From Alphaproteobacteria bacterium (lineage in GTDB: Bacteria > Pseudomonadota > Alphaproteobacteria > UBA9219): a stretch of 64,000 nt of DNA. This document shows positions 1-64,000 of this stretch, piece after piece. The translations under genes were made by a program, and so were the position numbers. Location: positions 10,206 through 74,205 of the forward strand of contig JAVEZQ010000008.1 in assembly GCA_034002905.1 (NCBI GenBank). Direction: 5' to 3'. Under the pieces are notes generated by a model. That model was not told the origin of the DNA and ran no database searches. It saw only the letters and a program-made list of their open reading frames with translations. The number at the start of each line of letters is the position of its first letter. Position 1 is the first letter of the stretch.

Positions 1-9
1 AATTTTGCC

Positions 10-192
10 ATGGGCCGAACCAGACAATGCGGTCGGTCAGAAGATCCCACTGATAGCCGACATGCCCAGACGCCGATAAAAAATCAGTTGCCGATGAAAG
101 CGGTAACGAGTCCATTACTTGTGCCGTTAAAACATATTGTACAGGAAAAAGTGGGGGCTAAAGGTCCCTTCTTGTCGCTGCGTCTAAAATAA
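10..192 (+). CDS. Possible 3' end of a gene reading in from upstream of the window (frame is open back to position 1); product unknown
   Basis: The ORF frame runs to the window edge without a stop. I see no recognisable motifs. A short hairpin (AAGGGGGCACCCTT) follows at about 193-210. Confidence 0.2.
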   Translation: MGRTRQCGRSEDPTDSRHAQTPIKNQLPMKAVTSPLLVPLKHIVQEKVGAKGPFLSLRLK

Positions 193-362
193 GGGGGCAC
201 CCTTAAAATAAGATAAAATCACGCACTTTTTTATTATGATAATAAAATATCGACAAAACAAAAGGTTATCCGTTTTAACTCGGCAGGTTTTTATAATTTA
301 TTAGTCTTTTCGAGGCGATATTGCCTTTCTTTTAGAGGACTGCGTGCGGTTTTTACACTGGA

Positions 363-1214
363 ATGGACATGATATTTCTGATGCGTCTTAGGTTGCTGCC
401 GTGGCGACGTGTGTGTTTATGGGCCTTGATGGCCTATTTTGTTGCGATGGCTGGTGCCTTTATTTTGCAGCGCCACTTTCTGTACTTTCCCAATGACATT
501 TATTTGTCACCGCATGAAGCTGGTACCGAGGCGTTTTTTTCTGAATTGTCTGTGAAGACTGAGGACGGTATCGAGTTGAAAGGATGGTATGCCAAGGCAA
601 AGGATAACAAGCCGACCCTAATTCTTTTTCATGGAAATGCCGACAGCTTGCGGAAAATGGATTTTGTTGCCGCCCCTTATGTCAAAGAGGGGTACGGGTT
701 TCTTCTGACCGAATATCGTGGCTTCAGCGGGTTTAAAGGAAAACCGACGGAAGAGGGGCTTTATGCCGATGCGCGGGCTTTTGTTCGCGGCGTTTTGGCG
801 CAGGGTGTTCCCGAACGAGATTTGGTTTTCTTTGGCCACTCTTTGGGAACCGGGGTAGCGGTTGAAATGGCCAAAGAGTTTTCCAATGCGTTTGGCCTCA
901 TGCTTCTATCGCCCTATCTCTCGATGACCGAGATGGCCCAGCTCCGTTTCCCGCTCTTTCCGTCGCGCTATATGGTTTGGGACAAGTTTGATAGCGCCAG
1001 CAAAATCGGGACGCTTCATATGCCTGTTTTGATTGCCCACGGAACATGGGACGTTGTTGTTCCCTTTGATCAAGGCAAGGCGCTTTATGACCTTGCGCCC
1101 GAACCTAAAGAATTTCACGCGGTCGATAAGGGGCTGCACAACAATTTGTTCATCAATCCCTTTTCAACTATAGCTCTAGAGTGGCTCCCCAAATGCAGGG
1201 CGTGCGGGGATTGA
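363..1214 (+). CDS. Alpha/beta-fold serine hydrolase
   Basis: It has the LILFHGNADS oxyanion region and a GHSLG nucleophile elbow, with a downstream Asp and His (GLHNN), at about 283 aa. Confidence 0.8.
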   Translation: MDMIFLMRLRLLPWRRVCLWALMAYFVAMAGAFILQRHFLYFPNDIYLSPHEAGTEAFFSELSVKTEDGIELKGWYAKAKDNKPTLILFHGNADSLRKMDFVAAPYVKEGYGFLLTEYRGFSGFKGKPTEEGLYADARAFVRGVLAQGVPERDLVFFGHSLGTGVAVEMAKEFSNAFGLMLLSPYLSMTEMAQLRFPLFPSRYMVWDKFDSASKIGTLHMPVLIAHGTWDVVVPFDQGKALYDLAPEPKEFHAVDKGLHNNLFINPFSTIALEWLPKCRACGD

Positions 1215-1230
1215 GGGAAAGAGAGAGGCG

Positions 1231-1306
1231 TGGTGCCCCCACACGGACTCGAACCGCGGACCTACTGATTACAAATCAGTTGCTCTACCAACTGAGCTAT
1301 AGGGGC
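1231..1306 (-). tRNA. tRNA-Thr (anticodon UGU)
   Basis: The reverse complement reads GCCCCTATAGCTCAGTTGGTAGAGCAACTGATTTGTAATCAGTAGGTCCGCGGTTCGAGTCCGTGTGGGGGCACCA. It folds into a cloverleaf with a 7-bp acceptor stem, anticodon loop TTTGTAA, a TTCGAGT T-loop and an encoded CCA. Confidence 0.9.
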
Positions 1307-1426
1307 TCTTTCACATAATGGCACAACCACAGGCGCCAAAAAGGGTCTGTTGTGCGCGACAGAGCCCCTTCATACATGAGCTTTGTGGACTTGTCATCAC
1401 TTTTCAAACCCTCTAGGTTGTTAACC

Positions 1427-1819
1427 ATGAGACGAAAATTGCTGATAGGCTTATTTCTCCCCCTTTTGGTTGCGGGATGCGTCGGGACGGGGATGACTGG
1501 AAAACAGGCAAAGACTTACGCACAGCCCAGCTCGCCGGGCGGGCGCATGTGCACGCGCCAGTGTCGCAATGCGCATGAGCATTGTCGGGATAATTGTCTG
1601 TTTAAGGAACGGCAATGTGCCATGGATATTCAGTCTCAGGCCATTCGTGACTATGAAGATTACGTACGCGAACAGTTCAAGATGCGGGGCGAGGTGGATC
1701 TGAAACCCAGCGATTTTGAACAACTTGATAAATGCGCGCAGCCACGCTGTTTAAGCCAATGTGAAGATATCTATGATACCTGTTTTGAAAATTGTGGCGG
1801 TTCCATTCAAAATCGTTAA
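1427..1819 (+). CDS. Small cysteine-rich lipoprotein (hypothetical)
   Basis: MRRKLLIGLFLPLLVAGC is a lipoprotein signal with lipobox LVAGC. The mature protein of about 110 aa carries 10 Cys in two similar modules (C-x3-C-x6-C-x3-C-x6-C and C-x4-C-x3-C-x6-C-x3-C). I chose the ATG at 1427 rather than the ORF-track start at 1352. Confidence 0.55.
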   Translation: MRRKLLIGLFLPLLVAGCVGTGMTGKQAKTYAQPSSPGGRMCTRQCRNAHEHCRDNCLFKERQCAMDIQSQAIRDYEDYVREQFKMRGEVDLKPSDFEQLDKCAQPRCLSQCEDIYDTCFENCGGSIQNR

Positions 1820-1857
1820 GTTGTTTTGAAAGAGTTGAAAAGAGCAGTGGAGGCTTT

Positions 1858-3288
1858 ATGCGGCATCGATATCGGCAAACGAAAATAGTTGCAACCTTGG
1901 GCCCTGCCAGTTCAACCAAGGATCAAATCCGTTCGCTTTTTGATACGGGTGTCGATGTTTTTCGCCTGAATTTCAGTCACGGCTCCGCCGAGGATCACAG
2001 AGCGCGTATGCGTGCGATCCGGGAGATCGAGGCCGAGGTCGGGCGGCCCATCGCCGTTCTGGCGGATTTGCAGGGGCCAAAGCTTAGGCTTGGAACCTTT
2101 CGTGATGATGAAATCACGCTCCAAGTGGGCCAGCGTTTGCGGCTTGACCGAAATCCCGAGGCAGGGGATGAAACGCGGGTTTGTCTTCCTCACCCGGAAA
2201 TTTTCGAAGCGATACGCCCCGGCAGCGAGCTTTTGCTGGATGATGGTAAGGTTCGTTTGCGGGTAGAGGACTGTGGCCAAGATTTTGCGCTGACTGTGGT
2301 TGAAGCGGGGACAAAGCTCTCGAACCGCAAGGGGGTTAATGTCCCCAATGTTGTTCTTCCTCTTTCCCCGTTGACAGAAAAGGATCGAGCTGACCTTGCT
2401 GTCGCTTTGGAGATTGGCGCCGACTGGATTGCACTGTCGTTTGTCCAGCGGCCCGAAGATGTGATCGAGGCCAAGCGCTTGGTCGATGGTAGGGCCGCTG
2501 TTTTGGCCAAGTTGGAAAAACCCTCGGCGATCAAGGCGCTCATCCCGATTTTAGAGCACGCCGATGGTGTGATGGTTGCACGCGGCGATCTTGGGGTTGA
2601 AATGCCGCCAGAGAATGTCCCCCGCACGCAAAAACGTATTCTCCGCGAGGCAAGGCGTATCGGCAAGCCTGTGATTGTCGCAACACAGATGCTTGAGTCC
2701 ATGATTTCCAGCCCTACACCGACGCGGGCTGAAGCTTCGGATGTTGCCACAGCCGTTTATGATGGCGCTGATGCCGTTATGCTGTCGGCCGAAACGGCAA
2801 GTGGGAATTTTCCCATACAGGCAGTGGCCATTATGGACCGGATTCTTATTCATACACAGGAAGATATGGCCGAATATGGAGGGATTCTTGCGGATCGTCC
2901 CATATTACAGCATACAAGCGCCGATGCGATCACGGCGGCAGCGCGGCAGGTGGCCGAGACGATCGAGGCTAAGGTTATCATTACCTATACAACATCTGGA
3001 TCGACGACCTTGCGCGCCGCACGAGAAAGGCCACAGGTTGTCATTATGGGGCTTACGCCCAATTTGAAAACGGCGCGTCGTTTGGCTCTTTCCTATGGGG
3101 TGCATCCTGTTCATACAAAGGATGCCGAGTCATTCAAAGATATGGTTCAGAAGGCGGTGCGCCTTGCGCGTGAAGCTGGTCTTGCGACGGTCGGGGACAA
3201 ACTCGTCATCACGGCGGGCGTTCCATTTGGCACGCCAGGGAGCACGAATATCTTGCGTATTGCCCAAATCGAAGGGCTTGGTGCATGA
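1858..3288 (+). CDS. pyk: Pyruvate kinase
   Basis: KIVATLGPAS, NFSHG, MVARGDLGVE and the C-terminal effector domain match the family. A GGAGG Shine-Dalgarno sits 5 nt upstream of the ATG at 1858. Confidence 0.95.
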   Translation: MRHRYRQTKIVATLGPASSTKDQIRSLFDTGVDVFRLNFSHGSAEDHRARMRAIREIEAEVGRPIAVLADLQGPKLRLGTFRDDEITLQVGQRLRLDRNPEAGDETRVCLPHPEIFEAIRPGSELLLDDGKVRLRVEDCGQDFALTVVEAGTKLSNRKGVNVPNVVLPLSPLTEKDRADLAVALEIGADWIALSFVQRPEDVIEAKRLVDGRAAVLAKLEKPSAIKALIPILEHADGVMVARGDLGVEMPPENVPRTQKRILREARRIGKPVIVATQMLESMISSPTPTRAEASDVATAVYDGADAVMLSAETASGNFPIQAVAIMDRILIHTQEDMAEYGGILADRPILQHTSADAITAAARQVAETIEAKVIITYTTSGSTTLRAARERPQVVIMGLTPNLKTARRLALSYGVHPVHTKDAESFKDMVQKAVRLAREAGLATVGDKLVITAGVPFGTPGSTNILRIAQIEGLGA

Positions 3289-5066
3289 GTGAGTTTTTGT
3301 TAAAGAAAGCGCTTGAGGCGCATCAGTCTGGCGACCTTAAGCAGGCCGAAAAGTTTTATACCGCTGTCTTGAAAGATTTACCGGATCATCCAGATGCTCT
3401 GGCTCTTTTTGGGCTTTTGCTCGATGCAACGGATAGAAAGTCGGAGGCGTTGCGGTCGATTGAACGTGCGATTGCGATGGATCCGAATGCAGCGTTGTTC
3501 CGTTTTTATCTGGGCAATGTCCGCATGTCGATGGGCAACCTTGCTGGTGCGATTAAAGCTTATCGGGAAGCGATAACCCTGCAGGCGGATAGGCCGGAGT
3601 TTTTCTATAATCTGGGAAATGCTCTTCGCCAGTCCGGTTCATTGGAAGAAGCGCGTTTGTCTTATATGCAGACTTTGGCCCTTGTTCCCGAACATGCAAT
3701 GGCCCGCAACAACCTTGCGCTTGTCTATGAAAAAGAAAAGAAGCTTGCCGATGCTGTACGTGAACTGAGGCAAGCTGTAGAAGATGCGCCAGATTATGCC
3801 GAGGGGTGGCTCAATCTATGCAGTCTTGCTGAAAAGGATGGCCAGTTTGATCTCAGCCTTTTGGCGGGGCAGAAAGTCACAGAACTTGCGCCGGAAGCTA
3901 CGGATGGCTGGTTTGGTGTAGGCGTGGCTCTTAATCGCCTAGCGCGCGACGAGGAGGCCTTGATCGCCTATCGCAAGGCTCTGCAATTGGAGCCGGAGCG
4001 GGCAGATTTATGGGATAATTTGGGCCAAACCTACCAGTGTCTGGGACGAAATGAAGAATCCCGCAAGGCTTATCTTAAGTCCGTTGAGGTTGCGGGGCAG
4101 TTTATCGCGGATGAAGATACGCGCAAAGTCGATGAAAGCGAATATGGCAATCGTCATTGGCATCTTGCGCTCATCGAACTCTTGCTTGGTGATTATCGGC
4201 GTGGTTTTGCGCGCTATCGCGCGCGGTTTCATGATGTGAAGGGTTTACAGCGTCCCAAAATTGCTGCGAAAGTCTGGCATGGAGAAGAGGTCAGAGACTG
4301 CACAATTTTGGTAATGGACGAGCAGGGGCATGGCGACGGGCTGATGATGGCGCGCTATTGTCCTCTGTTGCGTGCGCGTGGCGCCTATGTGAAATTCCAG
4401 CTTCATCCGGCGCTTGCCCCCTATTTCAAAGGATGGAGCGGCGCGGATGAAATACTGACGCATGACCAGCCTATAGGTTCTTGTGATTATTATGCGTCGA
4501 TTTTTGATTTGCCCTATGGTTTTCGAACGGCGTTGGGATCAATCCCTTGTCAGGTGCCTTATCTGCCTTTGCCGGAGCCGGATCGAGATACAACGGTCCT
4601 TGGTGAAAGGGGGCTTAAGATAGGTGTTGTTTGGGCTGGAGCCCCTCTTCATAAACAAGACAGCAAGCGGAGCATTCCTTTGTCTGTTTTTTCCCATTTG
4701 TTTGAAGAAAGTTCTTTCTGTTTCTATAGCTTCAATCGTGACAAGCGCGAAGGCGATGAAGAAATTCTTGCGCACTATAATGTTCGAGATTTGAGCGGGA
4801 AATTGTATACTTTTCTTCAGACAGCCCAGCTCATGCGGCAAATGGACCTGATTATCACCTGTGATACCTCGACGGCCCACTTGGCGGGGGGGATGGGCTT
4901 GCCCGTTTGGACTCTTTTACCCTTCGCGCCGGATTGGCGGTGGCTAATGGATCGTGAGGATACGGCATGGTATCCGACCATGCGTCTCTTTCGGCAAAAG
5001 AAACCGCGTGCGTGGGCTCCTTTGATGGCGCACGTTCGGGAAGCTTTACGTAAAATCGAGAATTAG
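3285..5066 (+). CDS. Bimodular protein: N-terminal TPR repeats plus a C-terminal GT-B glycosyltransferase-like domain (family 9 / heptosyltransferase-like)
   Basis: There are at least six TPR-like helical repeats in residues 1-300. The C-terminal half has a GHGDGLMMARYCPLLRARGAYV motif (GxGD, as in GT9) and LIITCDTSTAHLAGGMGLPVWTLL (GT9 donor-binding region). The ATG overlaps the pyk stop as ATGA. Confidence 0.65.
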   Translation: MSEFLLKKALEAHQSGDLKQAEKFYTAVLKDLPDHPDALALFGLLLDATDRKSEALRSIERAIAMDPNAALFRFYLGNVRMSMGNLAGAIKAYREAITLQADRPEFFYNLGNALRQSGSLEEARLSYMQTLALVPEHAMARNNLALVYEKEKKLADAVRELRQAVEDAPDYAEGWLNLCSLAEKDGQFDLSLLAGQKVTELAPEATDGWFGVGVALNRLARDEEALIAYRKALQLEPERADLWDNLGQTYQCLGRNEESRKAYLKSVEVAGQFIADEDTRKVDESEYGNRHWHLALIELLLGDYRRGFARYRARFHDVKGLQRPKIAAKVWHGEEVRDCTILVMDEQGHGDGLMMARYCPLLRARGAYVKFQLHPALAPYFKGWSGADEILTHDQPIGSCDYYASIFDLPYGFRTALGSIPCQVPYLPLPEPDRDTTVLGERGLKIGVVWAGAPLHKQDSKRSIPLSVFSHLFEESSFCFYSFNRDKREGDEEILAHYNVRDLSGKLYTFLQTAQLMRQMDLIITCDTSTAHLAGGMGLPVWTLLPFAPDWRWLMDREDTAWYPTMRLFRQKKPRAWAPLMAHVREALRKIEN

Positions 5067-5084
5067 GAATTGTGAGTCGGGCAA

Positions 5085-5111
5085 CAAAAAAGGGCGCTCA
5101 AGCGCCCCTTT
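5085..5111. terminator. Bidirectional rho-independent terminator between convergent genes (strong for rpmJ on the minus strand)
   Basis: The hairpin AAGGGCGCTCAAGCGCCCCTT has T6 on the minus-strand side and TTT on the plus side. Confidence 0.6.
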
Positions 5112-5134
5112 GATGTTGGCTATGCATTGCACAA

Positions 5135-5260
5135 TTAGCCCTGACGCGCCTTATAGCGGGGGTTTTTCTTGTTGATGACATAAACGCGGCCTTTGCGCTT
5201 CACAACTTTGCAATTTTTATCGCGCTTTTTCAAAGCCTTAAGTGAGTTCGCGACTTTCAT
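5135..5260 (-). CDS. rpmJ: 50S ribosomal protein L36
   Basis: The 41-aa sequence [41 protein letters not shown] matches the alphaproteobacterial L36 paralogue type. A terminator follows immediately downstream. Confidence 0.9.
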
Positions 5261-5687
5261 GATCTTGTTTCCTGCTCTCGTTGGGCGCCTTCGTGTCCGA
5301 AAACGCAACAAATCCTTGTAAAGAGCGCGCAACCTAGGGCTTTGGGCGTGGCTTGTCAAGGCTCGACTTAATTGCATGAAAAAGATGGCGTTTTTGAGCG
5401 GGTTAGGGAGTTTTTAACTTTATGGTGCGATGATGATTCTCAAGGAAGGCTTTGATATTGTTGAATGATCTTTTCCTTGGGGGGATGGCCCTTATGGCTT
5501 TTGATACTCCCTTTCCTTTTGTTGCCCCGTATATGTGCTTGTGCGGGATCTTGTTCTTGACCCCTTTTTCTTTGAATGGCCAACGTCAAACAGCGCCCCG
5601 TCGTGCGGGTTTGCTTTGGCCTTTTCTCGCGTCTTGCGAGCAGGTGGCTGACGACGAATCCCGTGCAAAACAAAAGATGAGGTTGCG

Positions 5688-6491
5688 ATGAGTAAAAAGC
5701 GCATGCGTTATGAAGAAGAGGATCATTCAGGATTTCGTCACCAGCGTAGCGGGAATGATCGTCGTCATCGTCATGCCAATGACGTGGAAACAAGTGGGCA
5801 AAATGAACGCCCGTCCCGCAATCCATGGGATCCCCTCAATCAGCCAAGTTTTGGTCAGCGTGAACAAAAATATGTGCGTAAAGTCCGTCCGCAAAATGAA
5901 AATCAAGCAGTACTCATTGAGGCAATGTCACAAAAGAATCTTGTGGTTGCCATTGGCCCTGCCGGGACGGGTAAAACCTATCTGGCCATTTGCGCGGCGG
6001 TTGATGCCTTGGAAAGTGGACGCGTGGATCGCATTATTTTGTCACGGCCTGCCGTTGAGTCGGGAGAGCATTTGGGGTATTTGCCCGGCGATTTACGGGA
6101 AAAAATGTCACCCTATCTGCGTCCTCTTTACGATGCGCTTAATGACCGTCTGGGCGTCAAACGCCTTAAACAAAGCCTGTCTGACGGGATTATCGAGATC
6201 GCGCCGATAGGTTTTATGCGGGGACGCACGTTGAACAATGCGTTTGTTGTCATTGATGAAGCGCAAAACTGCACCTATGTCCAACTTAAAATGTTGCTGA
6301 CTCGTCTTGGCTGGCATTCAACGATGGTTCTCACTGGTGACCCGGATCAGAGCGACCTTTTGAATGAGCTTTCAGGCCTCGCCGAAATTGCCCGCCGGTT
6401 GGAATCAGTTGAAGGCGTGGGGGTCGTCAAGCTGACTGAGCATGATATTGTGCGGCATCCTTTGGTCGCAAGTATGCTTAGCGTATTGTAA
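5688..6491 (+). CDS. phoH: PhoH-family ATPase
   Basis: It has a GPAGTGKTYLA Walker A, LSRPAVESGEHLGYLPGDL, a VVIDEAQN Walker B and C-terminal VRHPLV. A GAGG Shine-Dalgarno sits 5 nt upstream. Confidence 0.9.
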   Translation: MSKKRMRYEEEDHSGFRHQRSGNDRRHRHANDVETSGQNERPSRNPWDPLNQPSFGQREQKYVRKVRPQNENQAVLIEAMSQKNLVVAIGPAGTGKTYLAICAAVDALESGRVDRIILSRPAVESGEHLGYLPGDLREKMSPYLRPLYDALNDRLGVKRLKQSLSDGIIEIAPIGFMRGRTLNNAFVVIDEAQNCTYVQLKMLLTRLGWHSTMVLTGDPDQSDLLNELSGLAEIARRLESVEGVGVVKLTEHDIVRHPLVASMLSVL

Positions 6492-6513
6492 AACATAGGA
6501 AAACTTATTTTCA

Positions 6514-6540
6514 AAAGGGGGCACGCCCCCTTTTTTTTCT
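6514..6540 (+). terminator. Rho-independent terminator after phoH
   Basis: GGGGGCACGCCCCC followed by T8. Confidence 0.75.
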
Positions 6541-6613
6541 GGCGTCTTGACTTAGTCGCGCAGGCCTCTTACTTTGCGCGCGGATTCTGGTAAAAGCGAA
6601 GAGGAGGAAAAGC

Positions 6614-6955
6614 GTGAAGGGCGATTCTGATCTCGACAAGCTTGAAGCCTTATCCGAGCGGATCAAACGGGCGGAAGACTCAGCTCGCAATTCTGCAGGG
6701 ACAAAGGGGGAAAGCCTCAATGCCGCAACTAACAAGAGCATGATCGCTCTTATTCGTGTTGGTTCCGATTTTGTGGCGATGATTGTTTTGTCTGTCTTCG
6801 CAGGGTTGTTTTTGGACAGGTATTTGAATACGGCGCCATGGATTATGGTGACGCTTTTGTGTCTGGCCTTTGTATCCGGCTTTTGGATGATGATCCGGAT
6901 GTTGGGGCAGCGCAGTGATGAGCAGAAGCCTTCTGACGCGAAAGAGAAAGAATAG
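6614..6955 (+). CDS. atpI: ATP synthase protein I (AtpI/AtpZ-like small membrane protein), first gene of the F0 operon
   Basis: It is 113 aa with two C-terminal TM helices and a GTG start. Its position immediately upstream of atpB is typical for Alphaproteobacteria. Confidence 0.55.
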   Translation: MKGDSDLDKLEALSERIKRAEDSARNSAGTKGESLNAATNKSMIALIRVGSDFVAMIVLSVFAGLFLDRYLNTAPWIMVTLLCLAFVSGFWMMIRMLGQRSDEQKPSDAKEKE

Positions 6956-6966
6956 GGATAGGTCTC

Positions 6967-7719
6967 ATGGGAATGCATTCGCCTATTGAACAGTTTGAAA
7001 TCCACGACATGGCAGCGCCGCTGTTTGATGTGGCTGGCCACCCAATCGCGTTTACGAACTTTACGTTGGCGATAGTTGTGGTCGTTTTAATGAGCCTTGC
7101 CTTTGTGATCTTGCCCGTCCGCAAGCGCTCAATCGTTCCCGGTCGCTGGCAGGTTTTGCTCGAAGCTTTTTACAAAGTGAATGAGAGCATGCTTCTAGAA
7201 GCCGCTGGACCGAAGGCGAAGCCGTTCTTGCCGTTTATCTTCACGATTTTCACTTTTATCATGATGGGGAACCTGCTGGGACTCATTCCCGGATTTTATA
7301 CAGTTACGAGTCAGGTCGTCGGCAATCTCGTGATTGCGGGCTCTGTGATTCTTGTTGTGCTGGCCACGGGTTTCATCAAGCATGGGTTGCATTTCTTCCA
7401 TGTTTTTCTTCCGTCTGGCGTACCGGGTTATCTCGCACCCGTGATTTTCCCGATCGAGATGGTGTCGTTCTTTATTCGTCCCTTCAGCCTCTCTCTTCGT
7501 TTATTCGCCAACATGTTGGCGGGGCACATTCTTCTTAAAGTGTTTGCAGGCATGACTGCTGCGATTGCGACATCCGGATGGATCGCGTCGGTTGGCGTCT
7601 TGCCTTTGATCCTAAACGTGGCTATCGTCGGTTTTGAAGTTTTCGTGGCACTGCTTCAAGCCTACATATTCACGATTTTGAGTTCGGTTTATCTGCGTGA
7701 CGCGCTTGAGATGCATTAA
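6967..7719 (+). CDS. atpB: F0F1 ATP synthase subunit a
   Basis: It is a polytopic protein with the conserved SLSLRLFANMLAGH region, which contains the essential Arg. Confidence 0.95.
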   Translation: MGMHSPIEQFEIHDMAAPLFDVAGHPIAFTNFTLAIVVVVLMSLAFVILPVRKRSIVPGRWQVLLEAFYKVNESMLLEAAGPKAKPFLPFIFTIFTFIMMGNLLGLIPGFYTVTSQVVGNLVIAGSVILVVLATGFIKHGLHFFHVFLPSGVPGYLAPVIFPIEMVSFFIRPFSLSLRLFANMLAGHILLKVFAGMTAAIATSGWIASVGVLPLILNVAIVGFEVFVALLQAYIFTILSSVYLRDALEMH

Positions 7720-7780
7720 GCGCGGCATGAAGGTAGCTGAGGAGTTTAACCTAAACTAAACGCGTAAAAAGGAGTTTCCT

Positions 7781-8011
7781 ATGGAAGATTCAGCTTTGAA
7801 GTTTGTCGGTGTCGGTATCACGATGCTTGGTGGTGCAATCGGTGCCGGCTATGGTATTTCGAACGTGTTCCAGGCCTGGATGGGCGCTATTGCTCGTAAT
7901 CCTTCGGCCGATGCCAAGCTTCGTATGGTCGGCTTTATTGGTTTTGCTGGTACCGAACTCGTTCTTTTGATGAGCTTCGTTGTTGCCGCACTGTTGATCT
8001 TTGCTGTCTAA
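7781..8011 (+). CDS. atpE: F0F1 ATP synthase subunit c
   Basis: It is a 76-aa hairpin proteolipid with a GAIGAGYGI loop region and FAGTELVL (conserved carboxylate). Confidence 0.95.
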   Translation: MEDSALKFVGVGITMLGGAIGAGYGISNVFQAWMGAIARNPSADAKLRMVGFIGFAGTELVLLMSFVVAALLIFAV

Positions 8012-8044
8012 GCTTTACGAAACAACGAACGAAAAGATTGTCCC

Positions 8045-8617
8045 ATGAAGAGAGTTTGCATCCGACTGGCAGCGACCCTTGGAGCCGTGATAATGTATGC
8101 CGTTCCTGCTATGGCGCAGGAGGAGCATCATGAAGCTGCGAAGAAAATGTTGCCTGCATTGGATGTGTCTCTCTTTGCGGGAGTCCTTTTCTGGTTGATT
8201 ATTGCCTTCATTTTCCTTCTCGGAATAATGAGCCTCATCGGTGTTCCCGGTATTCGCAAAACACTTAGTAAAAGGCAGCGAGCACTGGACTCTGATTTGA
8301 AAGCGGCTCGCAAAGCTAGTGAGGAAGCCGAGGCGGTTGTCACGGCCTATGAAGAGAGTTTGCGTGAGGCCCGGGCTTACGCGCAAGAAACTGTCAATGG
8401 TATCGTTGCCGAAGCGGCAGAGCTTGCGCAGAAAAGACGCGACACACAAGATGCAGAAATCAAGCATCGCCTTGTTGTTGCGCAAAAGAACATTGCAGAT
8501 GCTAAAGAACAGGCAATGCAAGATGCTACACCTTTTGTGAATGATATCGTCCAGTTGATTTTTCAAAAAGTCATGGAGCCCGGTATTGTATATGAGAATT
8601 CAACGGCGGGGGCGTGA
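8045..8617 (+). CDS. atpF2: F0F1 ATP synthase subunit b' (b-prime)
   Basis: It has a single N-terminal TM followed by a long charged coiled coil. It is the first of two tandem b-type genes, as in alphaproteobacterial atpIBEF'F operons. Confidence 0.8.
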   Translation: MKRVCIRLAATLGAVIMYAVPAMAQEEHHEAAKKMLPALDVSLFAGVLFWLIIAFIFLLGIMSLIGVPGIRKTLSKRQRALDSDLKAARKASEEAEAVVTAYEESLREARAYAQETVNGIVAEAAELAQKRRDTQDAEIKHRLVVAQKNIADAKEQAMQDATPFVNDIVQLIFQKVMEPGIVYENSTAGA

Positions 8618-9129
8618 TGCACGGGGAGCTATCGATACTTAACGATACGACATTTTGGTATTCCGTTGCTGTTGTGGTCTTTATCGTTGCCGCGATCTGG
8701 AAGGGACGCGCGCCAATTGGCGCGATTCTGGACACCGAAATTGCAAAAATCCAGAAAGAACTGGATGAAGCAAAGCGCTTGCGCGCTGAGGCTGCTCAGA
8801 CGCTTGAGACCTACAAGACAAAGCAAAAGGATGCGATCAAAGAGGCTGAGTTGATTGTAACTAAGGCCAAGGAAGACGCCGAACGAATCCGCATTGAGGC
8901 TGAGCAATCATTGAGGGTTGATTTAGACCGACATGAACAGCTTGTGATCGAACGGATCAAAATTGCACAGGAAGATGCTGTCAAAGATGTTCGCGATTTT
9001 ATTGTTCAAACCGCACTTCATGATGTTCACAGGATGATTGATAAGATCAAAGGGGCATCGGACAAGAATAAGCTGATCGATGGTATTATTGCAGATATCC
9101 CCAAGCTTAAGCATGTGAAAAAGGCTTAG
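8614..9129 (+). CDS. atpF: F0F1 ATP synthase subunit b
   Basis: It has an N-terminal TM and a long coiled coil. The start overlaps the atpF2 stop as ATGA. Confidence 0.8.
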   Translation: MMHGELSILNDTTFWYSVAVVVFIVAAIWKGRAPIGAILDTEIAKIQKELDEAKRLRAEAAQTLETYKTKQKDAIKEAELIVTKAKEDAERIRIEAEQSLRVDLDRHEQLVIERIKIAQEDAVKDVRDFIVQTALHDVHRMIDKIKGASDKNKLIDGIIADIPKLKHVKKA

Positions 9130-9135
9130 CCGGTA

Positions 9136-9759
9136 ATGGTGAACGATCAGGCTATCCCCAAGGGACAGCAACGGCCTGATACTGTGGCATCATTGATCCG
9201 TCATCTGAAAAGTGTATTGCCAACCACAGAAACGATCTCTGTTGAAGAGTTTTTGTCGCTTGTTGGTGTGCACGGGTTCATTTTCTTTCTGCTTGTTCTG
9301 GCGGTTCTTAATCTTGTGATTTTTATGCTGCCGGGCGTTTCCATTGTTTTCGGCGTACCTATGACTATCTTCGCCGTCCAGATGCTCCTTGGGATTAAGG
9401 TTCCAATCTTTCCCAAATGGATTTGTCGAAAGAAAATATCGGTACGTGTCCTCAATACAGGACTGCCCAAGGCGTCGGAGTTTGTTGAAGTTATTGAGCG
9501 TTACATCCGTCCCCGCTGGCTTTTTTTAACGCAGGGGCCTATGCGTCGTATGCATGCCCTGTTGGCCCTTGTTTTAGCTTTGATGGTTGCTGTGCCCGTT
9601 CCTTTGTTGAATATCCCGCCGACACTTGGCATCATTTTTCTGGCAACAGGCCTCATGCAAAGAGACGGCGTTTTTGTTGCCATTGCTTTTTGTTTCGCTT
9701 TATGGAGTTTCCGTCTTTACGCGACATTGGGCGTGGTTGCCCAAAATCTTCTGGGATAA
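9136..9759 (+). CDS. exoD: ExoD-family membrane protein (exopolysaccharide synthesis ExoD-like)
   Basis: It is about 200 aa. A cytoplasmic N-terminus with EEFLSL is followed by hydrophobic hairpins containing LNLVIFMLPGVSIVFGVPM, the PRWLF motif and GLMQRDG (the LERDG-like ExoD signature). Confidence 0.7.
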   Translation: MVNDQAIPKGQQRPDTVASLIRHLKSVLPTTETISVEEFLSLVGVHGFIFFLLVLAVLNLVIFMLPGVSIVFGVPMTIFAVQMLLGIKVPIFPKWICRKKISVRVLNTGLPKASEFVEVIERYIRPRWLFLTQGPMRRMHALLALVLALMVAVPVPLLNIPPTLGIIFLATGLMQRDGVFVAIAFCFALWSFRLYATLGVVAQNLLG

Positions 9760-9769
9760 TGCTTAGCCG

Positions 9770-10396
9770 TTAACGCCACTTATCCTCTGGGTCAATGCTC
9801 TGTTCAGGGGGGCCTGCCAGAACTGTAAACATTTCATCGATTGATGAAACAACTTTATAAAGATTGAGATGGCCGGGGATAGCAAAGTGTTGATCAACAA
9901 TATGTTGGATCAGTTTAATCATAGGATCCCAATACCCGTTCACATTATAAAAGACCACTGGTTTTGTATGTAAGCCAAGCTGTTTCCAGGTCAGGATCTC
10001 GAAGGTTTCGTCAAGCGTGCCTAGTCCGCCAGGAAGAACCACAAAGGCATCCGCCTTTTCTGCCATCAGGTCCTTGCGCTTGTGCATAGAGTCCACGACG
10101 ATCATTTCAGTCAGGCCTGTATGCTGAACTTCGTGAGCTCGGATGTGTTCCGGGATGATGCCAATGACTTTGCCGCCGGCAGAAAGCGCTGAGTCGGCGA
10201 CAAGGCCCATCAGGCCGACATGTCCGCCACCATAGATTAGATTCATGCCGCTTTGGGCAATGGCTGCAGCAACATTGCGCGCCGTCTGCTTATAGACTTC
10301 ATCGACATGACTGGACGATCCGCAATAAATGCATATGTTGCCAAGCTTGATGGCGGAAGGATCTGTTTTTGCAAGTTCTGTGTACGGTTTAAGCAC
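9770..10396 (-). CDS. LOG-family protein (cytokinin riboside 5'-monophosphate phosphoribohydrolase / TIGR00730)
   Basis: It has IYGGGHVGLMG and the PGGLGTLDE ... GYWD motifs. Confidence 0.85.
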   Translation of the reverse strand: MLKPYTELAKTDPSAIKLGNICIYCGSSSHVDEVYKQTARNVAAAIAQSGMNLIYGGGHVGLMGLVADSALSAGGKVIGIIPEHIRAHEVQHTGLTEMIVVDSMHKRKDLMAEKADAFVVLPGGLGTLDETFEILTWKQLGLHTKPVVFYNVNGYWDPMIKLIQHIVDQHFAIPGHLNLYKVVSSIDEMFTVLAGPPEQSIDPEDKWR

Positions 10397-10424
10397 GATA
10401 TCTGTCCTTGGTATCTTTCCTAAA

Positions 10425-10931
10425 TTATGACAAGCACTCCCCGATGAGCTTCATATAGGGGCGGGCCGTTTGCATGAATTCAAGCAACGGCACAAAAAAG
10501 TAATTTGATGCCAGCGGTTTTGTAATCTCTTGACGGTAAAGGGCCACAATCCGCATTTCCTGATCAATACCGAACTTGACGTTAGGTAAAGCATAGGTGC
10601 TTTCAAGTATTCTGACAATGCAACGCCGTTGTGCAGGCTCATTCATTGAATAAGGCATATAGCCCAGAGTTGCCCATATAATCAACTGGTCTTTCGGGTT
10701 ATCCATAGGAACATGCCGTGCCTTGACGGGAATGCCCTCAACCTCGAACATAAGGTTACTGATTTGCGGCGTTTTTATTTTGCTAACATATTGATTAGTG
10801 TCCTTGAGAAGTGAAATATATTTTTCACTTTCTGCCGGATCTTCCAAAAAAGCCTGTAAAGCACCGGACGCAGTGCGTGGCTTAAGCGTTAAAAGCTCGG
10901 AAATCTGGAAAGGCATGAAAAGACCTTGCAA
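10425..10931 (-). CDS. Hypothetical cytoplasmic protein (possibly YbjN / T3SS-chaperone-like fold)
   Basis: It is a 168-aa ORF with normal codon composition and no diagnostic motif. Confidence 0.35.
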   Translation of the reverse strand: MQGLFMPFQISELLTLKPRTASGALQAFLEDPAESEKYISLLKDTNQYVSKIKTPQISNLMFEVEGIPVKARHVPMDNPKDQLIIWATLGYMPYSMNEPAQRRCIVRILESTYALPNVKFGIDQEMRIVALYRQEITKPLASNYFFVPLLEFMQTARPYMKLIGECLS

Positions 10932-11126
10932 AAAACAGTCACGAACTGGCAGCCTCTAATTATAAAACATGATCTTTAAGAGTTGTTTAAGAACCCCTTG
11001 TTTCGCCTACGATTTTATAAAAAGCAAGGTATAAAAGGATATGGATTTTGTTGTTTTCCAGCCTTTTCAAATGGCTGGGCATAGGGTAGGTTACAAGGTC
11101 TGAATTTGCCAAAAAGGGTTTAAACC

Positions 11127-11831
11127 ATGTTCATGAAAAGTAAAGGTCCCATTCACGAAGCTGGCTGGCCGTTTATCGCGATTGCTGCGCTTATAACGTT
11201 GTTCCTTGGCCTGATCTTTGGCCAGCTCGGCTTTATTTTTGGTTTGATCGTTACCGGGTGGGTTATCTATTTCTTTCGCGATCCAGCGCGTGTCACGCCT
11301 TCTAAGGATGGTCTGGTTGTTAGTCCTGCTGACGGTCGTATTCAAGCCATTGCTGATGTGGTGCCGGACAAGGATCTGGGCCTAGGGGATGAGCCGCGCA
11401 CGCGTGTCAGCATTTTTTTGAATGTGTTTGACGTGCATGTGAACCGTTCTCCTGTTTCGGGAACGGTGGCTTATGTGCATTACAGGCCTGGTAAGTTTGT
11501 CAACGCGTCGCTCGATAAAGCAAGCGTGGATAACGAGCGTAACGCGCTGGCCATCACCATGAAGGGTGAACACAAATATGCAGGTCAAAAGATTGGCGTG
11601 GTTCAGATTGCAGGGCTTATTGCGCGACGTATTCTCTGCCATGTCAAACCTGATGATGAATTGCTGGCGGGGCAACGCTTTGGCCTGATCCGCTTTGGGA
11701 GTCGTACAGATATCTATCTTCCGGCTGGTGTGAAGCCGCTTGTTTGCATCGGGCAGCGCGCCGTGGGGGGCGAGACGGTAATTGCCGATATGACAAGTGA
11801 CGAAATGCAGCGAGTAGGGGAGGTGCGCTGA
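11127..11831 (+). CDS. psd: Phosphatidylserine decarboxylase proenzyme (short alphaproteobacterial type)
   Basis: It has N-terminal TM helices and the LIRFGSRTD self-cleavage site (the G-S-T/R motif) near the C-terminus. Confidence 0.9.
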
Positions 11832-11832
11832 G

Positions 11833-12630
11833 ATGATTTCCATGCGACCCTTGAGAAAAGACGGCCGCCGCGCACCACGGGATTTACCCCTTACGCGCCT
11901 CTTGCCGAATATGCTCACCATGATGTCCTTCTTCGGGGGGCTGACAGCGGTGCGCTTTGCGATGCAGGAGCGGTGGGAAGCCGCCGCCCTTGCCATTGTG
12001 ATTGCCAGTATCTTTGACATTCTTGATGGACGTGTGGCCCGTATGCTCGGCGCGACCAGTAAGTTCGGGGCGGAGCTAGACTCTCTAGCCGATTTGACAA
12101 GTTTTGGTGTGGCGCCTGCGCTGGTTCTCTATTTATGGAATATGTCAGGTGCTGGCGGCAGTTTTGGCTGGGGTGCCGCGCTTGTTTTTGCCGCGTGTTC
12201 TGCTCTGCGTCTGGCGCGGTTTAATACGATGCTCGACGACGAAGACGCGCCGAAATGGACAAAAGGCTACTTTGTCGGTGTTCCCGCCCCTGCGGGTGCG
12301 GGGCTTGCGCTTTTGCCACTTTTCATCGTTCTGAGTTTTGGTGAAGAGTATCGCTTGATGCCACAACTTATGTCCGTTTGGCTGATTTTCGTAGGCGGGA
12401 TGATGGTTAGCCGCGTACCGACCTTGGCGATGAAAGGACGTCGCATTTCACCGCTTGCTGTGGCTCCGATTATGGTGGGCGTGTGCTTGCTCGTGGCCGG
12501 ATTATTTACGCAGACATGGTTGACGCTTTCGGTTTTGGGCAGCACTTACTTCCTGACGCTTCCCTATGGTGTCTGGAGCTATCGTCGTCGTGTGAAAAAG
12601 GAAAAAGATAGTGAAGGACAAGACGTATGA
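11833..12630 (+). CDS. pssA: CDP-diacylglycerol--serine O-phosphatidyltransferase
   Basis: It carries the CDP-alcohol phosphatidyltransferase motif DILDGRVAR...G...AELDSLADLTSFG. It starts 1 nt after the psd stop. Confidence 0.9.
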   Translation: MISMRPLRKDGRRAPRDLPLTRLLPNMLTMMSFFGGLTAVRFAMQERWEAAALAIVIASIFDILDGRVARMLGATSKFGAELDSLADLTSFGVAPALVLYLWNMSGAGGSFGWGAALVFAACSALRLARFNTMLDDEDAPKWTKGYFVGVPAPAGAGLALLPLFIVLSFGEEYRLMPQLMSVWLIFVGGMMVSRVPTLAMKGRRISPLAVAPIMVGVCLLVAGLFTQTWLTLSVLGSTYFLTLPYGVWSYRRRVKKEKDSEGQDV

Positions 12631-13472
12631 TCAAAATTGTTGAAGTTGCCTTGCCTAAGGGGGGCGCGATCCAGATTGCAAATGACAAGAAGCTTTCGAT
12701 CATAGCTGGACCGTGCCAGATGGAATCCCGTACGCAAGCGCTCGAGATGAGCGCGGCGATTGCGGAGATCGGGCGCAAGCTTGACGTCAATATGATTTTC
12801 AAGTCTTCGTTTGACAAGGCGAATCGAAGCTCAGTGAACACCCAGCGTGGCATCGGCCTCAAAGAAGCCTTGCCGATTTTTGCTGAGGTGCGGGCGACGA
12901 CAGGTTTACCAGTCTTGACTGATATTCATTCCGAAGATCAGTGTGCCCCCGTCGCCGAAGTGGTCGATGTCTTGCAAATCCCCGCTTTTCTATGCCGCCA
13001 GACGGATTTGTTGCTGGCTGCCGGGAAGACAGGCCGTGCGATTAATGTGAAGAAGGGCCAGTTTCTTGCGCCATGGGACATGAAAAATGTAGCCGTGAAG
13101 ATTGCCTCAACGGGCAATGAGAAGATTATGCTGTGTGAGCGTGGGGTCAGCTTTGGCTACAACACACTTGTGTCCGATATGCGCAGCCTGCCGATTATGG
13201 CCCAGACGGGTTATCCCGTTGTCTTTGATGCGACACATTCTGTCCAGCAACCGGGCGGGAAGGGCGACTGTAGCGGCGGTGAGCGTGAGTTTGTGCCCGT
13301 GCTTGCACGTGCAGCTGTTGCCGTCGGTGTCGCGGCAGTGTTCCTTGAAACGCATCCGGACCCTGATCATGCCCCATCTGATGGGCCGAATATGGTGCCG
13401 TTTAAAGCGTTCCCCGCGCTGATCGAAGAGCTTTTGGCTTATGATGCCTTGGCCAAGAGAACGTCTCTGTAA
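12627..13472 (+). CDS. kdsA: 3-deoxy-8-phosphooctulonate synthase (KDO8P synthase)
   Basis: LSIIAGPCQMES and KSSFDKANRSS match the DAHP/KDO8P synthase family. It is 281 aa. The ATG overlaps the pssA stop as ATGA. Confidence 0.95.
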   Translation: MIKIVEVALPKGGAIQIANDKKLSIIAGPCQMESRTQALEMSAAIAEIGRKLDVNMIFKSSFDKANRSSVNTQRGIGLKEALPIFAEVRATTGLPVLTDIHSEDQCAPVAEVVDVLQIPAFLCRQTDLLLAAGKTGRAINVKKGQFLAPWDMKNVAVKIASTGNEKIMLCERGVSFGYNTLVSDMRSLPIMAQTGYPVVFDATHSVQQPGGKGDCSGGEREFVPVLARAAVAVGVAAVFLETHPDPDHAPSDGPNMVPFKAFPALIEELLAYDALAKRTSL

Positions 13473-13475
13473 GAC

Positions 13476-15278
13476 TTATTCCTGAAGAGCGCCCCACAAC
13501 CCTTGTTCCCACGTTTGGCTAAGGCGCAAAGCCGAGAGTATCAAACCAACTTGGGAGTAAGTCTGTGGAAAGTTTCCCCATAGCTCCCCCGTTGTTGGGT
13601 CAATATCTTCGGAAAGGAGGCCGACATGGTTGCGTCGTTCGAGAATAGAATGGAAGAGTTCCAGGGCCTTCTCTCTTTGTCCTGTTGCAACCAGTGAATC
13701 GATGTACCAAAAGGCACAAACTGTGAAAGCCGTATGGGGAAGCCCAAAGTCATCGGCTTCGTCATAACGCATGATATAGCCATTGCGGAAAAGGCGTTTT
13801 TCAATCATGGAAAGTGTGTTGCGATAAATATTGCTGTCGGCAGAAATAAAGCCGATTTCGGGCAAGAGGAGAAGGGAGGCATCAGCTTCTCGTCCTTCAA
13901 AACTTCCAGTGATCCAGTTGTTTTCATGATCAAGAGCACGCGTTAAAATTTCTGTGCGTAGCGTTGATGCTTTAGCGAGCCAGACATTGCCTTCGTCTGC
14001 TAGGCCAACATGATGTGCGATGCGGCCAAGACTATGTATGGCAGCCCAACACATTGCAGCAGAAAAAGTGTGTGTTCGTTCACGGAATCTGTATTCCCAT
14101 ATACCGGCATCCGGTTTGAGCGCATTAGCCAAAGCCTGCTCACCGATCGGGCAGAGGAGGCGATACATGTCGATGCCTGCGGGCTTTTGAATGCGTTGAT
14201 CCCAGAACATCTGTGCGGCGGAAAGAATAACAGAGCCATAGACATCGTTCTGCTGCTGTGACACGGCAGCGTTTCCCACTCGCACTGGGCCCATGTCCCT
14301 GTATCCGACCAGAGAAGGGGCAAAAGCTTCATCTGGAAGAGGCTCGGCTGTGATCGAGTAGATTGGGCTTAGCGGCGCATCGCTTTTTGTAAGAACGTTA
14401 TCAAGTAAATAGTGAATAAAGCCTTCCATCGTTTGGGTTGCGCCCAGACGGTTTAACGCACTGACGGTGAACAGCGCATCACGAAGCCAGCAGTGTCGAT
14501 AGTCCCAATTACGCGTGCTTCCGGGGGCTTCGGGGATCGAGGTTGTTAAGGCGGCGACGATGGCTCCATTATCTTCATAACTGCAAAGTTTAAGCGTGAT
14601 GGCGGCACGAATGACGGCTTCCTGCCAATCAAAAGGTATGGCCAAACCGCGAACCCACTCCTGCCAATGATTGATTGTTTCTTCCATAAAACGCAAAACA
14701 ATGGTTTCGGGCCGTTCAGGAATGGGTTCATCGCTTGAGAGAATAAGGTTGACTGGACGGTTTAGGACAAACTCCGTTTCATTAAGCAAATAGGAAAGCG
14801 GCATATCGCTTGTTAGGCGTATAACGCTGTTTTCATCTGGGACAAAGCGAACATGATTGCTACCAGTTGTAATTTGAGTCTTACGTGCACCATATTCAAA
14901 GTGTGGTCTCACGCGAACTTTTATGCGGCAGGCACCTTGCAAGGGTTCGATACGGCGAATCAGCATAGGCGGACGAAACATGCGGCCAAAACGAATATGA
15001 CGCGGTGCAAAGTCGATCAAACGACATTTGTTTTGATTTGAGTCCTCAAGAATTGTTTCAACAACAGCCGTGTTGCGGATGTAGGCTTGCTTGGAGTCAC
15101 AAAAATCATGCACAAGGACGTCCATAAAACCTTGTTTAGGATCTGCCCCATTCAACAAGGAGCTGAATACCGGATCACCGTCAAATCTGGGGCGACAATG
15201 CCAAACATGTCTTCCTTTTTTGTCAATCATACTGCTGATAGCGCAGTTGCCGATGACAGCCAGATCGAGTGTGGACAT
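13476..15278 (-). CDS. Glycoside hydrolase family 15 protein (glucoamylase/trehalase-like)
   Basis: It has the N-terminal beta-sandwich start MSTLDLAVIGNCAISSMIDKKGRHVWHCRPRFD and an (alpha/alpha)6 catalytic region. It is 600 aa. Confidence 0.85.
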   Translation of the reverse strand: MSTLDLAVIGNCAISSMIDKKGRHVWHCRPRFDGDPVFSSLLNGADPKQGFMDVLVHDFCDSKQAYIRNTAVVETILEDSNQNKCRLIDFAPRHIRFGRMFRPPMLIRRIEPLQGACRIKVRVRPHFEYGARKTQITTGSNHVRFVPDENSVIRLTSDMPLSYLLNETEFVLNRPVNLILSSDEPIPERPETIVLRFMEETINHWQEWVRGLAIPFDWQEAVIRAAITLKLCSYEDNGAIVAALTTSIPEAPGSTRNWDYRHCWLRDALFTVSALNRLGATQTMEGFIHYLLDNVLTKSDAPLSPIYSITAEPLPDEAFAPSLVGYRDMGPVRVGNAAVSQQQNDVYGSVILSAAQMFWDQRIQKPAGIDMYRLLCPIGEQALANALKPDAGIWEYRFRERTHTFSAAMCWAAIHSLGRIAHHVGLADEGNVWLAKASTLRTEILTRALDHENNWITGSFEGREADASLLLLPEIGFISADSNIYRNTLSMIEKRLFRNGYIMRYDEADDFGLPHTAFTVCAFWYIDSLVATGQREKALELFHSILERRNHVGLLSEDIDPTTGELWGNFPQTYSQVGLILSALRLSQTWEQGLWGALQE

Positions 15279-15411
15279 CTACAACTCCATATACTTATAA
15301 GGCCCACAATTTTTTACGAGTTTTTTCCTCAATCGTCCAGTTTTAATGGACAAAGATAGTTCATTTTAAATAGTTTTCCAACTGTGCCGCTGTGACGAAA
15401 AAGGCAGTAAA

Positions 15412-16299
15412 TTAAGGTTCGGCTTTAGGCAAAGTGTTTGCTCTAGCCGGCCTCGTTCTTAAGCGCTTTCTTTCGATGATGGGAATCTCGTTATCAAACC
15501 ATCGCTGATATATCTCTTTTGCCGGAACATGGATGACATCGGCAGCACGCTTGTTGTTATGCATAAGCCACGCATCTACCATAATTGACCCAAGATTGTA
15601 ACCAAAGTCTGGTGGAAAATTTTTTCCTCCGAAGAAGAACTCACCGACATTGATATTTGTCGATTCGATCATGCCTTTTACTTTGGGAATATACGGCAAG
15701 ATGTTCTTCTCGAAATAGCCAAATACATATGGTTCGTAACGATAGAGCGCAGGCAAAGGAGTAAGCTGAATGTCACGATGCATAAAACAATTGGCGAGCC
15801 CCTCTTCGACAACGCGCTCTCCAACGGTTTTTGGATGTTTATGCACTCTAGAGCGGACGAGATGATAGAGTTCGTGCGCCACGACGCTGCCATATTCTTT
15901 AAAATGATTGTTTACAACGAGCGTAATCGTGCTTTGTGAAGAGTTTTCTCCCCTGATTTGATTTCCTCCCATTGATAGGGCAACGATATTCACATCTTCC
16001 AGATTGCGAAAGTTTTCGAACTGGTTTGCGATATCTTCAACGAGCTTGATTTCATTTTTGACAAAAGCGATGACTTCAGCCGTAAGTTCGTATTTCTCGT
16101 CAGGAAGGGCCCGCCCTTCTTCTGATTGTGACAGATAGCATTTGTATTGACTAACATCATGCAAGACATGAGGTGGGAGGATATCTGTTTCAGCAAAGAA
16201 ATGGACCATCATGACGGTATTTATATATTTTGGCACAATTACAGTATTATATATAATTCTATTCGATCTTATAAAACGAAAACGATTTAATACAACCAA
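15412..16299 (-). CDS. Putative zinc metallopeptidase-like protein (HExxH, gluzincin-like; DUF2268-like)
   Basis: VVAHELYHLV is followed about 18 aa later by EEGLANCF. The gene body has lower GC and both flanks are AT-rich. The true start is probably an internal Met near 16212. Confidence 0.45.
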   Translation of the reverse strand: MVVLNRFRFIRSNRIIYNTVIVPKYINTVMMVHFFAETDILPPHVLHDVSQYKCYLSQSEEGRALPDEKYELTAEVIAFVKNEIKLVEDIANQFENFRNLEDVNIVALSMGGNQIRGENSSQSTITLVVNNHFKEYGSVVAHELYHLVRSRVHKHPKTVGERVVEEGLANCFMHRDIQLTPLPALYRYEPYVFGYFEKNILPYIPKVKGMIESTNINVGEFFFGGKNFPPDFGYNLGSIMVDAWLMHNNKRAADVIHVPAKEIYQRWFDNEIPIIERKRLRTRPARANTLPKAEP

Positions 16300-16354
16300 T
16301 TAACCATAAGGGGTGCAGACCTCATTTGTCGGTTTAAGATATCTCGAAGGCTTT

Positions 16355-17161
16355 CTAAGCTTCCTGTGGTGTGCGAGATTGCGTTGCGGCCTGAGTGTGG
16401 GCCATCTTCCGGCGGGCTTTGTCGGCATAGAGTTTCATATCGGCTGAGACAAAGAGGGATTCAGCCGTATCTGTTTCCGTCACCATGGCAAAGCCAAAGC
16501 TGGCCTTGAGCGGTAGGCTTTGGGGCGCGTCGTGCATCACGCGTTTGTGAAAGACACGATCCAGATGATCGATCCGTTTCTTGGCATCCTTGGCGGAGAG
16601 ATGGGTCATCAGGATTGCAAACTCGTCACCGCCGATGCGTCCGACATAATCGGTGCCACGGACTTCGTTGAGAAGGACCGACGCAGCGGTTTGCAAATAG
16701 CCATCGCCGACCATATGACCGAATTGGTCGTTGACTTGCTTGAAGTCATCAAGGTCGATCAAGATCAAGAGCGCCCCGTGATTACGAAAACGCCGAGCGT
16801 TGGCCAATTCGCGGCGCAAGGCTGCTGTGAAACCGCGTCGATTAAGAAGGCCTGTCAACTCATCGCATTGTGCAAGTTTTTCAAGGGAACGAATGCGTTG
16901 TTCCTGTTCGGCAATCGTGCGTTGGGCGTCTTCCAGCAAAGACAATGCTTGCTCTTTGTCTGAGGTTAAAAGCGTCGGAGTCAGTGAGCGCTTGGCCTCA
17001 ATAGGTGCAAAGGCATAAGCGTTCAGCGCGTTGCTGTAACCGCCCGGTAGCGGAAAGCGTGGCGTTTGTTGCTCGCGACGGTCTGTGTTTGTCAAACTAG
17101 GCATGGAGAACTCCCCAAGAAGAAACATATGCTCAAAGGAGATATGCAAGCTTTGGGCCAA
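16355..17161 (-). CDS. GGDEF-domain diguanylate cyclase with an N-terminal coiled coil
   Basis: It has an RIGGDEF active site, and an inhibitory-site-like RxxD lies upstream (RRFRNHGALL..DLDDF). Confidence 0.85.
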   Translation of the reverse strand: MAQSLHISFEHMFLLGEFSMPSLTNTDRREQQTPRFPLPGGYSNALNAYAFAPIEAKRSLTPTLLTSDKEQALSLLEDAQRTIAEQEQRIRSLEKLAQCDELTGLLNRRGFTAALRRELANARRFRNHGALLILIDLDDFKQVNDQFGHMVGDGYLQTAASVLLNEVRGTDYVGRIGGDEFAILMTHLSAKDAKKRIDHLDRVFHKRVMHDAPQSLPLKASFGFAMVTETDTAESLFVSADMKLYADKARRKMAHTQAATQSRTPQEA

Positions 17162-17354
17162 AAGTGGAAATAGATTAACCTATTGATATATATATGTAAT
17201 ATCAGGTTCACTTTTCTGGGTTCTGGAGAAGGGATATTTTTTCCTAGTAACTTTTAGACAAAAGAAATCGTAAGGTAAGCTGCTGCTTGTTTTGGGGATG
17301 CGGTCTATTCTATGGTGGACAGGAAGCTTAATGCGTTGAAACAGGATTCGGACA

Positions 17355-18236
17355 GTGATGATGATTGGAAAGAAAGTTCCCCATTTTTGCAGCTTTGTTG
17401 GCCTTGTCATGATAGCAGCTCTTTTTTTGCCATCATGCGCTTGGGCGGCACTTGAGGGGGCTTCCGCGCCCGCTCGAATTGTTCCTCACAAAGCCTATTA
17501 CAAGTTGGTGATGGGATCAAAAACCAATAGCAGCGCCTTGGACGATGTCACGGGAACTATTCTGTTTGATTGGCAGAACAGCTGCGATGGATGGACCTCA
17601 CAGCAATATATCAGCTTTGCTTTTAGCTATGCCGACGGGACCCAAGCTCAGATCAAAAGTACAATGATGTCGTGGGAGTCCATGGACGGCAAGGATATGA
17701 CGTTCTACATCAAGCGCCAAAGTGATGCGGATGAAGAAGAAAATTATAAGGGCAAGGCACATATGGACGAACAGGGGGGTGTCGTCAAGTTTTCGATGCC
17801 TGAAAATACACCGGACTTAACCCTTCCCAAAGACACGATGTACCCGACCAATCATACATTTATGATCCTTCAAAAGGCTTTGGCAGGGGAAAAGATGTTT
17901 ACTCGTCGCGTCTATGACGGATCACAGGCAAAGGATGTTGACGAGGTCAGTGTTTTTATCGCGCCGGAACTCAAAGAGATTGATAAAGATATTCAGGAAA
18001 AGTACAAAGGTAACGGCTTGATTGGCGGGCGGGCGTGGCCTGTGCGGCTGGCCTTTTACAGGGCTGCGGATCAAACAAGTGCGCCAGACTATGAGATGGA
18101 AATGGAAATGCAGGAAAATGGCGTGGTTCGTAAGGTCAAGATCGAATATCCAGACTTCACTATTACTGGATCGCTAGACAAACTGGAGCCAAATGAAACC
18201 CTTTCTTGCGGAGCCAAAAACGGCGGCACACCGTGA
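17355..18236 (+). CDS. Periplasmic protein of unknown function (possibly DUF1849/EipB-like)
   Basis: It has a signal peptide (LFLPSCAWAALEGA) and is about 290 aa. Proteins of this size and position are conserved in Alphaproteobacteria, but I cannot confirm the family assignment. Confidence 0.35.
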   Translation: MMMIGKKVPHFCSFVGLVMIAALFLPSCAWAALEGASAPARIVPHKAYYKLVMGSKTNSSALDDVTGTILFDWQNSCDGWTSQQYISFAFSYADGTQAQIKSTMMSWESMDGKDMTFYIKRQSDADEEENYKGKAHMDEQGGVVKFSMPENTPDLTLPKDTMYPTNHTFMILQKALAGEKMFTRRVYDGSQAKDVDEVSVFIAPELKEIDKDIQEKYKGNGLIGGRAWPVRLAFYRAADQTSAPDYEMEMEMQENGVVRKVKIEYPDFTITGSLDKLEPNETLSCGAKNGGTP

Positions 18237-18892
18237 TCATTCTTTCGATTGATAGCGCATCCGTCGGATGCGCCGTTTGCGTGTGGCAGGATGGCGCCCT
18301 GTTGAGTCTGCGAAACGAGACGATGCAGCGTGGACAGGATGCACGCCTGATCCCCCTTGTTCAGGAAGCGATGACGCAAGCCTCTGTTGGTTTTTCTCAG
18401 CTTGACCGTATGGCTGTGACACGCGGGCCGGGCAGTTTCACGGGCTTGCGCATTGGCCTTGCTGCCGCGCGAGGGTTGGGGCTTGCTGCCAAGAAACCTG
18501 TCATAGGGATCGATCGTTTTGCGATCTTTCGGCATCTTTATGCGCAGGAAACTCGACCCCTTGTCGTTATTCTGGAGTCCCGTCGGCTTGAGCTTTATGT
18601 GCAAATGTTTGATGGTGCTATGCCCGTTTCAAGGCCTGTCATGTTGCCGCCGAAAGAGATCGAGACTTTACTCAAAGAAAAGCCAGAGGCCGTTGTCGTT
18701 GGAGACGCAGCAGAGTCTCTTGCGGCAATTTCCATTGCCCCAGAGCGTTTTCTGCCGCAACAGGGCCAAGAAGTTGTGGCCTGTGCGGAGTTGGCTCAAC
18801 AGGTGGCTGATTTGTGTGATCCAGCGTTTCTGCCGCGTCCCCTTTATCTTCGCGCGCCGGATGTCACGTTTCCAAAGACAAAAGAGGGCTAA
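18233..18892 (+). CDS. tsaB: tRNA threonylcarbamoyladenosine biosynthesis protein TsaB (YeaZ)
   Basis: It has ILSIDSAS and the RGPGSFTGLRIG motif, and sits directly upstream of rimI. A GTG start at 18233 overlaps the upstream stop as GTGA; the ORF track offers an alternative TTG at 18206. Confidence 0.8.
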   Translation: MIILSIDSASVGCAVCVWQDGALLSLRNETMQRGQDARLIPLVQEAMTQASVGFSQLDRMAVTRGPGSFTGLRIGLAAARGLGLAAKKPVIGIDRFAIFRHLYAQETRPLVVILESRRLELYVQMFDGAMPVSRPVMLPPKEIETLLKEKPEAVVVGDAAESLAAISIAPERFLPQQGQEVVACAELAQQVADLCDPAFLPRPLYLRAPDVTFPKTKEG

Positions 18893-18894
18893 GC

Positions 18895-19335
18895 ATGGTG
18901 CCCTATCGTCTGAGTATGGATGAATTGGATAAGGTCTGTGGGCTTCATCGTGCTTGTTTTAGGACTGAATCATGGAGCCGCGCACAGCTTGCGGCAAGTT
19001 TGGAGTCTTCTTCGGTTGAAGGTTGGGGCTTGCGACTTGAGAAAGAAAGTGTTGGCTTCATTCTGGTGCAACAAGCTGGAGACGATGTCGAGGTCCTCAC
19101 TTTGGCCGTCGATCCCGCGCATCGGCGTAAAGGGATTGCGCGAGGCCTTCTGTCCTTTGCCCGCAATCGTTATCCAAAGGCGCCTTTCTTTCTTGAGGTT
19201 GCCGAAGATAATATGGGAGCCCGCGCTTTGTATGAATCGTGCGGTTATCATCTAATTGGGCGGAGAAAGGGATATTATCGGCGCGTGGGCGGCTCGGCCG
19301 ACGCGTTGAATTATCGATTAGATACAAATGGTTAA
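18895..19335 (+). CDS. rimI: Ribosomal-protein-alanine N-acetyltransferase (GNAT)
   Basis: It has a GNAT fold with RRKGIARGLL and an acetyl-CoA site. It forms the conserved tsaB-rimI pair. Confidence 0.85.
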   Translation: MVPYRLSMDELDKVCGLHRACFRTESWSRAQLAASLESSSVEGWGLRLEKESVGFILVQQAGDDVEVLTLAVDPAHRRKGIARGLLSFARNRYPKAPFFLEVAEDNMGARALYESCGYHLIGRRKGYYRRVGGSADALNYRLDTNG

Positions 19336-19414
19336 TAGCCTTTTCTCCTGATTTGCTTTAAGCTTGTGGGGCGTGGTAAGCTGAGTGCCCCTGAAACAAA
19401 GGACGGTAGGATCA

Positions 19415-20362
19415 ATGCAGGTATTGAGTTTTGAGAAACCAGTTACGGATTTGGAAGCCAAGATTGAAGAGCTTCGCCATCTTTCCAGTGACGGGGACGT
19501 GAATATCGCGGATGAAGTCGCGCGCCTTCAGGCGAAGGTCGAGCAGCAACTGCGTACGATTTATGGCAAGCTGACTCCAGAGGAAAAAGTTCAAGTTGCG
19601 CGTCATCCCGACCGTCCACAGTTCTTGGATTATGTTGAGGCGTTGATTACTGAGTTTACGCCGCTTGCTGGCGACCGCGCCTTTGCGGATGATCGCGCTG
19701 TCATTGGAGGGCTGGGCCGTTTTAACGGACAGGCTTGTATGATCATCGGTCAACAACGCGGCCATGATACCGAAAGCCGTGTGAAGCATAATTTTGGCAT
19801 GGCAAATCCCGAAGGCTACCGCAAAGCGCAGCGATTGATGCATATGGCGGATCACTTTGGTTTGCCGATCTTGACCTTTGTGGATACGGCGGGCGCTTTC
19901 CCCGGCGATGAGGCCGAAGCGCGTGGGCAGGCCGAGGCCATTGCCCGCTCGATAGAAGTCTGCGTTTCGGTCAAAGTGCCATTGATTTCTGTTGTGATCG
20001 GTGAAGGCGGTTCGGGTGGTGCGATTGCTATTGCTGCTGCGGATCGCATTTTGATGCTGGAGCATGCCATTTATTCCGTGATTTCGCCCGAAGGATGCGC
20101 CTCAATCTTGTGGCGCGGCCGCGAGTTTGCGGGAGAGGCGGCAAAAGCGTTAAGGCTTACGGCGCAAGATCTTCTTCAATTCGGCGTCATTGATGCCGTC
20201 ATTCCCGAACCACTCGGTGGGGCGCACCGGTTGTATGACGAGGTTTTTGCCTCTGTCCGCCGCGAGCTTGCCAAACATCTGGGCGAGTTGATGGGAACCG
20301 ATGGGCAAAAACTTGCCGAATCCCGCCAGGCCAAGTTCTTGCAAATGGGCAAGAGGCTTTAG
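19415..20362 (+). CDS. accA: Acetyl-CoA carboxylase carboxyltransferase subunit alpha
   Basis: MQVLSFEKPVTDLEAKIEELR and the carboxyltransferase fold match. The start is an internal Met of the listed ORF. Confidence 0.95.
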   Translation: MQVLSFEKPVTDLEAKIEELRHLSSDGDVNIADEVARLQAKVEQQLRTIYGKLTPEEKVQVARHPDRPQFLDYVEALITEFTPLAGDRAFADDRAVIGGLGRFNGQACMIIGQQRGHDTESRVKHNFGMANPEGYRKAQRLMHMADHFGLPILTFVDTAGAFPGDEAEARGQAEAIARSIEVCVSVKVPLISVVIGEGGSGGAIAIAAADRILMLEHAIYSVISPEGCASILWRGREFAGEAAKALRLTAQDLLQFGVIDAVIPEPLGGAHRLYDEVFASVRRELAKHLGELMGTDGQKLAESRQAKFLQMGKRL

Positions 20363-20378
20363 ATCGAAAAGCTGTAAA

Positions 20379-21047
20379 TTAACGAGGTAAGGCAGCGATG
20401 GCATTCACCGCCGTTCTGGATTGAACTTGTGCGCCATTTCGCAAAACGATCGCACCGGGCAAATATCCCCGGGATTGTCGTATCGTCTTGACCTTATCTC
20501 CGATTAGAGACTGAATTTGGCCCAGTGCAACATTTTTTAGCATATTATCCGTACGCCCCTTCGTTTGCATGGACTGGACTTCAGTGAAGAGGTACAGGGC
20601 TGAATCTTCGTTGGATAATTTGTGCCCGATCCATTCGGGTTTTTTATATCGATTATCGAGAATGCCTTTCGCAAGGACCATCGTAGCGGCGACGTGCCCC
20701 ATTTGATAGGACTTGTGTAGGTATTTCTCTTCCTCAGTCTCGGTTGATTGATTACGGCTGCGCAAGATCAAAGCATGTGTATAAGCCGCCTCGGTATCCT
20801 TTTCTGCCGCCCACTGAATAAGTTGGTGGCCGGGGCTGTCCTCTTTTTTGCAATCTCCTTCTTGTAGAAGGATCATGCCCATATAAAAGTACCCTATGGC
20901 AAAATTGTCCATGTAAGATTCTTGAACCATTTTGCGTGCAGCTTGTGCGGTATTCTTATCTTTGGCCGTAATATATTGTTGATAGCCCAGTTCGGTGCGT
21001 TCGGCCGGGGTTAGGAGTTCAGCGTTACAGGAAATGGGAAGGGGCAT
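20379..21047 (-). CDS. Hypothetical protein (possible Sel1/TPR-like helical repeats)
   Basis: It is a 222-aa ORF with no diagnostic catalytic motif. Confidence 0.35.
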   Translation of the reverse strand: MPLPISCNAELLTPAERTELGYQQYITAKDKNTAQAARKMVQESYMDNFAIGYFYMGMILLQEGDCKKEDSPGHQLIQWAAEKDTEAAYTHALILRSRNQSTETEEEKYLHKSYQMGHVAATMVLAKGILDNRYKKPEWIGHKLSNEDSALYLFTEVQSMQTKGRTDNMLKNVALGQIQSLIGDKVKTIRQSRGYLPGAIVLRNGAQVQSRTAVNAIAALPR

Positions 21048-21144
21048 ATTGGATCACTCAACCTAGATGCACATTGTTAGCGAGCTTGTAAGCCATGTAT
21101 AAAAAAGGCTCAAGATAAATTGATGGTTAAGACTTTTGATGTCT

Positions 21145-21774
21145 TTAAATTAATGCACCGCTTGTCTCGCTGACCAGCCAACGGCTGCGCAAGTCCGTAT
21201 GGCGCAGGGCGAACCATTGCATCGCGATGATCGTCGCCGCATCACGATATTTGCCGGTGTACAGGCGATTGATGGCTTGCATCGCATCAAGCACCACGAC
21301 TTTGATGTTTTCGCCCTCGTGTTCAAGTCCGTGGATTGAGCCATCTTCTGGAGCTTGGGTTCGCCCAATGAAAAGGGTGACCTGCTCGGCAAGAAAACCC
21401 GGACTTGGATAATAAGCAAAAATTTTCTGAAGCTCCGCAACGTTGCATCCGGCTTCTTCCAAAGCCTCGCGACGGGCGGCTTGTTCTGCCGTTTCGCCAC
21501 CGTTAATCATGCCCGCGACGCATTCCAGAAGGAAGGGATCCTCGTCATGGATCATCGGGGCACTTCGGAATTCTTCGATCAGGATGACTTTGTCCTGATG
21601 AGGATCAAAGAGAAGCACAACGGCGGCTTGTTCTGCGCCAGAGAAAACTTCGCGTGAAAAGACATCACTCCATCCACCTTGATACAGTTCTTGGCGAATG
21701 TGGTAACGGTCAACACGGCAAAAACCCTGAAAAAGGGCCTCACGGTGGATGATTTTATAGTTCTTTTTCGACAT
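21145..21774 (-). CDS. NUDIX hydrolase (ADP-ribose pyrophosphatase-like)
   Basis: It carries the Nudix box GMINGGETAEQAARREALEEAGC. The start is an internal Met (MSKKNYKI). Confidence 0.85.
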   Translation of the reverse strand: MSKKNYKIIHREALFQGFCRVDRYHIRQELYQGGWSDVFSREVFSGAEQAAVVLLFDPHQDKVILIEEFRSAPMIHDEDPFLLECVAGMINGGETAEQAARREALEEAGCNVAELQKIFAYYPSPGFLAEQVTLFIGRTQAPEDGSIHGLEHEGENIKVVVLDAMQAINRLYTGKYRDAATIIAMQWFALRHTDLRSRWLVSETSGALI

Positions 21775-21871
21775 GTGGCGCAGTCTATGCGAAGAGGGGG
21801 CATAGGTCACCCCCTTTTTAACTGCTTGAAAAACAAGAAGGCTAAATAAAAGTCATCCTTATTGACTAAGC

Positions 21872-21889
21872 GGTGGAAGGGGTAGGATT
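21872..21889. repeat. 18-bp direct repeat identical to the 3' end of tRNA-Tyr (GGTGGAAGGGGTAGGATT)
   Basis: The same 18 nt occur at 22066-22083 inside the tRNA. Such a repeat is typical of an att site or scar from an integrative element targeting a tRNA 3' end. Confidence 0.5.
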
Positions 21890-22035
21890 GATGTCACCGC
21901 TTTCGGGGCTCCATCGTGCCTTCGGCATAACCTTTTCATTTTGTGCGGCGGCATACACGTGCGCCGCCGCCTTATGGAATGTCTTGTCGTCGAATCTACT
22001 TTCCGGTTTGAACCCTGCCTCTGCCGATGAAAACA

Positions 22036-22062
22036 AAAAAGCCCCCATTTGGGGGCTTTTTT
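22036..22062. terminator. Bidirectional rho-independent terminator downstream of tRNA-Tyr
   Basis: AAAAAAGCCCCCATTTGGGGGCTTTTTT. Confidence 0.7.
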
Positions 22063-22064
22063 AA

Positions 22065-22150
22065 TGGTGGAAGGGGTAGGATTCGAACCTACGTACTCGT
22101 AAGAGGGCAGATTTACAGTCTGCTGCCATTAACCACTCGGCCACCCTTCC
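22065..22150 (-). tRNA. tRNA-Tyr (anticodon GUA), long variable arm
   Basis: The reverse complement reads GGAAGGGTGGCCGAGTGGTTAATGGCAGCAGACTGTAAATCTGCCCTCTTACGAGTACGTAGGTTCGAATCCTACCCCTTCCACCA. The anticodon loop is CTGTAAA and the CCA is encoded. It is 86 nt. Confidence 0.9.
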
Positions 22151-22303
22151 ACGTTATGGTGTCGTGCCGATGCGCCTATTGCTAAGCGAGAAATGGCAAT
22201 TAGCGGATTTTCCTTGCGCTTGTCAATGGTAGAGGCTTGATTAGGGTTGGTTTTTGTCAAAAAAGGCCGAGGAAGGCCAAAAAATATCAAGGAACGTAAA
22301 AAA

Positions 22304-23368
22304 ATGAAAGAAAAGCAACGCACAAGATCTCTTAGCGCTAAGAGAGGGCCATCTTCTTCCAAAAGCGCCGTTCGCGGCGGAAGAGGGGCGTCGACGGCCA
22401 AAGGCGGAAAAGGACGTGGACAGGGGCGGCCACAAGGGGGCGAGAAGGATCGCCCAGACAGTGTAAGGAGAAGCGCTTCTGCGAAAAAAAAGCCGGACAC
22501 ACGGCCTGCGCGTTCTTCTCAAGGGAAAGCCCCTCAAAAGGCAAAGCCTTCTCATGGAAAGTCTGCGGGAGCTATCCCTGCTCAGGGAAGGCCTATGCGG
22601 GAGAAGGGGGCGGCATCGTCTGCCTCGTCCAAGGGTGTTTTAATCTGGGGAATTCATGCGGTGCGTGAGGCCTGGCTCAATCCCTATCGTGAAGTCTATC
22701 AATGTTGGGCAACGCAGGCGGGTCTTGCGGCGCTCAGCGATATTGAAAAGCTATCTGCCAAGGAAAAGCTAGAGCGCCCCTCAATCAAGCGTATCGAGAA
22801 GGAAGAGCTTGAGGCTATCACGCCGCGTGGCAGTGTGCATCAAGGAATCGTGATGGACGTTGCCCCGCTGCCTGATGTAACGCTCGATGATATGTTGGGC
22901 AGTGAGGCTTGCCCCGATGTGATCCTTATTCTCGATCAGGTTACAGACCCCCACAATGTTGGGGCGATCATGCGATCGGCGGCGGCTTTTGGTGCCGGTG
23001 CGATTATTGTAACAGAGCGATCGGCGCCCTCTATGACGGGCACCATTACAAAGACGGCCTGTGGCGCGGCGGAGCATGTGCCTTTGATCCCCGTGGTCAA
23101 TATGGCGCGTGCGATGGATACGCTCAGGGAAGAGAGCTATTGGTGCATTGGCCTTGCTGAAGAGGGGGATCGTGATCTTTCGGCCTGTGCAGTGTCGTCG
23201 GGTCGAATAGCCCTTGTGTTGGGGGCAGAAGGGGACGGGCTGCGCCGCCTGACGCGTCAGCATTGCGATGAGCTGGCACGCTTGCCGACTCAGCCACCTA
23301 TCGGGAGCCTCAACGTCTCGAATGCGGCGGCCGTGTCCCTGTATGAAGTGCGGCGGCAAAGGGGGTAG
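22304..23368 (+). CDS. rlmB: 23S rRNA (guanosine-2'-O)-methyltransferase RlmB (SpoU/TrmH family) with a long basic N-terminal extension
   Basis: The C-terminal 250 aa form a SpoU methylase (DPHNVGAIMRSAAAFG, LVLGAEGDGL, SLNVSNAAAVSLYE). The N-terminal roughly 110 aa are K/R/G/S-rich. A first ATG at 22304 has an AAGGA Shine-Dalgarno; the ORF track gives a TTG at 22247. Confidence 0.85.
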   Translation: MKEKQRTRSLSAKRGPSSSKSAVRGGRGASTAKGGKGRGQGRPQGGEKDRPDSVRRSASAKKKPDTRPARSSQGKAPQKAKPSHGKSAGAIPAQGRPMREKGAASSASSKGVLIWGIHAVREAWLNPYREVYQCWATQAGLAALSDIEKLSAKEKLERPSIKRIEKEELEAITPRGSVHQGIVMDVAPLPDVTLDDMLGSEACPDVILILDQVTDPHNVGAIMRSAAAFGAGAIIVTERSAPSMTGTITKTACGAAEHVPLIPVVNMARAMDTLREESYWCIGLAEEGDRDLSACAVSSGRIALVLGAEGDGLRRLTRQHCDELARLPTQPPIGSLNVSNAAAVSLYEVRRQRG

Positions 23369-23417
23369 AGCTTGAAATGCTTGGTCATTTGAGAAAAAGG
23401 GGCCTATAATCCAGCCC

Positions 23418-24626
23418 ATGATTGATCAACAGTTTATAATCCTTCTTGTCGTTTTCGTTGGTGGTACCCTTCTAGGTGGACTGCTTGTCTATGCCCTGCT
23501 GCGCGCGCGAATAGCAGGCCAGAGCCAGATGCTCGATGCGTTTAAGGCCTTGGCGGCTGATACTTTGCATCAGAATAGCGAGACCTTCTTGCAGATGGCC
23601 GAGGGTAAGCTGCAGCAGCAGCAGCAAAGCGCGACGGCCAATCTAGACAAGAAGACGGTCGCTATTGATGCGATGATCAAGCCCGTGCAAGACTCGTTGC
23701 AGCGCATGGACGAACAGCTTAAGGCGCTGGAAGTCAAGCGCGAGGGCGCCTATCGTGAACTGGCCCAGATGGTGACGACATCGCGTCAGACGCAGGACCA
23801 ACTGCGGCAGGAAACAAGCAAGCTGCTACAGGCCTTGCGCGCGCCGAGTGGGCGAGGGCGATGGGGCGAGCTTCAGCTTCAACGTATTCTTGAAATGACG
23901 GGTATGTCGGCCCACGCCAAGGATTTCTCGACACAGTTTGTCGTATCCGACAAAGACGGCACCATCCGTCCCGATGTGATCGTGGCGCTGCCCAGCGGTC
24001 ACTGTGTAATTATTGACAGCAAGGTGCCTTTGTCAGCCTATCTGGATTCGGTGCAGACCGATGACGAGAACAAGCGTGCCAATGCCCTGCGTCAGCACGC
24101 TAGGCAGCTTAAAGATCATATCAAGACTCTCGGCAATAAAGCTTACTGGGACAAGATTGAAGGCACGCCCGAGTTTGTCGTTTTGTTCTTGCCGGGCGAG
24201 CATTTCCTATCGGCGGCGCTGGATGGTGATGACGAGTTGATGGAATACAGCGCGAGCCACAAGGTGGTTTTGGCAACGCCGATGACATTGATTGCCCTTT
24301 TGCGCACGGTGGCCTATGGCTGGCGACAGGAAGCGATGCGCGAGAATATCCTTGAGATGGTGGATATCGGGCGTAAGCTGCATGATGCTTTGAATGTGTT
24401 TTCTGGCCATATGGAAAATTTGGGGAGCCGCTTGGGCGGTGCGGTTGATTTTTACAACAAGATGGTGCGGTCTTATGACCGGAATGTTTTGAGTAAGGCG
24501 CGCAAGTTTACGGAAACCGGCATGATTTCCGGTGAAGAAGAACTGGTCACGCCGAATGAAATCGAGCGCGATCTGCGCTTTTCTGTGATTGAGAACAAGG
24601 AACTGTTAAAAAGTCAGGAAGGATAG
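23418..24626 (+). CDS. rmuC: DNA recombination protein RmuC
   Basis: It has an N-terminal TM, a long coiled coil and the C-terminal RmuC nuclease-like domain. It is 402 aa. Confidence 0.85.
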   Translation: MIDQQFIILLVVFVGGTLLGGLLVYALLRARIAGQSQMLDAFKALAADTLHQNSETFLQMAEGKLQQQQQSATANLDKKTVAIDAMIKPVQDSLQRMDEQLKALEVKREGAYRELAQMVTTSRQTQDQLRQETSKLLQALRAPSGRGRWGELQLQRILEMTGMSAHAKDFSTQFVVSDKDGTIRPDVIVALPSGHCVIIDSKVPLSAYLDSVQTDDENKRANALRQHARQLKDHIKTLGNKAYWDKIEGTPEFVVLFLPGEHFLSAALDGDDELMEYSASHKVVLATPMTLIALLRTVAYGWRQEAMRENILEMVDIGRKLHDALNVFSGHMENLGSRLGGAVDFYNKMVRSYDRNVLSKARKFTETGMISGEEELVTPNEIERDLRFSVIENKELLKSQEG

Positions 24627-24635
24627 TCGAAGAGG

Positions 24636-25172
24636 ATGGCGATACTTGAAGTGCTGACCGTGCCGAACCCGATCTTGCGGGAAGTGGCCAAGCCCGTTGA
24701 GAAAGTCGATGCGCAGATTGCGCAGCTGATGCGAGATATGGTCGAGACGATGTATGCTGACGATGGGATTGGCCTTGCTGCCAACCAGATTGGCGTTCTT
24801 GAGCGTGTGATCGTTGTCGATCTGTCCAAGAGTCGCGACGGCAGCGAGGCGCTGATGATGGCGAACCCCGAGATCATTGAGGAAGGTGAAGGCACTTTTA
24901 CTTATAGCGAAGGGTGTCTGTCTGTAAGACCCTGCGCTACGGAGTCAACGGCTGATCTTTATGCCAATGTCACACGCCCCAAGAGGGTGAAGGTCAAATA
25001 TCTCGACATTGATGGCAAGGAACAGATTGTCGAAGCCGAAGATCTATTTAGTTCGTGCCTTCAACATGAAATTGACCATTTGGACGGCGTTTTGTTTGTT
25101 GACCATCTTTCATCGCTCAAGCGCGGCATGATCATGCGCAAGATTGAAAAGCTCCGGCGTCAGGCGGAGTAG
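24636..25172 (+). CDS. def: Peptide deformylase
   Basis: It has the GIGLAANQIG, EGCLSV and HEIDHLDG motifs. Confidence 0.95.
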   Translation: MAILEVLTVPNPILREVAKPVEKVDAQIAQLMRDMVETMYADDGIGLAANQIGVLERVIVVDLSKSRDGSEALMMANPEIIEEGEGTFTYSEGCLSVRPCATESTADLYANVTRPKRVKVKYLDIDGKEQIVEAEDLFSSCLQHEIDHLDGVLFVDHLSSLKRGMIMRKIEKLRRQAE

Positions 25173-25198
25173 TCAGAGATCATCTGTATAGGAAGCTA

Positions 25199-26467
25199 TT
25201 ATCCTTCATGCGCCCAGCGCATCACAACTTGGGCCGCTTTGACGCCTGAGCGCAAGGCGCCCTCGATGGTCGAAGGCAGGGATGTCGCTGTCCAATCGCC
25301 CGCAAGCGCAAGATTCTTCCAACCGATATAGGCCGTTGGCCGCATCTTATCCTGTTCGGGAGTGGCAGCAAAAGTTGCACGCTTTTCTCGAATAATGCGA
25401 CAGGGTGGGATTTTCCCAGGGTCAAGATCAAACAGGCGGGCGAGATCGTCCCAGATGGCAATGGCCCATTTTTCTTGATCCTGCTCTTCATAACGGTCAG
25501 CCGCGCTGACGGTAACGGAAACAACACCGGGTTTGACAAACACCCACTCGGCGAGCCCCCCGATCAAGCCAGTAAATCCAGCCAAGTTCTGGGGCGCCTC
25601 CACACGGAAATGCGCATTGGCGATGGCGCGGAAGGATGTGGGGGTCAGCAGGTTAGGAATAATCTCTTGGGCGACCCAAGCGGGGACGGCCAGAATGACC
25701 CAGTCCTTTGGACCGATGGTGATGATGTTTTGATGAAACCGCAGGGCCATAACTTGGCCTTCGCTGGTAACATCGATGCCCTGAAGCCTTTGGCTAAACT
25801 TGATCTCGGTACCATGCTCGCGCAAGGTGCCGATGCAAGGGGTGACAAAGGTTTCCGACAAACCGACCTTGGGAATAATGGGTTGGCAAGCTTTCCCCCC
25901 CGCAGCAAAACTTTGGGCGAGCAGATTGGCGAGAAGCCTGGCCGAGGCGTTCTCGACCTCGGTGTTTAAAGAGGCGATGGCCATCGGCTCCCATAGCCTT
26001 TTATAGATCACCGAACGTGTATCAAGACAGTTAGCGACCGTATCTTTCTCATCGGCGAAAAAGAGGCGTGAGGCCGAAAGATAATCTTTGGCTGTCGTGC
26101 CTGGTACGCGCCGTTTGGGGTCAAAGATCCAGCGCGGGAAGAGGCCGTTGTTCATCCGGAGAATCCAGCGCTCGCCAGTCTGCAGATCCATAAAAGGGAA
26201 GATAGGCTCTTTATGACGGATAACTGTGTCTTGCGCCCCCGATAGCTCCAGATAATCATGGACGGCGACATTGCCTGACAGCACGATGTGGTTGCCATTG
26301 TCGATGCGGCAGTCGAGGCCTTTGTCGAAATAGGAACGACAGCGTCCGCCCGCATAAGGCGCCGCTTCATAGACGGTGACTTTCTCTCCCATAAGGGTGA
26401 GCTGAAGCGCGGCAGAAAGTCCCGCCAAACCTGCGCCAATAATGTGGATTTGTCGTGATTCGATCAT
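25199..26467 (-). CDS. hpnE: Hydroxysqualene dehydroxylase HpnE (FAD-dependent amine-oxidase fold)
   Basis: It has the FAD-binding IHIIGAGLAGLSAA and sits downstream of hpnC/hpnD. The ATG overlaps the hpnD stop as ATGA. Confidence 0.8.
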   Translation of the reverse strand: MIESRQIHIIGAGLAGLSAALQLTLMGEKVTVYEAAPYAGGRCRSYFDKGLDCRIDNGNHIVLSGNVAVHDYLELSGAQDTVIRHKEPIFPFMDLQTGERWILRMNNGLFPRWIFDPKRRVPGTTAKDYLSASRLFFADEKDTVANCLDTRSVIYKRLWEPMAIASLNTEVENASARLLANLLAQSFAAGGKACQPIIPKVGLSETFVTPCIGTLREHGTEIKFSQRLQGIDVTSEGQVMALRFHQNIITIGPKDWVILAVPAWVAQEIIPNLLTPTSFRAIANAHFRVEAPQNLAGFTGLIGGLAEWVFVKPGVVSVTVSAADRYEEQDQEKWAIAIWDDLARLFDLDPGKIPPCRIIREKRATFAATPEQDKMRPTAYIGWKNLALAGDWTATSLPSTIEGALRSGVKAAQVVMRWAHEG

Positions 26468-27327
26468 AGGCGGAAGCTTAGCAAACCCCGAGCCATTAAC
26501 CAAAGCTTTTGCCACAGGGGCAAGGAAACGCGGTAGGAAAGGTCCTTCCAGTTTCGTTTCATAAGCTTTTGCCAGATGGCATAATAATAATTGCGCATAA
26601 TACGTGCTGGTCTCATGGCCCTTTTATTGCAGGACAAAATATACCGATCTGTTTCAATAAAATGATTTCGTGCCGTTTGAGCCAGATCACGACAAACAGC
26701 CGGAAGATTGGGGTGTTTCAAAACATCCTCAATCGACTGTTTTTTGATCCCGTGTTTGTTGAGCAATTCAAGAGGTAGATAGAGGCGACCGCGAGCTGAA
26801 TCCTCGCCAAGGTCCCTTAATATATTGGTAAGCTGTAACGCACGTCCCAAATGATAGGCAACTTGCATCGCTGCGGGCGAGTCATCGCCAAATATTCTTA
26901 CCGAAACGCGGCCAACGGCGCTGGCGACATGATCGCAATAGGTGTCGAGCACGTCCATATTAGGAGCTACAATGGGATTGTGTGCATCCATTTCCATCCC
27001 GGCAATAATCGCTTGAAAATCCGCTTCAACAAGCTTGTAATCTTTGATCGGGGGCAGCAGGGCGGCGCAAATACTGTCTTCTGCCTCGCATCTTTGAAAA
27101 AGGCCTTCAATCTTCCGGTGCCAAAGAGCCAAGCCTTCGTCGCGCATCTGCGCGTTTGGCGAGTCATCAGCGATATCATCCACCTCTCGACAAAAGGCAT
27201 AAAAGGCATACATGGCATTCCGGCGCGCTTTGGGAAGAACCTGCATCCCGGCTGCAAACGAGCTGCGAGAGGACCTGACACGAAAAAGGACATCTCGCAT
27301 TGCTTGTTCATAGGAAAGTTGAGCCAT
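26464..27327 (-). CDS. hpnD: Presqualene diphosphate synthase HpnD (squalene/phytoene synthase family)
   Basis: It has an Asp-rich motif YAFCREVDDIADD and a second DxxxD region. Confidence 0.85.
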   Translation of the reverse strand: MAQLSYEQAMRDVLFRVRSSRSSFAAGMQVLPKARRNAMYAFYAFCREVDDIADDSPNAQMRDEGLALWHRKIEGLFQRCEAEDSICAALLPPIKDYKLVEADFQAIIAGMEMDAHNPIVAPNMDVLDTYCDHVASAVGRVSVRIFGDDSPAAMQVAYHLGRALQLTNILRDLGEDSARGRLYLPLELLNKHGIKKQSIEDVLKHPNLPAVCRDLAQTARNHFIETDRYILSCNKRAMRPARIMRNYYYAIWQKLMKRNWKDLSYRVSLPLWQKLWLMARGLLSFRL

Positions 27328-27407
27328 CTAATTCATTTCTGTAAGGAGTCGAGGCTCTGTCTATACTCTTTTTATGAGGGTCTGTCGAGGTAGCCTTCTT
27401 TGCTTTC

Positions 27408-28235
27408 TCAAAAGAACCCGCGTAAAACCCCGTCTATAAGTGCCATAAGCTTCTGTCCCTTAGAGAGTTTAACCGGTTCGGCTAGCGGATCACGCTTCGT
27501 CAGTTCGCGCAGGAGTTCGTCAGCCACATTGTTAATCACAGCCGTATCGATACGCAGCATGCGGTTCTTGACTTGGGGCGGGAAGGTGTGCGCGAGGTCC
27601 ATCATAGGGCCCATCTTGTCGATCATATCGTTGAAAACAGAACGCAGGGAGGGACTAGAGGTTTTTGCCTTGACATCGTCAATGGTCGCACCGCGTGCCG
27701 CTAGCATATCTAGCGGGATATAAAGGCGGTTGAGTTCGCACAAATCTGTAGCGCAGTCTTGTATGTGGTTGGTGATTTGAAGGACACTGCATAGCGCATC
27801 ATTCGCGGGCCAAGACGCATGATCCTCCCCGTGGAGATCAAGCAAGTAACGCCCTACAGGTGCAGCGGAATAGCGGCAATAATCTAAAAGCTCTTCCCAG
27901 TTTTTATAACGTAGTTTGGTTACGTCGCGCTTGAAGGCAACGAGGAGCTCCCGCGCATGATCGGAGCTGACGCCTGTTTCTTTGAGGCTATTGCGTAGCG
28001 GGATCACGCTCTCGATGCTGTTGTCCGACTCATTCATCAGGGCTGCATCAAATTGGTCGAGACGCAGGATCTTTTCTTCAGGCGACAAAGTTTCGCTGTC
28101 GCTGATATCGTCGGCAGCGCGGGCAAAGCTGTAATAAGCCGCGACGTGCGGCCTGTGCGTTTTATCAATGAGTTTGGTGACAGGAAAGTTCTCTGTCGTT
28201 TCATTCTTGCCGCTTGGCATTTCAATGGGGGGCAT
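27408..28235 (-). CDS. hpnC: Hydroxysqualene synthase HpnC (squalene/phytoene synthase family)
   Basis: It has YSFARAADDISD and is a paralogue of the adjacent hpnD. I prefer the ATG at 28235; the ORF-track GTG at 28295 would overlap hpnB by 50 nt. Confidence 0.8.
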   Translation of the reverse strand: MPPIEMPSGKNETTENFPVTKLIDKTHRPHVAAYYSFARAADDISDSETLSPEEKILRLDQFDAALMNESDNSIESVIPLRNSLKETGVSSDHARELLVAFKRDVTKLRYKNWEELLDYCRYSAAPVGRYLLDLHGEDHASWPANDALCSVLQITNHIQDCATDLCELNRLYIPLDMLAARGATIDDVKAKTSSPSLRSVFNDMIDKMGPMMDLAHTFPPQVKNRMLRIDTAVINNVADELLRELTKRDPLAEPVKLSKGQKLMALIDGVLRGFF

Positions 28236-28245
28236 GTCTTGTCTT

Positions 28246-29376
28246 TCACTTCTTGGAGGTCTGGTAACGTCCCTTCCAATTACCCCCTTTGCCACGGTAA
28301 TAGCGCAGGGCGGAGTCGATCGTCGCGATCATATAAAAAAGGGCAGCTAAGGGCAAGCTGGCCGCCCATGCCAGAGAACGCCCATAAAAACGGATAGTTG
28401 GCCGGTACAGGATGAAGATTTCGTACAGGACGAAAAGGCCGAGCATCAGGGGAGATGTCTTGAAACTCAAGAGCGCCACGAGCGGAACAAGGAAGAGGAG
28501 CGACAACCCCAACAGGCAGCCGAGTAAATAGAGCGGTGAATAGTGCAGCTGAGTGTAAGCGGCCCGCGCAATCATGTTATGAATCTCATCCATTGTATGA
28601 TAGGGGCGGATACTGCGCACATCGTGCGTAAGGCCGAGGTAAATCCGGTTACTGCATTTCTTGATGAGCGCAGCAAGCGAGCAATCATCAATCAAGGCGT
28701 TTTTGATTTTCTCAAGGCCGCCTGCCTCGTCAAGAACGACGCGACGCACGAGCATCACCCCGCCCGCTGCCGCAGCAACGCGTGATCGTGGATCATTGGC
28801 GCGGCGGAAGGGGTAGAGCATCGCAAAGAAAAAGACAAAGGCGGGGATCATCAGCTTTTCGGCCCAGCTTTCGCAATAAAGCTTGACCATAAGAGATGTG
28901 AGATCAAGTTGGTTGAGTTCAGCTTTTGCGACGAGGTGTTCAAGGCTCTTGGGATGATGGACGATATCGGCATCGGTAAACAAGATAAAGGGTGATGAGC
29001 TTTGCCGGACTCCCGCTTGCATCGCGGCGACTTTCCCTGACCACTCTTTGGGAAGGTCGGGAGCGTCAACGATGGTTAAGCGTGCAGATTGCCCCAATTT
29101 TATTGCCGTTTCTTCAGCGACTTTGCGCGTGGTATCCGTGCTGTGGTCGTTGACAAGAATAACACGGAAATAGCCGGGATAGTTTTGTGTCAGAAGGGAA
29201 GACAAGGTTGCCCCGATGACATCCTCTTCATTGCGGGCCGGAACAACGATATCAATATTGGGCCAAGGTCCAGACCACGAGTCTTCTTCCATAACGAGCG
29301 GACGCCAAAAGTCCCCATGGTAAAATCCGAGATAGAGCCACCCGAGCAAAGAAAGGAACGCTAGAACGGTCAACAT
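28246..29376 (-). CDS. hpnB: Hopanoid-associated family 2 glycosyltransferase HpnB
   Basis: It has a GT2 DxD (VNDHSTD, TDAD), N-terminal and C-terminal TM segments, and sits between hpnA and hpnC. Confidence 0.75.
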   Translation of the reverse strand: MLTVLAFLSLLGWLYLGFYHGDFWRPLVMEEDSWSGPWPNIDIVVPARNEEDVIGATLSSLLTQNYPGYFRVILVNDHSTDTTRKVAEETAIKLGQSARLTIVDAPDLPKEWSGKVAAMQAGVRQSSSPFILFTDADIVHHPKSLEHLVAKAELNQLDLTSLMVKLYCESWAEKLMIPAFVFFFAMLYPFRRANDPRSRVAAAAGGVMLVRRVVLDEAGGLEKIKNALIDDCSLAALIKKCSNRIYLGLTHDVRSIRPYHTMDEIHNMIARAAYTQLHYSPLYLLGCLLGLSLLFLVPLVALLSFKTSPLMLGLFVLYEIFILYRPTIRFYGRSLAWAASLPLAALFYMIATIDSALRYYRGKGGNWKGRYQTSKK

Positions 29377-29385
29377 AGGACAACC

Positions 29386-30393
29386 TTAAAAATACCCGTA
29401 TTCGCCAAACCACTGGACCGCATCGCGAAGGGCGTCTGTCGCCTCTCGCGGTGCATAACCGAGCGCCGTTTTGGCTTTGTCCGAAGAAAAGAACATTTTC
29501 TTTTTGGACATGCGAAGCCCGTCGACGGTCACGAACGGTTCTTTCTTGGTTAGGCGCGCTATAAACTCGGCTATATGTGCGATGGGAATAAGAGGGCCAT
29601 GCGAAAGCTTGAAGAGCGGAGGGTTGCGCCCTGTTAGTATGGCTATGATCTTGAGGATTTCAAGCAGCTCCATATTCTCGCCGCCCAGAATATAGCGTTC
29701 GCCGATTTTCCCTTTTTCAAGGGCGAGCCAGTGTCCCATCGCCACGTCATCGACATGAACAATGTTCAGGCCTGTTTCAACATAGGCGGGCATACGTCCT
29801 GCTGCTGCCTCGACGATAATGCGTCCGGTTGGCGTGGGTTTTAGATCGCGGGGGCCGATGGGTGTCGAAGGATTGACAATCACGGCGGGAAGGCCCTGTG
29901 TCGCCGCCATGGTCCTTACAACGTCCTCGGCCAGATATTTGGAGCGTTTGTAAACCCCGATCATATTGTCGATGGACACTGGCGTCGTTTCCGTGCCTGG
30001 CTTTCCATCGGGCGGGATACCAAGCGTCGCGACAGAGCTGGTATAGACAATTTTTTTGATGCCTGCTTTGACAGCCCCATTCATCAGGGCCTTGGTTCCT
30101 TCGACATTGATCTTGTTCATCGCTTGTTCGTCGGGAACCCAAATTCTGTAATCCGCCGCAACATGGAACAAATAATCGCATCCCTCAAGTTTCCCTATAT
30201 AGCTTTCGGGATCGGCGAGGTCGCCTTCGACAAGTTCGAAGTTTGTTTTGAGGCCGAGCAGATTTCGCCGGTCATTATTCTTTCGCGAAAGGAGGCGAAG
30301 TCGGTGCCCCTTGCTTTCCAATAGAGAGGCAACGGCTGCGCCAACAAACCCTGTTGCGCCTGTAACAAAGGTGAGGGGGGCGTTCTCGTTCAT
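29386..30393 (-). CDS. hpnA: Hopanoid-associated NAD-dependent sugar epimerase/dehydratase HpnA
   Basis: It has a Rossmann TGATGFVGAAV and YxxxK (YKRSK), and is the first gene of hpnABCDE. Confidence 0.8.
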   Translation of the reverse strand: MNENAPLTFVTGATGFVGAAVASLLESKGHRLRLLSRKNNDRRNLLGLKTNFELVEGDLADPESYIGKLEGCDYLFHVAADYRIWVPDEQAMNKINVEGTKALMNGAVKAGIKKIVYTSSVATLGIPPDGKPGTETTPVSIDNMIGVYKRSKYLAEDVVRTMAATQGLPAVIVNPSTPIGPRDLKPTPTGRIIVEAAAGRMPAYVETGLNIVHVDDVAMGHWLALEKGKIGERYILGGENMELLEILKIIAILTGRNPPLFKLSHGPLIPIAHIAEFIARLTKKEPFVTVDGLRMSKKKMFFSSDKAKTALGYAPREATDALRDAVQWFGEYGYF

Positions 30394-30947
30394 TAATTTA
30401 GGTTAAACGTGAAGGTTATACCCGAACAATTTGCTGGGATCGAAGAAACGCCTATTGCGCTGAGGTCATTAAAAGCTACGCCATCGACGATAGCCTCAAC
30501 AAGTCCTGGATCACGGCCCACACCAGTCGTTTTGGTCAGTATGGTTCCGCAGACGTCGGCTGGAAGGTTCGGGTCCAAAACGATCTGAAACTGTGTTGAA
30601 GTCGATATCAAAACGCGCACGGGCGTTCCGAAATCCGTTCTGGGTATCACCGAGGTAGGATCCTCAAACATTTCTCTTGGAAAAGATCCTGCGTTCACAA
30701 GCATTTGTGTAATATCGGTTCCGGGAGCGGAAGTAAAAGCGCTTCGACCACTGTAAAGTTTACGGATGTTTTGTGCGATGACAGCTATGTGTTGGATAGA
30801 GTTTTGCGTCGAAGCCTCTCGTCGGACAACGCTTGTTGCCGCCCAGATGCCGCTGAGAACGAGGCCTATAATGCCAAGGACAATGGCGGCTTCGATCAGC
30901 GTGAAGGCTTGACGTCGCAAAGGCATTGAAAGGGCAGGGGCTCTCAT
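30393..30947 (-). CDS. Type IV pilin-like / T2SS pseudopilin-like protein (prepilin-type N-terminal methylation domain)
   Basis: RRQAFTLIEAAIVLGIIGLVLSGIW is a class III (prepilin peptidase) signal with E at +5. It is about 180 aa. The stop overlaps the hpnA ATG as TAATG. Confidence 0.7.
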   Translation of the reverse strand: MRAPALSMPLRRQAFTLIEAAIVLGIIGLVLSGIWAATSVVRREASTQNSIQHIAVIAQNIRKLYSGRSAFTSAPGTDITQMLVNAGSFPREMFEDPTSVIPRTDFGTPVRVLISTSTQFQIVLDPNLPADVCGTILTKTTGVGRDPGLVEAIVDGVAFNDLSAIGVSSIPANCSGITFTFNLN

Positions 30948-31136
30948 GGGGTAGACTCTCCGTTTCTCTGTAGAGATGCTCGGACTTTATATCTTTTCTT
31001 TCCTTAAGACAAGTTAACGAATTATCAACCCAACTGACCGTTAATCAGGCTAGGGTTCTTCTTTGTCTTTTTACAGGGGCAAAGCGGAGCGAGGCGGTTA
31101 ACGCGTTGCCGCCATTGTTCTTATGGGGTGAGGTGT

Positions 31137-32870
31137 ATGCGATCAGGGGTTCTCCTATTTCTGTTGCCGCTTGTCTTGATGGCCGCTTGTTCGGATATCG
31201 ATGTCTCTAAGGCACGTTCGACTACGGGGCGCGCGCCTTCGGTTGCTGAGGTTCCTGATGCTGATGAAACTGTGCGTGGGCCAGATGATCCACCCATCGT
31301 CACACTGGACATTGGATCGCGGTTGAAAGAGCGTCCTTTAACGCGGTCAGAAACTTTGCCAGGGGGAATAATAGTCCCCAATACAAATTTGAAAGCTGTT
31401 CCGGTTACGGCTGCGTTACAGGCCGTGTTAGATGGAACCGATGTGTCCTTGTCATGGGATTCGAGCAATTTCGAAAGCCGACTGGTTACGGTTACAAATT
31501 TGAGTGGTTCGCTGCCCGTTGTTGTGCGGAAGATATGCACGTCGGCCAAAGTTTTCTGCAGTTACCGCAATGGCCTTTTAGAGCTTAAGGAGCGGGAAAC
31601 CTTTGTGATAGATTTGCCCTCCATCCCAACAAAGTCAGGTGCGGCGGGCGCAACGAACACTATGGCGGATACGATAAGCCTCTTGTCTGGAGATCAGGCC
31701 AAGATAGATAATCAGGGCGGGAACCTTCTTTATACGACGGATGTTGAAGGATATGAACATGTCCATGAATATCTGGATCAATTACGTCATGGACGCCCTC
31801 TCATTGTAATGCAGCTTTATATTTGGGAAGTGACGCTCAACAACGATCATGCAACGGGCATTAACTGGAAGAGCTTTAGTCTGGACGAGTTTGGTGGGCC
31901 CATGGAGAAATTGGCCATCAGTGGGTTGACCGGCTTTACGAGCCTGACAAGTCCGGGGGTCAGTCTTGGGGCGAAGCTTACGGGACGTGTTGATGCCGAT
32001 ACCGTTCTTCAATTTCTTGCAACGCAGGGGCAGGTGCAGACGGTTAGTAATCCACAGCTTACCTTTGTTTCCGGATCAAACGCGGAGTTTCGGGTTGGCG
32101 GTAAGCAACGTTATATCGCGCAGGTCGGCCAGCTTACCTCAAGCGTTTCGGGCACGTCGAGTTCGGGTGTCGGAACCAACACAGTTTCTACCGAAAGTAT
32201 TGATACCGGTCTAACGATCACAACAAGCGGCCTTTATGAGGGGGGAGTCATTTCCGCACTTCTTGAATTGACGACACAGGATGTTGTGAGCCTCAATCCA
32301 ACCACAATGGAAAGTGGTGTTACCGTTGACCTTCCCGAAACTTCGGAGCGCAAGGTCTCGACATCCATTCGTGTTCGGCCCGGAGACAATCTTGTTCTTG
32401 CGGGTCTTGTAACATCACGTGATGTGAATGACCGTGATGGGATTCCTCTTCCTTTTGGAGCTAGAGTTCCAACCTTTTCACGTGATCAACTCAAGAATAC
32501 AGAGCTTGTGGTTTTGGTTAAACCATCTGTTGTTGTTTTTGCCGAGAAAAAGATCGACCCTGAAGCGGAGAAACTCAAAGAACGCATGAAAGATGCGCTG
32601 AGCGAGCAAACGGCCGTTGTTATCGATAAGGACGGGACAAAGATGATGCAGATTCCTGCTGATCAGGGATTGCAGACACCGACTGTTCCTGCTCCCTATC
32701 GCGCTGAGTTGATGGTGCCATATGACGGTCGTGCGCAGCCGGTTCAGCCGATGCCTTTGACTCCTTCAGAAAACGGAACAGCAATTGATGGACGCATGAT
32801 GCAAGGAGGGTTTGGTCAGGCTTTTCGTGAATTGAGCGAGCCGGATGATGGTCAAGTGGTGAAACAGTGA
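31137..32870 (+). CDS. Secretin (GspD/PilQ family) with an N-terminal lipoprotein signal
   Basis: It has an LVLMAAC lipobox, an N0-like region, and a C-terminal secretin domain (NPQLTFVSGSNAEFRVG ... IRVRPGDNLVLAGLVTSRDVNDRDGIPLPFGARVPTFSRDQLKNTELVVLVKPSVV). A strong Shine-Dalgarno precedes the ATG at 31137; the ORF track starts at a GTG at 31128. Confidence 0.85.
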   Translation: MRSGVLLFLLPLVLMAACSDIDVSKARSTTGRAPSVAEVPDADETVRGPDDPPIVTLDIGSRLKERPLTRSETLPGGIIVPNTNLKAVPVTAALQAVLDGTDVSLSWDSSNFESRLVTVTNLSGSLPVVVRKICTSAKVFCSYRNGLLELKERETFVIDLPSIPTKSGAAGATNTMADTISLLSGDQAKIDNQGGNLLYTTDVEGYEHVHEYLDQLRHGRPLIVMQLYIWEVTLNNDHATGINWKSFSLDEFGGPMEKLAISGLTGFTSLTSPGVSLGAKLTGRVDADTVLQFLATQGQVQTVSNPQLTFVSGSNAEFRVGGKQRYIAQVGQLTSSVSGTSSSGVGTNTVSTESIDTGLTITTSGLYEGGVISALLELTTQDVVSLNPTTMESGVTVDLPETSERKVSTSIRVRPGDNLVLAGLVTSRDVNDRDGIPLPFGARVPTFSRDQLKNTELVVLVKPSVVVFAEKKIDPEAEKLKERMKDALSEQTAVVIDKDGTKMMQIPADQGLQTPTVPAPYRAELMVPYDGRAQPVQPMPLTPSENGTAIDGRMMQGGFGQAFRELSEPDDGQVVKQ

Positions 32871-34207
32871 TGAGAGATTTTATTCTGCGAGGTGGTTTTG
32901 TTGTTATCTGTCTGCTCTTTCTGCAGCAGCCAGTTTGGGCTGCACGTGACGCGGCGTTCGTCTCTCCATCGGCGGGTTCTGCAAGCGGAGCTTCTCCTGA
33001 CAGTCTTAAGGTTGAGCCCAAGAACGAGGTCGATGTTGGCGAAACGCCTGTCAATCTTGGCCGTCGTGCGACGTTCTTCTTTATAAACCAAACAGGGCAA
33101 GTCATTAATATCGAGAAAATTTCTGCAAATGGCGATAGCAATGTTAAAGCTGAAATCGTCGGAGATGATTGTTCGCGTACGAAAGCAATTTCCATTGCCA
33201 GTCGTTGTTCGGTGACAGTTGAGGCAACGCCAACCGGTTCAGGTTCATGGTCGGCCGAATTGCTTGTGACACACGATGCCCCCGACCGTATTGCCCGCGT
33301 GCGCATCATTGGAAAGACGGGAGGCAATCAAAAGGAAAGGCGTGACTTGGGGCTTTCTCTGAGCACAAAAGATATCAAGCCTATTGATTTCGGAGAAGTT
33401 GAAGTCGGGACAGATAAAGCTGTGCGCACGGCGCTTATGGTCAATGACAGTAACGAGAACATCAGTATTTTGTCGGTTGAAGTGATCGCGCCTGAAAACG
33501 GGCTAGAGCGGTTGGATCAAGGGTGCTTGCCGGATATGGATCTTAAAGTGGGTGAGTCTTGCCCCGTGACATTGATGTGGCAGCCCGAGGCTCGCGGCAT
33601 GATCTCGACTGACCTGATCATTCGTCATACGGGACAGCTTGGCTTTGCGGTTATTCCCATTCGCGGTAAGGCAAAGGAACCCGTGGCCGATCCTTCACTG
33701 GCAGGAACGGCATCGGGGGGGGCAGGAAAAGGAGCTCCTGTTAAGATGCCTGATCTGAATGCCCCGCCGACACTGGATGATATCCAGCGTGAGATGCAAG
33801 GGAATCTTAGCCCGCTCTCTATTGCTGGCGAGCAAGCAGAAATGGTCCAGCGACGAAAAACGAAACCAAGCGAGGACGCTAGCTTAGGATCCTATCAACT
33901 GATCGGAACTGTTGGTAACCGCGCTATCATCATAAAGCCGGATGGATCGACCGAAATTGTTTCGTTGGGGCAGGATATCCCTGAAGAAGGTGGAACTGTC
34001 AAGGTTCTCAACATAGCACCAAATGAAGCAACGATTATGCGAAAGGGTAAGAAACAGACACTCCGTTTACAACCTTCTAATTTAATGACCAACAGGGCTC
34101 TTCAGCAGCGGTCCGGGGATGCGCGTGAAAAGGATAGCCTTCAAACCAACCGAAAGCCTGCACATATGCAGGAAAAAAGTTCAGTTGATTTACCGGTGAA
34201 GAAGTAA
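32870..34207 (+). CDS. GspC/PilP-like periplasmic secretin-associated protein with two N-terminal Cys-pair beta-sandwich repeats
   Basis: It has an N-terminal hydrophobic signal. Two tandem repeats of about 110 aa each carry a C-x10-C pair (DDCSRTKAISIASRCSV and QGCLPDMDLKVGESCPV). The C-terminus YQLIGTVGNRAIIIKPDGSTEIVSLGQDIPEEGGTVKVLNIAPNEATIMRKGKKQTLRL matches the PilP/GspC HR-domain pattern. The start overlaps the secretin stop. Confidence 0.5.
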   Translation: MRDFILRGGFVVICLLFLQQPVWAARDAAFVSPSAGSASGASPDSLKVEPKNEVDVGETPVNLGRRATFFFINQTGQVINIEKISANGDSNVKAEIVGDDCSRTKAISIASRCSVTVEATPTGSGSWSAELLVTHDAPDRIARVRIIGKTGGNQKERRDLGLSLSTKDIKPIDFGEVEVGTDKAVRTALMVNDSNENISILSVEVIAPENGLERLDQGCLPDMDLKVGESCPVTLMWQPEARGMISTDLIIRHTGQLGFAVIPIRGKAKEPVADPSLAGTASGGAGKGAPVKMPDLNAPPTLDDIQREMQGNLSPLSIAGEQAEMVQRRKTKPSEDASLGSYQLIGTVGNRAIIIKPDGSTEIVSLGQDIPEEGGTVKVLNIAPNEATIMRKGKKQTLRLQPSNLMTNRALQQRSGDAREKDSLQTNRKPAHMQEKSSVDLPVKK

Positions 34208-35982
34208 TGGACGATTTTTTATCAAGTGATTCCGCTGAAGGGGATGCAGGGCAAGTTATTGCCATTCACGATGCGCATCTTGATAATGTCAAACCGCGTC
34301 ATTATGAGCTCGCGCTGGCCGAGCAGGCAATGCGTCGTACTACGGGGCGTTATCTTTCGATAGAGGAAATTCTCAGGCGCAATGGTTTCGTCGTAGAAGG
34401 CAGTAAGAGCATGCATGGCCGAAATGGCGTGCGTGAGGACCTTACGATGCAGTCCTTGCGTCTGTATGTTTCTGTGGCAACGCAGGCAGCCATGGGGCTT
34501 TGCTTGCTCGAACTCAAAGATGGTGTATTACGGATTGCTGTTGGAGATCGTGTTGACGATGCCGATCTTTTGCGCGTTTCGGCAAGCCTTGCACGTGCCC
34601 ACCATCAGGTCGACAAGATCGAGGTCGAGCCGTGGGACAAGACAGACTTTGCTCGGTTGATGCGCGAGCAGAGCGAAGTCGCGGGTGAAAGGCTTTTACG
34701 CGTTTTTTCGATGCTCAGCAAAGATCCTGATGATGCAATGCTGATTGAACAAGCGTTGCATGACGTTTTAGCTGAAGCCCTGCAAACGCGTACTTCGGAT
34801 ATTCATTTTTCACTGCAAGAAGATGACGCGCGTTGCTGGATACGGTACCGTATTGATGGCGACTTGGTTTATAAACATTTGATACCACATCGCGTTATGG
34901 CCCCCTTAGTCACGCGCATTAAAACTGACTCCAAAATGGACGCCGCCGATCGTCAGCATCCGCAGGACGGGCGTCTTGGGTTTGAATGGCAGGGGCGTGT
35001 GATCGACGTTCGTGTTGCAACCTTGCCTGTCGCTCCTTCTGGCGAAAAACTCACCCTCCGATTGCTTGATCGTGAAAATCTGCGCAGTTTTGACGAGTTG
35101 TTTATGCATGCGCCTGTTGTGGCGGAGAAGCTACGGCGGGCTGTTCATGGCCATACGAAAGATGGCGGCTTGATTGTTGTGAGCGGTCCAACCGGTTCTG
35201 GTAAGTCAACGACACTTTATGGCGTCATTCAGGAAATTGATCGTTCGGCAAGAGCGGTTTATTCGGTTGAAGCACCTGTTGAATATGATATGCCTCTGGT
35301 TGACCAGACTTCGGTTACCGATAATTCGGCGAACACGATTGCCGATATTATTCGTGCCCTGATGCGCCATGATCCAGATGTGATTATCGTCGGCGAAATG
35401 CGTGATGGCGACACAGTTGAGGCCGCATTGCGTGCGACTGAATCTGGACACTTGGTTATTACCACAGTTCACGCTGTTGACGCTATTCATACACTTGATC
35501 GTATGGACGGGTTCCTTAGCTCTGACTATCGTACAAGTGGTCTTTACATTTTGGGTCATGCCCTTGTGGCTTCTCTTTCGCAACGTCTGGTTAAAACCGT
35601 ATGTCCGGCTTGTCACCAGACCGAAGAAGCCCTTCGTGTATTTGGCTCGGCTGAGCGATGCAATGATATAGGCGTTTTGCCTGATGATAAGGTTGCCTTG
35701 GCCAACGGTCAGGGGTGTGACCTGTGTAATCGAACAGGATTTTTAGGGCGAACGTTGATTCTAGAAGCGCTTTTCCCTCCCGAGGATCAGGCCAGCCGGC
35801 GTGCAATTACCGAGATGCTTGTCTCGAACGTTTCATCTTCGATCGTCGATGTGCCGGGCACTTTTTTCTTGCCGCGTCGCGAGTCCATACGTGATTTGAT
35901 TCGTCGCAAAGCTGTTGATGCCAATATGGGCGCCTCTTTGATGGTAGAAGAGGCAACGGTTCGTCACAACCGTATGAGGTAG
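34207..35982 (+). CDS. gspE: Type II secretion / type IV pilus assembly ATPase (GspE/PilB family) with a C-terminal tetracysteine motif
   Basis: It has an N1-like domain, ASDIHF and QDGRLGF..RVATLP motifs, a GPTGSGKST Walker A, an Asp box, a VIIVGEMRD Walker B, a GHLVITTVHA His box and CPAC-x27-CDLC. Confidence 0.9.
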   Translation: MDDFLSSDSAEGDAGQVIAIHDAHLDNVKPRHYELALAEQAMRRTTGRYLSIEEILRRNGFVVEGSKSMHGRNGVREDLTMQSLRLYVSVATQAAMGLCLLELKDGVLRIAVGDRVDDADLLRVSASLARAHHQVDKIEVEPWDKTDFARLMREQSEVAGERLLRVFSMLSKDPDDAMLIEQALHDVLAEALQTRTSDIHFSLQEDDARCWIRYRIDGDLVYKHLIPHRVMAPLVTRIKTDSKMDAADRQHPQDGRLGFEWQGRVIDVRVATLPVAPSGEKLTLRLLDRENLRSFDELFMHAPVVAEKLRRAVHGHTKDGGLIVVSGPTGSGKSTTLYGVIQEIDRSARAVYSVEAPVEYDMPLVDQTSVTDNSANTIADIIRALMRHDPDVIIVGEMRDGDTVEAALRATESGHLVITTVHAVDAIHTLDRMDGFLSSDYRTSGLYILGHALVASLSQRLVKTVCPACHQTEEALRVFGSAERCNDIGVLPDDKVALANGQGCDLCNRTGFLGRTLILEALFPPEDQASRRAITEMLVSNVSSSIVDVPGTFFLPRRESIRDLIRRKAVDANMGASLMVEEATVRHNRMR

Positions 35983-35988
35983 GGAGAA

Positions 35989-37212
35989 ATGAAGCTATTT
36001 CATGCAAAATATGTCCAGCAAACAACAGGTGGCGGTTCCTTGGTTCAGGAGGAAGACTTTTATTTGCCTGACGAACGTGCAGTCCGCCATTTGCTGAGGA
36101 GCAAAGGGTATTGGCCCGTGGTCATTCAGGAACAAAAACCTCCCTTGTTTGAATGGATGGATGTTCGTTCGCGTGAATGGCAGATGCAACTTCTCAGAGC
36201 TATCCGTTTCCAGTCCGCGACCGCATCGGCTGGAACGGCGTTGATGAACATTATCGAGGGAGAAGATGACCCAAGGCGTCGTTTGGCCTTTCTTCCAACG
36301 CGAACAGTTTTGAAAGGTGGAGGGTCTTTTTCCGAGGCATTGCGCGAACTCAAGCTAATGGACGCGCCAACTATGGCCATCATCACCGCAGGAGAACGCG
36401 CTGGGGACCTCAAAGGTGTTATTCAGCATGCTATTGAGCATGTCGAGCAAAAAGGAAGCCAGTACAAGGCCGTTATTGCAGCATTGAGCTGGCTTTCTTT
36501 TGATATCATCTCGGTGGTGGGTACCATTTGGGGGAACCAATTTGGGTTTATTCCTTATTTGAAAGCGCAGGGGACAAAAAGCACAGAGCCTGGGGCTGCC
36601 GAAAAATTCGAAAATGCCGTTCAGATTGTCAGTGCAATCAATGGGACAATGCTGTTTGTCTCTTCGGTTATTATTCTGGCGGTTGTCTTTTTTGGCATAT
36701 CTTATTGGCGGAATAGACACAAACAGGACCACTTAACATCTCGGCTCATGATGAATATTCCGATGCTTTCAAGCTATTTTCAAAACATGAACATGAAGGA
36801 CACTTGCAAGCTGATGTCTCGACTTCTTCATGGTAAAGTGAATCTTTCGGATTCTTTAAAAATTATTATTGATAGCTCTGTCGAGCCGTCGACACGTTTT
36901 TATTGGTTGACTTGTCAGGCTAAAATCTTGGGCGGTATCGAGCCTGCGCGCGCTTTAGCTCAGTGGCCGTTGACAAAGGCTGAAAGAGATCAGATTGTCA
37001 CGATTCAAATGGTCGACCAACTTAGTGAGGTGTACGCGGCAATCGCAGAAGAACGTAATTTAATGGCCAAGACAGACCAAAGAAAAATCATCAAATTTGG
37101 CATGTTTATGCTTTTTGCTTTGTCTGGCATTACCGTTCTGACAACGATATACTTGCTCATGCTCCAGAATCAGAGTTTCCTCAATTCTATCAATGAAATG
37201 CGTGGTGGCTAA
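35989..37212 (+). CDS. gspF: Type II secretion system F-family inner-membrane platform protein (GspF/PilC-like)
   Basis: It is a 407-aa polytopic protein with the T2SSF signature GGGSFSEAL ... ITAGERAGDL and a second repeat. Confidence 0.8.
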   Translation: MKLFHAKYVQQTTGGGSLVQEEDFYLPDERAVRHLLRSKGYWPVVIQEQKPPLFEWMDVRSREWQMQLLRAIRFQSATASAGTALMNIIEGEDDPRRRLAFLPTRTVLKGGGSFSEALRELKLMDAPTMAIITAGERAGDLKGVIQHAIEHVEQKGSQYKAVIAALSWLSFDIISVVGTIWGNQFGFIPYLKAQGTKSTEPGAAEKFENAVQIVSAINGTMLFVSSVIILAVVFFGISYWRNRHKQDHLTSRLMMNIPMLSSYFQNMNMKDTCKLMSRLLHGKVNLSDSLKIIIDSSVEPSTRFYWLTCQAKILGGIEPARALAQWPLTKAERDQIVTIQMVDQLSEVYAAIAEERNLMAKTDQRKIIKFGMFMLFALSGITVLTTIYLLMLQNQSFLNSINEMRGG

Positions 37213-37213
37213 T

Positions 37214-38302
37214 ATGCTCAAAGCGCTGGTGGACGCCGTCAAGGCCTATTGGAACAGCCTCGGAACCAAGGTTGACCCTCTTGCTGCAGAATTGGGGTTG
37301 CTTAGTGTCGAGAGACCTCAACTGGACAGAAACAAGAATTCTGTTGCAATGATGCAGTCACTTGTCGGAGGCATGGTTGGGGTTGCCGATTACTATTTCC
37401 CAGCTGATATTCTGGGAGGGTGTTGTCCCCGTATTCAAGGTGAAGAACAAAACATCGTTTGGAATGCAGCCGCCGAGGCTTTGGATACAGAGCGCGTTCA
37501 CTTGGTATGGCAGGCCAAGAAGGACAAAATATATTATTTGGCGGTGTCATCTGAAAGCATCCGTTCGCATCCCAACACCTGGTGTCCGTTTTGTTCCCTT
37601 TTGCCCGGAATGGATGATGCGGCCATCCCGCCAACTATATACACTCATTATAGCGAAGAAGTGGCCACAATGATGGCTATCACATCAGATTCGCTTACGA
37701 TTCATCGTGGTACTTCGTCGGTTATCCGGGCGAAAGCGGAGCGGCTTGCACGAGAAAATAATAATGCGCCCCTTATTGACATGGTTCCCGACCTGATTCA
37801 ATCGTTGCAGCCGGTTCCATGGTATTCCGTTTCGCTGTTTGAGGATCGTGCGCGGCGAATTTTGTCGACCCTTATGGTCTCCTCTGCGATAATTTTTACA
37901 ACCATAGCCCTTTTTGTTTGGTTTGTTGCAGCGGTCTCTACGTTGAATGCCAAGGTCGATCTCGAAGAAATACGAGAACGCAGCAATGTAAAGACGATCG
38001 AATTGATGAAAAAGGTGCAGGAGCATCGTGCGAGCCCTATGCGAAAGCAAATAGCGAGTTTTGCAGATCTCAATGATGGCCTTCTCGCCCTGAACGGATA
38101 TTTAGAGATGTATCAGATTGTAAAAGGAAGGGTTCTCTGGCGTGCAATTGTTCCAGGTAACGTTACCGCTGAACGCATCAAAGAGCTCGGTGGGCAGACT
38201 CTTGGTAACGCAGATATGGGTGTTATAATCGGAAATTCTCCCGATGCTTTGGGATCGGATCGTTCTGGCGATTCTAAGGGTCGTGGTGGTAGGAGGAGGT
38301 AA
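37214..38302 (+). CDS. GspL-like bitopic protein (cytoplasmic domain, one TM, periplasmic domain)
   Basis: A cytoplasmic part of about 215 aa is followed by a single TM (ILSTLMVSSAIIFTTIALFVWFVAAV) and a periplasmic part of about 130 aa. It sits right after gspE/gspF. The assignment rests on topology, size and synteny only. Confidence 0.4.
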   Translation: MLKALVDAVKAYWNSLGTKVDPLAAELGLLSVERPQLDRNKNSVAMMQSLVGGMVGVADYYFPADILGGCCPRIQGEEQNIVWNAAAEALDTERVHLVWQAKKDKIYYLAVSSESIRSHPNTWCPFCSLLPGMDDAAIPPTIYTHYSEEVATMMAITSDSLTIHRGTSSVIRAKAERLARENNNAPLIDMVPDLIQSLQPVPWYSVSLFEDRARRILSTLMVSSAIIFTTIALFVWFVAAVSTLNAKVDLEEIRERSNVKTIELMKKVQEHRASPMRKQIASFADLNDGLLALNGYLEMYQIVKGRVLWRAIVPGNVTAERIKELGGQTLGNADMGVIIGNSPDALGSDRSGDSKGRGGRRR

Positions 38303-38304
38303 AA

Positions 38305-38826
38305 ATGTCACTGGATTTTTCTTCCTTACCCAAGATTCTCAGCCCGGCAATTCTAACAAGGGCCGTTCGTTCTTTTGACAAGACAGTAACCCTTTTTGTA
38401 TCTGTTGGTTGGGGGGCGGTCATTGTTGTTTGGATTCTTGCGATTTATACTATTCATTTGTCGGTAACAGCTCGTTCTCAGTTAGCTGAAGCTTCTGCAA
38501 AGGAACCAAGCCTGCCCATCATAGAGAAGACATCTGTGCCTGCCCGACAAATCGAAAAAGTTATGGAGAGGCTTAAGAAAAAGTTTCCTGACGTTACCGT
38601 CAGCGCCGCGCGTGATTCGTCAGTCAATATTATCGGGACTGAGGGATCGCGGTTTAAAAGCTGGATGTACGCCTTGAGTTATATTGAGATTATATCTCCT
38701 GAATATTACTGGGAAATCAAGGAGATGTGCGTTGGCGCCCATTGTGGGGCTAATTCGTTGATGAAGGTTGTCTTGACTCCTCAGAAAATCATTTTCAAGG
38801 CACCGGAAGTTTCCTCTGACCCCTAA
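38305..38826 (+). CDS. GspM/PilO-like small bitopic protein
   Basis: It is 173 aa with a short cytoplasmic N-terminus, a TM (VTLFVSVGWGAVIVVWILAIYTI) and a periplasmic domain. The assignment rests on topology and synteny only. Confidence 0.35.
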   Translation: MSLDFSSLPKILSPAILTRAVRSFDKTVTLFVSVGWGAVIVVWILAIYTIHLSVTARSQLAEASAKEPSLPIIEKTSVPARQIEKVMERLKKKFPDVTVSAARDSSVNIIGTEGSRFKSWMYALSYIEIISPEYYWEIKEMCVGAHCGANSLMKVVLTPQKIIFKAPEVSSDP

Positions 38827-39024
38827 GACATTCTGCCCTTTCTCAGAGGAATCTTATTGACATTAGGGACGGATATCTTACCTTCGGCAGGATATTTAGG
38901 TAATACGGTGCTTGATTCGTGTTTTGTGGTGGCCTATTGGTAATGATTAGTTAAGAATCGTCTTGTAGCTTTTCTACAGTTTATGTGTAGTCATAGCTCA
39001 AGGCTTGACAGCTAGGGGACGAAG

Positions 39025-39684
39025 ATGAGGCGATTGGACGAGAGTCTGTATGAGAACAAGTTGCCAAGCGATGCTGGTATTGCCATTGGACCAATTCTGT
39101 TCATCATCGCGGTTTTGGGTATTCTAGCGGCAGCTATCGCGGCGGGAAGTGGTTCCTTTACGACCAATACTCACGGTGAAAATACCAGAACAAGAGCAAC
39201 GGCCATGATTGATATTGGCCAGAACTTGAAAATTGGTATGGACCGTGTTGTCGGTCTAGGCACTGACATTGTGGATGTCGTTATCGATCCGACGGTGACG
39301 TCCGGCGACGATGCGATCTTTTCGCCGATAGGTGGTGGTATTTCGGCTCCTTCGGTAACAATGGCGGCGGATGCGTCATCTGATACGTGGCACTATCCGA
39401 CGATTGCTGTCCCAGGAATAGGTACGGCATCAGGAAGTCGTGTTGCTGTTCTCCGTGTAACCGATGTTGTTTGCGATGAAATTAACTCCAAGGTCAATGC
39501 CATGGCTGCTGGCACGGCCAGTGGTGCTGCAGTGGATATTGGTGATTTTACGTCAACAGCTGTGAATGACGGTGCGGCATGGCCCAGTGATTTTGACGGA
39601 AAGCCAGTTGGATGTGTCTATAACAGCAATTCCACCTCGATCGCTGCGGGTTTCTATTTCTATCAGGTTTTGGCGGTCGAATAA
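39025..39684 (+). CDS. Pilin-like structural protein with a non-canonical leader (candidate major (pseudo)pilin of the cluster)
   Basis: A charged N-region (MRRLDESLYENKLPSDAG) is followed by an uninterrupted 23-aa hydrophobic segment (IAIGPILFIIAVLGILAAAIAAG) with no Glu at +5. The body is Gly/Ala/Ser/Thr-rich with two Cys about 50 aa apart near the C-terminus. It is followed by the strongest terminator in the window. Confidence 0.45.
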   Translation: MRRLDESLYENKLPSDAGIAIGPILFIIAVLGILAAAIAAGSGSFTTNTHGENTRTRATAMIDIGQNLKIGMDRVVGLGTDIVDVVIDPTVTSGDDAIFSPIGGGISAPSVTMAADASSDTWHYPTIAVPGIGTASGSRVAVLRVTDVVCDEINSKVNAMAAGTASGAAVDIGDFTSTAVNDGAAWPSDFDGKPVGCVYNSNSTSIAAGFYFYQVLAVE

Positions 39685-39704
39685 TGTGACGCTTGAGTGA
39701 ACCA

Positions 39705-39740
39705 AAAACGCCCCCGTCGAAGGGGGCGTTTTTATTTTTA
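39705..39740 (+). terminator. Strong rho-independent terminator after the pilin-like gene
   Basis: ACGCCCCCGTCGAAGGGGGCGT followed by TTTTATTTTTAT. Confidence 0.8.
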
Positions 39741-39844
39741 TGCTCACAATTTAATGGACATTTTAGACTAACCCTATGGAATAGCTAATCCTTCGTGTAA
39801 GTCATATCGCGTTCGTCTATGATTATTAACCAAACGCACGAAAC

Positions 39845-39880
39845 TAATTAAAAACTCTTTAACTGATTGGGATATAATAG
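39845..39880 (+). promoter_or_regulatory. Candidate sigma70-type promoter for the giant-protein operon
   Basis: A perfect TATAAT hexamer lies at about 39873-39878 in an AT-rich tract, about 90 nt upstream of the ATG at 39969. The -35 element is unclear. Confidence 0.3.
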
Positions 39881-39968
39881 TTAAATGGTGCGGGGTTTAT
39901 CTAATTAGCGGTAAGTTATCGGATCCCATGGCAAGGCTTTACGGCAATAGACAGTAAGCAGGTGTTGA

Positions 39969-42641
39969 ATGCTCTCATCCAAAAAAGAGAATGACCAAAG
40001 GGACGATCAGAATAAAGCGCCGTCGATTTGGGGGCTTCTTTTTAATCCGCAGTTTGGAAAAGACATTGCGCCACTTAGAGATAGCTTCTTTATGTTTGCT
40101 CGTATCATCGCCTCTTTGTTTGCGATGGTTGGATTGTTCCCGCGTGATCATGCCGCGTTTGTAAGCAATGAAGTGAGGCTTTCCTTACGCGAGGTTATGG
40201 GTACAGCCTATGCCAATTTGCGTTTTACAAGGGAGGGTTTGCCCCAGATCCTTTACTTTGCTGCCGTGGTTGGCTGTTTGGCCTTCTCTCTTCTTTTCGT
40301 TTTGACGCTGCTCTTTTCCTTTTTGATCCCTGAGGCACATGCCCAAATCTTTCAGGCGCCAGGAACTCAGAACGGCACAAATTGCGATTTGGCCCAGCTT
40401 TGGCTTGGGTACCTTTTTTTGGGGCATGATATAAATGCTGCTCAAGGGTGCGGTTATGTTGCTGCGGGATCGAGCGTAGCGGCAACGCTTGCTCCAAACG
40501 GTAATGCCATCCAAATTGCGGTTGGCGATGCTTTGCGTTTTTTCAGTAACGGCGTGTTGGTTCTTGCGGGCATCATCCTGCTTTATCATCTTGTGGTCAT
40601 GGTGATCGACACAGCGCACACAGCGCGGTTTATGGGGCGAGCCAATCAGGTCTGGGCGCCGCTACGCCTTATTTTTGCTATTGGTTTGTTGGTGCCAATT
40701 GCTGTTTCGGGTAGTGGTGTGACAGGCCTCAATACGGGACAATATATTGCCATCCAGATGGCGCGTTGGGGCTCTGGCTTTGCGAGTAACGCGTGGGTGC
40801 GACTATTAGATGGGTATTCCCAGCATATCAATGCGCAAAGTATTCGTATGCCTCCCCCTCCGTTTACGGACGATTTTGTCCGACAGGCGCTACTTTTTAA
40901 TGCCTGCCGCCGTGTTTATAACCAATATGTGACAAGTCAGGAGCTTCCAGAGGACTATATTGTCAGGATCGATGTCACGAACCCAACTAATACACAGCGG
41001 GGCGAAATAAATTTTGTCAGCGATAACGGCAATGTTCGTTGTGGCACGATAACATATGCCAACCCGACAGCAGATGGTCGTGTCGGGGACTTATCGAACC
41101 TGAATGCGAGTGTTCGTAACGCTGTTTGGACTGTGATCAGAAATTTTGTGGAAGACTCAAATACGCTGTTTTACAGAACATCTGGTTCTGCCATGCTTTA
41201 CATGGATGACGGATATACTGAAAGTGCACAGGGGCAGTATGAAACTGACAACGAAGTCATCGTTCAAAATGTAAATCAACTTCTCACTGATTTTTCCAAT
41301 GATGTTCAAGACGCGATAGCCAGAGCTTTAGATGTCACAAGCGTAAGTGGGGTAAAAAGTCTTCAGAGCATCATGCAGACGGTATCAACTCAATGGGGCA
41401 ATCAGGGCTGGGTGATGGCTGGTGCGTGGTACAACACCATTGCCAATGCGCAGACGCGACTGTTCCAAATTGTCAACGGCTCGTTTGATACAATGTTTTC
41501 GTCGGCTAAGCTTGAATATAGCGCGTGGTCAGATGAGACAAGCCGAGAAAGTGGCTATCGAAGCATCGATGAAGATGTCACGCGCATCGTCGGCAATTAT
41601 GGTTCTTTGATACAACAGGCTAATCCACGCACGCCTCAACAACTTGCTGCTTTGGGAATGGACCCTCTGACTGATGCCTCGTTTAACGGGTTAATGGGTG
41701 CCTTTTTAAACGCTGTTGATTATATGGCCGTCAAAATGAATGTCTGGGAAGCAGGTAATCAACTTGGCTTCGAGTTCGGTAATGACGTGAACCCCATGTC
41801 CGAGCTTGTGTCATTTGGTGCGAAACTTTTAACACTTGGTCTTGATCTTCTCAGTTATGCCATCGGCGGGTCTGCGTTGGCCTCTGTCGGTGGCGCAGCC
41901 CTTGCGGGCGTCTCGATGAGTGTGTTTAATCCTGCTGCTGGCGCTATGGGAGCTATGGCGGCCCTTATGCTAGGCGATGTTATCAGGTCCTTGGCGGGGT
42001 TGGGGATCACCCTTGGGGCTCTCTTGATCGGTGCGGGGATCATGTTGGCCTATGCTTTGCCTTTGATGCCGTTTATCCGCTTTTTCTTCCACGTCATTAC
42101 ATGGCTTCTTACCGTTTTTGAATCGGTGGTCGCCATGCCCATTCTGGCGCTTGCGCATGTAACACCATATGGTGAAGGACTGCCGGGACAGATGGCACAA
42201 CGAGGCTATTTTATGATCCTGAGCATTTTCCTGCGGCCGATCTTGACTGTGATCGGTTTAATCGCTGGGTTCTTGCTGTTTTTTGTTGCGATCTATTTCC
42301 TGAATATTTCTTTCTCGGTTGCAATTAACGGCATTGGTGCTTTCCCAAGTGGCTTTGATGTTTTGTCCAAGATCATCTTCTCGATTATCTATGTCGTTTT
42401 GGCATACATATGCGCCAACAATTGCTTCAAGACGATCGGTTACTTTGCCGAGCAGGCGATGAACTGGATGAATGCTGCCGCAGCCTTGGGTGTTGGTATG
42501 GGCGATAGAGGCATGATGAGTACAGCGCTCGGTGCCACGACAACGTTCATGGGGAAGAATATGGGCAATACCTTGAAGGGGGCCGGAGATTCTGTGGCCG
42601 GTCGCGCACAGTCATTTATTGGCACACCGGGTAAGAAGTAA
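39969..42641 (+). CDS. Large polytopic membrane protein of unknown function (paralogue A, 890 aa)
   Basis: Four N-terminal TM segments include an internal signal-peptidase-like FLIPEAHAQ motif. A periplasmic domain of about 370 aa contains PPPP and NxxVRCGxIT motifs. Six or more C-terminal TM helices follow. A good Shine-Dalgarno is present. It is about 45% identical to the next gene. Confidence 0.85.
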   Translation: MLSSKKENDQRDDQNKAPSIWGLLFNPQFGKDIAPLRDSFFMFARIIASLFAMVGLFPRDHAAFVSNEVRLSLREVMGTAYANLRFTREGLPQILYFAAVVGCLAFSLLFVLTLLFSFLIPEAHAQIFQAPGTQNGTNCDLAQLWLGYLFLGHDINAAQGCGYVAAGSSVAATLAPNGNAIQIAVGDALRFFSNGVLVLAGIILLYHLVVMVIDTAHTARFMGRANQVWAPLRLIFAIGLLVPIAVSGSGVTGLNTGQYIAIQMARWGSGFASNAWVRLLDGYSQHINAQSIRMPPPPFTDDFVRQALLFNACRRVYNQYVTSQELPEDYIVRIDVTNPTNTQRGEINFVSDNGNVRCGTITYANPTADGRVGDLSNLNASVRNAVWTVIRNFVEDSNTLFYRTSGSAMLYMDDGYTESAQGQYETDNEVIVQNVNQLLTDFSNDVQDAIARALDVTSVSGVKSLQSIMQTVSTQWGNQGWVMAGAWYNTIANAQTRLFQIVNGSFDTMFSSAKLEYSAWSDETSRESGYRSIDEDVTRIVGNYGSLIQQANPRTPQQLAALGMDPLTDASFNGLMGAFLNAVDYMAVKMNVWEAGNQLGFEFGNDVNPMSELVSFGAKLLTLGLDLLSYAIGGSALASVGGAALAGVSMSVFNPAAGAMGAMAALMLGDVIRSLAGLGITLGALLIGAGIMLAYALPLMPFIRFFFHVITWLLTVFESVVAMPILALAHVTPYGEGLPGQMAQRGYFMILSIFLRPILTVIGLIAGFLLFFVAIYFLNISFSVAINGIGAFPSGFDVLSKIIFSIIYVVLAYICANNCFKTIGYFAEQAMNWMNAAAALGVGMGDRGMMSTALGATTTFMGKNMGNTLKGAGDSVAGRAQSFIGTPGKK

Positions 42642-42675
42642 AGAAATGGCACGCTGTGGATTTTGACTTAAAGGA

Positions 42676-45345
42676 TTGGGCATGATGGCAATAGCATATG
42701 GTCAGGCTTTAAAGACATTCGGTCGTTGGCTATTGTCGCCCGGCTATGCAACGGAGTTTGGCGCTATCCGGCGCGCTTTGCGCTCTTTTGCGCACATGCT
42801 TGCAAGTTTGTTTGCCACTGCGGATCTGTTTCCATCAACCCACTGCGCCTTTTACAATGAAAACGAACCTTTATCATTACGAGATGTGCTTCGGACGGCT
42901 TATTCGAATCTTGAGTGGTCATGGGTGGCTTTCCCAAAGATCCTCTATTTTGTTTCAGTTGTCGGAACCCTGATCCTTTCTTCTCTTTACGTTGTAACGC
43001 TAGGTTTGTCCTTTTTGATACCTGAGGCGCAAGCCCAGATGTTTGATCCCCCTGATCCGGGGTGCGATTTTGCGCATATTTGGATCAACTATTTATTCCT
43101 TGGTGATACAGGGGCCCAGTCGCCGAGTTGTACAGATGGCGGCATTATGTATCCCAACGGAAACAACATGCAGATTGCGATGGCTGATACACTCCATCTG
43201 TACAGTTTGGGTATCCTTGTCTTCGCCGGATTTACGCTCTTATATCATTTGCTCTCGATGGTAGCCCATACCGCCAACACAGGAACGCCAATGGGTCAAC
43301 AAGCTAATCAGTTCTGGGCGCCTGTCCGTCTTGTTGTTGCCATTGGTCTTTTGGTTCCTGTTACAGCCTATCAAGATATACAGGGACTTAATACGGGACA
43401 GTATATTGCTATTCGTTTGGCGCGCATGGGTTCCGCGTTGGGAAGTAACGCGTGGGAAATCGTTATGAGCCGTTTTTCAGATCATATGACCGAACTCGGC
43501 ATGCATGTTCCGCCGCCGCCCAATATTGATACCTTGGTCCGACAGGTCCTTCTCGATGAAGCCTGTATGGCCCTTTATAACCAGATGATCAGCCGGCCTG
43601 AGACAAAGATTGACCAGAATGAATATAGAGTTCAGCGTCTTATCCTTGATAGTGCCGGCGAGAATATGGGTGCAGAAGACGCCGTTGCCGTCGCCTATGT
43701 AAGTGAGAACAACAAGGTCCGGTGCGGTTCTATTACATTGCCACGCGAACCACTGGTCAATGGTCAACCCGCCGGAGGATATCAAACCGCTGTGTGGCAG
43801 GCGGCCCGTGCAGCCTTCTTTACTTTTCTGAATTCACCCGAGCTAGAGCAAATTGCACGGGCTTCTCTTTCGAACCTGCGCCCAACTTATCGTGGAGTGA
43901 ATGAAACATATATTGAACCTCAAGAGGTGTACACTCGCGCAACAAACTTGATCACCGCAACGCGCAATGATTACCAGCAGCGAATTGCTGCGGCGTTGGG
44001 GGCCGCGAATCTGAATAATAGCCAAGTTGTTATTGACGTTAACGAAATTTCGGAAAACTGGGTTCAGGAGGGTTGGGTCATGGCGGGTGCGTGGTTCAAT
44101 ACCATCGCGCGCGCTCAGGCGGCCATATTTAACTCCCTTTTGTCCAGCGTGACTTATGCCTATCATCCTATGCTCATTGAAGAGGCGTCCTTCGTCGACA
44201 GATTTACGGGTAATTCAAGTTCGCGTGATGTAGGCGATGAAGTCAAACGAGCGGTTGCCTTGTTTAAATCCGTTGTTGATAAAGCTGGAACAGACCCCAC
44301 TCCTGCTCTTGCTGCTTCCCAAATGAGCCCAGTGACGTCTGCTCAGCCTAACAAGGCTGTCCAGTCCTTCTTGACCTTTGTTTATGACCTGGGTGTTCAG
44401 TATGGTCTTTGGACAGGAACGGGCCTTGTCTATAATTTTGGAAACACAATGAATCCAATGATGGAAGTCGCTGCGATTGGGCAAAGGCAGGTGGCCATGG
44501 CTTCCGATCTTCTAGCTGTTGGTATGATAGGCTCACAAGTGGGGGGGCCCATTTCAGGAATAACATTGAGCGAAGTTGATGCCAGATCTTTTGGCAAAGG
44601 CTCATCATGGATGCAGTCTTTGCAGGACCGAGCGATCACTATTGGTATGTCAACCATGGCCCCTGAACTTGTTCGAACCGTATCAACCTTTGTTGTGGCT
44701 GTTGGCGGCGTCCTGTTCACATCGGGATTGTTTTTGGCTTATTTGTTGCCATTGATGCCGTTTTTCCGGTTTTTCTTCCATGTTTTGACATGGATTCTCC
44801 TTTTGTTTGAATCAATCGTTTCAATGCCGCTGTTGGCCCTTGCTCATGTCAATCCATATGGGGATGGACTGCCGGGCCAAATGGCGACGCGTGGCTATTA
44901 TATGTTGCTTAGCATCGTGCTGAAGCCGATCTTAATGGTCATCGGGTTGCTTGCCGGGTTCTTGATTTTCTTTATTGCGATCAACTTCCTCAATCTTGCC
45001 TATGGTATAGCGGTCGGATCCCTCTTTCATCAGGCCTCGTCGATGGCTATCATCTCGAATATCATTTTTTCGGTCATCTATACGGTTATTGCTGTGATTT
45101 GCGCGAATAACAGTTTTAAGACGATTGGCTACTTCTCTGAGAATATCATGTCGTGGATTGGGGCCGCATCGGCTGGTGGACGTCAGTCTAACCTTGGAGA
45201 TCCGGGCACGATGCATCAACGGTTTATGCAGGCGGGGGGCTTTATTTCGGGTGCCATGATGGGCGGAGCCATGACATCGACAGCCGAAGTCAAGCAACGC
45301 GTGGCCCAGATGCAGCAAAATCAAATCAAGGGCGGGAACAAATAG
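42676..45345 (+). CDS. Large polytopic membrane protein of unknown function (paralogue B, 889 aa)
   Basis: The architecture and conserved blocks match paralogue A (FLIPEAQAQ, PPPP, NNKVRCGSIT, EGWVMAGAWFNTIA, LPLMPFFRFFFHVLTW...LALAHVNPYGDGLPGQMA). Confidence 0.85.
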   Translation: MGMMAIAYGQALKTFGRWLLSPGYATEFGAIRRALRSFAHMLASLFATADLFPSTHCAFYNENEPLSLRDVLRTAYSNLEWSWVAFPKILYFVSVVGTLILSSLYVVTLGLSFLIPEAQAQMFDPPDPGCDFAHIWINYLFLGDTGAQSPSCTDGGIMYPNGNNMQIAMADTLHLYSLGILVFAGFTLLYHLLSMVAHTANTGTPMGQQANQFWAPVRLVVAIGLLVPVTAYQDIQGLNTGQYIAIRLARMGSALGSNAWEIVMSRFSDHMTELGMHVPPPPNIDTLVRQVLLDEACMALYNQMISRPETKIDQNEYRVQRLILDSAGENMGAEDAVAVAYVSENNKVRCGSITLPREPLVNGQPAGGYQTAVWQAARAAFFTFLNSPELEQIARASLSNLRPTYRGVNETYIEPQEVYTRATNLITATRNDYQQRIAAALGAANLNNSQVVIDVNEISENWVQEGWVMAGAWFNTIARAQAAIFNSLLSSVTYAYHPMLIEEASFVDRFTGNSSSRDVGDEVKRAVALFKSVVDKAGTDPTPALAASQMSPVTSAQPNKAVQSFLTFVYDLGVQYGLWTGTGLVYNFGNTMNPMMEVAAIGQRQVAMASDLLAVGMIGSQVGGPISGITLSEVDARSFGKGSSWMQSLQDRAITIGMSTMAPELVRTVSTFVVAVGGVLFTSGLFLAYLLPLMPFFRFFFHVLTWILLLFESIVSMPLLALAHVNPYGDGLPGQMATRGYYMLLSIVLKPILMVIGLLAGFLIFFIAINFLNLAYGIAVGSLFHQASSMAIISNIIFSVIYTVIAVICANNSFKTIGYFSENIMSWIGAASAGGRQSNLGDPGTMHQRFMQAGGFISGAMMGGAMTSTAEVKQRVAQMQQNQIKGGNK

Positions 45346-45353
45346 TTTATGAC

Positions 45354-45806
45354 TTACGTTCCCGTCGAACCAAATCCGCCGCTGCCGCGTTGGCTATCGG
45401 GAAGGGTTTGTGTTTGCTGCCAGCTTGCCTTGACATAGGGGGCTATAACCATTTGCGCAATGCGCATGCCGCGTGTGATTGTAAAGGGTTCGTTGCCTAG
45501 ATTGGCCAGTATGATCTGAATCTCGCCACGATAGTCGGCATCGATTGTGCCAGGGCTATTCAAAACAGAAAGCCCGTTTTTGAGCGCAAGACCTGAACGA
45601 GGGCGAATCTGGGCCTCAAGCCCTTCGGGTAAAGCGATAGAAAGGCCCGTGGGGACTAGCTTTCTTTCACCTGGATGGATGACCATATCTTGTTGCACGG
45701 CGGCGCAGAGATCCATGCCTGCAGCATGAGGTGTCGCATAGGTCGGAAGGTCAAGCTCTTTAGCATGGGGGAGAACGACAACAGGAACCGTGGCTTCGTT
45801 GGGCAT
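45354..45806 (-). CDS. dut: dUTP diphosphatase
   Basis: It has the AAGMDL, RSGLALK and [10 protein letters not shown] motifs and is 150 aa. Confidence 0.95.
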
Positions 45807-45821
45807 AATTTTGATCCTTGA

Positions 45822-47060
45822 TTAAGCGGGGATTGCAAAAAAGGTTTCAATCTCTTCAACCAGTTTCTGCGCAATGTCTTCTTTGCGACAACGGGGCCAT
45901 GCGGTTGTCGTGCTGGTCCCTGTTGGAGATTGGCGGTAAAGCGTTACTTCATTTTCATCCTCGCCGAAAATTTGACCACCGGTGACATTATTGGCTAAAA
46001 GCCAATCACAGCCTTTGCGTGCCAATTTTGCGGTGGCGTTTGCCTCTAGATGATCTGTTTCGGCAGCAAAGCCGACAACAAGAGGAGGGCGTTTTTCTCC
46101 CTTTTCTGACAAGGTGGCCAAGATATCCGGGTTTTCGACAAGATGGAGCAGGGGCGTTGCCTCGCTCCCTTTTTTGATTTTTTGTGTTGCTTCGGTTTCG
46201 GGACGCCAATCTGCAACAGCTGCCGCGCAAATGGCTCCATCGGCGGGTAGAGCATTGAGACAGGCCTGTAACATCTCACGGGCTGTTTGCACAGCGATGG
46301 TATGAATGCCGACTGGCGCGGGCAAGGCTGTAGGGCCTGTTACAAGTGTGACCCGTGCCCCTTGTAAAGCGAGGGCTTGTGCAATGGCATGTCCTTGCTT
46401 GCCCGAAGACCTGTTTCCGATAAAGCGGACGGGATCAATGGGTTCAAAAGTCGGGCCGCTGGTCACAATAAAATGCCGTCCGGTTAGGGGGCTGTGGCTC
46501 TGAAAGAACTGGATAATATTTTGCATGATTTCGTCGGGTTGGGACATGCGCCCTTCGCCAGTATCGCCACAGGCGAGGTGTCCGCTTTCGGGGCCAACCT
46601 GAAGAATGCCACGCGTGCGTAGCGTTTTGATGTTGGCCTGCGTTGCCGGATGGGCCCACATGGCACAGTTCATGGCCGGCGCGACCATAATCGGACGTGT
46701 GGCCGCAAGAAGGACAGCGCTTGCCAGCGTATCTGCCAGCCCATGCGCCATTTTGGCTAGCAGGTTGGCGCTTGCGGGCGCAACGACGATCAGATCGCTT
46801 TCGCGGGAGAGCCGAATATGCCCAAACTGCTTTTCATCCTCTGGCGAAAAAAGGTTGGTCAAGCAAGGCTCTTGTGAGAGGGCCGTCACACTAAGCGGCG
46901 TAATGAATTGAGCCCCTCCAGCTGTCAGAATACAGCGGACCTGAGCCCCATGGTCTTTAAGCTTGCGGATTAGTTCGAGGCTTTTATAGGCCGCAATACC
47001 CCCTGAAATAATAAGCAGAATTTTGCGGTTGCGTAATATGTGAGACATAAGACGGCTCAT
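45822..47060 (-). CDS. coaBC: Bifunctional phosphopantothenoylcysteine decarboxylase / phosphopantothenate-cysteine ligase
   Basis: It has the KILLIISGGIAAYKS flavoprotein N-domain and a CoaB C-domain. The start could be the Met at 47060 or at 47048. The coaBC-dut order is conserved. Confidence 0.9.
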   Translation of the reverse strand: MSRLMSHILRNRKILLIISGGIAAYKSLELIRKLKDHGAQVRCILTAGGAQFITPLSVTALSQEPCLTNLFSPEDEKQFGHIRLSRESDLIVVAPASANLLAKMAHGLADTLASAVLLAATRPIMVAPAMNCAMWAHPATQANIKTLRTRGILQVGPESGHLACGDTGEGRMSQPDEIMQNIIQFFQSHSPLTGRHFIVTSGPTFEPIDPVRFIGNRSSGKQGHAIAQALALQGARVTLVTGPTALPAPVGIHTIAVQTAREMLQACLNALPADGAICAAAVADWRPETEATQKIKKGSEATPLLHLVENPDILATLSEKGEKRPPLVVGFAAETDHLEANATAKLARKGCDWLLANNVTGGQIFGEDENEVTLYRQSPTGTSTTTAWPRCRKEDIAQKLVEEIETFFAIPA

Positions 47061-47079
47061 CCTTGGGTTGAGGTCGTGG

Positions 47080-47631
47080 CTATTTAATTGTTTCTTGGGG
47101 ATAGACGCCCCACATTTCTGATTTCTGGAGATAGCCTGTATAAGAACTGACGGATACTTCACACCAAAAGGCCGAGCAAGATTCAATCGTTCCTATGACG
47201 AGAGGGTGCAAGTAGGCTATGACAGGGGCAGAAAGATCATCCGATTTGTATAAGCTCCGCGTCTTGCCTGTTGTAATAAAGGAACGACGGCCTGACAGGG
47301 AACTTTTGTGGACCCAGCCTTCGGATCCTTCCCAATCGCGCACACGGCGCCAGATATCATATTCAGCCGTGATTTCGAGGGGCATGTTTTCTCGTTGGTA
47401 AACCCATTCAATAGGATACCGTGTTCCGGGGCCGGTACGAAGATTAACCTCCGAACTTCGCAAGGAGGCGAAACGTGGTAGGGGAAGGCCTGATGGACCA
47501 AGCCCTCCCTCTCCTGCATCGTTGATCGATCTATCAGCGTTCTCCGCATGTGAAACAGGCGGGAGTATGATAAACCCGATAACAAGGGCGATGAAGGGCC
47601 ATAGCTGTGCGTTTTTCATAGGGACGGGCAA
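47080..47631 (-). CDS. SH3-like domain protein (DUF1058 family), secreted
   Basis: It has a signal peptide and the conserved NLRTGPGTRYPIEWVY...MPLEI...WRRV..EG..GWVH motif. Confidence 0.75.
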   Translation of the reverse strand: MPVPMKNAQLWPFIALVIGFIILPPVSHAENADRSINDAGEGGLGPSGLPLPRFASLRSSEVNLRTGPGTRYPIEWVYQRENMPLEITAEYDIWRRVRDWEGSEGWVHKSSLSGRRSFITTGKTRSLYKSDDLSAPVIAYLHPLVIGTIESCSAFWCEVSVSSYTGYLQKSEMWGVYPQETIK

Positions 47632-47860
47632 ATACTAGTTTTCACGTTCTTTTGGAATAGGGGGAAAGGGCATAGGAAATCAAGCTAAACCTTCCCGCTG
47701 CGTGTTATCAAAAGATTAGCCGGTTTTTTAAAGGTGTTAATGTGTGTCTTCGGCGTAAGAGCAAAACGATCTAGTTCCGCTGACCTGTAAGCGTTACGTT
47801 AATCATTTTAGGCACAAATTATGATCAGTTTCATCTCTTATCAGGGATTCGGTCGGGTTC

Positions 47861-50617
47861 GTGCTAAGTAATATTTCATATCGGTTGTTTATTTTGCCGA
47901 CATTGCTGCTTGCAGTGTTTATTGGCTCATTTGCTGTGGCCGAGTCGCGCAAGATGGGTAATGACGAGCGAATCCGTTTGGTGATTGAGGATCCCGTTAC
48001 CAATCTGGCACATCGTCTTGAACATGCTGCATGGCGGATGGAAAGCATTTTCGAGAGCTACAAAACCTCAATTGCAGAAGGAAAAAACAAAGATCTCGCA
48101 GAGTTTAAAGAGGCCTTTGTCCAGTTGAAAAAAAATGAATCAATGATGTCAGCCTATCTGTTGCTGGATCAACCGAGGGCTGAAGATTATCTTCACGAAC
48201 TTGACCAAATGACGCGTATACGCGAGAATATGCGCCGCATTGACAAATACATTGGACAAGACACGATATTGACGGCCAAAAGTTGGAGCGTGGTCAAGGA
48301 CTACATGGCCTTGATCCTTGCGGATTCGCATAATTTGGGCACATCAATCAAAAACAAACATCAACAAAGTCTATCGAGCCTTTTAAAAACAATAGCCAAA
48401 GACGAAAACCATCGCACGATTCTTACCATTTTCATTTTTATAGTGGGTATTGCCTTGATCCTTGTCTTGTTGGATATTGTCTATCATTTTAAGTCGAACG
48501 CTGAACGAGCACAAGCGGCAGAACGCTATAATGCCCTATTTGCTGGGGCCCTTCATAATACGCGTGTCGGTGTTCTTATCCGGGATATGCAAAATTCCAA
48601 TCATCCTGTTGTGTACATCAACGAAGCCTTTACGGTGCTTACAGGATATAAACAGGAAGACCTTGTTTCCGAGAACAGCGAATTTTTGTTTGGGTGGAAT
48701 ACGGCTTCTTCGATTGTGAACGCATTTAGGAGAACAATAAGTCTGCATGAAACATCAACATTCGATTGTTTGTTGTATAGAAAAGATGGCTCGCCTTTTT
48801 GGGTGGAATGGCATTTAAGTCCCATGTTCAATGAAAAAGGAGAAATCACATACTATGTCAGCCTGTTTAATGATATTTCAGCCTTCCGTCAGGCGCAGGA
48901 GGAGTTAATTCAGGCAAAGGCGTTGGCAGAGCGCGCCAGTGCCGTCAAAACGAGTTTTTTGGCCATGATGAGCCACGAAATTCGGACACCAATCAACGGC
49001 ATTTTAGGTGTTATCAGGCTCATGATGGAAACCAATCTTGATAAAGAGCAACAGCACCTTCTTGGCATCGCTCGAACGTCGAGTAATGCGCTTCACAGCA
49101 TTATCAACGACATTCTTGACTATGCAAAAATGGAAGCAGGCAGGGTTGAGATTGTTGACGAGGCCTTTTCATTGTCGGAATTGGTTTTTGAAATTGAAGA
49201 GTTTGGCAAGTCTCTCCTCATAGATAAGGGCGTGCGAATGGATAGTTTCGTAATGACAGGCGAGGCGGATATTGTTGTGGGGGACCCTAGCCGTCTGCGC
49301 CAGATATTGCTTAACTTGCTTTCAAACGCCATAAAATTTACCGATCAGGGCACAATAACGGTCCGTGTTCTTTCAATGATGGAACAGCAGGTGAAGGGAT
49401 TACCGGGCGTATTGATGCGTTTCGAGGTACAGGATTCGGGGATCGGTATTAATCCGGATGACCAGTCCAAGTTGTTTCAGGAATTTAATCAGGTTGAACG
49501 TTCTTTCAGTCGTCGTTATGGCGGAACGGGATTGGGCTTGGCTATTTGCCGACGTCTTGTTGCCATGATGGGAGGAGAGATAGGGGTCGAAAGTCAGGTC
49601 GGCACGGGAAGCAAGTTTTGGTTTATGATCCCGATGCGGACGGCACAGGCCAGTGATCTTGTATGCGAGTTGCCACTTGCTGAGCGTAAGAAAAATGCGG
49701 TTGCAAAGCATCCGTCCGAGATAACGATTCTTTTGGCCGAAGACAATGAGACGAACCGTCTTGTCGCAAAAAAATACCTTGAGAAAATAGGATTTCACGT
49801 TGACGAAGCTGTTAATGGTGTTCAGGCGGTAAATCTTGCGCGGGCAAAGCAGTACGATTTGATCCTTATGGATGTTTCAATGCCAGAGATGGACGGAATG
49901 ATGGCCTCGTTTCAAATACGCGCCATTGGCGAGGGGTATGCCCAGACACCGATTATAGCCTTGACGGCTCATGTTATGGCTGGCGATCGGGATTTGTGTC
50001 TTTCCGCCGGAATGAATGATTATCTGAACAAGCCAATCGATTATGACGTCTTTATCAAAACGCTAGATCGTTGGTTGCACCTAGAGTTGGCTCATAACGT
50101 TTTGGCGCGTGATCGAGATAATGGCCTCTGCGGTTTCCCTGCACAGGAGAAGAGAGAGCAAGGGGAAATGGATCGGAGCGTATCTGATGCCTCATCCACA
50201 GAGATGCAGCCTGCCCTTGTTGGAACGCTGGGGTACTATACTAAAAAATATCCCTTGTTTGATCCAACCGTGCTTGAGCGGATGAGGGATACGCTTGGTG
50301 GTGATGTTGTGCAGCAAGTCACGGACGTCTTTTTAAAAGATTCCAAGAAAAGAATAGCTGAACTTGACACGGCGAACGATTACAGCCACCTGCAGGACTT
50401 GGCACACACTATGAAAAGTTGTTGCGGCAATTGCGGCCTAACCCGTTTAAGCCATGCCATGGCTGATCTTGAGGCTGCGGCGGGCAAGGGGGATATCGCA
50501 CAGATTAGAGAAATTCAACCTTTGCTTATGGGGCTGTACCAAGAGTCTATTCATGCCTTACTTGAGGGGCGCACAACATATTTTAGTAATCAAGAGGCCC
50601 CAGAGGCTATATCATGA
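47861..50617 (+). CDS. Hybrid sensor histidine kinase / response regulator with PAS, HisKA, HATPase, REC and C-terminal Hpt domains
   Basis: It has two TM helices, a PAS domain (YINEAFTVLTGY), an H-box MSHEIRTPING, N/G1/G2 boxes, a REC with DLILMDVSMPEMDG and an Hpt with HTMKSCCGNCGL. It has a GTG start. Confidence 0.9.
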   Translation: MLSNISYRLFILPTLLLAVFIGSFAVAESRKMGNDERIRLVIEDPVTNLAHRLEHAAWRMESIFESYKTSIAEGKNKDLAEFKEAFVQLKKNESMMSAYLLLDQPRAEDYLHELDQMTRIRENMRRIDKYIGQDTILTAKSWSVVKDYMALILADSHNLGTSIKNKHQQSLSSLLKTIAKDENHRTILTIFIFIVGIALILVLLDIVYHFKSNAERAQAAERYNALFAGALHNTRVGVLIRDMQNSNHPVVYINEAFTVLTGYKQEDLVSENSEFLFGWNTASSIVNAFRRTISLHETSTFDCLLYRKDGSPFWVEWHLSPMFNEKGEITYYVSLFNDISAFRQAQEELIQAKALAERASAVKTSFLAMMSHEIRTPINGILGVIRLMMETNLDKEQQHLLGIARTSSNALHSIINDILDYAKMEAGRVEIVDEAFSLSELVFEIEEFGKSLLIDKGVRMDSFVMTGEADIVVGDPSRLRQILLNLLSNAIKFTDQGTITVRVLSMMEQQVKGLPGVLMRFEVQDSGIGINPDDQSKLFQEFNQVERSFSRRYGGTGLGLAICRRLVAMMGGEIGVESQVGTGSKFWFMIPMRTAQASDLVCELPLAERKKNAVAKHPSEITILLAEDNETNRLVAKKYLEKIGFHVDEAVNGVQAVNLARAKQYDLILMDVSMPEMDGMMASFQIRAIGEGYAQTPIIALTAHVMAGDRDLCLSAGMNDYLNKPIDYDVFIKTLDRWLHLELAHNVLARDRDNGLCGFPAQEKREQGEMDRSVSDASSTEMQPALVGTLGYYTKKYPLFDPTVLERMRDTLGGDVVQQVTDVFLKDSKKRIAELDTANDYSHLQDLAHTMKSCCGNCGLTRLSHAMADLEAAAGKGDIAQIREIQPLLMGLYQESIHALLEGRTTYFSNQEAPEAIS

Positions 50618-50718
50618 AATCTTTCCTTGAAGAGCTCGGTTGTTAACCATAAGATGTCTTGCGAATCGCGCCATTCGTTGCCCATTCCTTAGCCTTCCTT
50701 TGCCTTGACGGGGTTTTT

Positions 50719-52746
50719 ATGAACGCCGAGATCGCTCTAACCCTTTATGAGACTCCAGAGACCGAGGATGGCGTCATCCATATCGATTTGTCGGATATGC
50801 GCCAACTTGGCGTGATAACTGGCGATGTTATTGCGGTAGAAGGGGAGCGCCGGGTTCATTTGTTTGTTCAGCCAGCATTGATGGGAGACCGGAACCAGAG
50901 GCTTGCGCGAGTCAGTTCGCTGACGGCCAAAAATCTGGGATACACGTCTGGTCAGCGCGTCCGTCTCTTGCCTGACCGCTATCGCTTGCCTATTGCAGAA
51001 TTGGTTACGCTCCAGACCGAGGATGATATTGACCAAATTCATGTCGTGGCCCGCCAAAGACAGATCGGAACGGCTTGGGGGCGACACCCCATTTCGGAGG
51101 GTGACGAACTCCGCGTGCCGACGCTTGATCGTTACGATTTGCGGGTCAAGGTTACGGCCCTTCAACCGGCCGGACCCGTGCAAATAGGCAGCACCACAGA
51201 GTTTGTGATTACGTCACAACGGCTTGTAGACACGCGATCCATTAAAATTGGAGGTATGCGAGAGACTTATCGTTTGTGTCAGTCTTTTGCCAAAGCCCGT
51301 TTTACAAAGAGCCCCAATGCTTCACCAAGTACCATCTTGTTGTCGGGGCCGTCAGGATGCGGCAAGGCGCGAATGCTTGCACGCTTGGCACAGGATATGG
51401 GGGTGGCATATCACGTTTTGGATGCGCAGAAGTTGATGGATCGCTGGCTGGCGCGTACGCCCCCTGATTTAACCGGTTATTTAGTCGATCTGGGAAAGCG
51501 CGGAAAGACGATCCTTGTTTTTGATCATCTTGAGGTTCTGGAGAGCAAGTCGAACCAAACGTCGACGATTGCGGCTGCGGCAAGCTCTGTTACGGGGCAG
51601 ATCTGTTCGATTTTAGAAGAAATGCCAACACAGCCAACCATACTAGTTTTTGGTGTCTGTTCTGGAGAGCTGGCCCCTCGGATTGCGCATGCACAGCTCT
51701 TTGATTTTATTCATACGGTTGATGCGCCGAACCGATGGTCGCGTGGCGAGATTTTACAACTTGCTGTACAGGCGCAATCTGTTGCGGATGATGTTGATCT
51801 TTCGGCATTGTCTGCGATGACGGGCGGGATGACGGCACGTGAATTGAACTATCTTGTCAAATCCGCCTCTTTGCTTGCTGCTGGCGCAAAAATTTCGACA
51901 TCGGATTTTATTGCTGCGTTGAGATTGATGCCGATCCCAGATCGGGCAAACATTCGGTGCGACATTCCCACAACCATATGGGACGAACTGGCAGGGCTTG
52001 ACGATGTCAAACAGTTGCTGCTTGAAACCGTGCCATGGTCGCTCAAATATAATGATCGCTTTGTTCGGGCGGGGGTACGCCCGCCACGCTCGATTTTGCT
52101 CTCGGGTGGCCCAGGAACAGGAAAGACTTCCCTCATCCGTGCCTTGGCATCGCGGTTGCCAATAAATTTTGTTGAGATCGTTTGTCCGGTACTGTCCTCA
52201 CGCCATGATCGCGAGGGGCTGGATTTGGTGCAGGAGGCCTTTGCCTTGGCGCGGCGTAAAGCGCCATGTGTCCTCTTTTTTGATGATATCGACGCGTTAT
52301 TTGAAGGGCATGATAATCTGCCACCGGATTCTTTCGGGTTTGGCTCTGCGGTAACCCAGCTTTTGATCGAGTTGGATGCCATTGCAACTTTACCTGGCGT
52401 TGTGGTCATTGCTGCGACGAACCGCCCCGATCGTCTAAACAGCGAGATTATGCGTCCGGGCCGTTTTGATTTTGCCTTGACTCTACCTATGCCCGACATG
52501 CCCGCCCGCAAAAAGATATTGCAGATTCACGCGCGCAAGCTTCTTTTGGCGGAAAATATTGATTTTGATCGTCTGGCGTCGGGGATGCATGGGATGTCTC
52601 CTGCCGATATTGCGGCTTTGTGCAACAGGGTTGGCATGATGGCCTTGCGCCAGTCTTTGGCGATATCGACGGAAGACGGTGATCCTCTGACGGTTGTAAC
52701 CGCTGAATTGTTCGAACAGGCGCTGCGGGGACGCAACAAGGGTTAG
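50719..52746 (+). CDS. CDC48/p97-like double-AAA+ ATPase with an N-terminal double-psi beta-barrel-like domain
   Basis: It has an N-domain, a D1 module (GPSGCGKA; Walker B ILVFDHLE) and a D2 module (GGPGTGKTSL; VLFFDDIDA; ATNRPDRLNSEIMRPGRFD). Confidence 0.8.
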   Translation: MNAEIALTLYETPETEDGVIHIDLSDMRQLGVITGDVIAVEGERRVHLFVQPALMGDRNQRLARVSSLTAKNLGYTSGQRVRLLPDRYRLPIAELVTLQTEDDIDQIHVVARQRQIGTAWGRHPISEGDELRVPTLDRYDLRVKVTALQPAGPVQIGSTTEFVITSQRLVDTRSIKIGGMRETYRLCQSFAKARFTKSPNASPSTILLSGPSGCGKARMLARLAQDMGVAYHVLDAQKLMDRWLARTPPDLTGYLVDLGKRGKTILVFDHLEVLESKSNQTSTIAAAASSVTGQICSILEEMPTQPTILVFGVCSGELAPRIAHAQLFDFIHTVDAPNRWSRGEILQLAVQAQSVADDVDLSALSAMTGGMTARELNYLVKSASLLAAGAKISTSDFIAALRLMPIPDRANIRCDIPTTIWDELAGLDDVKQLLLETVPWSLKYNDRFVRAGVRPPRSILLSGGPGTGKTSLIRALASRLPINFVEIVCPVLSSRHDREGLDLVQEAFALARRKAPCVLFFDDIDALFEGHDNLPPDSFGFGSAVTQLLIELDAIATLPGVVVIAATNRPDRLNSEIMRPGRFDFALTLPMPDMPARKKILQIHARKLLLAENIDFDRLASGMHGMSPADIAALCNRVGMMALRQSLAISTEDGDPLTVVTAELFEQALRGRNKG

Positions 52747-52891
52747 TAAGCGAATCACAGCGGATCGAAAAAACGTTAAAAAAGATAAAAACGGGGTTGG
52801 CTGGAATCGTGAATGGTATTATATTCTCGAAACGGTTTTTTGTGGCATGGTGCCTTTTCTTTTTAATCTCACGCTATTAGGACGTTTCTAG

Positions 52892-53782
52892 GTGCATACA
52901 CGTCGTACGGGATGGGTGTATACAACGGCCTTGTCATGGAGAGCGGTCGCCCATCGCTTTTCTTATGCTTTGTTCCTGTTCCTGTCGATTGGCCTCATTT
53001 TTCTTGGCCAGTATCAACCTATGGTAGTAAATACGGCACGTGCTCGTGTAGTTGATGGTGTTGGCCCCATTCTGGATATTCTTTCCCAGCCCATGGCCAT
53101 GATAGATACAATGTCAAGCCGTGTTCAATCTTACCGCAGCCTTATGGCCGAGAATGCCCGTCTTCGCGTTGAAAACGCACTTCTGGTTCGTTGGCAGAAC
53201 ACGGCGCTTGCCTTGGAAAGCCAAAACAAGGAGTTGCGCGAGCTTCTGAAATACAAGCCCGAACCTTCCTTGGCCTTTATCTCGGCACGTGTAATTGGCG
53301 ATACGGGGACGGCTTTTGTTCGGTCCCTTATCGTGACGGCAGGACGGTTGCAGGGGGTCAAGCAGGGAATGGCGGCTATGACGGGCGAAGGGCTCATTGG
53401 TCGTGTGGTTGAGGTCGGAGAGTGGACGTCGCGTATTCTGCTGATTACGGATATGACGTCGCGTATTCCTGTTATGGTCATGGGATCAGGTGATCATGCG
53501 ATATTGACCGGGGATAATTCTTTGACACCAAAACTTATGTATTTGCCGCAAGATGCAGATGTCCGACCCGGTATGCGCGTCATGACGTCTGGGCATGGCG
53601 GGGTCTTTCCACCGAACCTTCCCGTAGGTGTGATTGCGCGGATGGATCATGGGGAAATACAGGTTGTGCCGATGACATCGCTGGGCCGTATCAACCAGAT
53701 CCGTCTGGTTGATTTTGGTCTTGTCGCCGGGGAGTTTAACCCGATGACCGAAAAGCTTCAATCGGACAAGACGGCACCTTGA
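52892..53782 (+). CDS. mreC: Rod shape-determining protein MreC
   Basis: It has an N-terminal TM, a coiled coil and beta-barrel domains, and sits upstream of mreD and mrdA. It has a GTG start. Confidence 0.9.
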   Translation: MHTRRTGWVYTTALSWRAVAHRFSYALFLFLSIGLIFLGQYQPMVVNTARARVVDGVGPILDILSQPMAMIDTMSSRVQSYRSLMAENARLRVENALLVRWQNTALALESQNKELRELLKYKPEPSLAFISARVIGDTGTAFVRSLIVTAGRLQGVKQGMAAMTGEGLIGRVVEVGEWTSRILLITDMTSRIPVMVMGSGDHAILTGDNSLTPKLMYLPQDADVRPGMRVMTSGHGGVFPPNLPVGVIARMDHGEIQVVPMTSLGRINQIRLVDFGLVAGEFNPMTEKLQSDKTAP

Positions 53783-54297
53783 TGCCACCCGTTTCAGAAA
53801 ACAAGACAGTTTACTTTGCGCGCAGTTTGTTGCCATTTTTGACGACGTTGGCAATGGTTCTCGCCGGTGTCATGGTTTGGCCTGTACCTTTTCTGGGTGC
53901 GATTACACCTTCTTTCGGTCTTGTTGCTGTTTATTACTGGTCAATTCATCGGCCCGATCTTTTTCGGCCAGTGATTGTTTTTATCTTTGGCCTTCTTAAC
54001 GATATTCTCCATTTTTACCCCATTGGCCTTACGGCGGTCATTTATCTTATCATTTATCAGCTTTCCTTTAGCCAGAGGCGGTTTTTTGCCGGGCAAATTT
54101 TTTATATGCTGTGGTTTGGTTTTATTGTCGCGGCTGCGATCAATCTTGTCATTGTGTGGATAATCCTGTCGCTTAACAACCATGCGATTGTTCCTTTGTC
54201 ATCTGTTCTGACGCAATTTATCTTTACCATTATTCTCTTTCCTTTTCCTGCGTGGCTTTTAATCCGGCTACAGCGCCTTTTTCTTTCAAAAGAGTAG
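53779..54297 (+). CDS. mreD: Rod shape-determining protein MreD
   Basis: It is a 172-aa polytopic membrane protein whose start overlaps the mreC stop (ATGA). Confidence 0.8.
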   Translation: MMPPVSENKTVYFARSLLPFLTTLAMVLAGVMVWPVPFLGAITPSFGLVAVYYWSIHRPDLFRPVIVFIFGLLNDILHFYPIGLTAVIYLIIYQLSFSQRRFFAGQIFYMLWFGFIVAAAINLVIVWIILSLNNHAIVPLSSVLTQFIFTIILFPFPAWLLIRLQRLFLSKE

Positions 54298-54300
54298 ATC

Positions 54301-56172
54301 ATGAGCAGGGACACCGAAAAAGTTCGGTTGTTTACGCGGCGAGCCGTTCTTGTCGGAGGTTTGCAGTTTGGCGTGCTATCCGCATTGGCAGGACGACTTT
54401 ACTACCTGCAGATATTGCAGAAGGAACGGTTTAGTACGCTAGCGGAAGACAATCGGGTTAATGTGCGTCTGATTGCGCCGCCGCGTGGCCAGATTACAGA
54501 TCGGAACAGAACGCTTCTTGCGATCAATCAACAAAATTATCGTTTGGTTGCCTTGCCGGAGCAGGTTGACGACCTTCAAAAACTTTTAGACAAGCTGGAT
54601 CGTTTTATGCCGCTTGATGAAAACGAGCATAAACGCATCTTTAAAGACTTTAAAAATCGTGATGGCCTCAATGCGGTCTTGATCCATGACAACCTGACGT
54701 GGGAACAAGTTTCGGCCATCTCGCTCAACCTGCCTGAACTCGCGGGAACGGATATCGAAGTTGGAGAGGTGCGAACCTACCCGTTTGCTCATTTGACGAC
54801 ACATGTTGTCGGATATGTTGGGCCCGTTTCCCAGTACGACAAGGACAAGGGCCGTGTCAGCTTTGCTATTCCTGGTTTTCGAATTGGCAAAAGCGGAGTT
54901 GAGCGCGAATATGATGAGCCTTTGCGAGGTCAACCGGGGGATCTTCAGCTTGAGGTCAATGCGCATGGGCGCGTTGTGCGCGAACTATCGCGTAATGAGC
55001 CTGTGGCTGGCGAAGACCAACGATTAACGATCGATATCAATCTTCAAAAAGTCTTACAGCAGCGTCTTGAGAAAGAGCAAAGTGCAGCAGGCGTTGTTAT
55101 GGATGTCAAGAGTGGCGCTGTGTATGCGCTTGTTTCTCATCCATCTTATGATCCCAATCTTTTTACCTATGGGATCAGTCAGAAGGATTGGGATAGTTTG
55201 AACAACGATGAGTATGTCCCTCTATTGAATAAAGTTCTTGATGGTGTGTATGCGCCCGGTTCGACTTTCAAAATTGTGACCGCGCTTGCGGGATTGGAAG
55301 AGGGTATTATCACTCCGACAGATACGGTTTTTTGTCCCGGTCATTATGATCTTGGCAACCATAGATTTCACTGTTGGAAAAAGGGCGGGCATGGTCCCAT
55401 GAATCTGACGGGGGCGTTGGCCGGCTCGTGCGATACGTATTTCTATGAAATGGGTAAGCGCATCGGGATTGATAAAATTGCTGCGATGGCCAGAAAGCTT
55501 GGCTTTGGCGAAAAAACAGGTATCGATTTTCCACATGAGCGTTCGGGGCTTGTTCCTACACGTGCTTGGAAAGTTGCAAAGCGCGGCAGTAACTGGCAGC
55601 AGGGTGAGACGTTAATTGCGGCAATTGGTCAGGGCTATTTGCTAACATCACCTATGCAATTAGCGGTCATGATGGCCCGCATTGCCAATGGGGGGTTTGC
55701 GGTCAAGCCCCATATCGTTGTTCCTCCAGACGGAGAGTGGCGCGATGATAAACCGGACGGGAACGAGATGCGTTTCAAACAGAAGAATCTCACAACATTG
55801 TTGAATGCTCTTTCAGCTGTTGTGAACCAGCCAATCGGGACGGCTTTTGGCTCGCGCATTATGACCGAAGGTTTCGAGATGGGCGGCAAAACAGGCACAT
55901 CACAGGTTCGTCGGATATCGATGGCTGAACGCGCCGGAGGTGTCATTACAAATGACGAACTGCCGTGGAAAGAAAGGGATCATGCCCTTTTTGTTGGTTT
56001 CGCCCCCGTTGATAATCCACAGTACGCTGCAGCGGTTGTGATCGAACATGGCGGCAGTGGTTCACATGCGGCTGCGCCTATTGTCCGGGATATTCTTGAG
56101 GAATGTCAGAAATTGAATGTTGCGGGTATTACGCGTATGCCGACTGACAAAACGCCAGACAAGGCAAGCTAA
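54301..56172 (+). CDS. mrdA: Penicillin-binding protein 2 (peptidoglycan D,D-transpeptidase)
   Basis: It has an N-terminal TM, a dimerisation domain, an STFK active-site motif (GSTFKIV), SCD (GSCDTYF) and KTGT. Confidence 0.9.
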   Translation: MSRDTEKVRLFTRRAVLVGGLQFGVLSALAGRLYYLQILQKERFSTLAEDNRVNVRLIAPPRGQITDRNRTLLAINQQNYRLVALPEQVDDLQKLLDKLDRFMPLDENEHKRIFKDFKNRDGLNAVLIHDNLTWEQVSAISLNLPELAGTDIEVGEVRTYPFAHLTTHVVGYVGPVSQYDKDKGRVSFAIPGFRIGKSGVEREYDEPLRGQPGDLQLEVNAHGRVVRELSRNEPVAGEDQRLTIDINLQKVLQQRLEKEQSAAGVVMDVKSGAVYALVSHPSYDPNLFTYGISQKDWDSLNNDEYVPLLNKVLDGVYAPGSTFKIVTALAGLEEGIITPTDTVFCPGHYDLGNHRFHCWKKGGHGPMNLTGALAGSCDTYFYEMGKRIGIDKIAAMARKLGFGEKTGIDFPHERSGLVPTRAWKVAKRGSNWQQGETLIAAIGQGYLLTSPMQLAVMMARIANGGFAVKPHIVVPPDGEWRDDKPDGNEMRFKQKNLTTLLNALSAVVNQPIGTAFGSRIMTEGFEMGGKTGTSQVRRISMAERAGGVITNDELPWKERDHALFVGFAPVDNPQYAAAVVIEHGGSGSHAAAPIVRDILEECQKLNVAGITRMPTDKTPDKAS

Positions 56173-57323
56173 AAAACTTTCTCGCCACTTCGCCAGACGG
56201 CTGTAGCCTTGAAATTATGGTCAAGTGCAACGATGTCTGCTTCAAAGTTTGGTAAGAGGTAACCAAACTTTTTGTCAAGGCCGAGGAAGGCTGCGGGAAT
56301 GGTCGAGGCCATGCGAAGAACTGTTTCGGGCGGAAGCTTCATGCGCTTGATTGCTTCCACAACACATTCGCCCAAGGTCAGCTTGGCACCGACGATGGTT
56401 CCGCTTTCATTCACACAGATTTTGTCTTGCGGATAAGCCATTACGCCACTCATTTTGAAGGGTTGGGCCTTTTCAGCTCCTGCCGCCGGCGAGGCGTCGC
56501 TCACGAAATAGAGGCGGTCTTTTTTCTTGGCGCGAAGGGCGAGTTTGACAAGTTCGGGATCGACATGCGTGCCATCGCCGATAATTCCGCAATAGCTATC
56601 GGCATCATTCATGGCATAGACTGCAACCCCTGGGGCACGCGTGCGAATGGGCGGCATGCGGGTATAAAGATGCGTGAAGCCCCGAGCTCCTTCGGCGAGT
56701 GCAGCTTTGACCTGTTCCTGTGTGGCGTCGGTATGGCCGATGCAAACGGTGATGCCTTGTTGAACAAGTTGTCGAATTTGGCCGGGCTTGGTCCGTTCAG
56801 GCGCGAGCGTGAGGATATAGATCTCTCCATTCTTTGCTTTGTATCCGGCAAGGTCTTCGGTTGAAAGATCGCGAAGCCATTGCGCGTGATGGGCCCCTTG
56901 GTATTCCTGATTAAGATGCGGCCCTTCCTGATGCACTCCTAGGATCGAGGGGTCTTTTGGGCGTGCAGCACGAACAGCTTCGACGGCCCGTTGTATTGCG
57001 ACGCTGTCGTCGGTCACGCAGGTGGGCAGGATACGGGTTGTCCCGGTTTTCCGGTGAGCCTGAACGATCTTGAGAACACTCTCGATGGAAGGGGTCTCGT
57101 TCAGGAGGACATTGTCCCCGCCATTGACCTGTGTATCGATAAAGCCGGGAGCCAGAATGGCATGTGGATAACTTTGCCTTTGATATCCTTCAGGAATGGC
57201 CGTAATCGGGACAAGATCGACGATTCGGCCCGCTTTAACCAAGAGAGCCTGCTGTTCGATAAAGGTTTCTCCGGTAAAGAGGATCGCGTCCGTGAGGGCA
57301 AAGGGGGTGTGGGTGTCGGGCAT
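56169..57323 (-). CDS. nagA: N-acetylglucosamine-6-phosphate deacetylase
   Basis: It is an amidohydrolase with GFIDTQVNGG, HQEGPHLN and CIGHTDA motifs. It aligns along its whole length with enterobacterial NagA. Confidence 0.9.
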   Translation of the reverse strand: MPDTHTPFALTDAILFTGETFIEQQALLVKAGRIVDLVPITAIPEGYQRQSYPHAILAPGFIDTQVNGGDNVLLNETPSIESVLKIVQAHRKTGTTRILPTCVTDDSVAIQRAVEAVRAARPKDPSILGVHQEGPHLNQEYQGAHHAQWLRDLSTEDLAGYKAKNGEIYILTLAPERTKPGQIRQLVQQGITVCIGHTDATQEQVKAALAEGARGFTHLYTRMPPIRTRAPGVAVYAMNDADSYCGIIGDGTHVDPELVKLALRAKKKDRLYFVSDASPAAGAEKAQPFKMSGVMAYPQDKICVNESGTIVGAKLTLGECVVEAIKRMKLPPETVLRMASTIPAAFLGLDKKFGYLLPNFEADIVALDHNFKATAVWRSGEKVF

Positions 57324-57385
57324 TACTTGCGTGGGCCTTTAGGCTGGGTTAGTATGGCCTCTCGCCAGATTCTGGCGGAACTCAT

Positions 57386-58066
57386 ATGATTTTCTCCAAG
57401 GTGAAGAATATGGACGATAAGGGACTTTTGCAAGAAATAGAAGACGATCTGGCCCGCAAGCGCCTTGAGGCTCTTTGGAAGAAATATGGCAATGCCGTGG
57501 TTGGTGCCGCGATGGCCATCGTATTTCTGACGGCTGGGTATTCGGGCTACAAAACTTATAAGACAAGCCACGAACAGGGACGAACCTCCGCGTTTCTCGA
57601 AATCGTTGAAGAGGCAAAGCTTGGCCGAACGGAAAAGATGGCGAAGCTTGAGGAATATGCCAAGGAACAAAAGGGCAAACCGCTTGCGGCTTTGGCGCAG
57701 TTTGCTGCGGCAGCTCAGGCTTTGGAAGGGAATGAAACGGACAAGGCTGTGGCCAAGTATAACGAGATTGCGACTGACAGCTCTGTTGATCCTTTATTTC
57801 GTCAGCTAGCGGACCTGTTGTTTGTGCAATCTCAGCTCGACACGGCAGAGCCTGCGCAACTCGAGGCGCGTTTGGCGCCGCTTTTGAAACCGGACTGTGC
57901 GTGGCGCGCTTCCGCGATGGAGTATGCGGGGTATCTGGCCATTCGTCAGGGGGATAAGGAAAAGGCTAAAAATCTTTTCAAAGAATTGCGCGAGTTGCCC
58001 GGACTGACTCGTGAAATGGCGATGCGGGTGAACGATCTTTATCAATGGTTGAACAAAGGGGCTTGA
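57386..58066 (+). CDS. YfgM-like tetratricopeptide membrane-anchored protein (UPF0070) upstream of bamB
   Basis: It has an N-terminal TM and helical repeats, and the conserved yfgM-bamB-der synteny is present. Confidence 0.6.
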   Translation: MIFSKVKNMDDKGLLQEIEDDLARKRLEALWKKYGNAVVGAAMAIVFLTAGYSGYKTYKTSHEQGRTSAFLEIVEEAKLGRTEKMAKLEEYAKEQKGKPLAALAQFAAAAQALEGNETDKAVAKYNEIATDSSVDPLFRQLADLLFVQSQLDTAEPAQLEARLAPLLKPDCAWRASAMEYAGYLAIRQGDKEKAKNLFKELRELPGLTREMAMRVNDLYQWLNKGA

Positions 58067-58070
58067 TACA

Positions 58071-59411
58071 ATGAAGCCGATGACACCATGCTTGATCCGA
58101 AAGGCTTCCTTGTTTGGGGTTCTTTTGCTTGGCCTTGCGGCCTGTTCTTCACCGGACACGAATGATGCGTTCAAAGTCGAAGGTGAACGAGTCTCGGCGC
58201 TTGAGGCTGTGCGTGAAGCCGCCTATGCGCCACAGGGTGATGGGGTTACCATCAGCTTGAATGAGCCTGCCCTGATCACAGAATGGGCGCAGGCAGGTGG
58301 AAAGGCGACGCATGCGCCGGGGCATATGTCTTTAGGAAGAGCTCCTACGGAAATCTGGGATCGTGATATTGGTTCTGGTTCGCGTGGCGGCTATAAATTG
58401 CTCGCCCAGCCTATCGTTGCGGAAAACAAAATTTTTGCGATGGATGCACGTGGTATGGTCAGTGCTTACCGTGCCGAGGATGGCCGTCAGGCGTGGGAGC
58501 AAGAAACACGGCCTGCTAGTGCGGATGAGGATGCGATTGGGGGCGGCGTTTCCTATGACAACGGCGTTGTCTATGCCGCAACGGGTTTTGGTGAGGTTCT
58601 GGCGCTGCGGGCATCTGATGGGGCCATAATCTGGCGTCGGATGCTTCAAAAGCCCATTCGTTCGGCCCCTACGATTTCGGATGGCCGACTCTTTGTAATT
58701 GATATCGAAAACGAAACTACGGCAATCGACACGAAAACGAGTTTTGTGCTGTGGCACCATAAAGGGATCGCCGAAAATGCGACGTTGATGGGTTCTTCCA
58801 GCCCAGCCGTTGATGGCGATACAGTGGTTGTGGCGTATAGTTCGGGTGAAATCTTTGGCTTGCGGGCCCAAAATGGTCGCGTGGTGTGGAGTGAAGTGCT
58901 CGCCGTGCCCAAAACTATTGGGGCTTTGCCAGCCATTGCTGATATTCGTGGCCTCCCCGTTATTGATGCGGGAAGAGTGTATGCGACGAGTCACAGCGGT
59001 CGCACCGTATCTTTGATGCAGCGGACGGGCAATCGTGCATGGGAAGCTGATATTGGCGGGATCAACACACCGTTTGTATCGGGCGATGTGGTTTTTATGC
59101 TTTCGCTTAACAATCACCTTCTTGCGCTGGATCGTGAACTTGGCCGTATCATTTGGTCTACAGAACTTCCCAAGCTCGAAGATCCTGAAGACAAAGATTC
59201 AAAACCCGTCTTCTGGTGGGGGCCTGTATTGGCCGGAGGACGTCTCTGGCTTACAAGCTCTCACGGCAGCCTTGCCAGCTATGATGCGGTGACGGGTCTG
59301 CAGACAGGTGTGCAGGAAAACGTGGCCGATGCCTTCTTTATGCCGCCCGTTGTTGCGAACTTGACGCTGTATCTTCTTGCGGATGACGGTACGCTCATCG
59401 CCATGAAGTAG
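58071..59411 (+). CDS. bamB: Outer membrane protein assembly factor BamB (PQQ-repeat beta-propeller lipoprotein)
   Basis: It has a lipobox LGLAAC and repeated PQQ-like blades. Confidence 0.85.
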   Translation: MKPMTPCLIRKASLFGVLLLGLAACSSPDTNDAFKVEGERVSALEAVREAAYAPQGDGVTISLNEPALITEWAQAGGKATHAPGHMSLGRAPTEIWDRDIGSGSRGGYKLLAQPIVAENKIFAMDARGMVSAYRAEDGRQAWEQETRPASADEDAIGGGVSYDNGVVYAATGFGEVLALRASDGAIIWRRMLQKPIRSAPTISDGRLFVIDIENETTAIDTKTSFVLWHHKGIAENATLMGSSSPAVDGDTVVVAYSSGEIFGLRAQNGRVVWSEVLAVPKTIGALPAIADIRGLPVIDAGRVYATSHSGRTVSLMQRTGNRAWEADIGGINTPFVSGDVVFMLSLNNHLLALDRELGRIIWSTELPKLEDPEDKDSKPVFWWGPVLAGGRLWLTSSHGSLASYDAVTGLQTGVQENVADAFFMPPVVANLTLYLLADDGTLIAMK

Positions 59412-59439
59412 TGCCAGTTAAGATGGCAGGAAAGTTAGA

Positions 59440-60813
59440 ATGAAACAGATGTTTTCCGTAGCAATTGCCGGACGGCCCAATGTCGGCAAGTCAACTTTGT
59501 TTAACCGGTTGATTGGCAAATCCATGGCGATCATAGACGATCAGCCGGGCGTGACCCGCGATTGGCGCGATGGTGACGGGCGGCTTTTTGACTTGCGCTT
59601 TAAACTCTATGATACGGCGGGGCTTGAAGATCGGCGTCCGGGCGGGAGTATCTCGGCCCGTATGGCCAAGCAAACCAAGATGGCGCTGGGGCGTAGCGAT
59701 GTGATCCTGATGATGGTGGATGGTCGCACAGGTCTGACTGATGATGATCGCTTTATCGCGCGCGAGGTGCGCAAGGAAAACAAGCCGATTATCTTGCTTG
59801 TCAACAAGTGCGAGAGCACAAAGCTTCCTGAGGGGTATCATGAAGCGCTTGCGCTTGGTTTTGACAAGGTAATCGCGATTTCGGCGCAGCATGGCGAAAA
59901 CATGCATGAGGTCTATGAAGCCTTGAAGCCTTATGCGCCCGAGAAGGCCTTTGCGCCTGATGAAGAGGATGAAGATCTGGGTGAAGAAGGGAGCCCTCGG
60001 CTTCATATCGCGATTGCCGGGCGCCCAAATGCTGGAAAGTCAACGCTTGCCAACCAATATATTGGTGAAGAACGTATGCTCACAGGCCCCGAACCGGGGC
60101 TGACGCGTGATGCCATCCATATCAATTTTGATTATAAGGGGCAGCCCGTTCGGCTTGTCGATACGGCGGGGATGCGTCGCCGCGCGCGCGTGGATGAAGC
60201 GCTTGAGAAAATGAGTGTGAAGGAAAGCCTGCGTGCCATTCGTTTGGCGCATGTGGTGATCCTCGTGCTGGATGCCGAGATGCCCTTTGACAAGCAGGAT
60301 TATACAATTGCCCAGCATGTTGCCAAAGAAGGGCGCGGCCTTGTGATCGCCGTCAATAAATGGGACAAGGTGAAGGATCGCCAAGCCGTTATTCGGATGA
60401 TTCAAGCCAAAGTCGAAGCCTCGCTGGCGCAGCTAGCGGGCGTGAGGATTATTCCTATTTCTGCCAAGAAGGGCGATGGGCTTGATCAGCTAATGGACGC
60501 TGTTTTCAAGACCTATGAGAAATGGAATGTCCGCTTGTCGACGGGTCAGCTTAATCGCTGGTTCGAGGGTATGGTGGCCAGTCATCCACCGCCCATCGTT
60601 GGCGGGGGGCGCGTGAAGCCGCGCTATATCACCCAGATGAAGGGGCGTCCGCCTACTTTTGGGATGTGGGGGAACAAACTAGGTGATTTGCCGGAAAGCT
60701 ATTTGCGCTTTCTGACCAATGGTTTGCGTAAAGGCTTCAATATGCAGGGCGTGCCTATCCGCTGGGTGCTCAAGAAGGGCGAGAACCCCTATGATCCGGC
60801 GAAGGGAAAATAG
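59440..60813 (+). CDS. der: Ribosome biogenesis GTPase Der (EngA), tandem GTPase domains plus KH-like domain
   Basis: It has two G-domains (GRPNVGKST and GRPNAGKST with DTAG motifs) and a C-terminal KH-like domain. Confidence 0.95.
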   Translation: MKQMFSVAIAGRPNVGKSTLFNRLIGKSMAIIDDQPGVTRDWRDGDGRLFDLRFKLYDTAGLEDRRPGGSISARMAKQTKMALGRSDVILMMVDGRTGLTDDDRFIAREVRKENKPIILLVNKCESTKLPEGYHEALALGFDKVIAISAQHGENMHEVYEALKPYAPEKAFAPDEEDEDLGEEGSPRLHIAIAGRPNAGKSTLANQYIGEERMLTGPEPGLTRDAIHINFDYKGQPVRLVDTAGMRRRARVDEALEKMSVKESLRAIRLAHVVILVLDAEMPFDKQDYTIAQHVAKEGRGLVIAVNKWDKVKDRQAVIRMIQAKVEASLAQLAGVRIIPISAKKGDGLDQLMDAVFKTYEKWNVRLSTGQLNRWFEGMVASHPPPIVGGGRVKPRYITQMKGRPPTFGMWGNKLGDLPESYLRFLTNGLRKGFNMQGVPIRWVLKKGENPYDPAKGK

Positions 60814-60820
60814 TCGTTTA

Positions 60821-61690
60821 TTACTTTACATCTTCATGAGGGATGGAGGGCAGATAGAACATACCTTGCACACCATATTTCCTTGCCATTGCTGAAATAA
60901 AGCCGGTACTGACGAGATAATCCACCGAGCTATCGAGCATGGATTTGAGTTTAAACTCGCCCGTAGGTATGGCAAGCGTGCCGGATAAGAGAATGGGCGG
61001 AATACCCTCAATCTTACGGATTTTGTTGGGATGGCTTGCCATAAACATTTTCGCGCTGGCTGTATCAACAATAACGATGTCGGCCTTGCCAGAAGTAAGT
61101 TCCATCAGCAGTTGCGTATTATCGCTGATATTGGGCAAGGTTACGAGCTTGGCACTAGGGAACTTGAGAGCAACGACAGAGGCGCTAGCTTCCCCTTCTA
61201 TTGCAGTAATCTTGACTTCGGGTTTATCAATTGCTGCTACGCCTTGATCAAATCGATGATCATCTATACGGACATAGGGATCCATGCTGGCGTAGCCGAC
61301 AGGTTTAATGAAATCTGAAACGGTCGTGCGACTAACAGTGGGCGTAACGGGACCACAAACGGCGTCATACCGATCTGTTGAGAAACCCTCGAACATTTGT
61401 GCGATGTTGACATCTTCAACATAATCAAATTTCAGATTCAGATCATGCCCAATCTGCGCAAGAATATCCGGTATAAATCCAGACACAGTGCCCGTGTTTG
61501 GGTCTTTCATAATAAATGGTCGCCATGAAAAATAGGCGCAACGCACGGTGCGGGTCTTCATGATGCGGTCGTAATGTGTTGATGTTTGCGTAGTTATTGA
61601 TTGTGGTGCTGGCGCGCTACGGTAAAGAGAAAAGAAAAGGGCGCATAGGGACAGGATAAGAGCAAAGGCAGAAAGTTTAGAAGTATACAT
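60821..61690 (-). CDS. Periplasmic solute-binding protein (family 3, amino-acid-type ABC transporter SBP)
   Basis: It has a signal peptide and a two-lobe SBP_bac_3-like sequence. No permease or ATPase gene is adjacent in this window. Confidence 0.55.
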   Translation of the reverse strand: MYTSKLSAFALILSLCALFFSLYRSAPAPQSITTQTSTHYDRIMKTRTVRCAYFSWRPFIMKDPNTGTVSGFIPDILAQIGHDLNLKFDYVEDVNIAQMFEGFSTDRYDAVCGPVTPTVSRTTVSDFIKPVGYASMDPYVRIDDHRFDQGVAAIDKPEVKITAIEGEASASVVALKFPSAKLVTLPNISDNTQLLMELTSGKADIVIVDTASAKMFMASHPNKIRKIEGIPPILLSGTLAIPTGEFKLKSMLDSSVDYLVSTGFISAMARKYGVQGMFYLPSIPHEDVK

Positions 61691-61745
61691 GAACTTACTC
61701 CTACATCGTGTGGTTATGTAAAATTCACACACTGGTCGGTTGCTG

Positions 61746-62789
61746 TCAAGGCGCAGTTGCCACAGGTAACCACTGTACCTCTTCAATCGTCTCTGCGCCT
61801 GCGCAGAGCATTACGAGACGATCAATCCCCAGCGCGATGCCCGCCGAGGCGGGCATGCCATGGCGTAAAGCGGCGACAAAATCCATATCAATGGGATAGC
61901 GTTCGCCGTGTAACTCTTCTTTCAGGTCCATGTCGGCCTCAAAGCGACGGAGCTGTTCTTCGGGATCGGTCAGCTCGTCAAAGGCGTTAGCGATTTCATA
62001 GCCTGCCATATACAGCTCGAACCGATTGGCAAGGCGTGGCTCATTTGGATTGGGACGTGCAAGAGCCGCCATGGAAACCGGATAGTCGGTGAGGAAAGTG
62101 GGGGCGTCCTTGCCAAGGTTCGGTTCGATCACATCCCCCAAAATCCGAAAGAAAATATCGTCCCAACTATCTTCATCTGTCACGCGAAAACCCTTGTCTT
62201 GCACCGCTTGGCGTAAGGCCTTCGTGTCGTAAGTCTGCGGATCGCGAATGCTCGCCATCAAATCAATTCCGGCATAATGCGTGAAGGCATCCGGCACGGA
62301 AAGTGTTTGCCACTGTGCAAAGGGATCGCAACGCATGCCGTTCGCTTCGAAAACAGTTTTGCCAGAAGTGGTTGCGCATGCGCGGGTGAGGGCCATACAG
62401 TCCTGCATAATGTCTTGCAGTGTCGCACCTGCGCGATACCACTCGATCATCGCAAACTCGGGATGATGGCGGCTGGAGCGCTCGCCGTTGCGGAAGACAT
62501 GCGCAATTTGATAGATTTTTGGCTCGCCCGCGACAAGCAACTTCTTCATCGCGAATTCAGGACTTGTGTGAAGATAGAGCGTCAACGGCGGGACATCGCC
62601 ATGGGGGCTTTTGAGCTCGGTACGAAAAGCCTGAAGATGGACTTCATTGCCCGGCGAGATTTGAAGGCAGGGGGTTTCAACTTCTTCAAAGCCTTCAGCA
62701 TCGAAATAAGCACGTGTTGCTTTAATGACTTTCGAACGAACAGCCAAAAATGGTTTGCGTTTAGCATAGAGATCGGGGCGCCATTCCAT
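61746..62789 (-). CDS. epmA: EF-P--(R)-beta-lysine ligase EpmA (PoxA/GenX, class II LysRS paralogue without anticodon-binding domain)
   Basis: It aligns along its whole length with E. coli EpmA: class II motifs 1-3 are present (ETPCL, FRNGERSSRHHPEFAMIEWY, GIALGIDRLVMLCAG). It is 347 aa. Confidence 0.85.
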   Translation of the reverse strand: MEWRPDLYAKRKPFLAVRSKVIKATRAYFDAEGFEEVETPCLQISPGNEVHLQAFRTELKSPHGDVPPLTLYLHTSPEFAMKKLLVAGEPKIYQIAHVFRNGERSSRHHPEFAMIEWYRAGATLQDIMQDCMALTRACATTSGKTVFEANGMRCDPFAQWQTLSVPDAFTHYAGIDLMASIRDPQTYDTKALRQAVQDKGFRVTDEDSWDDIFFRILGDVIEPNLGKDAPTFLTDYPVSMAALARPNPNEPRLANRFELYMAGYEIANAFDELTDPEEQLRRFEADMDLKEELHGERYPIDMDFVAALRHGMPASAGIALGIDRLVMLCAGAETIEEVQWLPVATAP

Positions 62790-62791
62790 GA

Positions 62792-64000
62792 CTAGCTAAG
62801 AAAGGTCGCACGACGTGCAAGTAAGGAAAGCTCACAATTAGACTCTTCATTTTCAAAGTCTGTCAGGCGGATTGGATACTCGTTCGTAAAGCACGCGTCA
62901 CAATATTGTGGGGCTGCGTTGTTACGTCCTTCAAGGCCAAGGGCGCGATAAAGCCCATCTATGGAAACAAAAGCAAGCGAGTCTACGCCGATAAACTTGG
63001 CCATTTCTTCGACCGAATGTTTGTGCGCCAAAAGCTTTTCTGATTCAGGTGTATCGATGCCGTAGAAGCAGGCGCATTTGGTCGGCGGGCTCGAGATGCG
63101 CATATGCACTTCGCTTGCGCCCGCATTGCGGATCATTTCAACAATCTTGACGGACGTCGTGCCACGCACGATAGAGTCATCTAAAAGAACAACACGCTTA
63201 CCGTCGATATATTTGCGATTGGCGTTGTGCTTGAGCTTGACGCCGATATGACGGATTTTGTCCGTTGGTTGGATAAAGGTACGTCCCACATAGTGGTTGC
63301 GGATGATGCCCATTTCATAGGGTATGCCGCTTTGCTGGGCGTAGCCGATGGCTGCGGGCACGCCGGAGTCCGGCACGGGCACGACAATGTCGGCCTCAAC
63401 GGGTGACTCTTTGGCAAGCTCGATGCCGATTTGCTTGCGCGCCACATAAACCGAATAGCCGTCAAGGAATGAGTCAGGCCGTGCAAAATAGACATATTCA
63501 AAGATACAGGAACGTCGTGATACAGATTGGAAAGGATGCAGGCTTTCAATCGTCTCGCCATTCAGGATGACCATTTCGCCTGCTTCGACATCACGGACGA
63601 ACTGGGCACCGATGATATCAAGGGCGCACGTTTCACTTGCGAGGACATAGGCATTTCCCAACTGGCCGATCACAAGTGGCCGGACGCCATAAGGATCCCG
63701 CATGCCGATAAGCATGCCTTTGGCCAGACAGACGAGGGAATAAGCCCCTTCGACCTGCTGCAAGGCTTCGATCAGGCGGTCGATAACGGTTGCCTTTTTC
63801 GACATGGCGACAAGATGGATGATAACTTCGGTATCTGTTGTCGCATGAAAGATGGCGCCCTTTTTGACCAACATTTTGCGTAAGGCGTAGGCGTTGGTTA
63901 GATTACCATTGTGCGCAACGCCAAAGCCGCCAAACTCGAAATCGGCGAAAAGGGGTTGGATATTCCGAAAAGAGGTGCCCCCTGCTGTTGAATAACGAAC
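62792..64000 (-). CDS. purF: Amidophosphoribosyltransferase (partial, N-terminus beyond the window edge)
   Basis: It has the PRTase motif VVLLDDSIVRGTTS. The minus-strand frame continues upstream of the listed Met to the window end and reads VRYSTAGG...GVAHNGNLTN. Confidence 0.9.
   Translation of the reverse strand, partial: VRYSTAGGTSFRNIQPLFADFEFGGFGVAHNGNLTNAYALRKMLVKKGAIFHATTDTEVIIHLVAMSKKATVIDRLIEALQQVEGAYSLVCLAKGMLIGMRDPYGVRPLVIGQLGNAYVLASETCALDIIGAQFVRDVEAGEMVILNGETIESLHPFQSVSRRSCIFEYVYFARPDSFLDGYSVYVARKQIGIELAKESPVEADIVVPVPDSGVPAAIGYAQQSGIPYEMGIIRNHYVGRTFIQPTDKIRHIGVKLKHNANRKYIDGKRVVLLDDSIVRGTTSVKIVEMIRNAGASEVHMRISSPPTKCACFYGIDTPESEKLLAHKHSVEEMAKFIGVDSLAFVSIDGLYRALGLEGRNNAAPQYCDACFTNEYPIRLTDFENEESNCELSLLARRATFLS

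Follow-up and report, generated by a model that had tools for sequence, protein, structure and literature searches.

A probable type IV filament operon of an unnamed lineage in Micavibrio-like Alphaproteobacteria

Few bacterial nanomachines have been surveyed as well as the type IV filament machines. In bacteria, their pilins normally have a Glu at position 5, which is thought to be important for filament assembly, and pilins that lack it, such as GspK, are tip subunits. The described systems closest to the present locus are the type IVb pili (Bfp; the pil systems of R64, Salmonella and Burkholderia; Tcp and Cof), the type II secretion system (T2SS; Gsp/Eps/Etp) and the MSH pilus. In R64 the type IVb genes run N-O-P-Q-R-S, the canonical T2SS order is gspC-D-E-F-G-H-I-J-K-L-M, and in MSH the secretin gene stands ahead of those for the ATPase and the platform. 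The last global survey of type IV filament machines expected few further families (PMC6668835).

The DNA analyzed here is a 64 kb stretch of an alphaproteobacterial genome (the window). On its plus strand, positions 31137-39684 constitute a single operon of seven overlapping or tightly spaced genes, which encode, in order, a secretin, an Ig-domain protein, an ATPase, a platform protein, a bitopic protein, a small bitopic protein and a pilin-like subunit, and which end at a strong terminator (Table 1). The operon is probably a chromosomal and vertically inherited, envelope-spanning type IV filament machine of an unnamed lineage. All open reading frames listed in an earlier note on this DNA are present where that note had placed them, and their order, compared with gspC-O, differs from the canonical gsp order as it had claimed. 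The likelier start codons are at 31137 for the secretin (alternative 31128), 32870 for the Ig protein (alternative 32867) and 37214 for the bitopic protein. The remaining genes of the window are housekeeping genes. A recently acquired horizontal island was also considered and was ruled out, because the GC content equals that of the flanks and the upstream hopanoid genes are syntenic in many metagenome-assembled genomes (MAGs).

Table 1. Features of the filament locus and its immediate surroundings (a slash marks the predicted cleavage site)
Feature	Position	Strand	Details
Type IVb (PilS-type) canonical prepilin, 184 aa	30393..30947	-	leader MRAPALSMPLRRQA/FTLIE, Ala at -1; PilS 24 bits, N_methyl 23.3 bits
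Divergent intergenic region	30948..31136	.	prepilin/hopanoid operon on one side, filament operon on the other; sequence read
Ribosome-binding site GGGGTGAGG	upstream of ATG at 31137		secretin gene; sequence read
Outer-membrane lipoprotein secretin	31137..32870	+	PF00263 58.5 bits; signal MRSGVLLFLLPLVLMAA/C, lipobox LMAAC
Periplasmic Ig protein, 446 aa	32870..34207	+	signal peptide, two ASH/PapD-like Ig domains, C-terminal beta domain
Assembly ATPase, GspE/PilB type	34207..35982	+	T2SSE 288.7 bits; tetracysteine motif CPAC...CDLC
Platform, polytopic inner-membrane, divergent GspF/PilC family	35989..37212	+	T2SSF 51.4 bits, two stretches
Bitopic assembly protein	37214..38302	+	cytoplasmic BfpC/PilO2/GspL-like domain, TM helix with coiled coil, periplasmic ferredoxin-like domain
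Small bitopic protein	38305..38826	+	N-in, one TM, ~120 aa periplasmic domain, two invariant Cys
Spacer ahead of pilin gene	38827..39024	+	conserved TTGAC(T/A)TT box and GGTAAnnnTTnnTTAAC block; alignment of 14 loci
Non-canonical type IV pilin-like subunit, 219 aa	39025..39684	+	18 aa leader, then G/IAIGPILF; invariant Cys C150, C197
Intrinsic terminator	39704..39733	+	12 bp stem, 7 G-C pairs, T-run; closes filament operon
DotA/TraY-family polytopic membrane protein, paralog 1	39969..42641	+	TIGR04346 309.8 bits
DotA/TraY-family protein, paralog 2	42676..45345	+	TIGR04346 294 bits; 40% identical to paralog 1

At the level of the type IV filament superfamily the operon is recognizable by the T2SSE and T2SSF matches of its ATPase and platform, which bear out the GspE-type tetracysteine ATPase and the GspF platform of the earlier note, by the pilin-like fold of its last product, and by the leader and hydrophobic helix of the latter, for which cleavage is predicted. 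None of the operon proteins reaches the cut-off of any curated T2SS, T4aP, T4bP, MSH or Tad model, and four of the seven have no Pfam or NCBIfam family match and no PDB sequence match, profile searches of these four orphan families included.

The ATPase appears to be nearest to GspE and PilB. Its scores with the curated models are 266 bits for GspE (TIGR02533, cut-off 630), 239 for PilB (cut-off 676), 148 for PilT and 47 for the TadA type (cut-off 373), and among PDB sequences it matches EpsE (211 bits), PilB (188), PilT (100) and BfpD (86). It is 37% identical to EtpE, gives 107 bits with the R64-type PilQ, and has more than 120 homologs at 74-86% identity; no T2SSE_N/MshEN domain was detected in a Pfam search at E<=0.1. 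The platform protein scores 50 bits with ComGB and 34 bits with GspF (TIGR02120, cut-off 424).

The secretin appears nearest to MshL and BfpB. Its matches to the curated models, all under cut-off, are MshL (TIGR02519, 106 bits across the whole model, cut-off 250), GspD (TIGR02517, 62 bits, cut-off 351), T4b PilN (TIGR02520, 53 bits, cut-off 288) and PilQ (19 bits, cut-off 284), and its top PDB sequence match is BfpB, with 30.7 bits. Its lipobox, in agreement with the lipoprotein secretin proposed previously, is also found in the homologs from Rhodoferax and Methylibium. The protein encoded next had been called GspC/PilP-like. The gene is real, and the label goes back to one weak T2SSC hit (E=0.0077) confined to the window's member among the 29 members of the family. 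All 29 members carry an ASH domain, the Choice-of-anchor D model gives 43 bits, and a profile search of PDB sequences returned no match. It is presumed to be a secretin-associated or connector protein.

In its fold, the bitopic protein appears nearer to BfpC and PilO2 of the type IVb systems than to GspL; the folds of the PulL C-terminal and the GspL cytoplasmic domains are detectable, and to that extent its earlier description as GspL-like stands. The small bitopic protein, previously labelled GspM-like, is conserved in 27 loci, has no family match in Pfam or NCBIfam and no PDB sequence match, and takes the position of a GspM/PilO-like partner, a role suggested by its topology and gene position. 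Alignment with hhalign of the family profiles against the single sequences of R64-type PilO2, PilP, EtpL, EtpM and EtpC gave nothing significant, nor did that of the small against the large bitopic family. The parts of the operon thus form a mosaic, comprising a GspE/PilB-near ATPase, an MshL/BfpB-near secretin, and a bitopic protein and pilin fold near those of type IVb.

One alternative is that the cluster is a streamlined T2SS, whose 219 aa protein would build a short pseudopilus within the periplasm and so drive hydrolytic enzymes through the secretin onto prey. The ATPase, with GspE as its best model and with its EpsE and EtpE matches, would fit such an assignment, as would the GspF-like platform, the GspL-like fold and the protein in the GspM position, the faint GspC HR-like hit, the lack of a retraction ATPase in the operon, and the annotation of a Micavibrio aeruginosavorus cluster as a T2SS. 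However, every T2SS equivalog model stays far below cut-off (266, 34 and 62 bits for GspE, GspF and GspD, see above), the pseudopilins GspG-K and the peptidase GspO are absent from the window, and GspL, GspM and GspC are not recognizable by sequence, the hhalign comparisons with EtpL, EtpM and EtpC being empty. The secretin, a lipoprotein without a recognizable GspD N-terminal region, is more like MshL and BfpB than GspD, and the bitopic protein appears nearer to BfpC and PilO2 than to GspL. We therefore consider a streamlined T2SS rather unlikely.

The MSH pilus shares with the operon the position of the secretin gene and provides the best curated model of the secretin. It differs in that the score falls short of the MshL cut-off, the ATPase here has no MshEN domain, and neither sequence equivalents of MshI/J/K/M/N nor MshA-type pilins are present. 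T4aP differs in the PilB and PilQ scores, both below cut-off, and in the lack of PilM/N/O/P matches; the pilin-like leader of ~18 aa differs from that of the short-leader PilA, and the window has no PilT. In the Tad/Flp pilus there are two platform genes, TadB and TadC, against one here, and the tetracysteine motif of the ATPase, its low TadA-type score and the 219 aa size of the subunit are further differences. The earlier view that the cluster is no textbook T2SS, T4aP or Tad system, but a divergent or minimal superfamily member, is thus supported. The earlier note would have called the cluster ordinary had its proteins fallen into known, well-populated clades of identical gene order; the clade contains hundreds of MAG proteins, yet it is unnamed and uncharacterized, and in this sense it is not a known one.

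The N-terminus of the pilin-like subunit, AG/IAIGPILF, is invariant and carries Pro instead of Glu at +5, which agrees with the earlier remark that a G/FTLIE leader is absent from the pilin candidate. The predicted fold, obtained with alignments that drew on proteins from database searches, is nearest to those of CofA and TcpA (type IVb), with the leader followed by a hydrophobic helix. With Pro in place of Glu5, the 219 aa protein might, in the manner of GspK, be an accessory subunit or sit at the tip. A canonical prepilin is indeed transcribed divergently, as noted previously; it is PilS-type with Ala at -1 rather than a pseudopilin, both its Pfam matches (Table 1) lie above cut-off, and the GspG and GspH models give 13-17 bits on this gene only. 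Its stop codon overlaps the hpnA start by 1 nt. A scan of every ORF of the window found just two class-III-like N-termini and no minor pilins or GspH-K, and no minor pilin is conserved. Neither the window nor ~70 related loci yielded a prepilin peptidase, which confirms what had been claimed for the window.

These observations bear on a second alternative, namely a type IVb pilus in which the PilS-type prepilin is the major subunit and the 219 aa protein a minor, tip or priming pilin. The divergent gene has the PilS domain and Glu5, the cluster encodes a lipoprotein secretin with BfpB as its top PDB match, a BfpC/PilO2-like protein and a pilin-like protein with a type IVb-like leader and fold, the PilS-type gene adjoins the operon in the window, and the Glu5-less GspK provides a precedent for a tip subunit. 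However, the PilS-type gene adjoins the cluster in only 5 of ~24 loci with upstream sequence (the window, L003, L004, L006 and L024) and is an accessory gene of a subclade, whereas the 219 aa gene is found in every locus, occurs as a tandem pair in L022 and L023, and is preceded by a conserved box of its own. The G/xxxxE pattern of type IVb pilins is present in the subclade-only gene and missing from the conserved subunit. The ATPase, moreover, is far from BfpD and R64-type PilQ and much closer to GspE/PilB, the T4b PilN score is far from its cut-off, the gene order is not that of R64, and the cluster contains no peptidase, transglycosylase or minor pilin. This assignment of the subunits is unlikely.

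The spacer that precedes the pilin-like gene, to judge from its conserved box, is probably a separate promoter or regulatory site for that gene; a search for a sigma-54 promoter upstream of the gene found none. An EAL response regulator and a 7TMR-DISM kinase adjoin the operon in 8 loci and were considered as a conserved two-component partner, a candidate that was rejected, the hybrid kinase of the window being not orthologous.

Directly downstream of the filament operon lie two DotA/TraY genes that the earlier reading had missed. Both pass the TIGR04346 cut-off of 100 over the full model length, and no Dot/Icm component (DotB, C, D, G, H, L, O or IcmX) was found within the window. They constitute a transcription unit separate from the filament operon, and any part in the machine is only putative. 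A hybrid apparatus, e.g., a DotA-like channel coupled to the pilus machine, could be imagined from the DotA/TraY gene that stands at most 1.5 kb downstream of the pilin gene in the window, L003, L005, L011, L026, L038 and L043, and from a prepilin gene directly upstream of DotA in L039. We consider it very improbable: a strong terminator separates the two units, DotA is absent from most loci with downstream sequence and from the plasmid relatives in Rhodoferax and Methylibium, and 30 of 33 metagenomic DotA homologs stand alone amid housekeeping genes. The adjacency may be just inherited synteny in one subclade.

Out of 35 species-level MAGs, the seven-gene order is identical in all of the at least 19 loci of sufficient length, one of them labelled Micavibrio sp. 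Since the same order recurs in these 35 other genomes, the arrangement is not due to chance. Within the Micavibrio-like (predatory) alphaproteobacteria the operon is conserved across a clade of order rank, made up of uncultured relatives of a predatory bacterium. PilT-like genes were seen near the cluster in L034 only, where there are two. Clusters with the same order are also carried by betaproteobacterial plasmids of Rhodoferax ferrireducens T118 (NC_007901, RFER_RS22335-22285) and Methylibium petroleiphilum PM1 (RPME01, MPE_RS21510-21550). Homologs of six of the seven components are encoded there, the family HMMs giving, for Rhodoferax/Methylibium, 294/193 bits with the secretin, 173/165 with the platform, 54/52 with the bitopic protein, 24/42 with the small bitopic protein and 44/12 with the pilin-like protein. 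The plasmid clusters likewise have lipoprotein secretins and Glu5-less pilin-like proteins, but the ATPase identity is only 34%, the Ig protein gives way to a shorter unrelated one (~220-234 aa), and the pilin-like proteins have a G/F site and occur in several copies along with extra minor-pilin-like genes.

In M. aeruginosavorus ARL-13, the genes GMV_1937-1931 are 1785, 1632, 1842, 1221, 996, 531 and 738 nt long, and they are annotated as secretin, hypothetical, ATPase and four further hypothetical proteins (PMC3189940, supplementary file 4 for the lengths). The match in gene lengths, order and annotation, rather than sequence, suggests that the present operon corresponds to GMV_1931-1937. 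Expression is highest for the last gene, whose value of 9.9 in the attack phase climbs to 53.8 in the attachment phase, and at a distance of two genes from the cluster there is a gene of 507 nt annotated as "type IV leader peptidase" (PMC3189940). This short A24 peptidase gene and a response regulator beside the cluster distinguish ARL-13 from the window, which has neither. The ARL-13 cluster has been termed an incomplete T2SS before, and Wang et al. pointed out the lack of GspC, G, H and K.

On the reading of the operon as a filament machine of an unnamed lineage, the 219 aa protein would insert into the inner membrane, and its ~18-residue leader would be cut after the conserved Ala-Gly by an A24 prepilin peptidase whose gene lies in another part of the genome. 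The bitopic protein, through its cytoplasmic domain, and its small partner would keep the hexameric zinc-motif ATPase at the membrane, and this ATPase would turn the GspF/PilC-like platform such that the subunits polymerize through their hydrophobic N-terminal helices. The filament would leave through the lipoprotein secretin, to which the two-Ig-domain protein probably binds. The homology of the ATPase, platform and secretin, the folds of the bitopic and pilin-like proteins, the invariant subunit N-terminus, the operon structure and the conserved gene order are established by the analysis; we infer that the leader is cleaved, what the Ig and small bitopic proteins do, and which form the product takes, a long pilus or a short pseudopilus. 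The points that count against the reading are that no peptidase was found, that there are no conserved minor pilins, that Pro replaces Glu5, and that the Ig and small bitopic proteins have no detectable relatives. The biological role is likely prey-surface attachment or secretion in Micavibrio-like epibiotic predators.

A bolder reading, which we put forward only tentatively, is that the operon represents a new family-level branch of type IV filaments, in which a filament of Pro5 pilins would serve as the prey-attachment or feeding organelle of these predators, with the orphan DotA/TraY proteins perhaps as an associated membrane channel. A Glu5-less pilin would be undetectable by existing pilin profiles, and such a branch would therefore have been missed by surveys such as TXSScan. 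The solitary DotA/TraY homologs, for their part, raise the question of what the Dot/Icm "gatekeeper" does without a type IVB system.

The locus thus adds a seven-gene machine outside all named types, present on chromosomes of predator relatives and on betaproteobacterial plasmids. Because its subunit departs from the Glu5 rule that bacterial type IV pilins follow, the assembly role of Glu5 becomes testable with a natural variant that has Pro5. The operon is also a concrete candidate for prey attachment or feeding in Micavibrio, with a culturable relative, ARL-13, whose GMV_1931-1937 genes are up-regulated on attachment.

All of the ORFs claimed in the earlier note are present in the window. 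The first six genes of the plus-strand series overlap or are separated by gaps of at most 6 nt, and a 198 nt spacer precedes the seventh, which encodes the pilin-like protein. A hairpin with a 12 bp stem (7 G-C pairs) and a T-run, the strongest terminator-like one in the region, lies 20 bases past the stop of the pilin-like gene. The tight spacing and this terminator therefore delimit one seven-gene operon. Its GC content (0.46-0.51) is the same as that of the flanks, and the remainder of the window consists of chromosomal housekeeping genes and two tRNAs, with ATP synthase F0, pyruvate kinase, phospholipid synthesis, AccA, and hopanoid hpn genes on the upstream side and dUTPase, CoaBC, MreCD, PBP2, BamB, Der, EpmA, and PurF on the downstream side. 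A 695 aa CDC48/FtsH-like double AAA+ ATPase (TIGR01243, 298 bits, under the cut-off) is encoded between a hybrid histidine kinase and mreC.

Features of the window, with the gene lengths of the operon and of the Micavibrio aeruginosavorus ARL-13 cluster (PMC3189940)
Feature	Coordinates	Strand	Length (nt)	ARL-13 gene, annotation, length (nt)
PilS-type prepilin and hpnA	29386-30947	-		
PilS-type prepilin (184 aa)	30393-30947	-		
Secretin	31128/31137-32870	+	1743	GMV_1937, secretin, 1785
446 aa protein	32867/32870-34207	+	1341	GMV_1936, hypothetical, 1632
ATPase	34207-35982	+	1776	GMV_1935, type II/IV ATPase, 1842
Platform	35989-37212	+	1224	GMV_1934, hypothetical, 1221
362 aa bitopic protein	37193/37214-38302	+	1110	GMV_1933, hypothetical, 996
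173 aa bitopic protein	38305-38826	+	522	GMV_1932, hypothetical, 531
Spacer	38827-39024			
219 aa pilin-like protein	39025-39684	+	660	GMV_1931, hypothetical, 738
Hairpin	39704-39733			
First DotA/TraY gene	39969-42641	+		
Second DotA/TraY gene	42676-45345	+		
Hybrid histidine kinase	47861-50617			
695 aa AAA+ ATPase	50659-52746	+		

At the level of sequence, three proteins of the operon, i.e., the secretin, the ATPase, and the platform, have clear homology to known families. The secretin matches PF00263 (58.5 bits) and, among the curated models, MshL best (106 bits), followed by GspD (62) and T4b PilN (53), all under their cut-offs; BfpB is its top solved structure (30.7 bits). When begun at the ATG at 31137, which is preceded by a GGGGTGAGG ribosome-binding site, it carries the lipoprotein signal LMAA/C. 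The ATPase matches T2SSE with 288.7 bits and contains the tetracysteine motif CPAC...CDLC. Its model scores fall from GspE (266) through PilB (239), ComGA (187), and PilT (148) to the far lower TadA-type (47), and those against PDB sequences from EpsE (211 bits) through PilB (188) and PilT (100) to BfpD (86); among plasmid proteins, EtpE is 37% identical and R64-type PilQ only ~29%. The platform protein is a weak T2SSF match (51.4 bits). A streamlined T2SS is one, less likely, rival reading of the operon, with which the top score of the GspE/PilB-like ATPase against GspE is consistent; the gene order is unlike that of a T2SS, differing from gspC-O as the earlier note had claimed.

The other four proteins have no relative in Pfam, NCBIfam, or PDB sequences, even with profiles of 25-29 orthologs. 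A signal peptide and, in 29/29 orthologs, two ASH/PapD-like Ig domains characterise the 446 aa protein; it had been called GspC/PilP-like, and a T2SSC match does exist, but for one member only (E=0.0077). The 173 aa protein is bitopic and occupies the GspM/PilO position in the gene order, its topology suggesting a GspM/PilO-like partner. Database members number 409 for the 219 aa family and 217 for the 362 aa family, none named or in Pfam, and the profile of the latter matches only 194 clusters among 1.84 billion representatives.

The N-terminus of the 219 aa protein is invariant in 40/40 and 25/25 aligned homologs. A charged leader of 16-20 residues ending in Ala-Gly is followed by IAIGPILFIIAxLGILAAAIAAGSGSF, with Pro instead of Glu at +5, so that the conserved pilin indeed lacks the G/FTLIE leader; two Cys (C150 and C197) are also invariant. 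The spacer upstream, here and in the related loci L003-L034, holds a conserved TTGAC(T/A)TT box ~30 nt past the stop of the 173 aa gene and a GGTAA...TTAAC block (GGTAAnnnTTnnTTAAC) about 80-100 nt before the pilin gene begins; the two may be a dedicated promoter and regulator site. The product of the divergent 184 aa gene is a prepilin of canonical type that carries a PilS (type IVb pilin) domain and whose leader ends in Ala rather than Gly (RRQA/FTLIE). Its stop overlaps the hpnA start by 1 nt, and it therefore heads a hopanoid biosynthesis operon (hpnA, GT2/hpnB, two SQS_PSY genes, amine oxidase), an adjacency also seen in L003, L004, and L024; hopanoid genes are common upstream of the operon in related loci.

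A further, less likely rival is a T4bP with the PilS-type gene as the real major pilin. Three features of the operon look type IVb-like, namely its secretin, its bitopic protein, and the fold of the pilin; the gene order is unlike pilL-V of R64, the PilS-type gene adjoins the operon only in the window, L003, L004, L006, and L024, and the 219 aa gene is present in every locus (as a tandem duplicate in L022 and L023). Scanning all ORFs of the window revealed no class-III-like N-terminus besides these two. Searches for an A24 peptidase were negative for the window, as already noted from the first reading, and for about 70 related loci; the pilin-like leader would be removed by a peptidase encoded elsewhere in the genome.

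Relatives of the ATPase with 74-86% identity number more than 120 in the database, all from MAGs labelled Alphaproteobacteria, Rhodospirillaceae, or 'Bdellovibrionales', the order in which NCBI places Micavibrio; one locus is labelled Micavibrio sp. The seven-gene order is constant across 35 species-level genomes, with no exception in loci long enough to show it. A 4.9 kb contig (L037, RZZX01000148.1), 100% identical to window positions 35659-40500, belongs to a MAG labelled Bacteroidia bacterium, probably a binning error. Directly 3' of the pilin gene in L034 (15672-17778, +) are two genes for PilT-like ATPases (352 and 343 aa; T2SSE 100 and 106 bits), a hint that the filament of that genome may be retractile. 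In eight MAGs (L010, L014, L016, L017, L018, L021, L028, L033), the region past the pilin gene carries two convergent genes next to the operon, one for an EAL-domain response regulator and one for a 7TMR-DISM/PAS hybrid histidine kinase; the hybrid kinase of the window is not orthologous.

The gene order recurs on the Rhodoferax ferrireducens T118 plasmid and the Methylibium petroleiphilum PM1 megaplasmid as secretin, short periplasmic protein, ATPase, platform, ~310 aa bitopic, ~155 aa bitopic, and pilin-like genes. The family HMMs give, for Rhodoferax/Methylibium, 294/193 bits for the secretin, 173/165 for the platform, 54/52 for the large bitopic, 24/42 for the small bitopic, and 44/12 for the pilin-like protein, and the plasmid ATPase, aligned over its full length, shows 34% identity. 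The plasmid pilin-like proteins (KQAG/FMNALIMFGIAL and QGG/FINGMLMIGIAL) have a classical G/F peptidase site and, as in the operon's pilin, no Glu5. The Rhodoferax cluster (L071, 1-19255) adjoins a PRTRC system. It contains a tandem pair of secretin-family genes, a gene for a peptidyl-prolyl isomerase that separates the bitopic from the pilin-like genes, and, as its last member, one for a 1049 aa hypothetical protein.

In the expression table of Wang et al. 2011 (PMC3189940), ARL-13 genes GMV_1937 to GMV_1931 have lengths that are mirrored by those of the operon. From gene lengths and annotation we infer that they are the same system. The neighbours of the cluster include a response regulator and a 'type IV leader peptidase' gene of 507 nt. 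GMV_1931 has the highest expression of the cluster, with a rise from 9.9 during attack to 53.8 during attachment (PMC3189940). A response regulator also stands beside the Rhodoferax cluster. ARL-13 was described with a 'functional type II secretion system' without GspC, G, H, and K, and without T3SS or T4SS (PMC3189940).

Beyond the terminator lie two full-length, tandem DotA/TraY genes, 40% identical to each other (TIGR04346, 310 and 294 bits, cut-off 100). A DotA-coupled hybrid, an unlikely rival reading, would be consistent with the DotA gene that L003, L005, L011, L026, L038, and L043 have no more than 1.5 kb from the pilin gene and with the one adjoining a prepilin gene in L039; most loci have no DotA gene near the operon, and the 64 kb window has no other Dot/Icm genes. 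In Legionella Dot/Icm, DotA and IcmX form the central channel (PMC12501162). Metagenomic DotA homologs of 29-43% identity stand alone among housekeeping genes in 30/33 cases, and more distant ones (22-27%) occur near DotB-like ATPases. Solitary DotA homologs occur in a clade reported to lack T4SS.

For three core parts the comparisons establish homology and for two more the fold; they also establish the operon structure and its deep conservation, and the best reading of the operon is a type IV filament machine. The ATPase would contact the bitopic protein, by analogy with the established GspE-GspL and BfpD-BfpC contacts; the Ig protein and the 173 aa protein would have roles in the machine, and its product may be either a long pilus or a short pseudopilus. 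The parts of the operon are a mosaic, the secretin resembling MshL by curated model, and the membership criteria place it in no named system type. This supports the earlier interpretation of a divergent or minimal type IV filament member rather than a textbook system, and we rate the operon as an unnamed type IV filament lineage with a Glu5-less pilin. Denise et al. 2019 required a recognisable major pilin even for the 'generic' class and expected few new families (PMC6668835); such a survey would miss or leave unclassified a cluster whose sole conserved pilin escapes pilin profiles. The lineage is not categorically new and its function is putative; it was not to be expected in a superfamily this thoroughly surveyed, and a culturable predator offers a way to test it.

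Follow-up and report, generated by a model that had tools for sequence, protein, structure and literature searches.

The locus described here raises the question why the gene of a prepilin-like protein should run directly into hpnA, the first gene of a hopanoid-type operon, and whether this arrangement has a functional meaning. It lies in a stretch of 64,000 nucleotides of alphaproteobacterial DNA that is referred to below as the window. The initial annotation described a pseudopilin gene coupled to hpnA and divergent from a secretin operon, and considered either envelope remodelling or operon happenstance. The reading that we find moderately probable is that the pilin of a divergently encoded machine was inserted once in front of hpnA, which would place it under shared control with the machine, make hpnA translation depend on reinitiation and co-regulate the filament with lipid synthesis.

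The hpn genes and their junction with the pilin gene

All genes downstream of the junction lie on the minus strand. The first, hpnA (29386..30393, 335 aa), encodes an SDR-family 'hopanoid-associated sugar epimerase' that scores 481 bits with TIGR03466 (cut-off 368), and hpnB (28246..29376) encodes a GT2 glycosyltransferase with a TIGR03469 score of 489 bits (cut-off 379). The three squalene genes that follow are hpnC (27408..28235) for the squalene synthase step, hpnD (26464..27327) for presqualene diphosphate synthase (TIGR03465, 311 bits, cut-off 279) and hpnE (25199..26467) for hydroxysqualene dehydroxylase (TIGR03467, 387 bits, cut-off 283). HpnC matches Pfam SQS_PSY at 8e-49. The hpnC start given is that of the MAG annotation, and the TIGR03464 score of 245 bits, which was taken with the long ORF reaching 28295, is marginally under the cut-off of 250; the curated NCBIfam cut-offs are passed by HpnA, HpnB, HpnD and HpnE. 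A weak hairpin with a T-run at 25152-25169, 30 nt past the hpnE stop codon, is terminator-like.

Squalene-hopene cyclase (shc/hpnF), hpnH and hpnN were not found in the window, and no locus of the window's clade has the cyclase gene within 6 kb of hpnA; it adjoins the hpn cluster in 28 outgroup loci. The designation as a hopanoid operon holds for the squalene genes and for hpnA and hpnB, but not for the cyclase. According to published papers the functions of HpnA and HpnB are not established. In one study of Alphaproteobacteria hpnA and hpnB were confined to genomes with hpnH, a co-occurrence that argues indirectly for hopanoid production.

The pilin gene (30393..30947, minus strand) terminates in a TAATG overlap at 30393..30397 of the same strand, in which its TAA stop codon and the ATG of hpnA have one base in common, the junction reading ...cta aat TAATG aac gag. 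Direct reading of the letters thus agrees with the overlap described initially. Four assemblies of the window's species that were made independently (L001-L004) all contain this junction, which is therefore not an assembly artefact; an identical TAATG occurs in lineage L005. In the gene calls of a near-identical MAG the spacers from the pilin gene through hpnE are −1, +9, +10, +80 and −4 nt, the last being an ATGA overlap of hpnD and hpnE that was read directly; hpnB to hpnE thus succeed hpnA closely.

Co-transcription would be contradicted by a terminator or promoter between the two genes. A consensus scan for terminator-like and sigma70-like sites detected none where the pilin gene meets hpnA and no sigma70 site inside the pilin ORF, and terminator-like matches inside ORFs were weak. 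A promoter inside the pilin ORF may still exist, as a consensus scan can miss one. No conserved attenuator or terminator structure was predicted at the junctions of seven orthologs (zero base pairs), the RNA of the window's junction folds no better than shuffled sequences (z = 0.71), and the Rfam search of positions 29000-31500 returned just a chance miRNA-like match (E 0.56).

The pilin gene has a good SD sequence (GGAGAG, 8 nt 5' of the ATG) with a duplex energy of −6.9 kcal/mol. The SD sequence of hpnA is essentially absent; its duplex energy of +0.7 kcal/mol is the second weakest among 46 genes. In the absence of a separate ribosome-binding site, hpnA would be translated by reinitiation, with ribosomes that end on the UAA of the pilin gene restarting on the overlapping AUG. 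The genes from pilin to hpnE share one strand, are separated by short or negative spacers and show no terminator or promoter between them, as in a single operon. Together with the missing SD sequence and the recurrence of the junction these features lend weight to the claimed co-transcription and coupled translation of pilin and hpnA, which are probable as judged from sequence. Stop/start overlaps also occur in six other co-directional gene pairs of the window, and an overlap of 1 or 4 nt is by itself not unusual; it is the persistence of the pilin-hpnA pair across lineages, described below, that exceeds chance.

The pilin and the divergent filament operon

Translation of the pilin ORF gives a protein of 184 aa that starts with MRAPALSMPLRRQAFTLIEAAIVLGIIGLV. 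Its class III signal consists of a short basic leader of 14 aa ending in LRRQA, followed after the predicted cleavage site by FTLIEAAIVLGIIGLV, with Phe1, Glu5 and a hydrophobic N-terminal helix. Glu5 is invariant in 71 members of the pilin family. The residue at −1 of the predicted prepilin peptidase site is Ala in the window, L005 and L008 instead of the Gly that >90% of the family members have, those of L006, L007 and L009 among them. To our knowledge, Ala at this position is the sole substitution reported to permit partial prepilin cleavage. The signal, which had been called canonical, is hence better described as near-canonical.

The pilin sequence scores 23.3 bits with Pfam N_methyl (cut-off 21.2) and 24 bits with Pfam PilS (PF08805, cut-off 22), and the 320 homologs recovered by profile have PF08805, PF05307 or both, several of them being named 'type 4 pilus major pilin' by NCBI. 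A profile of the family detects BfpA (1e-12), PilS (2e-9) and TcpA (3e-8) in the PDB. The AF2 model of the protein has a pLDDT of 92.9, and the sole significant PDB match found with Foldseek was 3fhu, PilS of S. Typhi (E 6e-6). The C-terminal disulfide cysteines of the family are conserved, Cys133 being invariant and Cys174 present in at least 90% of the members, and the dN/dS ratio against the 78%-identical ortholog is 0.12. PHROGs searches were uninformative for both the pilin and the unknown proteins next to it. By family, profile and predicted fold we assign the protein to the type IVb-fold pilins of the PilS/bundlin family.

On the plus strand, starting 189 nt from the pilin gene, is the operon that had been recognized as a divergent secretin operon. 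Its first gene (31137..32870) encodes a secretin (Pfam Secretin, 8e-16) with the lipobox LMAAC; its best NCBIfam match is MshL with 106 bits, which is under the cut-off. A lipobox before Cys is present in the window and its relatives, as expected for the lipoprotein secretin of a type IVb machine. The second gene (32867..34207) encodes a 446-aa accessory protein with weak Ig-like/ASH and choice-of-anchor-D matches. This protein is specific to this machine type, is 38-54% identical in all related clusters and found no sequence relative in a profile search of the PDB. It is followed by a GspE/PilB-like assembly ATPase (34207..35982; Pfam T2SSE, 6e-86), which is 72-86% identical across relatives and just 28% identical to the R64-like PilQ ATPase of the related MAG L092, and by a platform protein of the GspF/PilC family (35989..37212; Pfam T2SSF, 1e-13). 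Two further genes for proteins of 369 and 173 aa (37193..38826) have no Pfam or NCBIfam match and are kept in the same order in L087. A PilO/PilP-type accessory protein was sought with PAP_PilO, and neither this profile nor peptidase A24, as a sign of a prepilin peptidase in the cluster, matched any of the cluster ORFs scanned.

The term pseudopilin implies a T2SS, in which case the machine would secrete proteins. The ATPase could be taken in this sense, its best solved relatives being EpsE/GspE with 211 bits, slightly above PilB with 188, and a GspC-type profile faintly matches the 446-aa protein (E 0.008, under the cut-off). The pilin itself speaks against a T2SS: its relatives by family, profile and fold are type IVb major pilins, and its GspH score of 17 bits lies under the cut-off of 80. 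Furthermore, five pseudopilins (GspG-K) as well as GspC, GspL and GspM would be expected, whereas the prepilin motif occurs once in the 64 kb window, in the pilin ORF itself, and the secretin is a lipoprotein with BfpB as its sole sequence relative in the PDB. We consequently regard a T2SS as highly unlikely and the label pseudopilin as wrong. Function and system membership are separate questions here because type IVb pili can also secrete proteins. With a BfpD score of 86 bits the ATPase is not of the BfpD/PilQ type, and the R64, BFP and TCP subtypes are matched only in part. The most fitting name for the machine is therefore type IV filament system, with no subtype assigned.

The pilin and secretin genes are separated by a divergent control region of 189 nt (30948..31136). 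Its proximal 78 nt are identical to those of L005 at 78 of 78 positions; in the flanking genes synonymous divergence between the two has reached saturation, with dS values of 1.1 for the pilin gene and 1.85 for hpnA. The region contains the 19-nt motif GTTGATAATTCGTTAACTT (31011..31029, minus strand), which may act as an operator or promoter element of the pilus-machine operon and be shared by the pilin-hpn unit. The motif is exact in the pilin-bearing window, L005, L007, L008, L009 and L087 and also in L098, which has no pilin gene. With one to about five mismatches it precedes the secretin gene in most other loci, the weakest cases being L018, L114 and L117. No match was found in L115, and none elsewhere in the ~1.1 Mb of loci. 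The motif also lies 5' of the secretin gene in L101 and L103, both of which have no hpn genes, so it may serve the machine operon alone. The consensus scan gave no sigma70-like promoter in the control region, and by eye the motif is no convincing fit to a sigma70, sigma28, sigma54, ECF, IHF or DnaA site. Its TTAAC / TTAA-N6-TTAA content resembles the CtrA box (TTAA-N7-TTAAC), and we mention this merely as a lead.

Conservation of the arrangement across lineages

The comparison with relatives covered 29 distinct lineages, whose loci all have <95% nucleotide identity to one another. The machine operon stands head-to-head with hpnA in 25 of these. An hpnA-anchored search of the 11 closest genomes found the pairing with the machine in seven and none in three (one was not assessable), and a secretin-anchored search located hpnA within 2.5 kb in 15 of the 19 assessable metagenome loci. 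The clade consists of uncultured alphaproteobacteria, and the named MAGs closest to it carry the labels Micavibrio, Rhodospirillaceae or 'Bdellovibrionales'. Because it recurs in ~25 related lineages, the pairing of pilus machine and lipid operon is conserved. Gene order points to the head-to-head arrangement with hpnA, and not the pilin-hpnA pair, as the deeper conserved unit.

The pilin gene directly precedes hpnA in nine lineages, and the adjacency is thus no peculiarity of the window; its absence from all relatives, which would have counted against the initial interpretation, is clearly not what is observed. The pilins of these lineages are 33-42% identical to that of the window, with L005 at 78%. 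The gap to hpnA lies between −4 and +9 nt in seven of the nine and is 55-56 nt in the other two, the individual values outside the window and L005 being +4, +9, −4, +8, +2, +56 and +55 nt. Tight coupling is therefore not universal. An epimerase gene near a distant pilin homolog in L006 was considered as a second pilin-hpnA case and rejected, as its product has no TIGR03466 match and is not HpnA.

Elsewhere in the clade the slot between motif and hpnA contains a D12 methyltransferase gene or an EamA transporter gene, the latter in some cases accompanied by a KamA-like radical-SAM gene, or it is empty. A neighbor-joining tree of HpnA, which is based on this single protein and has no support values, places the pilin-bearing class in one monophyletic group and the direct head-to-head class in a basal position, the latter also occurring in the sister clade. 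This suggests a single insertion of the pilin gene into the slot. No pilin remnant was found in L098, where a long palindromic repeat lies at that place.

The distribution is also what might remain of an inherited accident, in which the two operons were ancestral neighbors, the pilin gene settled in a permissive slot, hpnA-E kept a promoter in or after the pilin gene and the overlap reflects compaction. On the HpnA tree all occurrences indeed belong to a single monophyletic group, stop/start overlaps are frequent in the window and the slot accepts unrelated genes. The pilin is absent from L010, although this lineage nests in the pilin clade, and from L098 despite the exact motif, and four lineages (L101, L103, L115 and L117) keep the machine without hpn. 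The occupation of the slot by a methyltransferase gene, an EamA gene or nothing suggests that it is permissive and that the pilin was maybe not selected there for a hopanoid-related reason, and since the whole pattern is one inherited arrangement in one clade its persistence could be phylogenetic inertia. However, the pairing has lasted while HpnA identity to the window fell to ~61-74% (92% in L005) and pilin identity to about 35%. Across this divergence the far side of the hpn operon differs in all four comparable genomes, there being no gene common to the window, L007, L008 and L087 in this control comparison. The short gaps of seven lineages leave no space for a promoter except within the pilin ORF, hpnA has no SD sequence, and every gene inserted in the slot is co-directional with hpnA. 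We consider an accident without functional meaning possible but unlikely.

A different connection would exist if HpnA and HpnB modified the pilin, for example by glycosylation, and the hopanoid label were misleading at this locus. Pilin glycosylation loci by analogy sit beside pilin genes, both enzymes come from families typical of glycan synthesis, and here the hpnA start is fused to the pilin stop codon; that neither function was ever established in the literature leaves space for such a role. But hpnB is missing in four lineages that do have the pilin (L007, L008, L009 and L087), where hpnC comes directly after hpnA, and in every locus with visible downstream sequence hpnA precedes hpnC, hpnD and hpnE, pilin-less loci included. 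For these two reasons we rejected pilin glycosylation as highly unlikely; the HpnA and HpnB scores above the curated cut-offs of hopanoid-associated families and an outgroup gene order that runs on into squalene-hopene cyclase also speak against it.

Proposed control of the locus and comparison with known systems

The preferred reading, insertion of the pilin of the divergent machine in front of hpnA, can be worked out as follows. In the ancestor of the clade the machine operon would already have stood head-to-head with an hpnA-led squalene/hopanoid operon, a short motif-bearing control region lying between them. In one sub-clade a single insertion between this region and hpnA would then have made the pilin gene the first cistron. 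With an operon on either side of the control region and the pilin gene between it and hpnA, expression of the machine to one side and of pilin-hpnA-(B)-C-D-E to the other plausibly starts from this one region. Filament, machine and squalene/hopanoid lipid synthesis would then be regulated together. The gene identities, the anatomy of the junction, the conservation and the motif are observed; a single transcript, reinitiation at hpnA, a common regulator and any physiological benefit, for example stiffening of the outer membrane when the machine is deployed, are inferred. That envelope remodelling is co-regulated with the machine, as considered initially, is still a hypothesis.

A stronger form of the connection is that the filament machine and the squalene/hopanoid pathway are physically interdependent, which one control region would enforce, with additional pilin-HpnA coupling in one sub-clade. 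For example, the envelope at the site of the secretin and pilus might require hopanoid-type lipids or a product of HpnA. We find physical interdependence doubtful. If true, hopanoid-type lipids and a type IV filament would for the first time be linked genetically, and a way to approach the function of hpnA would be opened; what hpnA and hpnB do has been an open question ever since hpn clusters were described. If inertia explains the pattern, the locus would still illustrate cleanly how a permissive leader position of an operon captures a pilin, a methyltransferase or a transporter depending on the lineage.

The literature search found no paper that joins hopanoid genes or lipids with pilins, type IV pili or secretins, in agreement with the earlier statement that no link of hopanoids to T2SS or T4P subunits is described, and a search on Micavibrio and hopanoids gave nothing relevant. 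This lack of papers also speaks for an inherited accident. In this clade the filament machine, and in part of it the subunit too, appears tied to hpnA-E via one conserved control element. Because of this wiring the clade is a natural system for two questions, namely whether membrane-ordering lipids support large outer-membrane machines and what role HpnA has.

Among characterized pilins the window's protein is most readily compared with PilS of S. Typhi and of the IncI R64 thin pilus (PF08805; 1q5f/3fhu). It shares the prepilin leader, Glu5, the long N-terminal helix, a β-sheet head and the C-terminal disulfide, with a TM-score of 0.65 normalized to the target (E 6e-6). It differs in being ~17% identical, in having Ala instead of Gly at −1 and in its genetic context, the gene being outside any pilL-V type operon and followed by genes for lipid enzymes. 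The partner ATPase also differs from R64 PilQ in that it is closer to GspE/PilB.

The bfpA gene of E. coli BFP and the tcpA gene of V. cholerae TCP encode type IVb major pilins and head long polycistronic operons. The window resembles these systems in having such a pilin as the first cistron, and its downstream genes would likewise be expressed from the same promoter. The genes downstream of bfpA and tcpA build the pilus, whereas those in the window are hpnA-E and the assembly genes occupy the opposite strand.

From the side of the lipid genes, hpnA-hpnB-hpnC-hpnD-hpnE-shc clusters of Alphaproteobacteria and Betaproteobacteria contain the same families in the same order, as do the outgroup loci examined here. 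The window's clade departs from them in that shc adjoins in no locus, whereas it does so in the 28 outgroup loci, and in that a type IV filament operon lies head-to-head with hpnA only in this clade, with a pilin as leader gene only in a sub-clade of it.

Conserved divergently transcribed gene pairs with one common regulatory region are known as divergons. The two units of the window face away from a short region with a strongly conserved motif in the same manner, and their pairing outlives rearrangement of the outer flank. A classic divergon combines a regulator with its target, whereas the arrangement described here would combine a structural operon with a metabolic one.

A type IVb-fold pilin gene adjoining hpnA

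The minus-strand ORF at positions 30393-30947 encodes a 184-aa prepilin with the N-terminus MRAPALSMPLRRQAFTLIEAAIVLGIIGLV and is the only ORF with a prepilin motif in the 64 kb window. It had initially been annotated as a pseudopilin gene, but judged by profile comparisons and structure prediction it is a pilin of the type IVb fold and not a T2SS pseudopilin. The protein scores above the Pfam gathering thresholds of PilS (PF08805) and N_methyl, whereas with the GspH model of T2SS pseudopilins it reached 17 bits at a cut-off of 80. A single-sequence search returned only four relatives; a profile built from orthologs retrieved 320 homologs, nearly all of which match PF08805 and/or PF05307 (bundlin) and several of which are named 'type 4 pilus major pilin' by NCBI. 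Against the PDB the profile matched BfpA (1e-12), S. Typhi PilS (2e-9) and TcpA (3e-8), and the AlphaFold model (pLDDT 92.9) had S. Typhi PilS as its sole significant structural match. The class III signal was described earlier as canonical, which holds for Glu5, conserved in the family together with two cysteines, but not for position -1 of the predicted cleavage site. Here the codon of residue 14 (30906-30908) specifies Ala, as in loci L005 (a close relative) and L008, while Gly occupies this position in over 90% of the family; this may affect the efficiency of pilin processing. Comparison with the 78%-identical ortholog gave a dN/dS of 0.12 at a dS of about 1.1, which indicates that the gene is expressed and constrained.

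The pilin stop codon and the start codon of hpnA (29386-30393, minus strand) have one base in common in the sequence TAATG, an overlap that the initial annotation had pointed out and that is identical in four independent assemblies of the species. Downstream follow hpnB, hpnC, hpnD and hpnE, assigned like hpnA by family matches (HpnA 481 bits, curated cut-off 368; HpnB 489, 379; HpnC 245, 250; HpnD 311, 279; HpnE 387, 283). The spacers from the pilin gene to hpnE, taken from the gene calls of the 99%-identical MAG GCA_009929575.1, are -1, +9, +10, +80 and -4 nt, and the ATGA overlap of hpnD and hpnE was read directly in the sequence. The compact arrangement proposed earlier thus stands, as does its divergence from the secretin-led operon, which begins 189 nt away (31137) on the opposite strand. 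The remaining window is ordinary chromosome with genes for pyruvate kinase, ATP synthase F0, def, rmuC, dut, coaBC, mreCD and PBP2.

Co-transcription of the pilin gene and hpnA is consistent with a scan of the sequence between them, which revealed neither a terminator-like nor a sigma70-like site. A single hairpin near the 3' end of the pilin gene is weak and internal. The window junction folded no better than shuffled sequence, and no common RNA structure was predicted in seven orthologous junctions. A Shine-Dalgarno sequence is essentially absent from hpnA (duplex +0.7 kcal/mol, second weakest of 46 window genes); the pilin start is preceded by a suitably spaced GGAGAG (-6.9 kcal/mol). Given the one-base overlap of stop and start, termination-reinitiation would be the simplest route to translation of hpnA.

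Pairing of the filament machine with hpnA across lineages

An hpnA-based scan with one genome per species returned 80 loci, and a secretin operon was located upstream of hpnA only in the closest of these (HpnA 61-72% identical). They belong to MAGs labelled Micavibrio, Rhodospirillaceae, Alphaproteobacteria or 'Bdellovibrionales', under which NCBI places Micavibrio. In L007, L008 and L009 a pilin 33-39% identical to that of the window directly precedes hpnA (spacers +4, +9 and -4 nt), and in L014 and L018 hpnA and the secretin operon face each other directly. Look-ups of pilin homologs added three pilin-hpnA loci, L005 (78% identical, TAATG, -1 nt), L087 (35%, +8 nt) and L096 (42%, +2 nt); more distant family members occur in other contexts. 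A metagenome scan with an alignment of the secretin N-terminus provided 25 further loci with less than 95% nucleotide identity among themselves and to the genome loci.

When genome and metagenome loci with sufficient upstream sequence were pooled, the machine operon and hpnA stood back to back in 25 of 29 lineages. The pilin gene precedes hpnA in eight (the window, L007, L008, L009, L087, L096, L099 and L100), to which L005, with its secretin off the contig, comes in addition; the adjacency noticed in the window, for which a comparison with related genomes had been suggested, therefore recurs. Another eight have hpnA directly head-to-head with the machine at 178-402 nt (L014, L018, L098, L106, L107, L110, L112 and L116). 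A different co-directional gene lies between the two in nine loci, either a D12 N6-adenine DNA methyltransferase (L012, positions 4711-5952; L015, L102, L119) or an EamA transporter with or without a KamA-like radical-SAM gene (L105, L108, L109, L111, L113), and hpnA is absent within at least 4 kb in L101, L103, L115 and L117. As a control, the opposite boundary of the hpn operon was inspected, where the window, L007, L008 and L087 have no gene in common.

HpnC, HpnD and HpnE produce squalene, no function has been established for HpnA or HpnB in the literature, and the label 'hopanoid' for this operon is only partly shown. In 28 outgroup loci a squalene-hopene cyclase gene comes after hpnE or is located close by; near the hpn genes of the clade that has the machine adjoining hpnA, it was found in no locus. 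While the window, L099 and L100 contain hpnB, four pilin-bearing lineages (L007, L008, L009 and L087) proceed from hpnA directly to hpnC, and hpnC, hpnD and hpnE follow hpnA wherever downstream sequence is visible. Because of this gene content, modification of the pilin by HpnA and HpnB is unlikely.

Control region and history of the arrangement

A 19-nt motif, GTTGATAATTCGTTAACTT, at 31011-31029 is exactly conserved in the window, L005, L007, L008, L009, L087 and L098, and variants with 1 to about 5 mismatches (consensus GTTKATAWTTCGTTAAC) precede the secretin gene in the majority of the remaining loci, among them L101 and L103, two of the four loci lacking hpn genes. Matches are weak in L018, L114 and L117, L115 has none, and apart from these sites the roughly 1.1 Mb of fetched loci contain no further copy. 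It is located about 50-150 nt before the first hpn-side gene, be that the pilin gene, hpnA or the methyltransferase gene. It is preceded at about 10 nt by a conserved ATTAAC and followed by TTAA. The window and L005 agree at 78 of 78 upstream bases despite saturation at synonymous sites. Since the motif is unique, conserved and found upstream of the secretin gene also where hpn genes are lacking, it is a candidate control element of the pilus operon, with the hpn-side unit apparently plugged into the same region. Its TTAAC and TTAA-N6-TTAA content recalls the alphaproteobacterial CtrA box, the spacing of which is not matched; comparison with known sigma factors and regulators gave no assignment, and the control region had no Rfam match.

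On a neighbour-joining tree of HpnA the machine-adjacent genes form one group, in which the pilin class is monophyletic, with L010, where the adjacency is lost, nested within it. Loci with hpnA directly head-to-head to the machine take the basal position (L018) and occur in the sister clade too. The most economical reading is that in an ancestor the machine faced hpnA, that a single insertion placed the pilin gene between control region and hpnA, and that other genes took this slot elsewhere; it is provisional because the tree has no support values. L098, left out of the tree with 86 hpnA residues on its contig, has the exact motif and a HpnA fragment 74% identical to that of the window, closest after L005 and L096, and neither a pilin gene nor a remnant of one was found in it. 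In this locus, the only one combining the exact motif with the lack of a pilin gene, the space before hpnA (original coordinates about 255-500) contains a long perfect-ended palindrome, GTCATTGCGAG...CTCGCAATGAC, resembling a REP- or MITE-like element.

The best-supported explanation of these sequence features is a shared control region combined with pilin-coupled synthesis of HpnA. From a single region the machine would be expressed to one side and pilin-hpnA-E to the other, HpnA production would be linked to translation of the pilin, and filament, machine and squalene/hopanoid lipid synthesis would be co-regulated. The main rival is an inherited neighbourhood in which the hpn operon has an internal promoter. 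The slot between motif and hpnA resembles a permissive operon-leader landing site that receives various co-directional genes by lineage, and such permissiveness counts against a specific pilin-hopanoid function. The same holds for the gaps of 55-56 nt in L099 and L100, by which the tight junction is not universal, and for the fact that the whole pattern is one inherited arrangement in one clade. We consider it rather improbable that the machine physically depends on hopanoid-type lipids or on the HpnA product.

The partner machine and known systems

The plus-strand machine operon starts with a lipoprotein secretin (best family MshL, sole PDB sequence relative BfpB), followed by a 446-aa protein with weak Ig-like matches only and no PDB relative, an ATPase (GspE 211 bits, PilB 188, BfpD 86), a GspF/PilC-type platform protein and two proteins without a family match. 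We refer to it as a type IV filament system whose subunit has the type IVb fold and whose subtype is unassigned. In L090 (contig JAQUYN010000006.1, the MAG of L007) positions 8001-12175 encode two PilS/bundlin pilins and a minor pilin with a Peptidase_S74 domain. No assembly genes adjoin this cluster, so that several pilins may be assembled by the machine beside the hpn genes.

An ORF for 219 aa (39025-39684, plus strand) separates the machine operon from the next genes and encodes a single N-terminal hydrophobic segment, GIAIGPILFIIAVLGILAAAIAAG; it has no Glu5 or prepilin motif, and searches of Pfam, NCBIfam and PHROGs gave no match. Just beyond are tandem 890-aa DotA/TraY-family paralogs (39969-42641 and 42676-45345, plus strand; 310 and 294 bits, cut-off 100), the only Dot/Icm (type IVB secretion) genes within the window. 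In a related MAG (L089), DotI/IcmL genes are found close to the gene of a PilS-type pilin.

Literature searches for a link of hpnA with pilins, of Micavibrio with hopanoids, or of hopanoids with type IV pili or secretins found no paper, in line with the initial annotation, which knew of none. The genome paper on Micavibrio aeruginosavorus describes dispersed pil genes and expressed pilins and leaves squalene/hopanoid genes unmentioned. The R64-like type IVb clusters of more distant relatives (L092, L094) are ordered PilN-PilO-PilP-PilQ-PilR followed by several pilins; the window machine differs from these, and the ATPases of both types are 28% identical. DotA genes beside a pilus machine, like the DotI/IcmL and pilin genes of L089, recall IncI plasmids, in which a thin pilus is paired with an I-type transfer system. 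The type IVb-fold pilin, the type IV filament machine and the hpn operon are thus of known kinds; new, as far as known, are the conserved arrangement in which machine and hpn genes flank a common motif, and the joining of the pilin gene to hpnA.

Follow-up and report, generated by a model that had tools for sequence, protein, structure and literature searches.

What are two large polytopic membrane proteins, encoded in tandem beside a pilus-like gene cluster on the chromosome of an uncultured, Micavibrio-like alphaproteobacterium, and with which machinery could they work? The window, the whole stretch of DNA analysed here (64 kb of a 226-kb contig), contains two adjacent intact ORFs, A and B (Table 1), which agrees with a preliminary description of polytopic proteins of 890 and 889 aa. 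Their identity, put there at ~45%, is lower, with BLASTP giving 40% over 853 aa. The motifs quoted for the pair are all found in both proteins, except that B reads EGWVMAGAW and not QGW. The Shine–Dalgarno sequences are also present, a Shine–Dalgarno-like AGGTG 6 nt ahead of the ATG of A and an AAGGA 6 nt before the ATG at 42682 in B. B most likely starts at this ATG rather than at the TTG at 42676 since the AAGGA is placed at this distance and the orthologous contig L086 keeps the ATG-ATG while having TAG at the position of the TTG.

Table 1. Coordinates of the features within the window
Feature	Position	Strand	Remarks
PilS-type (type IVb) prepilin gene	30396..30947	-	Pfam PilS PF08805, N_methyl PF07963
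Secretin	31128-32870	+	Pfam Secretin
Ig/ASH-domain protein	32867-34207	+	Pfam ASH
GspE/PilB-type ATPase	34207-35982	+	Pfam T2SSE
GspF/PilC-type platform protein	35989-37212	+	Pfam T2SSF
Three conserved ORFs	37193..39684	+	369-aa bitopic; 173-aa with N-terminal TM helix; 219-aa atypical pilin-like
Intrinsic terminator closing the upstream pilus-like cluster	39704..39733	+	12-bp stem, 7 G-C pairs, then ATTTTTAT T-run
AT-rich spacer 5′ of genes A and B	39734..39968	+	conserved block at 39839-39887
Gene A, DotA/TraY family	39969..42641	+	890 aa, ATG start, intact ORF
A, N-terminal extension module, residues 1-127	39969..40349	+	cytoplasmic stretch, then TM helix ending AHA/Q (AHA 40335-40343)
A, TMI-TMII hairpin, residues 188-246	40530..40706	+	hydropathy peaks; aligns to DotA 53-118
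A, periplasmic extended domain, residues 247-608	40707..41792	+	C313/C358 pair and GWVMAGAW motif
A, five long hydrophobic helices, residues 609-833	41793..42467	+	equivalent to DotA HH1-HH5
Gene B, DotA/TraY family	42682..45345	+	887 aa from ATG at 42682; mechanical ORF from TTG at 42676, 889 aa; intact

The pair had been presented as an unknown family, loosely reminiscent of DotA/TraY. The likeness goes far beyond this, and the family is a known one. A and B belong to DotA/TraY by sequence and by fold: the NCBIfam profile TIGR04346, with a cut-off of 100, scores 309.8 bits with A and 294 bits (2.6e-87) with B, over profile positions 20–655 and 24–656, respectively, of 656. Relatives already carry the label "DotA/TraY family protein" from the NCBI and JGI pipelines, and every one of the 516 plasmid matches falls under a gene annotated DotA/TraY. 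The sequence of the solved DotA 9ngy is matched at 1e-18, covering TMI–TMII and the hydrophobic helices, and DotA was the sole significant fold match for the predicted model, which is of moderate confidence (pLDDT 66, pTM 0.56). The DotA equivalog profile NF033886 gives 150.4 and 151.7 bits, below its cut-off of 500, with the best stretch in the C-terminal helices. A VirB6/TrbL-type likeness, also proposed earlier, did not hold: the TrbL/VirB6 domain of Pfam is absent from A and B at E up to 1, and Foldseek comparisons with the R388 stalk and inner-membrane-complex chains were insignificant (E 1–5). Neither protein matches a T2SS or T4P family, as had been stated, and PADLOC has no match to A, to B or to any unnamed ORF of the upstream cluster. 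That A and B form a novel family without relation to known ones could be argued from Pfam, which yields no family for either at E up to 1 and only DUF5063 below threshold; this reading is refuted by the DotA/TraY assignment and deserves practically no credence.

The published description of DotA is of a pentamer whose subunits have two TM helices at the N-terminus, an extended domain and five hydrophobic helices (PMC12501162). Hydropathy and the predicted model of A agree with this layout; the periplasmic domain is large, and the helices are placed in the model at residues 180–218, 229–241, 609–644, 655–729, 740–789, 796–819 and 822–833. The C-terminal part, for which "six or more" TM helices had been suggested, is better described in the model by five long ones, as in DotA. 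Residues 682–789 of A align to DotA 739–844, and the five-helix region has the highest conservation in the family; the TMI–TMII hairpin is also among the most conserved regions (mean 0.62). Across an alignment of 154 family sequences, at least 90% conservation is reached in 61 columns. The extended domain, modelled as mixed helices with a three-strand sheet at 332–363, is variable in this alignment outside its motifs, while C313 and C358 are Cys in 100% of the sequences. A conserved Cys pair had been pointed out in the first periplasmic segment, and it is present in A (C139/C161) and in B (C130/C152). It is specific to these two, with Cys in just 3–4% of the 154 members, and the family-invariant pair is rather C313/C358 in the NxxVRCG motif. 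A is predicted to have no N-terminal signal peptide and a cytoplasmic stretch of ~93 aa would precede the TM helix with the AHA/Q end. This N-terminal module is outside the TIGR04346 match, which begins at residue 176 of A, and its conservation extends over the chromosomal clade.

The proposal that the pair has its own AT-rich upstream region is well founded. The 284-nt spacer 5′ of A has a G+C content of 39.8% compared to 50.3% for the window and comes behind a strong terminator, which begins 20 nt past the stop of the 219-aa ORF. The conserved block of 49 nt, with TATAAT at 39873–39878, is 100% identical in contig L086 while synonymous sites have a pS of 0.66. An Rfam search of the upstream spacer returned no family at threshold, the sub-threshold match being the terminator hairpin only. 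The strong terminator and the conserved spacer upstream of A indicate that, in this window, the pair is a transcription unit separate from the pilus-like cluster.

The earlier statement on the absence of further type IV secretion genes is borne out for the 64-kb window, in which Pfam, NCBIfam and a reference panel detected none. Of 84 related loci, covered over ~10 kb on each side of the DotA-like genes (~1.7 Mb in total), 83 likewise yielded no other type IVB gene within 10 kb of these genes. The panel, eleven proteins of the traM–traY region of an IncI-type plasmid (DotI/TraM, DotH/TraN, DotG/TraO, TraQ, TraU/DotO, TraW/IcmX, TraY and unnamed ORFs), was compared with six-frame translations of the window and the 84 loci. 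TraY, as positive control, matched 85/85 sources, and DotI, DotH, DotG, TraU/DotO and TraW/IcmX matched 0/85. The absence of DotB/TraJ, DotC, DotD and DotL/TrbC, which lie outside the panel, is that seen in the family scans alone. Among the 84 loci the only panel match other than TraY was TraQ in the outgroup locus L032, which has TraQ-like and TraJ/DotB/PilT-like neighbours. No IcmX/TraW-like or DotG-like ORF was detected nearby, and no NCBIfam match to an IcmX/TraW-like partner was obtained directly after the DotA-like genes in L005, L012, L020 and L029. Proteins of 557 aa (L005) and 555 aa (L082), which occupy a comparable position, have no detectable relation to each other. Locally, then, core type IVB genes are not co-located with the pair, and the genes of the window outside the island are housekeeping genes.

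The relatives come almost all from Micavibrio-type MAGs, in which the DotA-like genes stand among housekeeping genes, as a single copy in 38 loci and as tandem copies of two in 8, three in 33 and four in 1. The triplet arrays are flanked by an ABC-F ATPase gene on one side and mlaC/mlaA/lptFG on the other. In the family tree, A and B are sisters and the copies in the triplets group as orthologues according to their position in the array; the window pair is, judged from the sequences, a lineage-specific tandem duplication. A dN/dS of 0.075 reveals strong purifying selection. No named Micavibrio aeruginosavorus protein was among the best 120 profile-search matches. We found no paper in which Micavibrio is named together with DotA and none with the phrase "DotA TraY"; the genome paper on strain ARL-13 leaves DotA and TraY unmentioned in its main text and supplements.

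It is instructive to compare the pair with known systems. Legionella DotA is the VirB6-class component of the type IVB machine, in which it forms the pentameric inner-membrane-anchored protochannel (PMC12501162, PMC12857230). The window proteins are only ~23% identical to DotA of Legionella pneumophila (PDB 9ngy/9nh0), below the DotA equivalog cut-off, and in place of a simple signal peptide they have the ~125-aa N-terminal module, a cytoplasmic stretch and a signal anchor with AxA. The Legionella monomer has five disulfides (PMC12501162) whereas here there is one invariant Cys pair, plus the A/B-specific C139/C161 in A. Moreover, the window gene is tandemly duplicated and has no dotB, dotC, dotD, DotG or IcmX gene nearby. 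The DotA–IcmX protochannel is a pentameric assembly with an IcmX/VirB5-class pentamer as its cap and DotG as a cage around it. TraY of IncI-type plasmids (MPF-I; e.g. NZ_CP126866.1) belongs to the same NCBIfam family and is of similar length (912 aa), with direct phmmer matches of 5e-23 (A) and 2.6e-17 (B). However, the window genes are chromosomal, their identity is 21–35% over partial lengths, and they lack neighbours like those of traY, which in the traM–traY operon directly follows traU (DotO class) and traW (IcmX class). A further likeness is to the Rickettsiales, where enlarged VirB6-class channel paralogues form tandem arrays on alphaproteobacterial chromosomes throughout the order, virB6-1 to -4 in Anaplasmataceae and five copies in Rickettsiaceae (PMC7648143). 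Those proteins contain a TrbL/VirB6 domain and share one operon with virB3 and virB4, as part of a type IVA system that is dispersed yet has its other components (PMC7648143); the window proteins have neither a TrbL/VirB6 Pfam match nor a detectable T4SS neighbour.

In our preferred explanation, which we consider probable, A and B are functional DotA/TraY members of a chromosomal Micavibrio-type clade, uncoupled from type IVB clusters and acting as an envelope conduit. They would be two diverged, functional members arisen by lineage-specific tandem duplication, in a clade that appears to be chromosomal and vertically inherited in Micavibrio-type Alphaproteobacteria, with DotA-like genes alone or in arrays of 2–4. 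By homology, the proteins would insert into the membrane via the N-terminal signal-anchor module and the TMI–TMII hairpin, and the extended domain of ~360 aa, which has one disulfide, would face the periplasm. Their five long hydrophobic helices would come together in a chamber of several subunits, probably five, either all of one kind or A and B combined. Together with further partners, this chamber would serve as a gated conduit of the envelope. Counting against this explanation are the NF033886 cut-off that is not reached, the neighbours in L032 and the moderate confidence of the model; other type IVB genes could also lie elsewhere in these genomes.

The dot/icm genes of Legionella are split over several loci, and A and B might be the DotA part of a full type IVB secretion or conjugation system whose remaining genes are scattered outside the window, which we regard as unlikely. 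The Legionella DotA–IcmX protochannel does not assemble without DotG or IcmX (PMC12501162), so that a stand-alone DotA channel would be without precedent, and this need favours a dispersed system, as do the TraQ-like and TraJ/DotB-like neighbours kept in L032 and the limited part of the contig examined (64 of 226 kb). Against it, no such gene was found in the 64 kb or near 83 of the 84 loci although the TraY control matched everywhere, and plasmid traW and traU are directly beside traY. In addition, the genome paper on M. aeruginosavorus ARL-13, a strain in which DotA-like genes are unconfirmed, reports no sign of a type IV secretion system (PMC3189940). Decay of an integrated conjugative element, leaving A and B as functionless remnants, would fit a family that is typical of IncI-type plasmids and the several ICE-like islands that the ARL-13 genome paper describes in Micavibrio (PMC3189940). 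It is strongly disfavoured, indeed very improbable, by the intact state of both ORFs, the low dN/dS, the 61 highly conserved alignment columns, and the position-specific orthologue groups with flanking housekeeping genes that recur in ~20 triplet loci. Marks of a mobile element are also missing from the window, with no tRNA nearby, no flanking direct repeats and, in the family scans, no integrase domain, and the G+C content of the region is like that of the rest of the window.

The remaining alternative concerns the pilus-like cluster. Its NCBIfam equivalog scores are all below the cut-offs and Pfam and NCBIfam scans found no prepilin peptidase in the 64-kb window. The 369-, 173- and 219-aa ORFs, without Pfam, NCBIfam or PADLOC match, have orthologues in five pilus-linked loci. 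The 219-aa protein has G/IAIGPILFII and a conserved Cys pair; its weak match to the N-terminal helix of a pilin (E 0.013) was all that PDB profile searches with the 369- and 219-aa families yielded. The position of the pair beside the filament cluster, stressed in the preliminary description, is real: linkage to the cluster recurs in five further loci of one subclade (L003, L009, L012, L033 and in part L023), and this position is ancestral in the subclade. It is not obligatory, however, since four members of the same subclade (L001, L007, L008 and L010) and all loci of other clades (~70) are without the cluster within 10 kb, and the accessory or effector-translocation role once suggested for the adjacent filament machine is weakly supported. 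A hybrid apparatus, in which the DotA-like proteins would function within the neighbouring type IVb-pilus/T2SS-like machine as the channel of its secretin, ATPase and platform set, seems to us improbable. It would account for the order in the five loci (in L023 in part), where the genes for secretin, ASH protein, ATPase and platform and the 369-, 173- and 219-aa ORFs precede a DotA-like gene that is only 32–37% identical, and for the lack of a terminator-like site between the two in L012 and L023. In three loci without the linkage, moreover, relatives of the 219-aa pilin-like protein are found 3–5 kb away from the DotA array. The VirB6 pentamer of R388 has also been proposed as a pilus nucleation platform (PMC12857230), and in the predator Myxococcus xanthus the pilus-like, Tad-like Kil machine is presumed to work together with a needle-less T3SS, an incomplete secretion system, at the site of prey contact (PMC12428579). 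As a precedent for an isolated channel component of a secretion system next to a pilus-like cluster, Kil is a conceptual one: the protein families differ, and the linkage in the window is absent in most relatives. The strong terminator and the separate conserved spacer between the two units of the window argue against a hybrid, as do the class IV aminotransferase gene that intervenes between cluster and DotA-like gene in L003, L009 and L033, and the many loci without a cluster.

A large DotA clade that is chromosomally fixed, selected and tandemly amplified without type IVB neighbours raises the question of whether a VirB6-class channel can work outside a type IV secretion system. Since the clade is centred on Micavibrio-type bacteria and the junctions between epibiotic predators and their prey are, according to a 2025 review, of unknown molecular basis, the DotA-like arrays, with their position-specific paralogues, are concrete candidate genes for these junctions in Micavibrio-type predators. 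A bolder and rather doubtful proposal is that Micavibrio-type epibiotic predators and their uncultured relatives kept only the DotA-type protochannel and amplified it to 2–4 specialised paralogues as a T4SS-independent envelope conduit, possibly at the predator–prey junction, which in one subclade would have been recruited beside a type IVb-pilus-like apparatus. In these genomes the label "DotA/TraY family protein" should not lead to the conclusion that a type IVB secretion or conjugation system is present. It may be added that the N-terminal module also occurs as a stand-alone ORF of 124–153 aa, which stops just past the TM helix, in nine related loci.

The proteins encoded by the tandem genes A and B belong to an already known family, and the finding itself is real. 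No Pfam model matches either of them. The NCBIfam model TIGR04346 (DotA/TraY, curated cut-off 100 bits) scores 310 and 294 bits for A and B over positions 20-656 of its 656, and the narrower Legionella-type DotA equivalog stays below its cut-off (150 bits against the 500 required). L. pneumophila DotA (9ngy/9nh0, 1e-18) is the sole sequence match in the PDB, residues 180-245 aligning with DotA 53-118 and residues 682-789 with DotA 739-844. For an AlphaFold2 model of moderate confidence (pLDDT 65.9, pTM 0.56, 20-sequence alignment), Foldseek gave one significant match, the DotA of the DotA-IcmX protochannel (E 2.8e-12, probability 1.0). In the plasmid collection all 516 matches fell under genes that carry the annotation 'DotA/TraY family protein'; their identity is 21-35% and their coverage partial. 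Many relatives already carry a DotA/TraY label from NCBI and JGI. Because profile, PDB and Foldseek all lead to DotA/TraY, in line with the plasmid matches and existing labels, the preliminary description's assignment to an unknown family is refuted on its own terms, and its hunch of a DotA/TraY likeness is confirmed. With an E-value limit of 0.001 an exhaustive profile search recovered 6358 cluster representatives, and 4124 with a limit of 1e-30; the wider family is therefore large.

In the published DotA structure a signal peptide and the helices TMI and TMII are followed by an extended periplasmic domain with five disulfides (residues 154-685) and by five long hydrophobic helices; DotG and IcmX are needed for assembly (PMC12501162). 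Protein A likewise has a predicted TMI-TMII hairpin (188-246), extended domain (247-608) and five long helices (609-833). However, instead of DotA's plain signal peptide it carries a conserved N-terminal module of ~125 residues, a predicted cytoplasmic stretch followed by a TM helix ending AHA|Q, which lies outside the TIGR04346 match and is absent from some family members. This module is separable, existing as a free-standing protein beside DotA-like genes. Such stand-alone ORFs (124-153 aa, nine related loci) hold the module alone (profile positions ~7-118) and stop just past its TM helix. Among 154 family members conservation peaks in TMI-TMII and the last four helices, and C313 and C358 are invariant. 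The conserved Cys pair noticed earlier is present (C139/C161) but is confined to A and B among these members. The two proteins share all the motifs reported, with one deviation: B reads EGWVMAGAW at the position of A's QGW.

Strong purifying selection acts on gene A (dN/dS 0.075, dS ~1.6, against an 82%-identical orthologue), and many invariant positions are retained across the family; A and B are therefore functional genes. By homology, their products would most likely act as an oligomeric chamber or gated conduit anchored in the inner membrane. The unified T4SS nomenclature places DotA in the VirB6 class of components, and a VirB6 pentamer has been proposed as a platform for pilus nucleation (PMC12857230).

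The two ORFs are adjacent, intact and on the same strand as described, but their identity is 40% over 853 residues (BLASTP), somewhat below the ~45% given earlier. The true start of B is most likely the ATG at 42682, as AAGGA is located 6 nt 5′ of it and the orthologous contig (L086) reads TAG at the TTG position while retaining ATG-ATG. The 284-nt spacer 5′ of A has 39.8% G+C, against 50.3% in the window. A 49-nt non-coding block 5′ of A, with a TATAAT, is 100% identical in L086 whereas synonymous sites are ~66% diverged; it matches no Rfam family and probably serves as promoter, operator or 5′ leader.

Coordinates of features in the window and in loci with DotA-like genes from related genomes (L numbers)
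Feature	Location	Strand	Remarks
Gene A	39969-42641	+	intact ORF, 890 aa, ATG start
Gene B	42676-45345	same as A	adjacent; intact ORF, 889 aa, TTG start
Conserved block	39839-39887		TATAAT at 39873-39878
Strong terminator	39704-39733		directly 3′ of upstream cluster's last ORF; opens 284-nt spacer
Type IVb-pilus or T2SS-like set	30396-39684		prepilin, secretin, ASH/Ig-domain protein, GspE/PilB-type ATPase, GspF-type platform, three unmatched ORFs
PilS-type prepilin	30396-30947	-	member of the set
Pilin-like protein	39025-39684		219 aa
Hopanoid biosynthesis cluster	25199-30393	-	hpnC, hpnD, hpnE-like, then hpnB, hpnA; abuts prepilin gene
Free-standing module ORFs	L020 17017-17454; L021 15104-15541; L022 17508-17948; L028 12636-13028; L029 12384-12776; L030 12803-13264; L075 3115-3561; L076 2950-3375; L078 9992-10366
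Class IV aminotransferase gene	L003 8773-9645; L009 8856-9746; L033 8541-9482
DotA-like gene and flanks	L032 8006-14383		'Rickettsiales' MAG
DotA-like triplet	L041 7256-15415
Unmatched ORF 3′ of DotA-like gene	L005 12596-14269; L043 12570-14810; L082 12504-14171

A conjugative-type plasmid locus showed the canonical order traM(dotI)-traN(dotH)-traO(dotG)-...-traQ-...-traU-traW-traY. The eleven proteins of this locus were compared by phmmer with six-frame translations of the window and of 84 loci (79 kept from a one-genome-per-species scan with 119 relatives, plus five from exact look-ups). TraY matched 168 segments in 85 of the 85 sources, the DotI, DotH, DotG, TraU/DotO and TraW/IcmX queries matched nothing in the window or the 84 loci, and TraQ matched only in L032. 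The DotA-like genes of the window and 83 of 84 loci thus have no local association with a type IVB apparatus. The remark that no other type IV secretion genes are present holds for the window, where the plasmid panel found none and the genes outside the island are housekeeping. Other type IVB-like neighbours occur in L032 alone, where a TraQ-like (IncI1) protein and a PilT/TraJ/DotB-like ATPase flank the DotA-like gene; L078 is a second DotA-like locus on the same contig.

The pair had also been linked to the filament cluster upstream. The adjacency recurs: the full cluster lies 5′ of a DotA-like gene in L003, L009, L012 and L033 and a partial one in L023, all five belonging to the window's subclade, and it was probably ancestral to this subclade and repeatedly lost. 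The two may be functionally linked, but the support is weak. No terminator-like site separates cluster and DotA-like gene in L012 and L023. Against such a tie, cluster and pair are divided in the window by a strong terminator and a spacer with conservation of its own, three of the five linked loci have a class IV aminotransferase gene between the two, and four loci of the same subclade (L001, L007, L008, L010) are without the cluster within ~10 kb.

The PilS-type prepilin has the cleavage motif RRQA|FTLIE, with Ala at -1 where Gly is usual, and the window holds no prepilin peptidase gene. Three conserved ORFs of the set are without family match. One of them, an atypical pilin-like protein, lacks Glu5 but has an invariant Gly preceding IAIGPILFIIAVLGILAAAIAAG and two conserved Cys residues near the C-terminus; in L069, L078 and L083, loci without the pilus cluster, relatives of it are found at 3-5 kb from DotA-like arrays. 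The island is flanked by hopanoid genes (hpnA, hpnB) on one side and dut/coaBC on the other, and the rest of the 64 kb is all housekeeping (pyk, phoH, atp genes, psd, pssA, kdsA, accA, def, rmuC, hpnCDE, a hybrid kinase, mreCD, pbp2, nagA, bamB, der). Neither an adjacent tRNA, a flanking repeat nor a G+C shift marks a mobile element in the window, and family scans of it found no integrase domain.

What is new is the context: in an alphaproteobacterial lineage of predators, DotA/TraY-family genes are chromosomal, conserved and tandemly amplified, and they appear uncoupled from type IVB clusters. The relatives are nearly all MAGs labelled Micavibrio (placed under Bdellovibrionales by NCBI), Pseudobdellovibrionaceae, Bdellovibrionales, Alphaproteobacteria or Rhodospirillaceae, and the closest relatives of the window's PBP2 (58-70% identity) are in the same kinds of MAG. 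The M. aeruginosavorus ARL-13 genome paper reported no sign of a type III or type IV secretion system (PMC3189940), which is relevant only if ARL-13 carries DotA-like genes; our literature search found no paper joining Micavibrio and DotA. The closest analogue of the arrays is found in Rickettsiales, whose four or five virB6 paralogues stand in tandem and share an operon with virB3 and virB4 (PMC7648143). The molecular basis of epibiotic junctions has been described as unknown, and Myxococcus Kil/T3SS* offers a precedent for a pilus-like machine cooperating with an incomplete secretion system in predation (PMC12428579). A reading of these genes as a DotA-type conduit that is independent of a T4SS and serves epibiotic predation seems rather unlikely.

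Full-length DotA-like copies number one in 38 loci, two in 8, three in 33 and four in 1. In three outgroup loci an unmatched ORF of 555-746 aa begins 20-30 nt 3′ of the DotA-like gene; between the proteins from L005 and L082 no similarity is detectable. In L041 and ~30 similar loci three tandem DotA-like genes separate an ABC-F ATPase gene from mlaC/mlaA/lptFG. Triplets are bordered by xseA, TerD, a Na/Ca exchanger and the ABC-F ATPase at one end and by mlaC, mlaA, lptF/G and pepA at the other end, an arrangement kept in ~20 loci. In a neighbour-joining tree A is sister to B within a subclade of mostly single-copy genes, so their duplication is lineage-specific, and the first, second and third triplet copies form separate position-specific orthologue groups, pointing to an ancient triplication whose order was kept.
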